NCBI GenBank assembly: GCA_031369745.1
Contig: JANMPG010000232.1
Span: 1-42,303, forward strand
DNA: 42,303 nt
Direction of reading: 5' to 3'
Source of the DNA: Actinomycetes bacterium
Lineage (GTDB): Bacteria; Actinomycetota; UBA4738; HRBIN12
The position numbers were made by a program, and so were the translations under genes. Positions 1 through 42,303 of the stretch are shown one piece after another; the first letter of the stretch is position 1, and each line of letters opens with the position of its first letter. Under the pieces are notes generated by a model. The model searched no databases and was not told where the DNA came from. It worked only from the letters and a program-made list of their open reading frames with translations.

Positions 1-1180
1 CGGCGCCCGACACGATCAACTTGGCGAACATCGAGTCGTAGTCACCCGGGATCTCGCGGCCCTCGGTGAACCCTGAGTCGACCCGCACGAACGGTCCGCC
101 GGGCTCCTCGTAGCGGGTGATCCGGCCCGGTCCCGGCAGGAAGTTGCGGGTTGGGTACTCGGCGTTGATCCGGCACTCGATCGCGTGGCCACGCGGCGCG
201 ACCTCGAGCCCGGCGAGTGACTCGCCGAGCGCGACGCGGATCTGCAGCGCCACCACGTCGAGCCCGGTCACCATCTCGGTGACCGTGTGCTCCACCTGCA
301 GCCGTGTGTTCATCTCCAGGAAATAGAACGACCCGTCCTCGTCCAGGATGCACTCGATCGTGCCGGCGTTGACGTAGTTGGCCTCGCGAACCAGCGAGGT
401 CGCGGCGTCGGCTAAGCGGGTGCGAAGCGCGTCGTCGACCAGCGGCGAGGGCGTCTCTTCGATCAGTTTCTGATGACGCCGCTGCACCGAGCAGTCACGC
501 TCGCCCAGGAACACGATGTTGCCGTGCGCATCGGCGATGATCTGCGCCTCGATGTGGTGGGCGCGGTCGACATATCGCTCCAAGAAGACTTCCGGCCGCC
601 CGAAGTAGGACTGCGCCTCGCGGGCCGCGCGCTTCAGCGAGTCCTCCAGGTGCTTCGCGTCTCGCACGACATGCATCCCCTTGCCGCCGCCGCCGAACGC
701 CGCTTTGACCAACAAGGGGTAGCCGATGCGCGGCGCCTCCTTCTTCGCGGCGTCGATGGTCACCGGCTCGCGCGTGCCCGGCACGATCGGCATGTCCGCG
801 GCGTCGGCGATCCGACGCGCCGCCACCTTGTCGCCCATGACCTCGATCGCCGACGTTGAGGGGCCGACGAACGTGAACCCTGCCTGTTCCACGGCTTGCG
901 CGAATTGTGCCCGTTCGGCGAGGAACCCATAGCCGGGGTGGATCAGCGTGGCTTTCGACTGTTTGGCGGCGTCCAAGATCGCGCCGATCGACAGGTAGGA
1001 GTCCGATGCGAGCGCGGGGCCGATCCGGTAGGCCTCGTCCGCCATCTCGACGTGCAGCGCGTCGCGGTCGGCGTCGGAATACACGGCCACGGAGGGGATG
1101 CCCATCTCCCGGCATGTGCGGATGATGCGGACGGCGATCTCACCGCGGTTGGCGATCAGGAGCTTCGGTTGCTTCGTCAC
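1..1180 (-). CDS. accC: Biotin carboxylase subunit of acetyl/propionyl-CoA carboxylase (3' end runs off the window)
   Basis: Not in the ORF track (no stop in window). Manual translation from GTG at 1180 gives MTKQPKLLIANRGEIAVRIIRTCREMGI, then IHPGYGFLAE, KAAFGGGGKGM, ERDCSVQRRHQKL, FLEMNTRLQVEH and YDSMFAKL, the canonical ATP-grasp biotin carboxylase motifs. Divergent from birA. Confidence 0.95.
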   Translation of the reverse strand, partial: MTKQPKLLIANRGEIAVRIIRTCREMGIPSVAVYSDADRDALHVEMADEAYRIGPALASDSYLSIGAILDAAKQSKATLIHPGYGFLAERAQFAQAVEQAGFTFVGPSTSAIEVMGDKVAARRIADAADMPIVPGTREPVTIDAAKKEAPRIGYPLLVKAAFGGGGKGMHVVRDAKHLEDSLKRAAREAQSYFGRPEVFLERYVDRAHHIEAQIIADAHGNIVFLGERDCSVQRRHQKLIEETPSPLVDDALRTRLADAATSLVREANYVNAGTIECILDEDGSFYFLEMNTRLQVEHTVTEMVTGLDVVALQIRVALGESLAGLEVAPRGHAIECRINAEYPTRNFLPGPGRITRYEEPGGPFVRVDSGFTEGREIPGDYDSMFAKLIVSGA

Positions 1181-1227
1181 TCGCGTATCGTGCCTTCCAT
1201 GGACGTAGCGCGTCACCGAGGTCCGAC

Positions 1228-1989
1228 GTGCTGACCCGCGAGGACCTGCTCGCTGCCCTCGCCGCGATCCCGATCGATGCCCCGGTGCGTGCCGAGGAGG
1301 TTACCGGTTCCACGAACGCGACGGCGATCGAGATGGCCGAGGCGGGTTCGGCCGAGTGGACGCTGGTATCGGCTGCGCACCAGAGCGCCGGGCGGGGTCG
1401 GCTCGGGCGCGAGTGGGCCGATGTCGCCGACACGTCGCTGCTGTTCTCCGTGGTCCTTCGCCCGGCGCTCGCGCCCGGCCGCGCGGGGTTGCTGTCGTTA
1501 CTCGCCGGCGCGTGTATGGCCGAGGCGATCCGCGAGACCGCCGGTCGACGCGTGACGTGCAAATGGCCGAACGACCTGCTGCTGCACGACGAGAAGGTCG
1601 GGGGGATCCTGCTCGAGTCGGCGATCCACGACGATGTCCTGCGGTACGTCGTGGTCGGCGTCGGGGTCAACCTGCACGTGCCCGAGGGGATACCTGGGGC
1701 CGGGGCTATCGGGGCGCGCGCCGGCTTGCGCGACCTGCTGACCGCGTTCCTGGTTCGCTTCGATGCCGTCTACGCGACGGTCGACGCGTCGCTACCCGAA
1801 CGTGTGCGACACGCCTGGTTGCCGGTGTCGGCCACGATCGGACAACCCGTGCGCGCGACTACCAGCGCCGGTCGTGAGGTCACCGGCCGCGCCGTCGGGA
1901 TCGACGACTTCGGTTCGTTGCAGCTGTCGACCGACGAAGGGGAGGTCCGGGTCGGGTTCGGCGAGATCGAGCACCTGCGACCCGCGTAG
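1228..1989 (+). CDS. birA: Biotin--[acetyl-CoA-carboxylase] ligase
   Basis: GSTN, QSAGRGRLGREW, KWPND, KVGGIL and GVGVN motifs, plus a C-terminal BPL_C-like segment; no N-terminal HTH. Confidence 0.95.
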   Translation: MLTREDLLAALAAIPIDAPVRAEEVTGSTNATAIEMAEAGSAEWTLVSAAHQSAGRGRLGREWADVADTSLLFSVVLRPALAPGRAGLLSLLAGACMAEAIRETAGRRVTCKWPNDLLLHDEKVGGILLESAIHDDVLRYVVVGVGVNLHVPEGIPGAGAIGARAGLRDLLTAFLVRFDAVYATVDASLPERVRHAWLPVSATIGQPVRATTSAGREVTGRAVGIDDFGSLQLSTDEGEVRVGFGEIEHLRPA

Positions 1990-2028
1990 AGGTTTGCTCC
2001 TCGCACGGGCGCGCGGTAGCGTCCGCCC

Positions 2029-2679
2029 ATGACATTTCCCAGGCGCTTGCTGATCCCCGACGAAGAACTCGTGCTCGACCTGCGACCCCACCCCGTGGCG
2101 CTCGCGGTGCCGGTACTCGTGGTGGTGATCGAACTCGTGGCGGCGATCTGGCTGAGCGTCACGTTCGACTTCAACTCCTTGATCTGGTGGGCGGCGTTCC
2201 TGGTGGTGTTCGTGGCGTACCCGCTGCGGCGTCTCATCTGGTGGATCACGTCGAACTTCGCCGTGACGACCGACCGGGTGATCCACCGGGAGGGCTTCAT
2301 CGCGAAGCGATCGATGGAGATCCCGCTGGAGGCGATCAACGACGTTCGCTTCGAGCAGGGGATCTGGGATCGGGTCGTGGGTGCCGGCACGCTCCGGATC
2401 TCGTCGGCGTCGGAGTTCGGCACGAACTCGTTCGATCACATCCGTCACCCCGAAGAGGTGCAAAAGACGATCTACCACCAAGGAGAGATGAACAAGAAGC
2501 GCATGTACCTGGGTGAGGCCGGTACGCCCCCCGCGCCGACGCCCGCCGCGCCTGCCGCGCCCACCGGCGTGCCGAGCGCGACGACCGAACTCGAGCGTCT
2601 CGCGAAGCTTCGCGCCGACGGCGTGCTCACCGAGGAAGAGTTTCAGGCGCAGAAGGGCAAGATCCTCGGGCAGAGCTAG
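2029..2679 (+). CDS. Membrane protein with bacterial PH (bPH_2) domain and C-terminal SHOCT domain
   Basis: Two hydrophobic segments, VTTDRVIHREGFI...EIPLEAINDVRFEQ...GAGTLRI (bPH_2), and ELERLAKLRADGVLTEEEFQAQKGKIL (SHOCT). Leaderless TAGCGT at 2017. The birA-PH gene pair is a known actinobacterial neighbourhood. Confidence 0.85.
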   Translation: MTFPRRLLIPDEELVLDLRPHPVALAVPVLVVVIELVAAIWLSVTFDFNSLIWWAAFLVVFVAYPLRRLIWWITSNFAVTTDRVIHREGFIAKRSMEIPLEAINDVRFEQGIWDRVVGAGTLRISSASEFGTNSFDHIRHPEEVQKTIYHQGEMNKKRMYLGEAGTPPAPTPAAPAAPTGVPSATTELERLAKLRADGVLTEEEFQAQKGKILGQS

Positions 2680-2707
2680 CGCCCGACGGATGGGTAGCAT
2701 CAGACCC

Positions 2708-3058
2708 GTGATCGTCGACCACATCTACTACTGGACCCGCGATCTGGACCGGGCGCTGACCTTCTACACCGAGGTGGTCGGCCTGCCCATGGTCCGCCGT
2801 GACGGCGACGAGTGGGCCGAGCTCGACGGCGGATCCGTGCGGCTTGCCCTGCACGGCACGGACGATGAGAACCCGCCCGCCAGCGGGACCGTGGTGTTGC
2901 GCGTCGACGATCTCGAAGCCACCCGCTGGACCCTCGAACAACGCGGCGCCGCGTTCGATCAGTACGTGGGCGAGGTCGAAGGCTTCGCTCGCTTCGCCAC
3001 CTTCCGCGATCCCGACGGTAATCCGGTGCAGATCATCGAGTACCTCGGTGAGCACTAG
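2708..3058 (+). CDS. VOC/glyoxalase family protein
   Basis: DHI...DLDRALTFYTEVVGL and FRDPDGNPVQIIE motifs. Start set at GTG 2708, 7 nt after TAGCAT (2695-2700). Confidence 0.85.
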   Translation: MIVDHIYYWTRDLDRALTFYTEVVGLPMVRRDGDEWAELDGGSVRLALHGTDDENPPASGTVVLRVDDLEATRWTLEQRGAAFDQYVGEVEGFARFATFRDPDGNPVQIIEYLGEH

Positions 3059-6000
3059 GGACTGCCCGCGTTGCGGGGAGCCGCTGCCGGCCGACGCGAA
3101 CTTTTGCCCCAACTGCGGGGCACCGGTGGCGTTGCCGGAGGCCTCGGAACGACGGGTGGTCAGCGTGGTGTTCGTCGACATGGCGGGCTCGACGGAACTG
3201 GCGGCGCATCTGGACGCGGAACGGTTCCGCGAGGTGCTCGCGGCTTTCCATGGGATGGTGGCAGAGGAGGCCGCGTGGTTCGGCGGCGTGGCGGAAGGGT
3301 TCATCGGCGATGCGGTCTTGGTCGTGTTCGGCATTCCCGCCGCTCGTGACGACGATGCCGTTCGCGCCATCCGTTCCGCCTTGGACATCCGAGAGCGGGC
3401 CACGCGGCTCGGCGCGGAGCTCGGGTTGCGCTCGCCGATCCAGGTTCGCATCGGTGTTCGGACGGGTCAGGTCGCGGTCGGCACAGCGCACGACCGCAAC
3501 ATCGTGATCGGCGCGGAGGTCAACCTCGGCGCGAGGTTGCAACAGGCCGCGGAGCCGGGCGAGATCCTCGTGGGCGACACGACCTATCAGCTGGCCCGAA
3601 CGGCGGTCAGCTTTGGCGAGCCGCGAGCGATCGAGGCGAAGGGCTTCGGCGATGGCGTGCGCGGGTGGCCGGTGCTCGGCGTGCTCGGACCGATCGTCGT
3701 CGATCGCCGGCGCATCTCGTTCATCGACCGCCGTCGCGAAGTTGCGCTGCTCGCCGATGTGTTCGAGCGCGCCGCCGCACGGGAGCGGGCGCACCTCGTC
3801 ACCCTGCTCGGCGAGCCGGGCATCGGCAAGTCACGGGTCGTGCGCGAGTTCCTGGCCAACCTGCCCGCCGGCACGAAGGTGCTCGTGGGCCAATCGAGCC
3901 CGTTCGAAGAGGATGTCGAATTCTGGCCCGTCGCGCAGATGGTCCACAGCGAGCTCGGCGAAGATCCGGATCGCCCTTCCGACGAGGTCGGGGATCGCCT
4001 CCGGGTCGCGGTGTCGGAGTGGGTCGATGCCGACGAGGTGGAATCGGCGGTACGCCGGCTGGGGCTCGCCCTGGGGTTCCACGACGAGGAGGGCGACGAC
4101 GCCGGCCATCAGGTCGCCGAGGTTCGGCAAGGTGTGCTGGCGATGCTTGCCGGGCTCGCGCGCAACGGCCCCGTCGTGCTGGTGTTCGAAGATCTGCACC
4201 AAGCCGACCCCTTGCTGCTCGACCTGATCGAACAACTGGTGAAGGAAGCGCGCATGGTGCCCTTGGTGGTCGTATGCGTTGCGCGGTGGGAGTTCCTGGA
4301 GGACCGGCCGAACTGGGCCGGAGGGCTGCCCGACGCCGTCACGCTGTGGGTCGAGCAGCTGCCGCCCGAGCATGCGGCTCGGCTGGCGATGGAGGCGGGA
4401 GGGCTCGACCGTACCGACGCGGAGCGGGTAGCCGCTCACGCCGGAGGGAACCCGTTGTTCATCATCGAGATCACCGGCATGCTGCATCACAGCGACGGCG
4501 ATGGCGCCGTGATGCCCGCCGGCCCGGGGGCGACCGCGCTCAAGTTGCCCGGAACCGTGCAGGCGGTGATCGCGGCGCGGATCGATCAACTGTCGCCCGA
4601 CGCGCGTGAACTCGTGCGCCGGGCCTCGGTGTTCCCGCGCGGTCGGTTCGACATCGAGGAGCTGTCGTTGATCGCCGACCCGCGCCCCGAGCTCCTGGCC
4701 GAGGCCGAGGGCGGAGAGCTGCTGCTGCCCGACGAGGAGCACGAGGGCGTGTGGCGGTTCCGCAGCGACGTGCTGCGCGACGTCGCCTACGACTCGCTGG
4801 CCAAACGCGAGCGCCAGCGCCTGCACCTGCGGGTGGCCGAGCGCCTATCGGAGCCGCCGCTCGCCGATCGCTACCCGCGCACGATCGCGTTCCACCTGGA
4901 GCAAGCGGCTCGTGCCGCGCTGGATCTGAACCCGAACGACCGGTCACTCATCGATCGGGCGGTTGACGCGCTCACCAAGGCCGGGGACGCCGCCCGGCGC
5001 AAGATCGAGTCTCGGGCCGCCGTGGACCTGTACGAGCGGGCGCTCTCTCTGACTGGCCCCGAAGAGGATTGGGCCGTGCGGGAGGCCTGGATCATCGGCA
5101 TGCTCGGCGAGGCCCGCTATTGGCTCGGCGATTTCGACGAGGCGGAGTCCCGGCTGCGCAAGGCCATGACGCTTGCCGCCGGCGACGACCGGGTCGTCTC
5201 GCACGCCGCTCGATTCCTGGCCGACATCACGCTCACGGTCCGCGGTGACGATCACCTCGCCGCCGGGTTGTTCGAGCGATCGCTCGTTGCCGCGCGGCGT
5301 CTCGGCGACCCATACGTGTTGGCGCGAACCCTGTTGATGGCCGGGTGGGTGCCGTTCTGGCGCAATCGCCTTGACGAGGCACGGCTGCTGTTCCAAGAGG
5401 CGCTCGACGTGGTGCGCGATGGTACGCGACAGGACGCGTGGGCCGAGGTGCGCTCGCTCGTCGGCCTCGCGAGCGTCGCGTCCCTTCGGGGGAGTGAACA
5501 GGACGCGCAGCGCATCGGGCTGGAGGCGCTCGCGATCGGCGAGGCGTCGGGGCAACCGTTCTCCTCGGCGGTCGCCCACCAGCTGCTGAGCGCGTCGTCG
5601 CGAAGGCTGATGCGGTTGGACGACGCCGGACGCCACGCGGATGCGGCGGTCCGGATCCTTCGGGAACTGGGCGCGCGCTGGGAGCTCGCGAGCGTGCTCG
5701 GCGATCGCGGTGCGATCCACCGCGTGGCGGGGCGATTGGATGCCGCCGAGCTCGACCTGCGCGAGGCGTTCGTCCTGTGTCGCGATCTGAAGGAGCGCGC
5801 GTTGGTCACCTGGACCGCGTCCGAGCTCGCGCGCACGCTGGCGGCCCAGGGAGACGTAGCCGGTGCACGCGGCGTGTTGTCCGACCCGCTCGCTCGCACG
5901 GCCGAGAACGAGCCCGCCGGTGCAGGTCCGCTGTTGATCGCCGAGGCGGTGACCGCGTGGGCCGAAGGGGACCGTGAGGGCGCCCGTCGCAGATCGCTGG

Positions 6001-6191
6001 CCGCCCTGGAGGTCGAGCGAGTTCCTCCGATCCTGGCCAATCCGCACGCTTCGGTCGTGTGGTGGGTGGGCTCGCTGTTCGGCGCCGAGGCTGCCGGTGG
6101 ACAGCAGGCGGTCGACGAGGCGCAAGAGACGTTGGAGCGCAACGGATGGCGACAGGCCCTGCGCGAACCCGAGCTGCTCGCGCGGACCTGA
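3048..6191 (+). CDS. Zinc-ribbon + class III nucleotidyl cyclase + STAND/AAA ATPase + TPR-like protein
   Basis: CPRCG...FCPNCG zinc ribbon; VFVDMAGST, FIGDAV and VNLGARLQ cyclase motifs; Walker A GEPGIGKS, Walker B VLVFEDLH, GGNPLF; helical C-terminus. Start moved to GTG 3048, overlapping the VOC stop. Confidence 0.9.
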   Translation: MSTRDCPRCGEPLPADANFCPNCGAPVALPEASERRVVSVVFVDMAGSTELAAHLDAERFREVLAAFHGMVAEEAAWFGGVAEGFIGDAVLVVFGIPAARDDDAVRAIRSALDIRERATRLGAELGLRSPIQVRIGVRTGQVAVGTAHDRNIVIGAEVNLGARLQQAAEPGEILVGDTTYQLARTAVSFGEPRAIEAKGFGDGVRGWPVLGVLGPIVVDRRRISFIDRRREVALLADVFERAAARERAHLVTLLGEPGIGKSRVVREFLANLPAGTKVLVGQSSPFEEDVEFWPVAQMVHSELGEDPDRPSDEVGDRLRVAVSEWVDADEVESAVRRLGLALGFHDEEGDDAGHQVAEVRQGVLAMLAGLARNGPVVLVFEDLHQADPLLLDLIEQLVKEARMVPLVVVCVARWEFLEDRPNWAGGLPDAVTLWVEQLPPEHAARLAMEAGGLDRTDAERVAAHAGGNPLFIIEITGMLHHSDGDGAVMPAGPGATALKLPGTVQAVIAARIDQLSPDARELVRRASVFPRGRFDIEELSLIADPRPELLAEAEGGELLLPDEEHEGVWRFRSDVLRDVAYDSLAKRERQRLHLRVAERLSEPPLADRYPRTIAFHLEQAARAALDLNPNDRSLIDRAVDALTKAGDAARRKIESRAAVDLYERALSLTGPEEDWAVREAWIIGMLGEARYWLGDFDEAESRLRKAMTLAAGDDRVVSHAARFLADITLTVRGDDHLAAGLFERSLVAARRLGDPYVLARTLLMAGWVPFWRNRLDEARLLFQEALDVVRDGTRQDAWAEVRSLVGLASVASLRGSEQDAQRIGLEALAIGEASGQPFSSAVAHQLLSASSRRLMRLDDAGRHADAAVRILRELGARWELASVLGDRGAIHRVAGRLDAAELDLREAFVLCRDLKERALVTWTASELARTLAAQGDVAGARGVLSDPLARTAENEPAGAGPLLIAEAVTAWAEGDREGARRRSLAALEVERVPPILANPHASVVWWVGSLFGAEAAGGQQAVDEAQETLERNGWRQALREPELLART

Positions 6192-6292
6192 TACTCCGGC
6201 GGGTCGTTGCATCCGGGCGCCCTGCAAGGGAGGCTGTCGGCTCCTGCACCGTCGAGGACTGACCCGTTGGCGGTACGGTGGTGCTCTTCCTG

Positions 6293-7495
6293 ATGACGAG
6301 ATCGGACCGATCCTTCCCCGTCGGCCCTCGCGTAGTGGCCGTTGGCGTCGCGTTCGCGGCGCTGTTGTTGTCGGTGCCCTTCGCCGGCGCCGCGCCGAGT
6401 TCAAGCGACGTGCAAAACGCGCACGAGGCCTCCATCGCCGCTGAGCAACGGCTGAACCAGATCCAGGCCGAGATCAACACGATCCAGGTGCGTTTGTCCA
6501 GCGCGATCATGAAGGTCGATCAAGCCGAGGCCGACCTCGAGCAGGTGGTCGCACAGATCGACGCAACCAAGTCGCGGATCGCTCGAGCGCAAGCCCGCTA
6601 CGACGCGATCCGCGAGCAACTGAACGCCCGAGCCGCGCAGGCGTTCATGTCGGGTCCCGGTTCTGATCTGGAGATCGTGCTCGGCGCGTCATCGCTGGAC
6701 GATCTATCCGACCGGCTGGAGTTCGTCGACGCCGTCGCGCAGTCTGATGCAGACCTCGCCCAGGAGGTCGCCAACCTGCAGGCCGCATTGCAGGTCGAGG
6801 AACAGAACCTGCGGCAGCTGCGCACGAAACAGCGCGCGCAGGTGATCGCCGTGCGGGCGCAGCGCGATTCGATCCTGAACGACCTTGCGCGCGTGAGTCA
6901 GCTCCGCGACGCGGCCGCCAAGACGGTGACCGACACGCTGGAGAAGTACCAGCGGCTCCGCAAGGATCGGGCCGACTATCTCGCGAGCCTGGCGGCACAG
7001 ACGAGCACGTCGCCGCCCCACACGTCCGTGTCGATGCCGCCCGGCTTCAACAACCCGCTCGAGGTGTGCCCGGTCGATGACCCCCGGTTGTTCGGTGATG
7101 GATTCGGAGCGCCGCGCTACGCCGGCGGGTTCCACCTGCACGCCGGTAACGACATCTTGTCGAACTACGGCACGCCGATCCGGGCCCCCTTCGACGGGGT
7201 GGCGCAGCGTGCGTACAACACGCTGGGTGGATACTCCGAGTACGTCTACGGTGCATCGGGCTACGTCTACAACGCGCACCTGGACCACTACTCGGCGAAC
7301 TCCGACGGACCTGTGCAGGCAGGGGACATCATCGGCTACGTCGGTGACACCGGGGACGCGATCGGCACCCCGCACGACCACTTCGAGTGGCATCCGAACT
7401 CCGTGCCCGCCAACTGGCCCGCGAGCTACTACGGCTACAGCGTGGTCGGCTCGGCCGTCAATCCGTATCCCGTTCTCGTCGACGTGTGCGGTTGA
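6293..7495 (+). CDS. Secreted coiled-coil (PcsB/CwlO-like) M23 family peptidoglycan endopeptidase
   Basis: Signal peptide, long coiled coil, HAGND (HxxxD) and PHDHFE (HxH) zinc motifs, GDIIGYVGDTG. Confidence 0.9.
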   Translation: MTRSDRSFPVGPRVVAVGVAFAALLLSVPFAGAAPSSSDVQNAHEASIAAEQRLNQIQAEINTIQVRLSSAIMKVDQAEADLEQVVAQIDATKSRIARAQARYDAIREQLNARAAQAFMSGPGSDLEIVLGASSLDDLSDRLEFVDAVAQSDADLAQEVANLQAALQVEEQNLRQLRTKQRAQVIAVRAQRDSILNDLARVSQLRDAAAKTVTDTLEKYQRLRKDRADYLASLAAQTSTSPPHTSVSMPPGFNNPLEVCPVDDPRLFGDGFGAPRYAGGFHLHAGNDILSNYGTPIRAPFDGVAQRAYNTLGGYSEYVYGASGYVYNAHLDHYSANSDGPVQAGDIIGYVGDTGDAIGTPHDHFEWHPNSVPANWPASYYGYSVVGSAVNPYPVLVDVCG

Positions 7496-8791
7496 GCCGG
7501 CGTGAGGCCGAGACGTTGCGGCAGCTGTGGGTGTGGCCGCGCCCGCCGGTGGTGCGAGTCCGGTGAGGGTGGCGGTTAGCACGAGCACACCGGCGATCGC
7601 CACCAGCTCGGTCGTTGCGAGGCGACGCAGCGGCCGCTGATCGGTCGTGAGACGCGGCACGCTGCGCACGCGGTTGAAGGCGCCGAGCGCGATCACGACG
7701 AGCGCAACGCCAACCTTGATCGCGAGGGTGCGTCCGTAGGGGGTCTGCAGCGTCTCGCGGACAGCCCCCAGCCCGCCGAGTTCGCTCACCGCGCGCAACA
7801 GGCCACTCACGACGACGACGGCGATCGCAGCCACTGCCATCGTGGAGAAGCGCCTGGCCTCGGCCACCGGCGGCTCGTCGCGATCTTCGCGCAGCACGAG
7901 CACCAGCAAGAGCAGGCCACCGGCCCAGCATGCGCCGGCGAGCATGTGGATCCACTGGAGGGTCTCGGCAACGAGCGGCGACGTGGCCGCTGCGGCGTGA
8001 CCCCCGTGGGCGCGCAGGGCAAGCGCGATCGCGGCCGCGGCACCCGCGCCCCAGGGTAGCCACCGCCGATCGGAGCGGGCAGCGATGAACGCGAGCGCGG
8101 CGGCAAGCTCGGCGGTTACCAGCAGCCATACCACCGGTCGCGCCGCAGCGGAGTCGAGGTAGGTCGCCCACGACGCACCGATCGAGCGCTGCTGCGAGAC
8201 AAGGAAACCAGCTGCTCCCACCACCCCCGCGACCCCGGCCGCCGGGCCGAGCCTGCGGCGCGCCTGCGGGGCACCTCGGAACAAGCCCATCCCGACCGCG
8301 GCTATCGCGACGAGGAGCATGAGCCCGGCATACATCGTCGCTTTCGATGCGACGGACAAGGGGGAGGGCGCGGACGTCGCGACGGCACCATCGCTCGGCG
8401 ACGGCAGGGTGGGCGCGTCTCCCACACCGAACGCGAACGCGCCCGTCGTCACGTGGCCGTCGTCGACCGACACGACGCGCCAGGTCACCGTGTAGACGTC
8501 GTCAGGCTTGGGTTCTGTGAGCGGCACGACCACGGTCGAATTGCCTTGCGATGCGAGGGCACCGGTCGCCGCTCGTGCGCCGCCGCTGCCCGACAGATCG
8601 ACCGACGACAGGTCGACGTCGGGTGTTTCGGAGAAGGTGAGTTGCAGAGCGGACGGCGACGTGGCGAGCGTCGCCCCCGCCGCCGGATCGGACGAAACGA
8701 GATCGGCGTGCGCGTTCGCGATCGGTGCACCGCCGACCAACACTACCGCGATGCACCCGAGGACGATCGCGGCGCGAACCGGTGCGATCAT
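6704..8791 (-). CDS. CopC-CopD copper uptake/resistance fusion; recognisable part ~7500-8791, frame stays open antisense into the M23 gene
   Basis: Signal peptide then AHADLVSSDP (His1 of mature CopC) and WRVVSVDDGHV. CopD-like TM helices with GHAAA, HMLAGACWAGGL, RRFS and TPYGRTLAIK. No in-frame stop until 6704. Confidence 0.8.
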   Translation of the reverse strand: MIAPVRAAIVLGCIAVVLVGGAPIANAHADLVSSDPAAGATLATSPSALQLTFSETPDVDLSSVDLSGSGGARAATGALASQGNSTVVVPLTEPKPDDVYTVTWRVVSVDDGHVTTGAFAFGVGDAPTLPSPSDGAVATSAPSPLSVASKATMYAGLMLLVAIAAVGMGLFRGAPQARRRLGPAAGVAGVVGAAGFLVSQQRSIGASWATYLDSAAARPVVWLLVTAELAAALAFIAARSDRRWLPWGAGAAAAIALALRAHGGHAAAATSPLVAETLQWIHMLAGACWAGGLLLLVLVLREDRDEPPVAEARRFSTMAVAAIAVVVVSGLLRAVSELGGLGAVRETLQTPYGRTLAIKVGVALVVIALGAFNRVRSVPRLTTDQRPLRRLATTELVAIAGVLVLTATLTGLAPPAGAATPTAAATSRPHAGSTAHVDENGIRIDGRADHAVAVVARGPVGGHGVRMPLEVVVRGADRVPGVTDVADDVPCLHRSVGVRRVVVQVRVVDVARCTVDVLGVSTQRVVRTLRHPVEGGPDRRAVVRQDVVTGVQVEPAGVARRSESITEQPGVIDRAHLERVVEAGRHRHGRVGRRRARLCRQAREIVGPILAEPLVLLQRVGHRLGGRVAELTHARKVVQDRIALRPHGDHLRALFRAQLPQVLFLDLQCGLQVGDLLGEVCIRLRDGVDELQPVG

Positions 8792-8888
8792 GGCGGCCTC
8801 GTTTCGAACGTGACCCCCGACATCACCCGTGGGTCGAAGGCAAGGTGATCGGCGGCGGGGGATCCCGCGGTGAGCGTGTGGGCTCGGA

Positions 8889-8972
8889 TCACGTGAGGGC
8901 GCGACGGCAGGTCGTCTCGTTCTGGACGACGCGGCGCGCGACCAACGAGCGGAACGTCGGGAGTCTGTACAT
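8889..8972 (-). CDS. Putative leaderless 27-aa upstream ORF (MYRLPTFRSLVARRVVQNETTCRRALT) ahead of copCD
   Basis: ATG 8972 lies 7 nt downstream of TACGAT (8985-8980, minus strand), the same geometry as many leaderless genes in this window. Confidence 0.35.
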   Translation of the reverse strand: MYRLPTFRSLVARRVVQNETTCRRALT

Positions 8973-9022
8973 CTCGACTATCGTACGCACCCTTCCGACA
9001 TGCGAAAGGGGGAACCAAGACC

Positions 9023-9886
9023 GTGCACGCGATGGACGTTCGGCACGTCGGCGTGGTCGGCTGTGGCCTGATGGGCTCGGGCATCGTCGAGGTGTGCGCT
9101 CGCGCCGGCGTTCGCGTCACCTTCGTCGAAGGCGACGACGAACTCGTGGCGGCGGGTCGGGCTCGGATCGATCGCTCGCTCGGCAGCGCGGTGGCTCGCG
9201 GCAAGCTGAGCGAGGGCGAACGAGACGCCGCACTCGCCCTGATCGAGGGAGCGACCGATCTTGACGCGCTCGCCGGCGCCGATCTCGTGATCGAGGCAGC
9301 CACGGAAGATCCGGCTGCCAAGGCAAAGATCTTCGCGCGACTCGCTGCGGTGACGCGGCCCGAGGTCGTGCTCGCGTCGAACACGTCTTCGATCCCGATC
9401 GCGTCGCTGGGTGCGGCCGCCGGCCGCCCCGAGCTGGTGGTCGGCATGCACTTCTTCAATCCGGTTCCCGTGATGACACTGCTCGAGCTCACGCCGTCTG
9501 CGGCCACCAGCGAAGGAGCCGTTGCGCTCGTGCAGTCGTTCGGGACCGACGTCCTGGGCAAGACCTGCGTTCGATCCTCGGACGAGGCCGGTTTCATCGT
9601 GAATCGCCTGCTGACCCCGTTCCTGTTCGATGCGATACGACTGTACGAGCGCGGGTTCGCGACCCGCGAGGACATCGACACGGCGATCAAGCTCGGGTTG
9701 GCGCACCCGATGGGGCCGCTCGGCCTGTCGGATCTCGTCGGGCTCGACACGGTCCTTTCGATCGGCGAGGTTCTGCACGCGGCATTCGGCGGTGAGCGTT
9801 ACGAGGCGCCGGAGCTGCTCCGCACACTCGTTGCCGAGGGCAGGCTTGGCCGAAAGACCGGCGAAGGGTTCTACGAGTACCGCTAG
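9023..9886 (+). CDS. 3-hydroxybutyryl-CoA (3-hydroxyacyl-CoA) dehydrogenase
   Basis: VGCGLMGSGI Rossmann motif, ASNTSS, GMHFFNPVP, GFIVNRLL, HPMGPL, GRKTGEGFYEY. Confidence 0.95.
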   Translation: MHAMDVRHVGVVGCGLMGSGIVEVCARAGVRVTFVEGDDELVAAGRARIDRSLGSAVARGKLSEGERDAALALIEGATDLDALAGADLVIEAATEDPAAKAKIFARLAAVTRPEVVLASNTSSIPIASLGAAAGRPELVVGMHFFNPVPVMTLLELTPSAATSEGAVALVQSFGTDVLGKTCVRSSDEAGFIVNRLLTPFLFDAIRLYERGFATREDIDTAIKLGLAHPMGPLGLSDLVGLDTVLSIGEVLHAAFGGERYEAPELLRTLVAEGRLGRKTGEGFYEYR

Positions 9887-9892
9887 GACCCG

Positions 9893-10828
9893 CTAGCCGC
9901 GGGCGGCCCGGCCGGTGAGCCGATCGACCAAACCCAGTGCGTACCCGGTCATCTTCGCGACGTCGGTATAAGCCAGCAGGGCGGGGACCGCGAGCGTGGC
10001 GAGCGCGCGATCGCGCGGCGTCGTGACGCGCGATCGCGCGCGGACCACCGGGGTGCGCGCGTACGCGGCGGCACCGCCCGCGGCGAGCACCTTGGGCAAC
10101 GCATGGCGCGAGGTCAGTGCGAGCAGGAGCCCGACGTATGCGGCGAAGCGTAGCGCGTGGCGCTCGGGGTACATGCCCGCCTGCCCGTCGCCTCTCGCGT
10201 ACTTCACGTACTGGGTCCAGATGGCGCCGAGCGAGGCGCGCGGGTGCCAGCTTGCCACAGCGTCCGGCGCCAAACGCATGTCGAACGAGCGCTCGCGCCA
10301 CCGATGGTTGACCCACATGTCCTCGCCGATCGCCAGCCACTCGGGGTAGCCACCGACCGCATCGATGGCCTCCCGCCGGAAGGCGACGCTTCGCGCGCTC
10401 GGCATGAACGTCGCGGCGTCGGCATCGGCGGGGGACAACGGCATGCCGAGCGAGGACACGCACGCGCCCAACAGCGAGTCCACGATCGGCTCGGTCCAGC
10501 CCATCGCGATGTCGGCCCCGGCGTCCAGTGGCGCGACGAGCGCCGCCAGCCAGTCCGGGCCGTACGCACAGTCGGCGTCGGCCACCGCGATCACCTCGTG
10601 CGCCGCGCTCGCGATCGCGAGGTTGCGGCCTCGCGAGATGTTCGCGCCCAGGTCCTCGATCAGGGTGAGGCCGTCTGCGGCGCGAAGCGCCGCCACCGTG
10701 CCGTCCGTGGAACCGCCGTCGACGATCACGATCTCGTCGGGGCGGCGTGACTGCGCGGCGATCGACGCCAGGAACTCGCCGACGTGTTCCTCGGCGTTCA
10801 ACACGGTGGCGATCAGAGAGATCTTCAT
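9893..10828 (-). CDS. Glycosyltransferase family 2
   Basis: IVIVDGGSTDGT, GRNLAI, DADC (DxD), GGYPE and GED motifs; C-terminal TM segments. Confidence 0.9.
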   Translation of the reverse strand: MKISLIATVLNAEEHVGEFLASIAAQSRRPDEIVIVDGGSTDGTVAALRAADGLTLIEDLGANISRGRNLAIASAAHEVIAVADADCAYGPDWLAALVAPLDAGADIAMGWTEPIVDSLLGACVSSLGMPLSPADADAATFMPSARSVAFRREAIDAVGGYPEWLAIGEDMWVNHRWRERSFDMRLAPDAVASWHPRASLGAIWTQYVKYARGDGQAGMYPERHALRFAAYVGLLLALTSRHALPKVLAAGGAAAYARTPVVRARSRVTTPRDRALATLAVPALLAYTDVAKMTGYALGLVDRLTGRAARG

Positions 10829-11925
10829 GTCGTGGTCGGCGTTACCGCGTCGCGATAGGCGTCGAGGGTAGCGCGGGCGGTGGCTTGCCAGGAAAAGCCC
10901 GACGCACGCGCGGTCCCGTTCACCACGAGTTCTCCACGCAGCGCCCCGTCGGTCAGCACGCGGGCGAGCCCCTCGGCGATCGCCGCGACGTCGGTCGGTT
11001 CGACCAGCAGCGCCGCGTCGCCGGCGGTCTCGGACACCGCGGGCGTGATGGAGCCGAGCACGGCGACTCCGCGCTGCATAGCCTCGAGGACGGGAAGCCC
11101 GAAGCCTTCGTACAGCGAGACGTATGCGACCGCGTCGGCGCCGCGATACACGGCGTCGAGGTCGTGGGCGGACAGCCAGCCGGTCCGCACGATCGCGCCG
11201 CCGCCCGCACGGTCGATCTCATCGGTGATCAGATCGACGCCCCAACCGTCGGGACCCGCGAGCACGAGCGCATGGGGTACGTCGGGCGCGACCTGCCGAT
11301 AGGCCCGGATCAACCGAACCTGATTCTTCCGGGGCTCGAGCGTGGCGGGACACAGCACGTACGGGCGCGCGATCCCCAGGCGAGCGAGGACCTCGTCCAC
11401 GTCCAGCGGCGTGGTCGGCAACGAGGAAGCCAGCGGCGTCACCCGCATGCGGCTCGGATCCACGCCGTGACGGTCCTCGAGATCGTCGGCTGTCGCTTGT
11501 GACGGCACGACGATCAGGTCCGCCCGATGCGCCGCGGCACGTACGCCCGCTCGGTACAGCCATCGCCACGACGCCGGGAACGCTTCGGGGAAGGCGTCGA
11601 CGGCGAGATCGTGCACCGTCGCGACCAGCGCCGTCTCCCTGGGCGCAGGTGGGATCGCCGCGTGGTTCGTGGCGTGCACGACATCGCAGGACGCAAGGGA
11701 CGCCGGCAACGCAGGGCGACCCGTCAGCGCCCACCGCGGGTACAGCGAGCGGATCGAACCCGGCACGGATACGTCGGCCGAACCATCCCCGGCACCGACC
11801 TGGAAGGTCACGAGCTCAGGAGCGTCGGGCAACGAGGCGAGCGCCGCGGTCAGCTCTCGCACGTACGTTGCGATACCGCCCGGCGCAGAGAACCACAGCT
11901 GGTCGGTGTGAAACGCGACCCTCAC
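10825..11925 (-). CDS. Glycosyltransferase family 4 (GT1 fold)
   Basis: GGIATY, TVHDL, LEPRKN, YEGFGLPVLEAM and FSWQATA motifs; 4-nt overlap with the GT2 gene. Confidence 0.92.
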   Translation of the reverse strand: MRVAFHTDQLWFSAPGGIATYVRELTAALASLPDAPELVTFQVGAGDGSADVSVPGSIRSLYPRWALTGRPALPASLASCDVVHATNHAAIPPAPRETALVATVHDLAVDAFPEAFPASWRWLYRAGVRAAAHRADLIVVPSQATADDLEDRHGVDPSRMRVTPLASSLPTTPLDVDEVLARLGIARPYVLCPATLEPRKNQVRLIRAYRQVAPDVPHALVLAGPDGWGVDLITDEIDRAGGGAIVRTGWLSAHDLDAVYRGADAVAYVSLYEGFGLPVLEAMQRGVAVLGSITPAVSETAGDAALLVEPTDVAAIAEGLARVLTDGALRGELVVNGTARASGFSWQATARATLDAYRDAVTPTTT

Positions 11926-11946
11926 GCGCCCGCCCCCGCGCTCACG

Positions 11947-12213
11947 TCAGCGGACGTCGCTGCGTCCGTGCTGGGGCGGCACGCCCTTGCGCGCGAACTC
12001 GACCCACTGGCCATGCCAGGGCTCTCGCGCGTAGCGCCGGATCTGCAAGGCGCCGTAGCCGGTTGCTTCGATGCGACCTTGCAGCACCCACGGAGCCGGC
12101 TTCGGGTTTTCGGCCACGAAGTAGCGCTCGAGCGCCATCAAGATCGCGCGTTCCTCCTCGGGCGAGAGCCCGTCGGGGATGTCGATCTTTCGGCCGTCGT
12201 CGGTTTCGAACAT
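11947..12213 (-). CDS. Small protein, probable acyl-CoA carboxylase epsilon-like subunit
   Basis: 88 aa, 10 nt downstream of pccB; LSPEEERAILMAL...PAPWVLQGR resembles the epsilon-subunit helix followed by a Trp motif. Confidence 0.55.
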   Translation of the reverse strand: MFETDDGRKIDIPDGLSPEEERAILMALERYFVAENPKPAPWVLQGRIEATGYGALQIRRYAREPWHGQWVEFARKGVPPQHGRSDVR

Positions 12214-12223
12214 CGAAGGCTCC

Positions 12224-13810
12224 TTACAGGGGGATGTTTCCGTGCTTGCGTGCCGGCACGGACTCGCGCTTGGTCGACAGCATCCGCAGGGCTTTGATCA
12301 GCCGGGGCCGGGTCTCCGCGGGCTCGATCACGTCGTCGATGAACCCGCGCTCGGCCGCCGCGTACGGCGTCGAGAACTTGTCGCGGTACTCCGTGATCAA
12401 CTCGGCGCGCTTGGCGGCCGGGTCCTTCGCCTTTTCGATCTCTTTGCGGAACACGATGTTGACCGCGCCGTCGGCGCCCATCACGGCGATCTCGGCCGTC
12501 GGCCAGGCGAAGGACACGTCGCTGCGCAGATGCTTGGAGTTCATGACCAGATACGCGCCTCCGTAGGCCTTACGTGTGATCACGGTCATCCGCGGCACGG
12601 TGGCCTCGGCGTAGGCGTAGAGCAACTTCGCGCCGTGGCGGATGATCCCGTTGTATTCCTGCTGCGTGCCGGGCAGGAACCCGGGCACGTCCACGAAGGT
12701 CAAGATCGGGATATTGAACGCATCGCAGAAGCGAACGAACCGGCTCGCCTTCTCGCTCGCGTCGATGTCGAGCGTGCCCGCGAGCACCTTCGGCTGGTTG
12801 GCGATCACGCCGATCGTGCGCCCGTCCAATCGGGCGAGGCCGACCACGATGTTCATCGCCCAGTACGGAAAGACTTCGAGGAACTCTCCGTCGTCCACGA
12901 CGCGGCGGATCACCTCGTGCATGTCGTAAGGCTCACTCGCACGGTCCGGGATCAGATGCGTGAGACCGTCGTCGGAGCGCTCGGGGTCATCGGTGCTCGC
13001 GTAGGCCGGCGGGTCCTCGAGGTTGTTCGACGGCAGGAACGACAGCAGGTAGCGCACCCGCATCAGCACGTCCTCATCGTCCTCGCCCACGAACGCGGCT
13101 ACGCCCGACTTGCCCGCGTGCGTCATCGCGCCGCCGAGCTCCTCCATCGTCACGTCTTCGCCGGTCACCGACTTGATCACCTCTGGCCCGGTGATGAACA
13201 TGTGGGACGTCTCCTTCACCATGAAGGTGAAGTCGGTGATCGCGGGGGAGTAGACCGCGCCACCGGCGCACGGGCCCATGATCACGCTGATCTGCGGGAT
13301 CACGCCCGAGGCTCGGACGTTTCGCTCGAAGATGTAGCCGTAACCGGCGAGCGACGCCGCGCCTTCTTGGATGCGCGCCCCGCCCGAGTCGTTGATCTGG
13401 ATGAACGGCGCGCCCGTCTGCAGCGCGAGGTCCATCACCTTGCACACCTTCTGCGCCATGACCTCGCCCATCGACCCCCCGAACACGGTGAAGTCTTGCG
13501 AGGCGACGAACACCTTGCGCCCGTCGATCGTGCCGTACCCGGTCACGATGCCGTCTCCCGGTGGCCGCTTGTCGGCCATGCCGAAATCGTGCGCTCTATG
13601 CACCGCGAACGGATCGGTTTCGACGAACGAGCCCGCATCCATCAAGACATCGAGGCGTTCCCGGGCGGTGAGCTTGCCCTTGTCGTGCTGCTTGGCGGCG
13701 GCGCCCTCGCCGCCGGGCGTGAGGGCCGCCTCACGCCGAGCCCGAAGCTCTTCGATCCGATCTTCGACGGTGCGGTCCTGCACGACAGGCTGGTTCTCGG
13801 TTTTGGCCAT
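12224..13810 (-). CDS. pccB: Acyl-CoA (propionyl-CoA) carboxylase carboxyltransferase beta subunit
   Basis: [55 protein letters not shown] and C-terminal RKHGNIPL. Confidence 0.97.
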
Positions 13811-13822
13811 GCGGGAAGTCTA
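13808..13822 (-). promoter_or_regulatory. Leaderless -10 promoter/start TAGACTTCCCGCATG of pccB, identical to that of the thiolase
   Basis: Reverse complement of 13808-13822 equals 21139-21153 exactly (15/15). Confidence 0.55.
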
Positions 13823-13866
13823 GAGGGCGGCGGGAACCGACGGGCGCACCGGCACCCCGAGGGGGC

Positions 13867-14313
13867 TCAGCAGTCGAAGACGGGCCAGCCGGCGGCCTTC
13901 CAGCCGGAAGACGCCTGCACCATCCGGATCGTCACGATCGCGTTCGATCGTCCACTCAGCGCCGAGTCCGACAGCTCCCACGTGGATCTGGTCCAGGTGG
14001 TGAAGCGCTTGGGCCACGAGGCCGCGGAGTGTTGGAACAACCCCAGGTACTCCCCCGTGGGTGACTGTGCCGTCGGGATCAGGCCGCTTTCCCGTTTGGC
14101 GATGCAGGTCGCGCGCGCCGAGCCGCCGGGTACGGGTCCGAAGGTAGCCACCGCGCAACGGATCTGGTGCTTCATGAAGCGCTGGATCGTCTCGCCGTTG
14201 GCACGGTGCGAGTTGCACGGCCCGGTTCGATGGTGAGCCTGCGCCGGGGCGACAGGGCCGAGTGACAGCGCGACGGAGACCGCCACGAGCAGGACGACGG
14301 ATCGCTTGCGCAC
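13867..14313 (-). CDS. Small secreted lysozyme-like/transglycosylase (SLT/Rpf-like) protein
   Basis: Signal peptide (AQA/H) and CIAKRESG...YLGLFQH, matching the ES and GLxQ lytic-transglycosylase motifs. Confidence 0.7.
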   Translation of the reverse strand: MRKRSVVLLVAVSVALSLGPVAPAQAHHRTGPCNSHRANGETIQRFMKHQIRCAVATFGPVPGGSARATCIAKRESGLIPTAQSPTGEYLGLFQHSAASWPKRFTTWTRSTWELSDSALSGRSNAIVTIRMVQASSGWKAAGWPVFDC

Positions 14314-14337
14314 GGAAACGGACCCTAGCAGGGGGGT

Positions 14338-14889
14338 TCAGTCGACGACCCTGCCCCCGGTTCGCCAATACGCACCGTGATCGCGATCGAGGAAGCCCTC
14401 GTCGACGAGGGAGCGGCGCAGGGCTGCGTGATCGTTGAAGAACACCCCCACGATCACGTTGACCTCCTTCTCGTCGTAACGGCGTCCCGGCTCGAACTCG
14501 AGTGCGACGCGCTCGAGCACGATGAGTCGCTTGGACCGCTTGATCGGTATCTCCGTGAGTCGCCCGTTGCGGAAGAACGTCTTGAGGACGATCTCCTCCT
14601 CGTCGTTGGCGGCGCCGAGCGCGAGCCCTGCCTCGCGAGGGGGTCCGACGAGCTCGGCTGCTCGCCGCAGGGTCTCGGGGTCCAATCGGTAGGTGCGCCG
14701 GTCCTCGGCCACGCGCACGACGCCGGCAGTGGTGAGCTTGCCCAGGTGGGCACGGACCCGCTTGGCTGCGACGTCCAACGACTCGGCCAGCTGATCGGCC
14801 GTCCGGTCGCCGCGGGCGAGCAGGCCAGCGATCGCCAACCGTTCGGGGTCGGCGAGGGCTCGAAGGATGTCGTCTGGGCTCTCGGGCAT
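14338..14889 (-). CDS. ArsR-like HTH + DUF2087 domain protein
   Basis: LRALADPERLAIAGLL HTH N-terminus; FFRNGRLTEIPIKRSKRLIVL...YDEKEVN...DHAALRRSLVDEGFLDR (DUF2087). Start at ATG 14889 with GGAG upstream. Confidence 0.85.
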   Translation of the reverse strand: MPESPDDILRALADPERLAIAGLLARGDRTADQLAESLDVAAKRVRAHLGKLTTAGVVRVAEDRRTYRLDPETLRRAAELVGPPREAGLALGAANDEEEIVLKTFFRNGRLTEIPIKRSKRLIVLERVALEFEPGRRYDEKEVNVIVGVFFNDHAALRRSLVDEGFLDRDHGAYWRTGGRVVD

Positions 14890-14916
14890 GTCGGTAGCTC
14901 CGCCTAGCATGCTGGC

Positions 14917-15834
14917 ATGGAGTTGACCGATCCGCAGCGGCGCACCCTCGACCAGCTGATCGGCACCGAGCGTCCCGTTTTTCCGGCCGACCTGGCCCAG
15001 CGGCTGCGCGACCGCATCGAGGAGGCCGCCCGAGGGCTCGATCTGACCCAGGATCTGTGGCTCGGCAAGGAGCGGCTCAACGACCTCGATCGGTGCGAGG
15101 GCATGTTCTGGTCCAAGCTGTCGGGCGAGGGGCCGCCGTTCGCCCACAACCGCGCGACCGCGCTCGGCGTGGTGCAGCATCGCGCGATCGAAGCGGAGGT
15201 GGGTGCGCGCGAGGCGCTCGACCCGCATGCGGCCGCGCTGTTCGCCGCCACCCGCACAGCCGACAAAGAGGAACGCTTCGCCGAGTACTGGCGCGAGCTG
15301 AGCGCCACCGAGCAAGACGATCTGCTGATGGAGGTCACCCGCCGTACGGCGCTGTTCGAGGGCTCCTTCCCCCCGCTGCGCGAGCTTCGTCGCGATCTGT
15401 CGCCGATCGCGGAGCTATCGATGAAGGCAGAGCTGCTCGGCGGCTCGTTGGTCGTATCGGGCAAGGTCGACCTGGTGCTCGGTCGCCCTGACACGACGCA
15501 ACCGATGCGTGCGCAGCGATTGCTGATCGACCTGAAGACCGGTGGGGCCTACCCCGAGCACGTCGAGGACAACCGGGCCTACGCGTTGCTGCACACGCTT
15601 CGCTTCGGCGTGCCGCCGTACCGGGTCGCCTCGTTCTTCCTCGAGGGCGGAACGTGGCAAGCCGAGGACGTGCACGAAGACCTGCTGTTCCACGCCGCCG
15701 AGCGGGTGATCGCCACGGCGCGCGCCGGCGCGTCGCTACGCGGTGGTCGCGACCCGGTCCTGACGCCGGGCCGCTGGTGCGCGTGGTGCCCGCGCGCCGA
15801 CGTCTGCCCGTCTGCGGATCCGGGTGTGGCTTGA
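14917..15834 (+). CDS. PD-(D/E)XK nuclease, Cas4/AddB/RecB-like with probable 4-Cys Fe-S cluster
   Basis: GKVDL...IDLKTG catalytic motifs and a YAL motif; N-terminal Cys (LDRCEG) plus C-terminal CAWCPRADVC. Leaderless TAGCAT at 14905. Confidence 0.82.
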   Translation: MELTDPQRRTLDQLIGTERPVFPADLAQRLRDRIEEAARGLDLTQDLWLGKERLNDLDRCEGMFWSKLSGEGPPFAHNRATALGVVQHRAIEAEVGAREALDPHAAALFAATRTADKEERFAEYWRELSATEQDDLLMEVTRRTALFEGSFPPLRELRRDLSPIAELSMKAELLGGSLVVSGKVDLVLGRPDTTQPMRAQRLLIDLKTGGAYPEHVEDNRAYALLHTLRFGVPPYRVASFFLEGGTWQAEDVHEDLLFHAAERVIATARAGASLRGGRDPVLTPGRWCAWCPRADVCPSADPGVA

Positions 15835-15858
15835 GCCATGGGACCCTGCCCCCGGCGT

Positions 15859-16932
15859 TCAGCGGGGCGTGATGACCGCGCCGCGAAGCATGATCAGCGA
15901 CGGGCGGAGCAATGCGTTCGGATCCTCACGCGGGTCGTCGGGGTACACGACCAGGTCGGCGGGCGCGCCCTCCTCGAGGCCCGGCAGGCCGAGCCACGAT
16001 CGCGCCGCCCACGATCCGGCCCCCACGGCCGCTTCGCCGGAGAGGCCGGCATCACGCAGCAGCCCGATCTCCGACGCGATCAAGCCGTGATCGACCGCAC
16101 CCGCGTCCGTGCCCGCGTACACGTCGACGCCCGCTTGGACCGCGGCGAGCACCACGCCCATGTGTGCATCGACTTCCCGCAGCCACGTGGCTCGGTCATC
16201 GGGGTGCAGCGGCATCTCGGTGACGAGATCTCGCACGAAATCGCCGATCAGCAAGGTGGGTACGAACGCCATCCCGGCGCCGGCCATCGCCCGGAGGTGG
16301 TCGATCGTGGCACCGTGGCCATGCTCGACGGCATCGAAACCCGCCGCGATCGCCTGCTCGATCGACGCGGGGATCGTGGCGTGCATGGTGATGCGGGCGC
16401 CGGATTCGTGCGCCGACGCCGCGGCCTCGGCCAGGGCGCCTTGCGACCAGTTGGGGGTCACCCGACCATCCTCACCGATGAAGTCGCCCACGATCTTGAC
16501 CCAGCCGCCCGCTCGCGCCTCCTGCGTCGCCGCCGTGCTCAGGGACCCCTCGTCGACCTCCCGAGCCAGCCCCGGGAAGTAGCGGCCGGGTGGCGCGAGG
16601 AAATGGCCTGCGGTGACGGTCCGCGGGAGTGCATCGCCGAGTTCGTCCGCCGCGTGCCCAGCGGGGCTTCCCGGTTCACGAACCATCAGCACACCTGCGG
16701 CGAGCTGGACCGCGGCACTCGCACGGATCGCCTCGTCGGTGGACGCCGGTGACCCGGGGCTCGCCATCGTCAGATGCGCGTGGGCATCGACGAGACCGGG
16801 CGTGACCCAGCCGCGGTCGGAAACGGTGACCGCATCGGGAGCTTCCTGGAAGGTGATGTGCCCGTCGACGACGAACACGTCACGCAGCGCACCCGCCGGC
16901 AGGACGGTCCCACGAACATGCTGTGTGCTCAC
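15859..16932 (-). CDS. Metal-dependent amidohydrolase
   Basis: PGLVDAHAHL, VKI, TMHA, EHG, AGTDAG and GAPADLV motifs. Confidence 0.9.
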   Translation of the reverse strand: MSTQHVRGTVLPAGALRDVFVVDGHITFQEAPDAVTVSDRGWVTPGLVDAHAHLTMASPGSPASTDEAIRASAAVQLAAGVLMVREPGSPAGHAADELGDALPRTVTAGHFLAPPGRYFPGLAREVDEGSLSTAATQEARAGGWVKIVGDFIGEDGRVTPNWSQGALAEAAASAHESGARITMHATIPASIEQAIAAGFDAVEHGHGATIDHLRAMAGAGMAFVPTLLIGDFVRDLVTEMPLHPDDRATWLREVDAHMGVVLAAVQAGVDVYAGTDAGAVDHGLIASEIGLLRDAGLSGEAAVGAGSWAARSWLGLPGLEEGAPADLVVYPDDPREDPNALLRPSLIMLRGAVITPR

Positions 16933-17038
16933 GCGGGGAACCCTAGCGGGGCCGCGGCGGCGCCGCGAGCCGAAGTCGGGGAGCGCTTGCTAGGGTGCCG
17001 CATTCTGATCGACGAGCCAGGCGAAAAGGGTGAGAACC

Positions 17039-18280
17039 ATGGGGAAGGACCTGTACGACATCGGCGAGTTGCCGCCGATCGGCGACGTGCCCGCGCAGAT
17101 GCACGCGATGACCGTGCGTCCGGATCGCTTCGGTGAGCCGAAGGACGCGATCCAAGACGAGGTGATCGACGTTCCGGAACTGGGGCCGCACGACGTGCTG
17201 GTCGCCACGATGGCCGCCGGGGTGAACTTCAACAACGTCTGGGCCGCCCGTGGCATCCCCGTGGATGTCACGAAGAGTCAGGCGCGCTGGGGCGAGCCGA
17301 CCGACTTTCACATCGTTGGTTCTGACGCGAGCGGCATCGTGTATGCGGTCGGCGGCGATGTTGGCAACGTCGAGGTCGGCGATCACGTGGTCGTGCACCC
17401 GGGCCAGTGGGATGCCGACGACCCGTGGGTGACCGCGGGCAAGGACCCCGGGCTTGCGGGCACGTTCCGCGTGTGGGGGTACGACTCGTGCTGGGGTTCG
17501 ATGGCCCAGTTCACGAAGGTGCAGGATCATCAGTGCCTGCCCAAGGCCGATCACCTCACGTGGGAAGAGGCAGCCGCGCCAACGCTGACGGGCGGCACCG
17601 CGTATCGGATGCTCTTCGGCTGGGCGCCGAACACGGTGCAACCCGGCGATCCGGTCCTGGTATGGGGCGGGTCCGGAGGCCTCGGCTCGCTCGCGATCCA
17701 GCTCGTGGCCTCTGCCGGCGGTCGCCCGGTCGCCGTCGTGAGTTCGGACGAGAAGGGCGAGTACGCGACGTCCCTCGGCGCGGTCGGATCCATCAACCGC
17801 AAAGGGTTCGATCACTGGGGAGTGCCGCCGGCCTGGGACTCCGCCGAGTGGAAGGGTTGGTTCGACGGCGCGAAGGCCTTCGGCAAGGCGTTCTGGGAGG
17901 CGCTGGGCGAGAAGGCGAGTCCTCGTATCGTGTTCGAGCACCCGGGTCAGGACACGATCCCGACATCGAACTTCGTGTGCGATCGCGGGGGCATGATCGT
18001 GATCTGCGCCGGCACCTCCGGCTACGACACGATGATCGACGTTCGCTATCTGTGGTTCATGCAGAAGCGCTACCAGGGTTCACACCTGATGAACGATGAC
18101 CAGGCGATGGCCTTCAACGACCTGGTGCGCGAGGGCAAGATCGTGACGACGCTCGGGCACACCTACGGCTACCACGAGATCCCGCGCGCGCATCAACTGA
18201 TGGGGGAGGGCACCTTGCCGGAGGGCAACGTGAGCTGTCTGGTCAACGCCGCGAAGCCGGGGATGACCGGCTTGTCGTAG
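17039..18280 (+). CDS. ccr: Crotonyl-CoA carboxylase/reductase
   Basis: KDLYDIGELPP, AAGVNFNNVWA, GSDASG, RVWGY, LTWEEAA, VWGGSGGLGS, IVFEHPG, DVRYLWFMQKR and GSH motifs. Confidence 0.9.
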   Translation: MGKDLYDIGELPPIGDVPAQMHAMTVRPDRFGEPKDAIQDEVIDVPELGPHDVLVATMAAGVNFNNVWAARGIPVDVTKSQARWGEPTDFHIVGSDASGIVYAVGGDVGNVEVGDHVVVHPGQWDADDPWVTAGKDPGLAGTFRVWGYDSCWGSMAQFTKVQDHQCLPKADHLTWEEAAAPTLTGGTAYRMLFGWAPNTVQPGDPVLVWGGSGGLGSLAIQLVASAGGRPVAVVSSDEKGEYATSLGAVGSINRKGFDHWGVPPAWDSAEWKGWFDGAKAFGKAFWEALGEKASPRIVFEHPGQDTIPTSNFVCDRGGMIVICAGTSGYDTMIDVRYLWFMQKRYQGSHLMNDDQAMAFNDLVREGKIVTTLGHTYGYHEIPRAHQLMGEGTLPEGNVSCLVNAAKPGMTGLS

Positions 18281-18292
18281 CGAGCCTCCGCG

Positions 18293-18703
18293 TCACCGCT
18301 CCTGCACGAGCTCCACGAGTACGCCGCCGATGGCCCTCGGGTGCACGAACGCGATCAGCGTGTTGCGAGAGCCCGCCCGAGGGGCGTCGTCGATCAGACG
18401 TGCTCCCTGCGATCGCATGTGGTCGAGGGCCGTCGCGATGTCCTCGACGCGGTAGGCGATGTGGTGGACACCGGGTCCCCGCGTCGCGAGCGCGCGACCC
18501 ACCGGCGTGTCGGGCCCGAGCGCTCCCAACAGCTGGATGTAGGACGAGCCGACGGCGAACAGAACCTCTTCTACCCCTTGGTCCTCGACGCGTTCGCGGT
18601 GGGCGGGCACCACCCCCAGCAGCCGCTCGTACTCGGCGACCGCCGCGTCGAGGTCGGCCACGGCGATGCCGACGTGATCGACGTCGGTCAGCGATATCGT
18701 CAT
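18293..18703 (-). CDS. mce: Methylmalonyl-/ethylmalonyl-CoA epimerase
   Basis: DHVGIAV, EDQGV, GPGVHHIAYRV and AFVHPRAIGGVLVELVQ; convergent with ccr. Confidence 0.92.
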   Translation of the reverse strand: MTISLTDVDHVGIAVADLDAAVAEYERLLGVVPAHRERVEDQGVEEVLFAVGSSYIQLLGALGPDTPVGRALATRGPGVHHIAYRVEDIATALDHMRSQGARLIDDAPRAGSRNTLIAFVHPRAIGGVLVELVQER

Positions 18704-19074
18704 CGGGTGCTCCCGGTGGCAGGCTGCATGCGCGCGATCAGCTCGCGCGCAGCGACCACGTGGTAGGCCGGCAGCTCGAGCGCGCGAGCCACCGCGGCCA
18801 CACCCTGGGCGCGGAGATCCGCCGGTGACTTCGCGTCAACAAGCGGCGGCGCCTCGAGCACGAAGAACCCGACCAGCTCCAGGAACTGGGCCAACGACGG
18901 CGACATCGCGCCTCTCTCGTACTGGTAGATGGTTTGCCGCGAGGCCGGGCAGCCCTTCGTGTCGGCCGCCGACTCCACCGAACGGTAGCCGGCAGCGCGG
19001 CGAAGATCGCGCAACATCCCGCCGATCGATGCGCGGTCCTTCGGCGCGATCGGCGGTTTCTTGGTCCGAGCCAT
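18700..19074 (-). CDS. XRE-type helix-turn-helix protein
   Basis: IGGMLRDLRRAAG...SRQTIYQYERGAMSPSL; 4-nt overlap with the mce start. Confidence 0.75.
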   Translation of the reverse strand: MARTKKPPIAPKDRASIGGMLRDLRRAAGYRSVESAADTKGCPASRQTIYQYERGAMSPSLAQFLELVGFFVLEAPPLVDAKSPADLRAQGVAAVARALELPAYHVVAARELIARMQPATGSTR

Positions 19075-19281
19075 GAGATGCGGAGCCTACCGCAGGGCTC
19101 CATCACACCGGCAGATACAGGGAAACGCCCTGGGGCCCAAGCGATCACGGCCCCGTCGCTCGACCCCGGCCGTTCGCCCAGCGCGCACCCGTCGGATGGC
19201 GGATGCACGGGTGAGGGCGTCCGATGTAGCGTGGCCACTCCGAACCACCCGCAGCATCGGCCGAACGCTCGAGGAGTGCAC

Positions 19282-21105
19282 GTGCGCGACAAGCAACCAG
19301 CCAGTCACACCCTGTTGCTTGAGGGGTCACAGCTGGTGCGCCGGGGTCGCGCCGACGTCTTCCGTCAGCGCGAACACACCCGGATGAAGAAGATCATCAA
19401 GACGATCGTGATCGTCGGACTGATCGACGTCGGGCTCTACCGTTTGTGGGCATCCGGCTTCCATCTCGGGTTGCCGAAGTTCGGCCCGGAGGCGATCTTC
19501 TTCTTCCCGCCGATGGTGATGTTGATCGCGATCATCGGCATGCCCTTGGTCATGTTGCTGAACGGCCGCTCGCCGCACATCACGGTCTACCCCGAGCAGG
19601 TCGAGATCGGTCTCACCGACATCAAGGGGCTCGACCAACAGGTCGACGAGGTGATCCGCTCGATCGACGCGTTCCTCGGTTACGCGACGTTCAAAGAAGA
19701 ACTGGGCGGGACGCCCCGACGAGGCATCCTGTTCGAAGGTCCACCCGGAACCGGCAAGACGTTCCTCGCAAAGGCCATGGCCAAGCAGGCGGGCGTGCCG
19801 TTCCTGTTCATCCCGGCACCGGCGTTTCAGTCCATGTGGCAGGGCATGTCGGCGTTCCGGATCCGTTCGTTCTTCCGCAAGCTCCGGAAGGCGGCGCGCA
19901 AGGAAGGGGGCGCGATCGGCTTCATCGAGGAGATCGACGCGGTGGCGTCGGCCCGAGGGGGCGTGTCGGAGTCGGCGCCGGCGCCGACGAACCTGGCCCG
20001 CACCACGTCGGCGTTCCTCGGCGGCGGCGACTCGGGCAACATGGTCAACGAACTGCTGATCCAGATGCAGTCGTTCGATCAGCCGCCGCTCGGGCGTCGG
20101 ATCAAGGCCAAGATCAAGTCGTGGATCAACGGCTATCTGCCACCCAACTGGCAGATGACGCCGATGACCTCGCAGTACTCCAACGTCTTGCTAATCGCGG
20201 CGACGAACCGCGGCGACTCGCTCGATCCGGCCTTACTGCGGCCGGGGCGCTTCGATCGCCGCCTGTACTTCGACATGCCGACGCGCGCGGAGCGCCGTGA
20301 CCTGATCGACTTCTTCATGGAGCGCAAGGCCCACGAGCCGTCGCTTGACCGCGACGACGATCGCGAGCGCATCGCCGCGGAGACCTTCGCGTACACGCCG
20401 GTGATGATCGAGCATCTCTTCGATGAGGCCCTGTTGCTGTCGCTGCGCGATGGGCGCCGCGAGATGAGCCTGCACGACGTCATGGAGGCGAAGTTCAACG
20501 AAGAGGTCGGCTTGAAGCAAACGACCGCCTACACCGACTTCGACCGGGAGGCAGTCGCGACGCACGAGGCCGGGCACGCCACCCTCGCCTACATCGTGGG
20601 CAAGGGGCGCCGCCTCGAGGTGTTGTCGATCATCAAGCGACGCGGCTCGCTCGGCATGCTCGCCCACAGCGATGAGGAGGAGCGCCTGACGCGAACGAAG
20701 TCCGAGATCGAAAACGGCATCGCGATCGCGCTCGGCGGACTGGCCGCCGAGGAGATGTTCATGGGCGAGTCCGGCACGGGGCCCGGCGCGGACCTGGCGC
20801 ACGCCACGGGGCTCGCCGCGCAGATGGTCGGCTCGTTCGGCATGGCCGGCTCGCTGATCAGCTACGAGGCCGTGGCCGATGGCCCGCTGTCGCGTTCCAA
20901 CCTCGTCGGCAAGATCTTAGCCAACACCGAAACGAAGCAGAAGCTCGAGGACATCCTCGAGGCGCAGCGCGACCGCGTCGAGGCGGTGCTCGCCGAGAAC
21001 CGCGACGTGCACGCGGCATTGGTCGCGGCGCTGTTGGATCGAGACGAGCTCGTGCGCGAGGAGATCCTCGAGGTCATCGAAAAGGCCATCGCCAACCGAC
21101 CGTAG
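19282..21105 (+). CDS. FtsH-like membrane AAA+ ATPase/M41 zinc metalloprotease (atypical paralogue)
   Basis: GAGGAG RBS at 19271 before GTG 19282 (alternative ATG 19384). Hydrophobic N-terminal segments, GPPGTGKT, FIEEID, NRGDSLDPALLRPGRFDR, HEAGH and LGGLAAEE. Confidence 0.85.
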   Translation: MRDKQPASHTLLLEGSQLVRRGRADVFRQREHTRMKKIIKTIVIVGLIDVGLYRLWASGFHLGLPKFGPEAIFFFPPMVMLIAIIGMPLVMLLNGRSPHITVYPEQVEIGLTDIKGLDQQVDEVIRSIDAFLGYATFKEELGGTPRRGILFEGPPGTGKTFLAKAMAKQAGVPFLFIPAPAFQSMWQGMSAFRIRSFFRKLRKAARKEGGAIGFIEEIDAVASARGGVSESAPAPTNLARTTSAFLGGGDSGNMVNELLIQMQSFDQPPLGRRIKAKIKSWINGYLPPNWQMTPMTSQYSNVLLIAATNRGDSLDPALLRPGRFDRRLYFDMPTRAERRDLIDFFMERKAHEPSLDRDDDRERIAAETFAYTPVMIEHLFDEALLLSLRDGRREMSLHDVMEAKFNEEVGLKQTTAYTDFDREAVATHEAGHATLAYIVGKGRRLEVLSIIKRRGSLGMLAHSDEEERLTRTKSEIENGIAIALGGLAAEEMFMGESGTGPGADLAHATGLAAQMVGSFGMAGSLISYEAVADGPLSRSNLVGKILANTETKQKLEDILEAQRDRVEAVLAENRDVHAALVAALLDRDELVREEILEVIEKAIANRP

Positions 21106-21138
21106 GGGCCGCACAGACCGCTTCGCGACCTCCGGCCG

Positions 21139-21153
21139 TAGACTTCCCGCATG
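21139..21153 (+). promoter_or_regulatory. Leaderless -10 promoter/start TAGACTTCCCGCATG of the thiolase
   Basis: TAGACT + 6 nt + ATG with no Shine-Dalgarno; identical to the pccB element. Confidence 0.55.
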
Positions 21154-22332
21154 ACCGCCTCCTACCTCGTGGCTGGGGCTCGCACGCCCATCGGACGCTT
21201 CCAGGGCGGGCTCGCCGACCTGCAGGCGGTGCAGCTCGGCGCGATCGCCATCCGCGACGCGATGACGCGGGCCGGTGTCGTGGGCGAACAGGTCGACTAC
21301 ACGATCATGGGCCACGTCCTGCAGGCGGGTCAGGGCCAGGGGACCGCGCGGCAGGCGGCGATCGCCGCCGGCATCCCGATCGACGTGCCCGCGATCACGA
21401 TCAACAAGGTGTGTCCGTCGGGGATGGCCGCGATCGCCATGGCCGATCAGATGATCCGCGCCGGCGAGATCGAGGTCGCGGTCGCCGGCGGCATGGAGTC
21501 GATGACGAACGCGCCGTTCGTGGTGCCGAAGGCTCGCGGGGGCCAGCGGCTCGGCCACTCACCGATGCTCGATGTGATGGTTCACGACGGCTTGTGGAGT
21601 GCCTTCGACGATCAGCACATGGGGGCCGGCACCGACGAGATGAACCGCGAATTCGGCGTAGATCGAGTTGTGCAGGATGCCTGGGCGGCCCGGTCGCACG
21701 CACGCGCGGCACGGGCGTGGGATGAGGGCCGGTTCGCCGACGAGGTCGTCGCGGTCACGGTTCCGCAGCGCAGGGGCGACCCAACGGTGGTCGATCGGGA
21801 CGAAGGTATCCGTGCCGACACCACCGCCGGGAAGCTGGCCTCGCTGTCGCCCGCCTTTTCCCCTGACGGCACGGTGACGGCGGGCAACGCCTCGCAGATC
21901 AGCGATGGCGCCTGCGCCGTGGTCGTCGCGAGCGAGGAAGCGGTCGAGCGGCTTGGCCTGTCACCGATCGCGCGGATCGAGGCATACGGCATGTCGGCGG
22001 ACCGGTTCCCCTCGTTGCACACCGTGCCGGCGCTCGCGCTCAACAAGGCGTTGAAGAAGATGGGCATCGACGCCTCGCAGCTCGGTGTGATCGAGATCAA
22101 CGAGGCGTTCGCCGGTGTCGCCGTGCACGCGACCCGGATGTTGGGTGTGGATGAGGCGGTCGTGAACCCCAACGGCGGAGCGGTCGCGTTGGGTCACCCG
22201 ATCGGGGCCAGTGGCGCGCGGATCGTCCTGACCACCGCGCTGGAGATGCAGCGACGCGGCATCGACCTCGGCGCGGCTGCGATCTGCGGTGGTGGCGGCC
22301 TTGGGGACGCGTTGATCGTGCGCCGCGCCTGA
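21151..22332 (+). CDS. Acetyl-CoA C-acetyltransferase (thiolase)
   Basis: RTPIG, TINKVCPSG, GGMESM, TAGNASQISDGA, NEAFA, GHPIGASG and AICGGGG. Confidence 0.95.
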   Translation: MTASYLVAGARTPIGRFQGGLADLQAVQLGAIAIRDAMTRAGVVGEQVDYTIMGHVLQAGQGQGTARQAAIAAGIPIDVPAITINKVCPSGMAAIAMADQMIRAGEIEVAVAGGMESMTNAPFVVPKARGGQRLGHSPMLDVMVHDGLWSAFDDQHMGAGTDEMNREFGVDRVVQDAWAARSHARAARAWDEGRFADEVVAVTVPQRRGDPTVVDRDEGIRADTTAGKLASLSPAFSPDGTVTAGNASQISDGACAVVVASEEAVERLGLSPIARIEAYGMSADRFPSLHTVPALALNKALKKMGIDASQLGVIEINEAFAGVAVHATRMLGVDEAVVNPNGGAVALGHPIGASGARIVLTTALEMQRRGIDLGAAAICGGGGLGDALIVRRA

Positions 22333-22338
22333 GGCCGT

Positions 22339-25300
22339 CTAGGACTTCGCGTCGCTCGGCAGGTGGGCCACCCGCCGCAACTCCGCGGCGAGGGTTTGAT
22401 GCGCAGCCTCGGCTTCCCACACGTCCTCGGGTTCGGTGTCGAGCTCTTCGACGGTGATCTGTAGGGCCGGCGACTCGACCGGCGCACCGGTGCCTGCACC
22501 GTCGGGAAGGAACACCCGGAAGGCACAGCCGCCGCTTTCGGTCGCTTCCGCCTTGACCGATCCCCCCTGCACCTCGGCGAATCGGCGCACGACCGCTGAG
22601 ATCGCAGACTCCGATGGGCTGCCGGGGTCCTCGACAGAGAGCATCGCACCGCCGTCAACGTGCTGCAGACGCACGACGATCGTCTTGCCGTTCTGCGTGC
22701 GCTCCGCCGACATCCGCAGCAGGCCCGTGATGATCTGCTCCGTGCGCTGGGCGTCGATCTTGAGCTTCAACGGGTCGGCCACGATCCGGATGTCGTTGTC
22801 GCCATCAGCACCGGACTCCTCTACGACACGATTCACGAGCGCTTCCATGTCGGTGCGCTTGATGGTGAGCTCGACCGTGCCGTTGGCGAGGCGGTCTGCG
22901 TCGATCAGATCCGCGACCGTGTGGTCCAACCGGCGCGTGTGTGTCGCAAGCTGCTTCATGAGCTGGGCCTGATCCTTCGCATCCTTCTTGTGCTTGAGCA
23001 GCTTCGTGATGCCGTCGATCTTGGCCAGCGACTTCTTGGCGTCCATCGACAGTTCCTTCAGCAGTGGCGAGGATGCCCGTCGGTCGTCCAATGCCCCAGC
23101 ATCGATCGCGGCCGACGTCGCGGCCGAGATCTCACGCTGCGTGGCGGCATCCCGGGTGGCGGCGACGTCGTGCTCCCGCATCTCGCGCAGCGCCTCGGAC
23201 ATCTGGTGCGTGCGGATCTCGGCTTCGGCAAGGTCGGCGCGATCGGCCGCGGAGCTCAGGTCTGTCTCCAGGTCACGCACCCGATCCTCGGCGGAGATGA
23301 GTTTCTCCGTCTGGGCGGCGAGCCGCTCCTGGGTGACGCGCAGCAACTCGTCGATCTGTGAACGTCCCGGGTCGTCGGCCAGCTCGAGTTGCCGGCGAGC
23401 GTCGGAGTCCTGCAGGCGGCGATTCAGTTCCTGGTTGTCGGCCGCCGCGTCATCCAGCTGGCGGATCAGCTTGTCGAGGCGGTCTTGCAGCGCGTCGCGC
23501 TCGTGGGCGGCGATCGTCGCGGCCTGGTCGGCGCTCTCTGCACGCTGACGCTCCAGCTCGAGCTCGGCCCGCACATCTTCGACCGCGCCGTCGGTCCGCG
23601 AGATGTCGGCCTGGGCGCCGACCAGCGAGCGGCGGATGTCTTCGACCTCCTTGTGTGCCTGCGTCACGGCGGCCGAACGCTCCTTGATCTCGGCGCCGAG
23701 CGACTTGACCTGTTCGCGCGTGGCGAGAAGCTCGTCGTGCGCCTGGAGGAGGCGCTGCTCGCGGCTGGCGGCCTCGCCCCGTGCCGCCTCGACGTCCACG
23801 CGCGCGGCGTCGAGGTCGACCCGTACAGTCTCCAGTTCGGCGGCGGCCCGACGCGCGGTGGACTCCGCCTCGGTGATCCGCCCGGCGAGCTCGGCTTCGG
23901 TCTGCTTGACCTGCGCCTCATACGAGCTCTGCATGTCGGTGATCTGACGCTGGAACCCCTCGCGCGTCTCGCGCACCTTGTCTTCGAACTCGGACTCGCG
24001 CTCCACGAGGTCGGCGCGGAACGACGCCTCTTTGCTTGCAAGCTCGGCCTTTGTCGAGCGCAGTTCACCCTCCAACATCGCGGCGCGCTGTTCTTCGTTA
24101 CGCAGTGCGCGCAGCTCGATGCGTGCGTCGTCCAGCTCGCGGCGGGCGCGGTCCAACATCGTGCCCGCTGAGCTCAGGTCGTCCTTCGTGCGAAGCAGCT
24201 CGACGTGCGTTGCGTCGAGCTCGCCACGAAGCTCATCGTCGGATCCCTCCGGCGAGGTGCGCGGTGACAGCAGCGCCTCGGTCAGCTCTGCCCGGGATCG
24301 GTCCAGCTGCCGCAGGAGGTCCTCTTTCTCTCGCTCCAGCGAGGGAACGCGACTCGCGTCGGCGTCGACCGGCACGCGCAGCGCGTCTTGCAGCTGCTCG
24401 CCGAGCCGCGTCCGCTCGGTGCGAAGCGTGTCGAGTTGCTGCTCCAGCGTCTTGACCTGACCCTCGGCGCGCAGCGCGCGCTTCTCGATCGTCGGGTCGG
24501 GCGCGGTGGCGGTGTTCGGCTCGCGATCCAGCGCCCGCAGGCTTTGGAGTTCCTCCAGGGATTTGCGGTATTGGTCCTGCAGCAGCACGAGATGCTCCTC
24601 GGCCGCGGTCGCTCGATCTTCCGCTCGGCGACGGGCCTCGGCTTCTTCGCGCATACCCGGCTGCGAGGCGGCGGCGCGGACCGGCTGCTGGGCAACGGCA
24701 ACGGCGCGTGGCAGCTCGGCGGCACGCTCGGGGGAGTTGGCGACGACCGAGAGCAGTCGCGCGACCCCGAACACGGCCAGACCGAGCACGATCAGCATGG
24801 CGAACAGGAACACCGCGTTCGTGTTCCAAGGAGCTGCGGCCGTCGCGATCGGGGTATCGGGTCGCGTGAGCTGTACGACGGCGGGATCGCCCACGCCGGA
24901 GCGGAACACCAGCGGGAGCATGATCGAGATGTTGCCCTGGTAGTTGGTGATCTGCGGTGTGTCCTTCAGTGCCGCCTTGATCCGGTCGGACTCACCGGGC
25001 AGCTCGTTACCGATCCGCCCAACCTCCGTGGAGTACAGGATCGTGCCCTCGGGGGAGTACACCGTGATCTGGTCGAAATCGCTCGGGTCGACAACCACGC
25101 TTTGGATCTGCGTGGTCAGTTCCGCCGCGCGGACGGCGGCCACGGGCGCGGTCACGTCGCTTGGCTCGAACACGAGCGAGAGTGAGCTGTCGGCGATCGA
25201 GCGCGCCTGCGCCACGACCATGTCTTGTGCGTTGCGCTTGGCGCGCACGCCCATGAGCATCGATCCGACGATCCCGATGACGAGCAGTGCGCCCAGAACT

Positions 25301-25350
25301 CCCAGCAATGTCCGGGCGATGCGGCTGTACCCCTTCAACGAAGCGATCAT
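22339..25350 (-). CDS. Membrane-anchored long coiled-coil protein with degenerate histidine-kinase-like C-terminus
   Basis: TM, ~140-aa extracytoplasmic domain (ITVYSPEGTILYS, Cache-like), second TM, ~500-aa heptad-rich coiled coil, then HisKA-like and HATPase-like segments (DAQRTEQII, LSVEDPG, QGGSV, GGCAFRVFLP). Confidence 0.75.
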   Translation of the reverse strand: MIASLKGYSRIARTLLGVLGALLVIGIVGSMLMGVRAKRNAQDMVVAQARSIADSSLSLVFEPSDVTAPVAAVRAAELTTQIQSVVVDPSDFDQITVYSPEGTILYSTEVGRIGNELPGESDRIKAALKDTPQITNYQGNISIMLPLVFRSGVGDPAVVQLTRPDTPIATAAAPWNTNAVFLFAMLIVLGLAVFGVARLLSVVANSPERAAELPRAVAVAQQPVRAAASQPGMREEAEARRRAEDRATAAEEHLVLLQDQYRKSLEELQSLRALDREPNTATAPDPTIEKRALRAEGQVKTLEQQLDTLRTERTRLGEQLQDALRVPVDADASRVPSLEREKEDLLRQLDRSRAELTEALLSPRTSPEGSDDELRGELDATHVELLRTKDDLSSAGTMLDRARRELDDARIELRALRNEEQRAAMLEGELRSTKAELASKEASFRADLVERESEFEDKVRETREGFQRQITDMQSSYEAQVKQTEAELAGRITEAESTARRAAAELETVRVDLDAARVDVEAARGEAASREQRLLQAHDELLATREQVKSLGAEIKERSAAVTQAHKEVEDIRRSLVGAQADISRTDGAVEDVRAELELERQRAESADQAATIAAHERDALQDRLDKLIRQLDDAAADNQELNRRLQDSDARRQLELADDPGRSQIDELLRVTQERLAAQTEKLISAEDRVRDLETDLSSAADRADLAEAEIRTHQMSEALREMREHDVAATRDAATQREISAATSAAIDAGALDDRRASSPLLKELSMDAKKSLAKIDGITKLLKHKKDAKDQAQLMKQLATHTRRLDHTVADLIDADRLANGTVELTIKRTDMEALVNRVVEESGADGDNDIRIVADPLKLKIDAQRTEQIITGLLRMSAERTQNGKTIVVRLQHVDGGAMLSVEDPGSPSESAISAVVRRFAEVQGGSVKAEATESGGCAFRVFLPDGAGTGAPVESPALQITVEELDTEPEDVWEAEAAHQTLAAELRRVAHLPSDAKS

Positions 25351-25428
25351 CCTCGTGCCCCTCGCTCCACCCTGTCCGATCTCTCCCCGACCCCTCTCCG
25401 GTCAGTTTGAGCTGGTCTCCGTGAGTGG

Positions 25429-25456
25429 TTATCGGCAGGACGCCGCGAGAGCTTCA
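25429..25456 (-). promoter_or_regulatory. Sigma-28 (FliA/WhiG)-like promoter TGAAG-N15-GCCGATAA
   Basis: Minus strand reads TGAAG ctctcgcggcgtcct GCCGATAA, a perfect sigma-28 -10 with canonical spacing, ~80 nt upstream of ATG 25350. Confidence 0.6.
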
Positions 25457-25502
25457 GTGGTCGCAGGGCGTAGGGCGCTTGACCGACACGCGACACAAGG
25501 CG

Positions 25503-25517
25503 TCCCCCGGCGGGGGA
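25503..25517 (-). terminator. Short GC hairpin immediately after the sbcC stop
   Basis: TCCCCC-GGC-GGGGGA inverted repeat adjacent to the stop at 25518; no clear U-tract. Confidence 0.3.
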
Positions 25518-28046
25518 TCACGCAGGCGCAGCGCCGGACACCACGCGCGAGGTGCCCGCCGCTTCGTCCTTGTCGAGCACGATCAGGTCCTCTAGGAGTT
25601 CGTGCATCTGCGCAACGTGCGACACGAGGATCACCAGTCGCTCGCCGTCGCCGCGGACCAGATGTTCGATCCCGCGCATCGCCCGTTCGATGTGCTCGGG
25701 GTCCAGGCTGCCGAACCCCTCGTCCAGGAAGAAGGAGTCGAGGCGGCCCCCGCCGCGCGTCACCATATCGGCCAACGCGAGCGCCAGCGCGAGCGATGCG
25801 AGGAACGTCTCTCCTCCCGACAGCGAGTCCGGGTCCCGAAGGGCGCCACCGGCGTTGACGTCGGCGATCCGGAAGGAGTCGTCCTCGCTGAACCGGTAGT
25901 CGCCGTCGGTGAGCTCCTCGAAGTGGATGCTTGCGAGTTCCGCCAGCGCCGCACGCTCCTCCGCCAGCAGCCACGCGAGGAACCGCGAGGGCTGTAGATC
26001 GTCGCGGAGACGGCGCGCGATCGCGTGCCGCTCCCGGGAGGCGTTCGCCCGATCGTCCAAGTCGGTGCCCGCCTCGACGGTCGCGCTGAGGATCGCGACA
26101 CGCTCGTGTGCCTGTGCGGCATGTACCTGTGCCTCGGTGGAGGCGGCGGCAACGTCTGCGTCCGCAGGCAGCCCGATCGACGCAAGCAGGTCGGCGCGAC
26201 GCGCCCCGGCGGCGGCGACCGCCTCGGCGACCTCTGTTCGTATGCGCTTCGCCTCGACCGTGCGATCGTCGATCAGTCGCGTCACCCGCCGGTAAGCATC
26301 GCGGATGCCCTTCGGCGACTCGTCGGTGTCCTCGACAGGGTGCTCCTCGAGCGCGCCCCACGATCCGGCCAGTTGCTCGCGGATGCGCGCGAGGGCGTTG
26401 GCCGTCGCGGTTGCTCGTTGACGGATCGTGTCGAGGGCGTCGCGTGCGGTCCGGGCGTCGTCGGCCGCGGCGCGAGCTGCGGTCTCGGCACGCTCGTGCT
26501 CACGTTGGCGTTCGTCGAGCAACGCGTTGGGGTCGCCCTCGCCGAGACGCTCCACGAGCGAGTTCTGTGTTGCAGCCAGGGATGCTTCGGCATCGCGCAT
26601 GACCGCGGCGGCGTCCGCCGCTTCGGCCGCGGCCCGATCCCGGTCGGTGAGAGCCGCGGCCGCGCCGGCGGCGGTGCGAGCCGCGGCTGCGGCGGCCCCA
26701 TCGCGGCTCTTCATCGCTTGCGCATACTGCGTATGGGCGCTGGCTCGAGCTCGCTCTGCCTGCCGGATGCCCGCGCTCTCTGATCTCTTCGGCCGGGTGG
26801 CAACGATCTGGGCACATACGGGGCAGGGGTCTCCCGGAACGAGGCTGCCTCGAAGCTCGGACGCCATCTCGTGGTGGCGCGCTAGGTGCAGGGCCTCGTC
26901 CGCGGCCGATAGCGCGTCGGTCGCAGCGGCCAACGTCGTCTCGGCTGCGGCGAGCTCGGTGGACGCCGCAACGTCCTTTGCTTGCGCGGCCGGGAGCTCG
27001 CCGTCCGCGGCGCTTGCGGCGCCAGCGGCCTCCTCACTTGCTGCGGTGGCCGCTTGCACCGCCGCCGCCTGCGCGTGCAGCTGGGCGACGAGTTCGGCGA
27101 ACACGCGCAGGTCGCCCATGCGTTCAGCAAGCGCGTCGCGAGCGGCCTCAGCTTCCCGTCGGATCGCCTCGGCCGCCTCGGCAGCCGAAGAGGCGTCCAC
27201 AACCGCGCCTGCGGCATGAACCGCGGTGTCGACCGCATCATCGAGTGTCTGCGCGTCGGGTAGGTTCGCAGCCGCACGTGTGAGTCGCTCGACCTGTTGG
27301 GTCGCCGCAACGCCGCGATCCGCCGCTGCGAGAGCCTCGCGGTCGAGATCCTCCACGGCAGGCCGAACACCTTCGATGTGATCGCGCCGCGTCCCAGCGA
27401 CCTCGTGCTCGGCGCGCGCATCGTCGAGAGCCGCTCGCGCCTCGCTGAGGCGCGCTCCCTCTTGATCGAGTGCGGCGAGGGTGGCTTCCTCACGGGCGAC
27501 CCGTTCCTTGGAGGCCACCAGCGCTGCGTCGAAGCGCTCGTAGCCGAACACACCCTTCAACACCGCGTTTCGCGGGGCGTCGGTGGCCAGCAGGAACTCC
27601 GCGAAGCGGTTCTGCGCGAGCAGGACGGATCGGCCGAACGTGTCGAAGTCCATGCCGAGCAACGACTCGATGCGTTCGCGCACCGGCTTGTCCATCACGA
27701 CGGTCTCGTCCACGGCAGCACCCGGCGCGTCGCCGGCGAGGCGCTCCAGCTTGGCTTGGCCCGCACCCTTGCGCTTCAGCGCCCTCGTGACACGCCACGT
27801 GTGCCCGTCCACCTCGAACACCAACTGGACGTGCGCGGTATCGGATAGCTGATTGATCAGACTCTTGGTGTCGCGCTGCACCCGCGGGGTCTTGCCGAAC
27901 AGCGCGAAGGCGACGCCGTCCAGGATCGAGGACTTGCCGGCGCCGATCGGACCGACGATGCCGATCAGGCGGCGTCCGCGAAGATCGAACGTCACCTCCT
28001 CCCGCCAGGAGCGGAAGCCGCGCAGGGTGAGCTCACGCGGGCGCAT
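25518..28046 (-). CDS. sbcC: SbcC/Rad50-like SMC ATPase
   Basis: LRGFRSW, Walker A GPIGAGKSS, Q-loop LAQNRF, central CPVC zinc hook within coiled coils, LSGGE signature, FFLDEGFG and VSH. Confidence 0.95.
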   Translation of the reverse strand: MRPRELTLRGFRSWREEVTFDLRGRRLIGIVGPIGAGKSSILDGVAFALFGKTPRVQRDTKSLINQLSDTAHVQLVFEVDGHTWRVTRALKRKGAGQAKLERLAGDAPGAAVDETVVMDKPVRERIESLLGMDFDTFGRSVLLAQNRFAEFLLATDAPRNAVLKGVFGYERFDAALVASKERVAREEATLAALDQEGARLSEARAALDDARAEHEVAGTRRDHIEGVRPAVEDLDREALAAADRGVAATQQVERLTRAAANLPDAQTLDDAVDTAVHAAGAVVDASSAAEAAEAIRREAEAARDALAERMGDLRVFAELVAQLHAQAAAVQAATAASEEAAGAASAADGELPAAQAKDVAASTELAAAETTLAAATDALSAADEALHLARHHEMASELRGSLVPGDPCPVCAQIVATRPKRSESAGIRQAERARASAHTQYAQAMKSRDGAAAAAARTAAGAAAALTDRDRAAAEAADAAAVMRDAEASLAATQNSLVERLGEGDPNALLDERQREHERAETAARAAADDARTARDALDTIRQRATATANALARIREQLAGSWGALEEHPVEDTDESPKGIRDAYRRVTRLIDDRTVEAKRIRTEVAEAVAAAGARRADLLASIGLPADADVAAASTEAQVHAAQAHERVAILSATVEAGTDLDDRANASRERHAIARRLRDDLQPSRFLAWLLAEERAALAELASIHFEELTDGDYRFSEDDSFRIADVNAGGALRDPDSLSGGETFLASLALALALADMVTRGGGRLDSFFLDEGFGSLDPEHIERAMRGIEHLVRGDGERLVILVSHVAQMHELLEDLIVLDKDEAAGTSRVVSGAAPA

Positions 28047-29193
28047 CGGCGGCCTCCTCGAGGATCTCGCGAAGCGCGGTGAGCAAGGCTTCCGGGGGCT
28101 CTTGCCCGCCGGAGGTCGCCCGGTAGAACTCCGAATACAGTTCGTCGTCGCCGGGGCGATCGGTGAGCTCGCGGCGGGTCCTTCGTTCGGTGGGCGGGCG
28201 CTCAGCCCGCACGCGAACGAGGAAGGGGAAGGTCTCGGCCGCGCGCCGACCGAGATCGGGATCCGATCCGCCGACCTCCACGGTCACGTCGACGTAGCTC
28301 TCGGCGAGCTCGGCCGCACGCGCGGCGAGCGCGTCCCACGTGCCGTGTGCGCGCACGAGCGGGCGGCCCGCGGTGATCGGCACCGACGTGATCGTGGCGA
28401 GCCGACCCGGCTCGACGTCGATGAGCACCACGCGCTTACGCTCGCCCGCCTCGCCGAAATCCAACGGCAGCAGCGACCCCGCGTACTCCGCGGGTACGGC
28501 GGCGCCCGGCACCGGCTGCGGCGCGTGGATGTGCCCGAGCGCCACGTACTGGGGTCCCGCAGGGATCGCGTGTGCGGTCGCGCTGTACGCCTCACCGATG
28601 TGCAGCTCGCGTTCGCTGTGCGAGACGCGCACCCCGGTGACCATGAAGTGCGCGACCAACAGCGGCACCAGGTCGGCGCCGGCGCGCTCGATCAGCGCGG
28701 TGTTGTAGGCCGCAGTGATCTGGGCGACCCGCTCCGCGTATTGCCCGTACCACTTCCCAGCGTCGCGCATGAAGTCCACGACGCGGCCTTCGCGCAGGAA
28801 CGGGAACCCCGCGACCACGGCCGCGACCCCGAGCTCGTCGGGGCCGAGGATCGCGCCGGCGTCGGGCGCGCGGATCGCCCCGATCGCGTGCACGCCTCGC
28901 TGCCGCAACAGCGGCGCCAGCGCGTCGAAGAGCTCGGGAGAGTCGTGGTTGCCGGCCACGACGACGACCGGTCTTCCTTCCGCCAGTCGAAGCAGCGCGC
29001 CGAGCCCGATCGACAACGCCTCGACCGGTGGCGACGCGCGGTCGAAGACGTCGCCGGACACCAACACGAGATCGACGGACCGAGCATCGGCTATCGCAAC
29101 GACTTCATCGAGCGCTTGACGGGTTTCCTCGGTGCGATCGTGACGGCCGAGACGCCGGCCGACATGCCAGTCGGATGTGTGGAGGATGCGCAT
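28033..29193 (-). CDS. sbcD: SbcD/Mre11-like metallophosphoesterase nuclease
   Basis: MRILHTSDWHVG, SGDVFD, AGNHDS, YVALGHIH and YAGSLLPLDFGE; start at ATG 29193. Confidence 0.95.
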   Translation of the reverse strand: MRILHTSDWHVGRRLGRHDRTEETRQALDEVVAIADARSVDLVLVSGDVFDRASPPVEALSIGLGALLRLAEGRPVVVVAGNHDSPELFDALAPLLRQRGVHAIGAIRAPDAGAILGPDELGVAAVVAGFPFLREGRVVDFMRDAGKWYGQYAERVAQITAAYNTALIERAGADLVPLLVAHFMVTGVRVSHSERELHIGEAYSATAHAIPAGPQYVALGHIHAPQPVPGAAVPAEYAGSLLPLDFGEAGERKRVVLIDVEPGRLATITSVPITAGRPLVRAHGTWDALAARAAELAESYVDVTVEVGGSDPDLGRRAAETFPFLVRVRAERPPTERRTRRELTDRPGDDELYSEFYRATSGGQEPPEALLTALREILEEAADAPA

Positions 29194-29204
29194 GGGCGGC
29201 GGCG

Positions 29205-30938
29205 CTACAGCCCGGCGAACGGATCGCCGTCGGCGCCGTCGGCCACCTCCTCTTTGCGGGTCGCCCACGGCGGGAAGGGGAACGTGACGACGAGTGGGAC
29301 GGGCACGGCCGGCTGGCTCACCACCATGGTGCCGGGCTTCAGCAGTCGCGCTCGGGCGCGCGTCGAGGGGAGCATCCAGCCATACTCGGCGCGTTCGGCC
29401 TCGGCGGCGTCCAGACGCCCGCTGACGCGGATCGACGCGTTCTCCAAGACCTCCGATGCCACGCGGCTGGCCGTTTGCTGGGCGCCGACCAGCAGCACCC
29501 CCAGCGAGCGTCCGCGCTGTGCGATGTCGATCAGCATGTCCTTGAGGGGGCTGGTGCCCTCGCGCGGCGCGTACTTGTTCATCTCGTCCAGCACGATGAC
29601 CGACAGCGGCAGGCGCTGCCCCGTCGCCTCCTTGTGCTGGAACGTCTCCTTCAGCAGCGCGCCGACGACGAAGCGCTGCGCCTGCTCGTGCAGCGACTGG
29701 ATCGCCACCACCGTCACGTTGGCCGCGCCACGGTCGATGCGCCGGCTCTCCCCGGCGCGGATCAGGTGCCCCAGACGTCCCGAAGCCGCGTGCATCCTGC
29801 GCAGGAACGCAGACACCGTGCTGAGCTGAACGCGCCCGGTCCAGGCCTGGTCGGGTTCGCCGTCATCCGGATCCAAGACCTCTTCGAGCGCGTCGACCAG
29901 CGTGGCCAGATCGGTGATGATGCGACCCGCCTGCCCGGCCGGGATCGGCGCGGTCCAGCGCCCGTTCGGCTGATCGCGGGGATCGCGCAACGCAACGGCG
30001 CCGGGCATGCCCTCGACGTCGGCGGCGAAGCGTTGCAGCTGTTGCTGCACCCGCTCGCGGATGAACGGCAGTTGGTTCTTCGCGTCGCTCGCATCGGTGA
30101 AACAGAACTCCAGCAGACCCAGATCGATGAATTCTCGCGGTGTCCAGGCGAACACGTCGATCCCCTCCAAGCGTCCGCCGGTGTCGGGGATCCAATCGCC
30201 AACACCGCGGCGTGGCGGCGCCCAGAAGCGCACACTCGGAAACGGCGTCGGATCGACACCGATCGTGGCCCACCCCTGGGCCGCTCCCTCCGTCTGGTCG
30301 AACAGGCGATTGGGCTTGTCGAGCCACAGCAGGTCTTCGCCTTTCACGTTGAAGACCAGCACCCGAAGGTTCGCCGCGCCTTCGCCCACGATCTGCGGCG
30401 AAGCGGTCAGCACCCGCAGGAAGAACAGCGCGAACGACGTCTTGGTGGCGACGCCGGAGATGCCGGCGATCGACATGTGCCCGCCCTTGCGTCCGTCGAA
30501 GAAGTCCAGATCGACGTGCACGGGCAGGCCGTCGCGCCCCAGCCCGATCGGCAGCGGCCGTTGCATCTGGTCGGCGTACAGGGCGCGCCGTCGCTCCTCG
30601 CCGGTCGCCCGGTCGACCGTCTCGCCGGGGTCGGCGGACACCCACACCTCCGGATCGACGCGCGTCACCGCGACCCGGGCGGTGCGCACCTTCTGTGCGG
30701 GCATGATGCCGAGTTCGGCGATGCGGTGGGTATCGGACTCGTACTGCGCCCCCTCGTAGATCGCTTCGGCTTCCGTGACGACGCCATAGGTTCGGACCTC
30801 ACCGGCGGTGGGGACCTGGGTGCGCACGACCACGAGGTCGTCCAGCTGCAGGAACTGCTCGTCATCGACGACCACGCGGAATTCCGCCGTCTTCGTGTGC
30901 TCGGACCCCAGCACACGCCCGACCCGGCTGTGACTCAC
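29205..30938 (-). CDS. herA: HerA helicase/translocase ATPase
   Basis: N-terminal HAS-barrel-like region (VGRVLG...LQLDDLVVV), H-x-x-I-x-GISGVATKT Walker A, FNVKGEDL, IVLDEMNKYAP Walker B, RGRSLGVLLVGAQQ. Confidence 0.92.
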   Translation of the reverse strand: MSHSRVGRVLGSEHTKTAEFRVVVDDEQFLQLDDLVVVRTQVPTAGEVRTYGVVTEAEAIYEGAQYESDTHRIAELGIMPAQKVRTARVAVTRVDPEVWVSADPGETVDRATGEERRRALYADQMQRPLPIGLGRDGLPVHVDLDFFDGRKGGHMSIAGISGVATKTSFALFFLRVLTASPQIVGEGAANLRVLVFNVKGEDLLWLDKPNRLFDQTEGAAQGWATIGVDPTPFPSVRFWAPPRRGVGDWIPDTGGRLEGIDVFAWTPREFIDLGLLEFCFTDASDAKNQLPFIRERVQQQLQRFAADVEGMPGAVALRDPRDQPNGRWTAPIPAGQAGRIITDLATLVDALEEVLDPDDGEPDQAWTGRVQLSTVSAFLRRMHAASGRLGHLIRAGESRRIDRGAANVTVVAIQSLHEQAQRFVVGALLKETFQHKEATGQRLPLSVIVLDEMNKYAPREGTSPLKDMLIDIAQRGRSLGVLLVGAQQTASRVASEVLENASIRVSGRLDAAEAERAEYGWMLPSTRARARLLKPGTMVVSQPAVPVPLVVTFPFPPWATRKEEVADGADGDPFAGL

Positions 30939-31870
30939 GACGCGACCCGCTCGCTGACGGCGGCGCGCAGCGCTCGATACACGAGACCGGGCTCGCCCAT
31001 GCGATGACGCAGCTGTCGCTCCAGGGCGCCGATCGGCACGAGGTTCTGCGGCGCGCGCGGATCGATATGCGGCTGCGAGCCGAGCAGGGGCAGCAGCGCC
31101 GCCGTGCGGTCGGCGATCGTCACGACTTCGGCGATGGGCAGGTGCCCGGAGGTTTCACACCGCACGATGCCGGTCCACGAGTGCCCACCCGCAAGCACCG
31201 CGAGACGCACGTACCAGGAGTATCGACGGTAGTCGGCGATCGTGAACAGCGGTGTGCGCTGTCCGGGACCCAGCGAGCCGACGATCGCGCTGCGTTGCGG
31301 CGTGAGGTAGGTCACTCGGTGACTCTTGATCGTCCCCACGACCTGCTGTGGCGCGAGTTCGTTCAGCGGTCCGTCGGCGAACACGAAGGCGTCAGTGGCG
31401 ACGACGGCCGCGAGCCGGCCCTCGGCCGCTCGCATCCGCGATTGCAGGGCATGCACCAACGCGTCGCCGTCGCGGTCGGGGATCGTGATCGTTTCGTACG
31501 GCGGCACCAGGTCGACCCGCGGGAAGATCTCGGCACGACCGCCGGCAAGCACGGCCCACCGCTCGATGTGCTCGTCGGCAACGACCGATCGCGCGGTGGC
31601 GCGGTCCCAGCGAACCGAACCCACCGCGAACGTGCCGCACAATCCCGGCACCGGCCCTTCGACCGGGTCATCGATCGTCAGGCGCGCGTCGACGCGGCGA
31701 ACGCCGTCGATGAACGCGATGTGCCGCACGCCGTCGTCGATCCCGTCACGAGCCACCCAGGGGATCTCCTCGACGGTGTCGTCGACCGATCCTTGCGCCG
31801 GCGCGAGCGCATCGGCGTCGAGCGGGACGCCGTATTCCGGCGACCAGCCCTCGACGAAGATGCGCGCCAT
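30935..31870 (-). CDS. nurA: NurA-family nuclease
   Basis: AFIDGVRR, FADGPL, GTIKSH, SWYVRL and DPRAPQNLVPIGALERQLRHRMG; overlaps the herA start. Leaderless TAGTAT 7 nt upstream of ATG 31870. Confidence 0.85.
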   Translation of the reverse strand: MARIFVEGWSPEYGVPLDADALAPAQGSVDDTVEEIPWVARDGIDDGVRHIAFIDGVRRVDARLTIDDPVEGPVPGLCGTFAVGSVRWDRATARSVVADEHIERWAVLAGGRAEIFPRVDLVPPYETITIPDRDGDALVHALQSRMRAAEGRLAAVVATDAFVFADGPLNELAPQQVVGTIKSHRVTYLTPQRSAIVGSLGPGQRTPLFTIADYRRYSWYVRLAVLAGGHSWTGIVRCETSGHLPIAEVVTIADRTAALLPLLGSQPHIDPRAPQNLVPIGALERQLRHRMGEPGLVYRALRAAVSERVAS

Positions 31871-31910
31871 GCGCCGGATACTAGCTGCGCCTGCCGACGC
31901 TTCGGTGTGG

Positions 31911-32612
31911 TCAGGTCGGCGTGGTCTGCGTGCTGGCGGTCCGCCACGAGCCGTCGACATAGGCGAGGAACGTCGTTCGAAGGCTGCTCGGACAGCAGTG
32001 CGGGTCACCGGGGGCGAAGACGGCTTCGGTCAGGACCAGGCCCGCGGGATCGGTCGCGGGCTCGATCCGCCGGTCGCAGCCTCGGGAGCGGTACACCTGC
32101 CCCCCGGCCGACAGGTCGACCACGGCGACGATGCCGCAGCCTCCGGAGCCGCCCATCTCGGCGAGCACGAGCGCGTCGGGCGAACCGTCGCCCGTGACAT
32201 CGGCCAGCGTCGTGGAGATACCGAGTACCGGGTCGCGAGCGCCGGGGAACGCCGCGCCCCAGACGGGACGCCACGGTGCTCCACCGTCGTCGAAGCGTCG
32301 CCACGCGGCGATGCCTCGGTCCTGACGGAAGGGATCGTCCCCGGGGACCTCCCAGGACACGACGATCGCCTCGCCGACCGCGGTCTGCGTGATCCACGAA
32401 TCCGAGACCGTGGCCCCGATCGGGATCAGTGCCGCCGCGGGCACCCCGCCGGAACCCACGTCATCGTCGAACCAAGGCGGCAGGTCGGCCGGCAGGGGAG
32501 GCGCAGGGGAAACAGCGACGCTCGCCGTCGGCGAGGATATGTTGGAGTTGTCGCGAGACAGGCATCCTGATGTCGCGAGGATCAACACCATCGCCGCGGC
32601 TCGTGTGCGCAC
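31911..32612 (-). CDS. Putative lipoprotein (LppP/LprE-like GDPxCCPS motif)
   Basis: GTG 32612 follows TAGCAT by 7 nt; lipobox-like ATSGC, Pro/Ser linker, DVTGDG motif, C-terminal PGDPHCCPS. Confidence 0.6.
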   Translation of the reverse strand: MRTRAAAMVLILATSGCLSRDNSNISSPTASVAVSPAPPLPADLPPWFDDDVGSGGVPAAALIPIGATVSDSWITQTAVGEAIVVSWEVPGDDPFRQDRGIAAWRRFDDGGAPWRPVWGAAFPGARDPVLGISTTLADVTGDGSPDALVLAEMGGSGGCGIVAVVDLSAGGQVYRSRGCDRRIEPATDPAGLVLTEAVFAPGDPHCCPSSLRTTFLAYVDGSWRTASTQTTPT

Positions 32613-32713
32613 GGCTCGGATGCTACCGGCGGACCCAGCGCTACCAGGGACGTGGTCGCGAAGGGAAACCAGGTTGCATCCGTGCCCGGACGTCCGCACC
32701 GTAGGATGCGCCC

Positions 32714-33235
32714 GTGAGCCTGATCGAAAAGCCAAAGCCGGCAGGGGCTTCCCACGTCACCCTGACGCAGATGATGGAGGTCACCGACGCGAACGTCGCC
32801 GGCAACGTGCACGGCGGGGTGATCATGCGTCTGGCCGACACGGCCGCCGCCCTCGCGGCGATCCGGCACGCCGAGGGACTGTGTGTGACGGTGAACGTCG
32901 ACGAGGTCTCGTTCCTGGAGCCGGTGCATGTCGGCGACGTGGTGACGCTACGCGCCTCGGTCAACGACGTCGGCACGACCTCGCTGGAATGCGGTGTGCG
33001 CGTCGAGGCGGAAAACCCGATCACGGGTCGTTCGGTCCACGCTGCCACCGCCTACTTCGTGTTCGTGGCGCTGAACCCCGACGGCCACCCGCGCCCCGTG
33101 GCTCCGATCACCGCCGAGACCGACACCGAGCGCCGGCGCCAGCGAGCCGCCAAGCTTCGCCGCGAGAGCAGGCTCGCGCACAAAGAGGCGATCCGCGCCG
33201 AGCGCGACGCAGAGCACCCCCCGCCACCGTCCTGA
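32714..33235 (+). CDS. Acyl-CoA thioesterase (hotdog fold, YciA-like)
   Basis: DANVAGNVHGGVIMRLAD, FLEPVHVGD, GTTSLE and FVFVAL motifs. Confidence 0.92.
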   Translation: MSLIEKPKPAGASHVTLTQMMEVTDANVAGNVHGGVIMRLADTAAALAAIRHAEGLCVTVNVDEVSFLEPVHVGDVVTLRASVNDVGTTSLECGVRVEAENPITGRSVHAATAYFVFVALNPDGHPRPVAPITAETDTERRRQRAAKLRRESRLAHKEAIRAERDAEHPPPPS

Positions 33236-33293
33236 CGGCCCACGGACCCTGCGTGGGAGGATGGAAGGGACGCTCAGCGAGAAGAGGACCCCG

Positions 33294-36008
<2,715 letters not shown>

Positions 36009-36077
36009 GCATGAACGCGAACGGCGGGCCCGGTGATCTCCGGGCCCGCCGTCGGACCGCTCGTTGGCGGCGTGTCG

Positions 36078-36704
36078 TCAGTACAGGTAACGCCGATCCT
36101 TGACGAAGTCGAGTCGCTGCCAGGTCTTGCCCAGACCCCAGTAGCGCCCCGCGTTCGCGAGGACCAATCCGACCAGTACCACCGAGTAGACGACGTGCTC
36201 GTCGACGAACGGGTTGTGCTCCGGCCAGATCGCGGTCGCCGCGTAGAAGATCGCCAACCAGGCGATCCCGCCGAAGGCCGCGAGTCGGGTCATGATGCCG
36301 GTCATCAAGCCGAGACCGATGAGCAGCATGGAGGCCATGAAGACCCAGTCGATCCACGGATCGACCGTCGGGCCTGCCTGCGTCATCTGGAACCCGGTGA
36401 CCGACTGCACGGTGTCCGCGAACGGACCCTTCAGTGCGAAGCCGATCGCCCCGACCGTGGGGGATGCCCCATGGATCCACGCCGCGTCACCGAAGTAGTC
36501 GATCCTCACGGTGTTGCCGGCGTCGTCCAAGATCCGCCCCGTGCTGAAGCCCAGCGCGAATGCCTTGTCCGCGAACGCCCATAGGAACGTGAATCCCAGC
36601 AGTAGGCGCAACGCGCCGATGACCCGCTGCAGTCCCGCCATGTGTACCGGCTCGAGACGTTCCAGGGGCGGCATCTGTGTTGCGGTTACGGTGGTGGTGT
36701 CCAT
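36078..36704 (-). CDS. DoxX family membrane protein (quinone-interacting, TQO DoxD-like)
   Basis: LRLLLGFTFLWAFADK...G, LIGLGLMTG, HNPFVDEH and GRYWGLG; strong AGAGGAGG RBS. Confidence 0.85.
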   Translation of the reverse strand: MDTTTVTATQMPPLERLEPVHMAGLQRVIGALRLLLGFTFLWAFADKAFALGFSTGRILDDAGNTVRIDYFGDAAWIHGASPTVGAIGFALKGPFADTVQSVTGFQMTQAGPTVDPWIDWVFMASMLLIGLGLMTGIMTRLAAFGGIAWLAIFYAATAIWPEHNPFVDEHVVYSVVLVGLVLANAGRYWGLGKTWQRLDFVKDRRYLY

Positions 36705-36761
36705 CTACTCCACCTCCTCTTTCCTTGGTTCCACCTTGCGTTACGGCCGGGGGGTTCCACA

Positions 36762-36798
36762 GCGTCGAAGGGCCCGGTACCAGCAGGACGTTCGGTTC
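36762..36798. promoter_or_regulatory. Two tandem DosR/DevR-like boxes upstream of doxX
   Basis: Reverse complement of 36762-36775 (GGGCCCTTCGACGC) is 12/14 identical to 38047-38060; a second site AGGACGTTCGGTTC lies at 36785-36798. Confidence 0.45.
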
Positions 36799-36806
36799 GG
36801 CGAGCC

Positions 36807-37478
36807 TTAGCCCACGGAACCGGGAGTGGTGGTGTGGCGGGCCAGGTAGGCTGCGGCCTCGGCTCGCCGGGCCACCTCGAGCTTGGACAGGATGCTCGAG
36901 ACGTAGTTCTTGACGGTCTTTTCCGCCAGTCGAAGCTCGTCGCCGATCTGCCTGTTGGTCCAGCCCTCGGCGATCAGCTCCAATATGCGTTCTTCCTGCG
37001 GGGACAATCGGGCGAGCTTCTCGTCCTTCATCAGGTGCTTGCCCTTGCGGAGTCGATCGAGCACCGCGTTCGTGACGCTCGGGTCCAGCAGCGAATCGCC
37101 CGCCCCCACCGCCCGGATCGCGCGGAGCAGATCGCCGGACTTGACCTGCTTCAGCACGTAACCCGATGCGCCGGCCATGATCGAGGCGAACAGCGCCTCG
37201 TCGTCGGCGAACGACGTGAGCATCAGCACCTTCGTCTCGGCGCGGTTCGCGCGGATCTCGCGGGTGGCCTCGATCCCACTGCCATCCGATAGCCGAACGT
37301 CCATCACGATCACGTCGGGGCGAGTGCGCGCGGCCTCGTCGATCGCCTCGCGAACCGAGCCGGCCTCGGTGGTGACGATGATGTCGTCTTGGGCATCCAG
37401 CATCGCGCGGATGCCGTTGCGGACGATCTCGTGGTCATCGACGAGCATGACGCGCAGGGGTGGGGACTTGGGGCTCAC
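36807..37478 (-). CDS. NarL-family response regulator, DevR/DosR-like
   Basis: LVDDHEIVR, MDVRL, LTSF, GASGYVLK and LAEKTVKNYVSSILSKL (DevR-type recognition helix). Confidence 0.92.
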   Translation of the reverse strand: MSPKSPPLRVMLVDDHEIVRNGIRAMLDAQDDIIVTTEAGSVREAIDEAARTRPDVIVMDVRLSDGSGIEATREIRANRAETKVLMLTSFADDEALFASIMAGASGYVLKQVKSGDLLRAIRAVGAGDSLLDPSVTNAVLDRLRKGKHLMKDEKLARLSPQEERILELIAEGWTNRQIGDELRLAEKTVKNYVSSILSKLEVARRAEAAAYLARHTTTPGSVG

Positions 37479-37503
37479 GCCGGCATCCTAGTCATCTGCG
37501 GCG

Positions 37504-37986
37504 TCAGACCGACGCGCCGTCGTGACCGACGCCGGCTTCCCGCCCGATCCCGTCGCGCACGCGGTCCAGGAAGTCTTTAATCGTAGCCTCGGCGACGCGG
37601 AACAGCAGCGCTCGATCCATCGCCCGTCCGAGCGCTCCGAGTGGCGGGACGTAGCGGGCGCTGATCGACAGTTGGCACCGATCGTGCCCGAGCGGGGCGA
37701 CCTCGAGATCCGCATCCATCGCCGGGAACAACCCCGTGGCACCGGTCGCCGTCCATCGCAAGGGCACGACGGTTTTGGTCGGTAGCCGGATCGGGGTGCC
37801 GAGGTCGATCGCCACCTGGCGAGCGATGCGGACGTCGTCGCCGAAGCCGACCTCGGCCAACAGCCGATCCCCGCGGAGGTTGGCCTGCGTGGCGAGCCCC
37901 GGGAGCCACGAGCCGGGCGCCTCGGTGAGCACCTGCTCCACACGCTCTCGCTGCAGAGGCAGTTCGACGTAGTAGCGGGCGAACAT
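37504..37986 (-). CDS. Hypothetical 160-aa protein (possibly SRPBCC/helix-grip-like)
   Basis: MFARYYVEL...LFPAMDADLEV...LSISARYVPPLGALGRAMDRALLFRVAEATIKDFLDRV; start at ATG 37986. Confidence 0.65.
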   Translation of the reverse strand: MFARYYVELPLQRERVEQVLTEAPGSWLPGLATQANLRGDRLLAEVGFGDDVRIARQVAIDLGTPIRLPTKTVVPLRWTATGATGLFPAMDADLEVAPLGHDRCQLSISARYVPPLGALGRAMDRALLFRVAEATIKDFLDRVRDGIGREAGVGHDGASV

Positions 37987-38022
37987 GCCAGGAAGTCTGC
38001 AGGTCCGCATGCGTACCTGCAC

Positions 38023-38060
38023 GGGACCAGGGTCCCTGGCGAGCAGGGACCCTTGGACGC
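38023..38060. promoter_or_regulatory. DosR/DevR-type operator: palindrome GGGAC-CAGG-GTCCC plus adjacent secondary site
   Basis: 38023-38036 is a perfect GGGAC-N4-GTCCC core, as in the mycobacterial DosR box. A second GGGACCCTTGGACGC lies at 38046-38060, between divergent genes. Confidence 0.65.
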
Positions 38061-38125
38061 GCGAGGCACCGAACTCGCCCCGCATACTCGCGTGGATGCT
38101 CATCGACCAGAAAGGAGCACCGCCC

Positions 38126-39484
38126 ATGCGACGTTTCAACGTGGTTGCGGCCGCCGCGCTCCTCGTTCTCGTGCTCGTGGCCAGTGCGTGCACGAGCTCG
38201 AGCGACTCGGGGACCGGCGCCGGAGCGGGGGAGGCAGCCGCGGCCGCCGCGTTCGACGTTTCCTTGACCGACCAGCTCAAGATCGTGCCCGAGATGATCG
38301 ACGCACCGGCAGACACGCCCCTGACGTTCAACGTGACGAACGATGGGGCGACGCAGCATTCGTTCGGGGTCCAGGCAGGCGGACAGACGTTCGAGACGGC
38401 CATGCTCGATGCGGGAGCGACGGCAGCTCTCGAGGTGCCGGCGTTGCCGGAAGGCGACTACGTCACGCTGTGCACGGTGCCCGGTCACGCCGACGCCGGC
38501 ATGAAAGGCATGCTGATGGTGTCGGGGTCCGGCACGACGCAGGCAGCCGGTGACACATCGGCATCACCCGTGCCCTCGTCGATGACTGCGCAGGAGATGG
38601 CCGACTCGCACGCGGCCGGCGTCGAGGCATTCGTCAAGCAGCTCACCGACGGTCCGAATACCGAGGGGATCGGCAATCAGCCTCTCAAGCCGCAGATGGA
38701 CGGCGGCGTCAAGGTGTTCAACATCACCGTGTCGCAGATCCAATGGGAGATCACGACCGGCACGTTCGTGGACGCGATGGCATTCAACGACCAGGTGCCG
38801 GGTCCCCTGATCACGGTCAACCCCGGGGATCGAGTCCGGTTCTTCATCCAGAACCAGATGGATCAACCGTTCGTCCTGCACTTCCACGGGTTGTCCGTGC
38901 CCAACGAGATGGACGGTGTGCCCTACATCACACAGGACCCGATCATGCCCGGCACGTCGTGGACCTACGAGTTCACGATCAAGGATCCGCCCGGCATGTA
39001 CGTCTATCACTCGCACTTCAACTCGGCCGAGCAGGTCGGGGCCGGGCTGTTCGGGGCGATCAACGTGGAGCCGAAGGCCGGATGGACCTCCGTGTATGGA
39101 GTCAACCCGGGCGTGGAGAGCACGATGTTCATCGGGGACGGGCAGCTCGGCTACAACCTCAACGGCAAGGGGTTCCCCTCAACGCTGCCGATCATCGCCA
39201 AGCGGGGACAGTGGGTGCTGCTCCACATGGCCAACGAAGGCGAGCTGCTGCATCCGATGCACCTGCACGGGATGCACTTCCAGGTGGTCGGGGTGGACGG
39301 GTTCCCGCTCGCTGCGTCCGCTCGCTACATGGCCGACACCTTGACGATCGCGCCGGGCCAACGTTTCGACCTGCTCGTCAAGGCCGATAGCCCGGGTGTG
39401 TGGGCGTTCCACTGCCACATCCTGAACCACGTCGAAGGACCAGAAGGCATGTTCGGCATGGTGACCGCCCTGATCGTGCAGTGA
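38126..39484 (+). CDS. Lipoprotein: cupredoxin domain fused to a two-domain multicopper oxidase
   Basis: AAAGGAG RBS; lipobox LVASAC; cupredoxin QHSF...CTVPGHADAGM; MCO motifs LHFHG, YHSH, HPMHLHG and FHCHILNH...GM. Confidence 0.9.
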   Translation: MRRFNVVAAAALLVLVLVASACTSSSDSGTGAGAGEAAAAAAFDVSLTDQLKIVPEMIDAPADTPLTFNVTNDGATQHSFGVQAGGQTFETAMLDAGATAALEVPALPEGDYVTLCTVPGHADAGMKGMLMVSGSGTTQAAGDTSASPVPSSMTAQEMADSHAAGVEAFVKQLTDGPNTEGIGNQPLKPQMDGGVKVFNITVSQIQWEITTGTFVDAMAFNDQVPGPLITVNPGDRVRFFIQNQMDQPFVLHFHGLSVPNEMDGVPYITQDPIMPGTSWTYEFTIKDPPGMYVYHSHFNSAEQVGAGLFGAINVEPKAGWTSVYGVNPGVESTMFIGDGQLGYNLNGKGFPSTLPIIAKRGQWVLLHMANEGELLHPMHLHGMHFQVVGVDGFPLAASARYMADTLTIAPGQRFDLLVKADSPGVWAFHCHILNHVEGPEGMFGMVTALIVQ

Positions 39485-39518
39485 CGCGATGCGCGGTGAT
39501 CGTCGCGCTGCGGCTCGC

Positions 39519-40667
39519 TCAGGCGGGAAGCAGCGCGGTGATCGTCGTGCCCTCCCCCGCGACGCTGTCGGCGCGGAACGTGCCGCCCATCGACTCCACC
39601 CTGGCCCGGAGGTTGGCCAGGCCCATGCCGCTTCGAGGTGCGTCGACGTCGAAACCGGCGCCGTCGTCGTCGATCTGCAACTCGATGCCGGCATCGGACG
39701 TATGGCGAAGTGACACCCGGCACGTCGTCGCACCCGCGTGCCGGCCCACGTTGGACAATCCCTCGCGGATCAACTGGATGACGTCGGCCGCGTTGGAGGC
39801 GAGCTCGGCCGCCGCTCGCTCCTGGACGTCGGCGATCGTGACCACGTCGGTGCGCGCGGCGAACTCGCCGCACAGCTGGCGGATCGCCTCATCGAGTTGG
39901 CGGTCGGCAAGGATGCCCGGGCGCAACCCGAAGATGTAGTTGCGCAGATCGCGGATCGCGCGATCGATATCTTCGACCGCGTTTTCCAAGCGGCCGGAGA
40001 TCTCGGCGTCGTGCGCCATCGCCGCGGCTCCCTGCAGCCCCATGCCGACCGCGAAGAGAGATTGCACCACCCCGTCGTGCAGCTCTTTGGCGATGCGCTC
40101 CCGCTCCTCGAGGACCTCGAGTCGCCGACGCTCCAGCTGAGCATGCTGGGCATCCTCGTACAGCCGGGCGTTGTCGATCGCGACACCTGCCTGGGTGGCC
40201 AGGACGACGAGGGCGGCTTCGTCGTCATCGGAGAACGCAGCCGCGTCGCGTTTGTCGGTCAAGTAGATGTTGCCGAAGATGCGCCCCAGCGCCCGCACGG
40301 GCGCACCCAGGAGGGAGTGCATCGGTGGATGGTTGGGCGGGAACCCGTAGGAGCGCGGGTCCTTGGTGAGGTCGGGGAGGCGGATCGGCTCCTGGTGCTC
40401 GATCAGCAGGCCGAGGATGCCGTGCCCGGTCGGCGGATCACCGATGCGGTGGCGCTCCTCGCGGGAAAGCCCGGTCGTGATGAATCGCTCGATCCTCCGG
40501 TCCGATCCGAGCACGCCGAGCGCGCCATAGGTGGCACCGGCGATCTCGACGGCGAGGTCGACGATGTGCTGCAGAACCACGTCCAGGTCGAGCTCGGCGG
40601 CCAGCGTGAGGCCGGCCTCGATGAGCATCCGCTCACGCGAGCGGGGCAGGTCTGCTGGGTCGCTCAC
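39519..40667 (-). CDS. GAF-domain sensor histidine kinase, DevS/DosS-like
   Basis: GFPPNHPPM and IYLTDK (the DosS heme-ligand His and distal Tyr positions); ERERIAKELHDGVVQSLF (HisKA_3); EGLSNVGRHA, DDGAGF and GMGLANL. Confidence 0.92.
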   Translation of the reverse strand: MSDPADLPRSRERMLIEAGLTLAAELDLDVVLQHIVDLAVEIAGATYGALGVLGSDRRIERFITTGLSREERHRIGDPPTGHGILGLLIEHQEPIRLPDLTKDPRSYGFPPNHPPMHSLLGAPVRALGRIFGNIYLTDKRDAAAFSDDDEAALVVLATQAGVAIDNARLYEDAQHAQLERRRLEVLEERERIAKELHDGVVQSLFAVGMGLQGAAAMAHDAEISGRLENAVEDIDRAIRDLRNYIFGLRPGILADRQLDEAIRQLCGEFAARTDVVTIADVQERAAAELASNAADVIQLIREGLSNVGRHAGATTCRVSLRHTSDAGIELQIDDDGAGFDVDAPRSGMGLANLRARVESMGGTFRADSVAGEGTTITALLPA

Positions 40668-40677
40668 GCGACGAAGA

Positions 40678-41238
40678 CTAGCTTGCGCTGCGAGTGAGGA
40701 CGCCCGCGGGTCGCGGTGGGCGGAAATCGGCGGTCAAACCCCGGACGATCACGAGGAAGAGGGTCAACACCCCGGTGATGCCGTACAAGGCGATCATCCA
40801 GGGGCGTTGCGTGTCCGTGCCGGCGAACACGCCGTGCAGCAACGCGAGCACGAACGCCGGGACGGCAAGCAGGTGGATCGTGCGCCACGCCCTGGTGCTC
40901 ATCTTGGCGCGCGTCCAGCTGCTGACCATGACCAGCACGATCGCATACATCGCGACGACGCCCGCGGTGAGCGCGAGCGGGCGGAACGTCGAGTGCATCG
41001 GGATCAAGACGTCGAGCGGGTCGAACTGCATGTAGCCGTCCAGGACCAGTAGCAGCAGATGCACACCCAAGAGCGCAAGGCCCGTGGACGCGACGAAGGC
41101 GTGGAACGCGTTCGCGGCGGGCTTGGAGATGTGACGCTTGACCACCCCCGTGGTGGCGACGATGCCCCACGCGACGGCCAGCCACAGGGCCACGTACGCG
41201 CCGATGCCCGCAGCCCGGAGCAGGACCCACGTCATCAT
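40678..41238 (-). CDS. Ferric reductase-like (MsrQ-type) heme b transmembrane protein
   Basis: Multiple TM helices with paired His (FH...VH; WRTIHL...LLHG) and GTD. Confidence 0.85.
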   Translation of the reverse strand: MMTWVLLRAAGIGAYVALWLAVAWGIVATTGVVKRHISKPAANAFHAFVASTGLALLGVHLLLLVLDGYMQFDPLDVLIPMHSTFRPLALTAGVVAMYAIVLVMVSSWTRAKMSTRAWRTIHLLAVPAFVLALLHGVFAGTDTQRPWMIALYGITGVLTLFLVIVRGLTADFRPPRPAGVLTRSAS

Positions 41239-42107
41239 GCGGCGTCCTCCTCGATCGGCATCGAGATCACGATCTCGCCGGATCTGGTGACGAGCACCGC
41301 CGGGTAGCGCGCCGCGGCGTCTGTGCCGAGGAGCAACGCGTGCGTGGCGCCCACTTCCGCCTCAGCGCAGGTTGCGGCCCACACGCTGGCCTGGATCACC
41401 TCGGTGCGCGCCGGGGCGCCCGTGAACGGATCGATCACATGGTGCGCATCGATGCCCCACGCTCGTGCGCAGACCGAGGATGTGGCGAGCGCGCCGGACC
41501 GGATGTGCGAGCGAAGGAGCTCCTCGTTGCCGGGTCCGGGATCCTCGATCGCGACCTCGAGCGCCGGCGCGTCGCCTGCGACGCGCAGGTCCCCACCAGC
41601 GTTCACCAACACCCAGGGAAGGCCGGCGGCGATCGCGTCGTCGGCGGCGCGATCCACGCACCACCCTTTCGCGATGCCACCGAGATCCAGATGAACGCCG
41701 GTGGGGAGGAACACGGCGCCGGGTCGGCTTCGGATCTCACGCCAGCGCCCGCAGGGAGCGCTGGGGTGCAACGCGCCTCGAGCTCCCGCGAGGATCTCGT
41801 CGAAGTCGCGGTCATACCCCGCGGCGACCAAGGCGTCGTGCACCGTCGGGTCGAAGATGCCGTCGGTCGTTCGTGCGGCTGCGAGCGCGGCGGCGAGGAC
41901 CTCGGCGAACCCGTCGGACACGCTCGTCCACCGACCCGCGCGCTGATTGACCGATGTGAGCTCGCTGTCACCGCGGAAGCGTGAGAAGCGCCGATCCTCG
42001 GCGAGGAACCGCCGGCGCAGGACCGAGGAGGCGGCGTCGAACGCGCCATGGTCGGGACCGTGCACGGTGACGTCGGTGCCCATCGAACGAAAGCCCACCG
42101 ATCGCAT
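41235..42107 (-). CDS. apbE: FAD:protein FMN transferase
   Basis: MGT, FSRFRGDSEL, TDGIFDPT, LDLGGIAKG, NAGGD, ALATS and HHVIDPFTG. Confidence 0.93.
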   Translation of the reverse strand: MRSVGFRSMGTDVTVHGPDHGAFDAASSVLRRRFLAEDRRFSRFRGDSELTSVNQRAGRWTSVSDGFAEVLAAALAAARTTDGIFDPTVHDALVAAGYDRDFDEILAGARGALHPSAPCGRWREIRSRPGAVFLPTGVHLDLGGIAKGWCVDRAADDAIAAGLPWVLVNAGGDLRVAGDAPALEVAIEDPGPGNEELLRSHIRSGALATSSVCARAWGIDAHHVIDPFTGAPARTEVIQASVWAATCAEAEVGATHALLLGTDAAARYPAVLVTRSGEIVISMPIEEDAA

Positions 42108-42110
42108 GGC

Positions 42111-42303
42111 TTAGGAGCCTCCCGAGCTGGTTACCGGGGGAGCGGGTGCCGCCGCCGCCGGGACGTTCGCCGTGATCTGGCCGCCACTGCTGCCGCCCGT
42201 GTAGGTCGGCGCGGTGGCGACCGGATCGACGATGATCACCCGCCGCGTGATGTGCTTCTCGATCACGTGCCGGGCCGGCGCCCGCTTCGCGCCGTTGGTC
42301 GCC
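42111..42303 (-). CDS. C-terminal part of a Pro/Ala-rich protein ending ...PPVTSSGGS (5' end outside the window)
   Basis: Manual translation: ATNGAKRAPARHVIEKHITRRVIIVDPVATAPTYTGGSSGGQITANVPAAAAPAPPVTSSGGS-stop (TAA 42113-42111), 3 nt before the apbE start. Confidence 0.7.
   Translation of the reverse strand, partial: ATNGAKRAPARHVIEKHITRRVIIVDPVATAPTYTGGSSGGQITANVPAAAAPAPPVTSSGGS

Follow-up and report, generated by a model that had tools for sequence, protein, structure and literature searches.

Is a membrane protein that is built like a sensor histidine kinase and has lost its catalytic motifs an enzyme in decay, or a conserved protein with another role? The question is raised by a gene on the reverse strand (positions 22339 to 25350) of a 42,303-nucleotide stretch of DNA from an Actinomycetes bacterium (contig JANMPG010000232.1, assembly GCA_031369745.1), hereafter called the window; all features of the gene given below lie on the same strand. 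The gene is an intact open frame coding for 1003 amino acids and a stop codon, and its product is referred to as P0001. The start codon is taken to be correct because the N-terminal sequence MIASLK.Y.RIAR is kept across the aligned homologues. From the N-terminus, P0001 consists of a transmembrane segment (TM1), an extracytoplasmic single-Cache domain, a second transmembrane segment (TM2), a Pro-rich linker, a helix-rich stalk of approximately 510 residues, and a head in which AF2 and Foldseek indicate a DHp hairpin followed by an alpha/beta GHKL fold (CA domain). Residues 956-1003 (22342 to 22485) form a C-terminal tail with 41% mean identity, in which L987, E990, L991 and R993 are conserved. 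A scan of positions 22200 to 25700 found no promoter-like sites and one terminator-like site, which lies inside the coding sequence and is no more than was found in shuffled sequence. Thirteen DNA sequencing runs from four studies contain the stretch whole or partly; no RNA run was listed, and these records have no bearing on expression.

Membrane anchoring and the extracytoplasmic sensor

The two TM segments were located by Kyte-Doolittle hydropathy at residues 15-33 (25252 to 25308; mean 2.51 over 19 residues) and residues 179-197 (24760 to 24816; mean 2.8). In the structure predicted with AF2 for residues 1-215 (pLDDT 86.8) they fall within helices spanning residues 3-60 and 173-204, and between them residues 36-178 (24817 to 25245) form a PDC/Cache core. 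As in single-Cache domains, a long N-terminal helix is continuous with TM1 and a PAS-like alpha/beta core is placed between the TM helices. A Foldseek search with this model returned the extracytoplasmic sensors of TlpQ, KinD, WalK, CitA and DctB (E 4e-5 to 1e-3). No Pfam Cache-family match above threshold was found for P0001, and the homologue P0123 gave a sub-threshold match to sCache_3_2 (20.8 bits vs a cut-off of 28.4). The layout proposed in an earlier note on this DNA, with a Cache-like domain between two TM segments, was thus recovered by hydropathy and by modelling. Mean pairwise identity over the domain is 51% in an alignment of 15 sequences, and this conservation implies an input.

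A predicted kinase fold without the catalytic motifs

The head was modelled with AF2 over residues 735-960 (pLDDT 84, pTM 0.77). Residues 762-835 (22846 to 23067) were predicted to form a pseudo-DHp hairpin with helices at 762-787 and 791-816, and residues 836-955 (22486 to 22845) a GHKL-like pseudo-CA domain. Foldseek comparison of this model with the PDB gave 347 matches at E<=1e-3, the best being HK853 (E 3.5e-12); DivL (4q20) ranked eighth (E 5.5e-12), and RetS of Pseudomonas aeruginosa (6dk7 and 7n0e), CusS and WalK were also matched. The HisKA- and HATPase-like folds that had been read from the sequence alone were therefore borne out by the match of the model to DHp and CA structures. 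In Pfam, no HisKA (PF00512) match to P0001 was seen at E<=1, and HATPase_c scored 18.7 bits vs a gathering cut-off of 26.4. Weak NCBIfam matches over residues 750-927 were to PhoR (E 1.1e-10), CreC and WalK, and the HMM scores of family members grade into those of real kinases.

In a phmmer comparison with the PDB, the H-box ISHELRTPL of HK853 was aligned with LSMDAKKSL of P0001, which places Met769 (codon 23044 to 23046) opposite His260. The N-box equivalent, IITGLLRMSA (residues 873-882), is without Asn, and the G1 remnant VEDPGS (residues 906-911) retains only the Asp. Because just 85 residues (866-950) cover HATPase_c profile positions 2-109, approximately 23 positions have no counterpart in P0001, namely those of the F box, lid and G2. 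The motif losses claimed in the earlier note, from an H-box reading ELSMDAKKSL with Met at the phospho-His position, through an N-box without Asn and a G1 reduced to EDPGS, to a deleted F/G2 lid, all hold in these alignments. Alignment and model together support a head with the DHp/CA fold that lacks the phospho-His, the N-box Asn, the G1 glycines and the lid. With no canonical His, Mg-binding Asn, G1/G2 glycines or lid, autophosphorylation by P0001 is improbable, as is ATP-Mg binding of the usual kind. The near-invariance of Asp908, the Asp of G1 that contacts adenine, means that binding of some nucleotide or other ligand is possible.

Conservation and distribution of the family

A FastTree phylogeny of 117 non-redundant C-terminal domains, many of them from related genomes, was computed with the H column excluded and with SH-like supports, and was rooted on 13 ordinary histidine kinases reading SHELRTPL and LL.NA.RHTP. 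A His-less clade holds 104 of the 117 rows (support 98), and the His is absent in 98 of the 104. Within this clade, 15 rows with the N-box Asn and DxGP still present (support 97) are separated from 89 lid-less rows (support 99). The six His-bearing rows are isolated tips in the lid-less clade, for which a minimum of six changes, one loss and five re-gains, is required; the canonical site reads ELSHDAKKSL in six family members, and even sister rows do not share this His. Between the fixed flanks of EL(S).DAKKSL, the H column is hypervariable (L 64, V 35, M 27, T 8, N 8, I 6, A 6, and others). Since the loss is common to a clade of 104 rows and the His tips are scattered, these sequences support an ancient and conserved loss of the His, not recent decay; the losses in P0001 recur among its homologues, as the earlier note's reading presumed. 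The DHp hairpin is among the best-conserved parts of the protein, level with stalk segments 233-277 and 431-472; its mean pairwise identity of approximately 62% in the 15-sequence alignment (CA, 57%) points to purifying selection on the dead core and is in keeping with a binding role that has been retained.

Three genomes of two sister genera hold two genes in the syntenic slot. Gene A codes for TM-Cache-TM-coil and gene B for a coil followed by a His-less DHp/CA head, and the two are joined by GGTGAGGTGA, with the stop codon and a GTG start 0-7 nt apart; genes A and B are, judged by this sequence, translationally coupled. This split form is without the His yet keeps the ATP-site motifs. An additional gene, acyl-CoA dehydrogenase-like when its translation is judged by eye, lies between the thiolase gene and gene B in the split-form genomes. 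The family was matched in 162 of 222 genomes of one Actinomycetota family and in none of 369 sampled genomes outside one uncultured Actinomycetota class; searches at class and at order level gave an identical set of 294 genomes.

A segmented heptad stalk

Between residues 233 and 745 the composition favours A, E, R, L and D, heptad a/d enrichment is seen, and Pro breaks the sequence at 278-286, 327-336, 363-367 and 661. TM2 is followed by a variable Pro/Ala-rich linker (residues 206-232, with four Pro; 24655 to 24735), delimited by composition, that has the lowest identity in P0001 (26% mean pairwise) and arbitrary-length indels at 209-225. The proximal stalk (residues 233-367; 24250 to 24654) contains three helices parted by the first three of these Pro-containing stretches, which form loops, and a conserved juxtamembrane motif, EARRRAE.RA.AAEE; the loop at 363 accepts insertions of 10-55 aa. 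A Pro-free heptad rod (residues 368-660, 293 aa, approximately 43 nm if extended; 23371 to 24249), defined by its a/d enrichment, comes next, with a register that is constant over 473-640 and shifts around 431-472, a conserved segment. The distal stalk (residues 662-745; 23116 to 23367) carries the near-invariant motif LRVTQERLA.QTEKL, in which T673, Q674, E675, R676, L677 and A678 are invariant in the 15-sequence alignment. A variable junction (residues 746-761; 23068 to 23115; pLDDT 55-61) then leads to the DHp hairpin; it is non-helical over 752-761 in the AF2 model and ends in a conserved EDRR...P motif whose R757 and P762 are invariant among the 15 sequences, and indels of 4-20 residues occur at 724-746. 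In the same alignment, mean pairwise identity is 62% over 233-277, 62% over 431-472, 56% over 662-745 and 41% over 473-660. Of the continuous coiled-coil rod of approximately 500 residues claimed earlier, a helix-rich heptad stalk of about that length stands; its continuity does not, as the stalk is segmented, is Pro-free only over 368-660 and shifts register at 431-472.

Among closer relatives, indels in the Pro-free rod are of 7 or 14 residues and are unpaired, and a 7-residue deletion at 510 is seen in 10 of the 14 comparisons that the 15-sequence alignment allows. Loops and junctions take indels of arbitrary length, and the net length of the stalk does not stay constant modulo 7. Protein length in the family spans 754 to 1285 aa, and in a paralogue in genome G160 a 231-bp stalk unit (77 aa, 11 heptads) is repeated 2.9 times at 97% identity. 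An antiparallel hairpin of the chemoreceptor or SMC kind was rejected as a probable stalk structure because the heptad-sized indels are unpaired. The heptad pattern, these unpaired indels and the DHp fold suggest that P0001 would be a parallel homodimer. A two-copy complex prediction for residues 600-960 from the 15-sequence alignment, run without controls, scored 0.07 against a mark of 0.42, a result that counts neither for nor against dimerisation. Because the stalk joins TM2 and the DHp hairpin through variable junctions, the head appears to be flexibly tethered, and the distance of tens of nm from the membrane given in the earlier note survives as a maximum and not as a fixed spacing. As both junctions are variable and non-helical, helix-borne transmembrane signalling in P0001 is unlikely.

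Comparison with named families and known systems

No name for this architecture was found in Pfam, NCBIfam or Protein Atlas and no description of it in the literature, in agreement with the earlier remark that it was not recognised as a named family. Protein Atlas matches were limited to "hypothetical protein" clusters from Actinomycetota and to generic histidine kinase and Cache clusters. The public names of homologues ("signal transduction histidine kinase", "SbcCD ATPase subunit", "chromosome segregation ATPase") do not fit, the last two, from JGI, reflecting coiled-coil similarity only. An SMC/SbcC/Rad50 identity was rejected, as only weak coiled-coil-region matches were obtained (the rod to TIGR02168 over 421-652, E 3.7e-5, far below the cut-off of 567 bits) and no ATPase-head domain was found. 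Matches of some homologues to PF24161 (CCDC39) and PF23649 (FKBP15), both eukaryotic coiled-coil families, were judged spurious.

P0001 shares its domain order, topology and folds with canonical sCache-TM-HisKA-HATPase_c kinases such as WalK, PhoR, CitA and HK853, and differs from them in lacking the His, Asn, G1, G2, lid, HAMP, a continuous signalling helix and an adjacent cognate response regulator gene; in the place of HAMP and such a helix it has the segmented stalk of approximately 510 residues with its flexible junctions. Pseudo-histidine kinases are, to our knowledge, known from few studied cases (DivL, RetS and PsmA among them), and the studied cases wire or position signalling or polarity machinery. 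RetS acts by binding another kinase, GacS, and not through its own phosphorelay, and the title of PDB entry 7n0e has it binding another kinase's DHp. Its sensor is periplasmic and of the carbohydrate-binding type, and it has two receiver domains and, unlike P0001, no long coiled coil.

The alphaproteobacterial DivL resembles P0001 in being membrane-anchored and histidine kinase-like, with the phospho-His replaced and the DHp docking face conserved. In its description (PMC4211667), DivL has a conserved Tyr in place of the phospho-His, retains intact N, G1, F and G2 boxes, contains multiple PAS domains, and binds a response regulator through the DHp docking face, with a conserved docking patch around Tyr550. 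P0001, in contrast, lacks these boxes and has a hypervariable H position; the PAS domains of DivL are cytoplasmic, and neither a Cache domain nor a long coiled coil is part of that protein. Membership in the DivL family was rejected on the lost boxes, the single Tyr among 187 rows at the H column, and the lack of a PAS match in P0001. PsmA of Streptomyces venezuelae is described (PMC12963549) as a HisKA-derived pseudokinase with a variable H position, conserved residues just after it, degenerate ATP-binding motifs and no autokinase activity, which acts through binding DivIVA; it is cytoplasmic and comprises PAS-PAS, a histidine kinase-like part, a long disordered region and a REC domain, and its orthologues are placed only in Streptomycetaceae. 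P0001 is likewise actinobacterial and HisKA-derived, with a variable H position, conserved residues just after it and degenerate ATP motifs. Compared by published description, it is set apart from the PsmA family by its two TM segments, its Cache domain, its coiled-coil stalk and its origin in another class, by the lack of a PAS or REC domain and by an H-box reading xDAKKSL where PsmA has XSLRGP.

Proposed function and alternatives

We consider it reasonably probable that P0001 is a conserved non-catalytic descendant of HisKA-type kinases, a pseudo-histidine kinase that binds partners rather than phosphorylating them and acts as a docking scaffold comparable to DivL, RetS and PsmA. The scaffold suggested in the earlier note is kept in this respect, as the dead, conserved DHp/CA head and the ancient loss fit a binding role; fixed rod-like spacing is not. 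In such a mechanism, selection would have kept the DHp face through which receiver domains dock on ordinary kinases, and P0001 may act on a receiver-domain protein or a second kinase at the membrane by recruiting, sequestering or positioning it. Such a role would parallel that of DivL towards DivK~P, of RetS towards GacS and of PsmA towards DivIVA. The Cache domain would more likely govern where or whether P0001 clusters, and the output is vague in the proposed model. No receiver-domain gene is adjacent to the P0001 gene; the nearest, for a LuxR-type response regulator at 36807-37478, has its own HisKA_3 kinase nearby. The genome carries 38 receiver domains, of which five lie in open frames 130-159 aa long, and its real kinases closest to P0001 are 30-32% identical over DHp-CA only and have intact SH[DE]LR[TS]PL motifs; among these receiver domains and kinases, none could be singled out as a partner candidate.

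An unlikely but weightier alternative is a structural or cytoskeletal envelope protein, in which the stalk does the work, for example in division, shape or polarity as in other long coiled-coil proteins of actinobacteria, and the head does no more than cap the dimer or bind a partner from outside two-component signalling, such as DivIVA. The stalk occupies more than half of P0001, bears the conserved motifs in 233-277, 431-472 and 662-745, and gives weak SMC, tropomyosin and other coiled-coil matches, and an actinobacterial pseudo-histidine kinase, PsmA, is reported (PMC12963549) to act on the polarisome without a phosphorelay. The receiver-docking DHp face is, however, as conserved as the best of these stalk motifs, the length of the stalk varies widely across the family, and P0001 is without the PAS, disordered and REC regions of PsmA and lies outside the Streptomycetaceae to which that source assigns PsmA orthologues. 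It is more doubtful still that the membrane-rooted stalk would present the dead head, with its almost invariant Lys/His tip LKHKKDAKD, up to roughly 40-70 nm into the cytoplasm as a spatial organiser, whether a tether or ruler linking the envelope to a cytoplasmic structure or a landmark that sets the place of a signalling partner; His787 may then be a relocated acceptor in a new kind of relay. If so, the path from real kinase to a His-less two-gene form with an intact ATP site and on to the fused, lid-less form would be a stepwise record toward a structural organiser.

A role in phosphotransfer, with phosphate received in trans on His787 or on a canonical-site His and P0001 serving as an HPt-like relay or sink, is improbable. 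Position 787 (codon 22990 to 22992), at the tip of the DHp hairpin, where LKHKK is specific to the family, is His in 159 of 171 family rows, whereas the true histidine kinase relatives shown read LER (the "other" group has R 11, H 11 and 18 gaps); the ELSHDAKKSL members and the retained Asp following the H position also point this way. Yet helix alpha1 of the AF2 model ends with His787, which lies at the loop some 18 residues below the canonical site, is flanked by Lys and not by an H-box, and is replaced by Phe or Tyr in P0131 and P0135. The canonical-site His tips differ even between sister rows, and the Thr/Asn that PMC12963549 gives for H+4 of the HisKA phosphatase motif is replaced by Lys.

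A tie to the SbcCD nuclease encoded directly upstream, by which P0001 would be a membrane tether or regulator of DNA-end processing whose Lys/His-rich tip contacts DNA or SbcC, is very improbable. In the window sbcD, sbcC and the P0001 gene run co-directionally, with a 167-bp gap; sbcC is likewise found upstream in the same orientation at 30 of 37 examined loci, and the hairpin tip reads K-H-K-K-D-A-K-D. Other neighbours are conserved equally well, including a convergent thiolase gene (35 of 37 loci), an FtsH-like gene and an HTH gene, so that the arrangement looks like general synteny among related genomes; moreover, loci L018, L019 and L025 have no sbcDC directly upstream, the split pair in genome G160 is divergent from sbcDC, and the SbcCD-type names and the PF24161 and PF23649 matches amount to coiled-coil similarity. 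A recently decayed kinase gene, or pseudogene in the making, is hardly credible: absent catalytic motifs and sub-threshold Pfam scores would suit it, and it is contradicted by a frame intact in the window and most relatives, by full-length relatives at 50-81% identity, by a loss shared across the 104-row clade, and by DHp and CA domains conserved above most of P0001.

Taken as a pseudo-histidine kinase that binds partners, the family adds a different architecture, in which a Cache sensor outside the cell is combined with a heptad-quantised stalk and a lid-less head. For annotators it is a warning, as the current public names of its homologues misfit. The family is conserved across most genomes of one uncultured actinobacterial family, and its surviving intermediates, His-less, with the ATP site kept and encoded by two coupled genes, form a natural series for the stepwise repurposing of a kinase and for which of its surfaces stay.

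Predicted structure of the membrane sensor and kinase-like head

The reading frame at 22339..25350 (-) is open and encodes P0001, a 1003-residue putative pseudo-histidine kinase. Its third codon positions are G+C-rich (GC3 0.84), as in the surrounding real genes of this window of 66-72% G+C. Hydropathy placed two transmembrane helices at residues 15-33 (TM1) and 179-197 (TM2). In a model of residues 1-215 (34-row alignment A4, pLDDT 86.8), residues 3-60 form one long helix that runs from TM1 into an alpha/beta core, and helix 173-204 passes back through the membrane. Foldseek matched this model to the extracytoplasmic Cache/PDC sensor domains of TlpQ, KinD, WalK, CitA and DctB in the PDB (E 4e-5 to 1e-3), and one homologue gave an sCache_3_2 match below threshold. 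The extracytoplasmic Cache-like domain between two membrane helices that the earlier note had proposed was thus borne out.

The C-terminal region was modelled over residues 735-960 (35-row alignment A3, pLDDT 84, pTM 0.77). A helical hairpin (762-787 and 791-816), equivalent to the DHp of histidine kinases, is followed by an alpha/beta domain equivalent to the GHKL-like CA domain. The model matched 347 PDB chains at E<=1e-3, the best being HK853 (3.5e-12), with DivL, RetS, CusS, WalK and KinB also present, in agreement with the HisKA- and HATPase-like folds suggested from sequence. Profile matches were weaker: the Pfam search gave no HisKA match in P0001, and HATPase_c scored 18.7 bits against a gathering score of 26.4, with just 85 residues (866-950) matching profile positions 2-109. 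NCBIfam matches were all far sub-threshold, those to PhoR, CreC and WalK on residues 750-927 and the SMC-type ones on the stalk.

A phmmer search of PDB sequences aligned LSMDAKKSL of P0001 with ISHELRTPL of HK853, which places Met769 (codon 23044-23046) at the phospho-His position. The N-box equivalent, IITGLLRMSAERT, lacks Asn, and G1 is reduced to VEDPGS, in which Asp908 is the sole part kept. The motif losses and coordinates in the earlier note were therefore correct. The tip of the DHp hairpin carries an almost invariant, family-specific Lys/His-rich stretch, LKHKKDAKD (His787 at window 22990-22992, with flanking codons); His787 is kept in 159 of 171 family rows, and the true-kinase relatives shown read LER there.

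Conservation and age of the histidine loss

With P0001 as query, a word-indexed search gave 336 matches at E<=1e-3. Identity among the 120 listed is 50-81%, in most cases across 99-100% of the length, and every one derives from a metagenome or MAG. An exhaustive representative search gave 5161 matches, 75 of them at E<=1e-30. Homologues are named in public sources as 'DNA repair exonuclease SbcCD ATPase subunit', 'chromosome segregation ATPase', 'phage infection protein YhgE' or 'signal transduction histidine kinase'. All of these names but the last reflect coiled-coil composition only.

All 269 proteins gathered were scored with a C-terminal-domain HMM, which split the family (above about 190 bits) from ordinary kinases (at most 185 bits), which carry SHELRTPL, LL.NA.RHTP and VED.GPG. 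In the 187 rows that score more than 150 bits, the residues found in the H column are L (64), V (35), M (27), H (18), T (8), N (8), I (6), A (6) and a remainder of other types. Of the 18 rows with His, 12 belong to ordinary kinases; the other six come from family members with ELSHDAKKSL at this site that nonetheless have neither the N-box Asn nor the lid. A FastTree phylogeny of 117 rows, obtained by thinning 185 rows at 85% identity, was built with the H column left out and rooted on 13 ordinary kinases. It recovered a His-less clade of 104 rows (support 98), in which 15 intermediate rows that retain ATP-site motifs (support 97) separate from a lid-less clade of 89 (support 99). The six rows with His are dispersed as tips within the lid-less clade, and the tree needs at least six changes at this site. 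This pattern shows a single early loss of His, after which the site drifted, with occasional return to His. Loss of the catalytic motifs, which the earlier note had asked to be sought in homologues, is thus a conserved feature of the family.

Mean pairwise identity was calculated in alignment A2, 15 sequences hand-picked from about 270 proteins gathered. It was 62% for the DHp and for residues 233-277 and 431-472, 57% for the CA domain, 56% for 662-745, 51% for the Cache domain (36-178), 41% for 473-660 and for the tail, and 26% for the Pro-linker. By this measure the 'dead' head is among the most constrained parts of P0001, which excludes its recent decay.

Split genes and a fused paralogue

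Only weak matches were found in genera g17 and g31, which belong to the same GTDB family as the window, so the syntenic position next to the genes for the thiolase and the FtsH-like protein was inspected there. Two genes occupy it: gene A encodes TM-Cache-TM-coil (429-560 aa as called) and gene B coil plus DHp/CA (410-445 aa). Both are intact at L045 5508-8136 (-) and L046 4621-7366 (-). At L044 6080-9172 (+) the frame of gene B breaks again after about 100 codons, which in this single-contig assembly may be an assembly error or a real break. The A/B junction is GGTGAGGTGA in L045 and L046, and L044 is alike; B begins at a GTG that either overlaps the A stop or lies 7 nt past it in another frame, an arrangement typical of translational coupling. 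The two halves can therefore exist as separate polypeptides. Gene B reads AVAADVRRPL or AIAGEVRRPL, with Ala or Gly in place of His, and keeps N, G1 and G2-like motifs in LLSNAGRRT, VDDTGPE and a stretch reading GATGL. HATPase_c gives 63 bits for the relative P0212. These motifs indicate a split-form clade in which His was lost and the ATP site kept.

Genome G160, to which L046 belongs, also has a 1399-aa fused, lid-less paralogue adjoining sbcDC (L046 13321-17517 (-)). A 231-bp unit encoding 77 aa, or 11 heptads, is repeated 2.9 times in its stalk with 97% identity, which looks like a recent heptad-preserving expansion and implies that stalk length shifts in heptad multiples.

Architecture of the stalk

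A, E, R, L and D are abundant over residues 233-745, a region with heptad a/d enrichment. The earlier note had described a coiled-coil rod of about 500 residues; the heptad pattern held over this span, but a single rod did not. After TM2 comes a linker rich in Pro and Ala (206-232, four Pro). Breaks that contain proline occur at 278-286, 327-336, 363-367 and 661; the only Pro-free part is 368-660 (293 aa), in which the register shifts around 431-472. The rise of a coiled coil is 0.148 nm per residue, at which the Pro-free part would be about 43 nm long.

Among the closer relatives in A2, indels in the Pro-free rod are unpaired and measure 7 or 14 residues: a 7-residue deletion at position 510 in 10 of 14 comparisons, and one 14-residue insertion each at 402, 510 and 539. 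Gaps are less regular in the more distant rows of A1 (37 hand-picked sequences). Loop sites vary by arbitrary lengths, the 363 loop taking 10-55 aa; length also varies at 209-225, 320-325 and 724-746, and the net length of the stalk differs modulo 7 between sequences. Since the heptad quanta are unpaired, these sequences favour a parallel in-register coiled coil over a folded-back hairpin. The junction ahead of the DHp has a pLDDT of 55-61, is modelled as non-helical at 752-761 and ends at invariant Pro762. Because this junction is variable, non-helical and of low confidence, the head looks flexibly tethered, without helical coupling to the membrane.

Distribution and genomic neighbourhood

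Residues 1-745 were used as the distribution query so that generic kinase matches were avoided. Within the order, 165 of 294 genomes matched at E<=1e-10; the window's own family accounted for 162 (of 222 genomes) and the seven others for 2 (of 71). The class comprises the same 294 genomes. In an even phylum sample at E<=1e-15, 20 of 401 genomes matched, all within the window's class, with none among the 369 outside it. The 27 loci from GTDB species genomes all carry titles of uncultured Actinomycetota or 'Actinomycetes' MAGs. These tallies take in the unpublished genomes G018, G029, G037, G165, G173, G174, G193, G194 and G221, and no claim is made on these alone.

Upstream on the same strand lie sbcC (25518-28046 (-), after a 167-bp gap) and sbcD (28033-29268 (-)). 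A convergent thiolase gene (21151-22332) has its stop 6 bp from that of the P0001 gene; beyond it are an FtsH-like AAA+/M41 protease gene (18934-21105 (+)) and a small HTH-like gene. The start of the protease gene is uncertain, the longest ORF beginning at 18934 and similarity to relatives near 19417. Same-strand upstream sbcC was found in 30 of 37 loci, the thiolase in 35 and the FtsH-like gene in 33. These neighbours are co-conserved and more similar than the pseudo-kinase itself, and the arrangement is read as general synteny rather than as a functional link. No receiver-domain gene lies next to the P0001 gene in the window; the genome encodes 38 receiver domains, five of them in single-domain proteins, and its nearest real kinases share the DHp-CA alone with P0001 (30-32% identity).

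Elsewhere in the window, no Pfam match at E<=1e-5 was obtained for two ORFs with gene-like codon bias upstream of sbcD (29205-30938 (-), 577 aa; 30935-32008 (-), 357 aa). The 577-aa ORF overlaps the annotated sbcD start, and one of these two starts is probably wrong. The frame at 2799-6191 (+) encodes 1130 aa with zinc ribbons, an adenylate/guanylate cyclase domain, an AAA_16 (STAND-type) ATPase and MalT-like TPR repeats. That at 6278-7495 (+) encodes an M23 peptidase with a sub-threshold PcsB-type coiled-coil match (26.0 bits, cut-off 27) ahead of the catalytic domain.

Proposed function and comparison with known pseudokinases

P0001 would be a parallel homodimer that is unable to autophosphorylate and acts through binding. 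The conserved face is the lower half of the DHp, DAKKSL..I.GIT.LLKHKKDAKDQAQL, a candidate binding surface; in ordinary kinases, receivers dock on the lower half of the DHp. The non-catalytic scaffold of the earlier note accordingly stands in part: the protein is probably non-catalytic yet functional, and a docking role is plausible.

P0001 would work most like DivL and PsmA and belongs to neither. As outlined in PMC4211667, DivL retains every box but that of the His, carries a conserved Tyr and uses the docking face to bind DivK~P. PsmA of Streptomyces, by the account in PMC12963549, has a variable H position with conserved flanks; its ATP motifs are degenerate, autokinase activity was not found, and its partner is DivIVA. 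It is described there as cytoplasmic (PAS-PAS + HK + IDR + REC) and as reported from Streptomycetaceae only. No description of a Cache, coiled-coil and lid-less kinase architecture was found in the full-text articles searched, whose coverage omits most subscription journals. The family is of interest chiefly for the evolutionary intermediates that it preserves and for the unusual build of its stalk.
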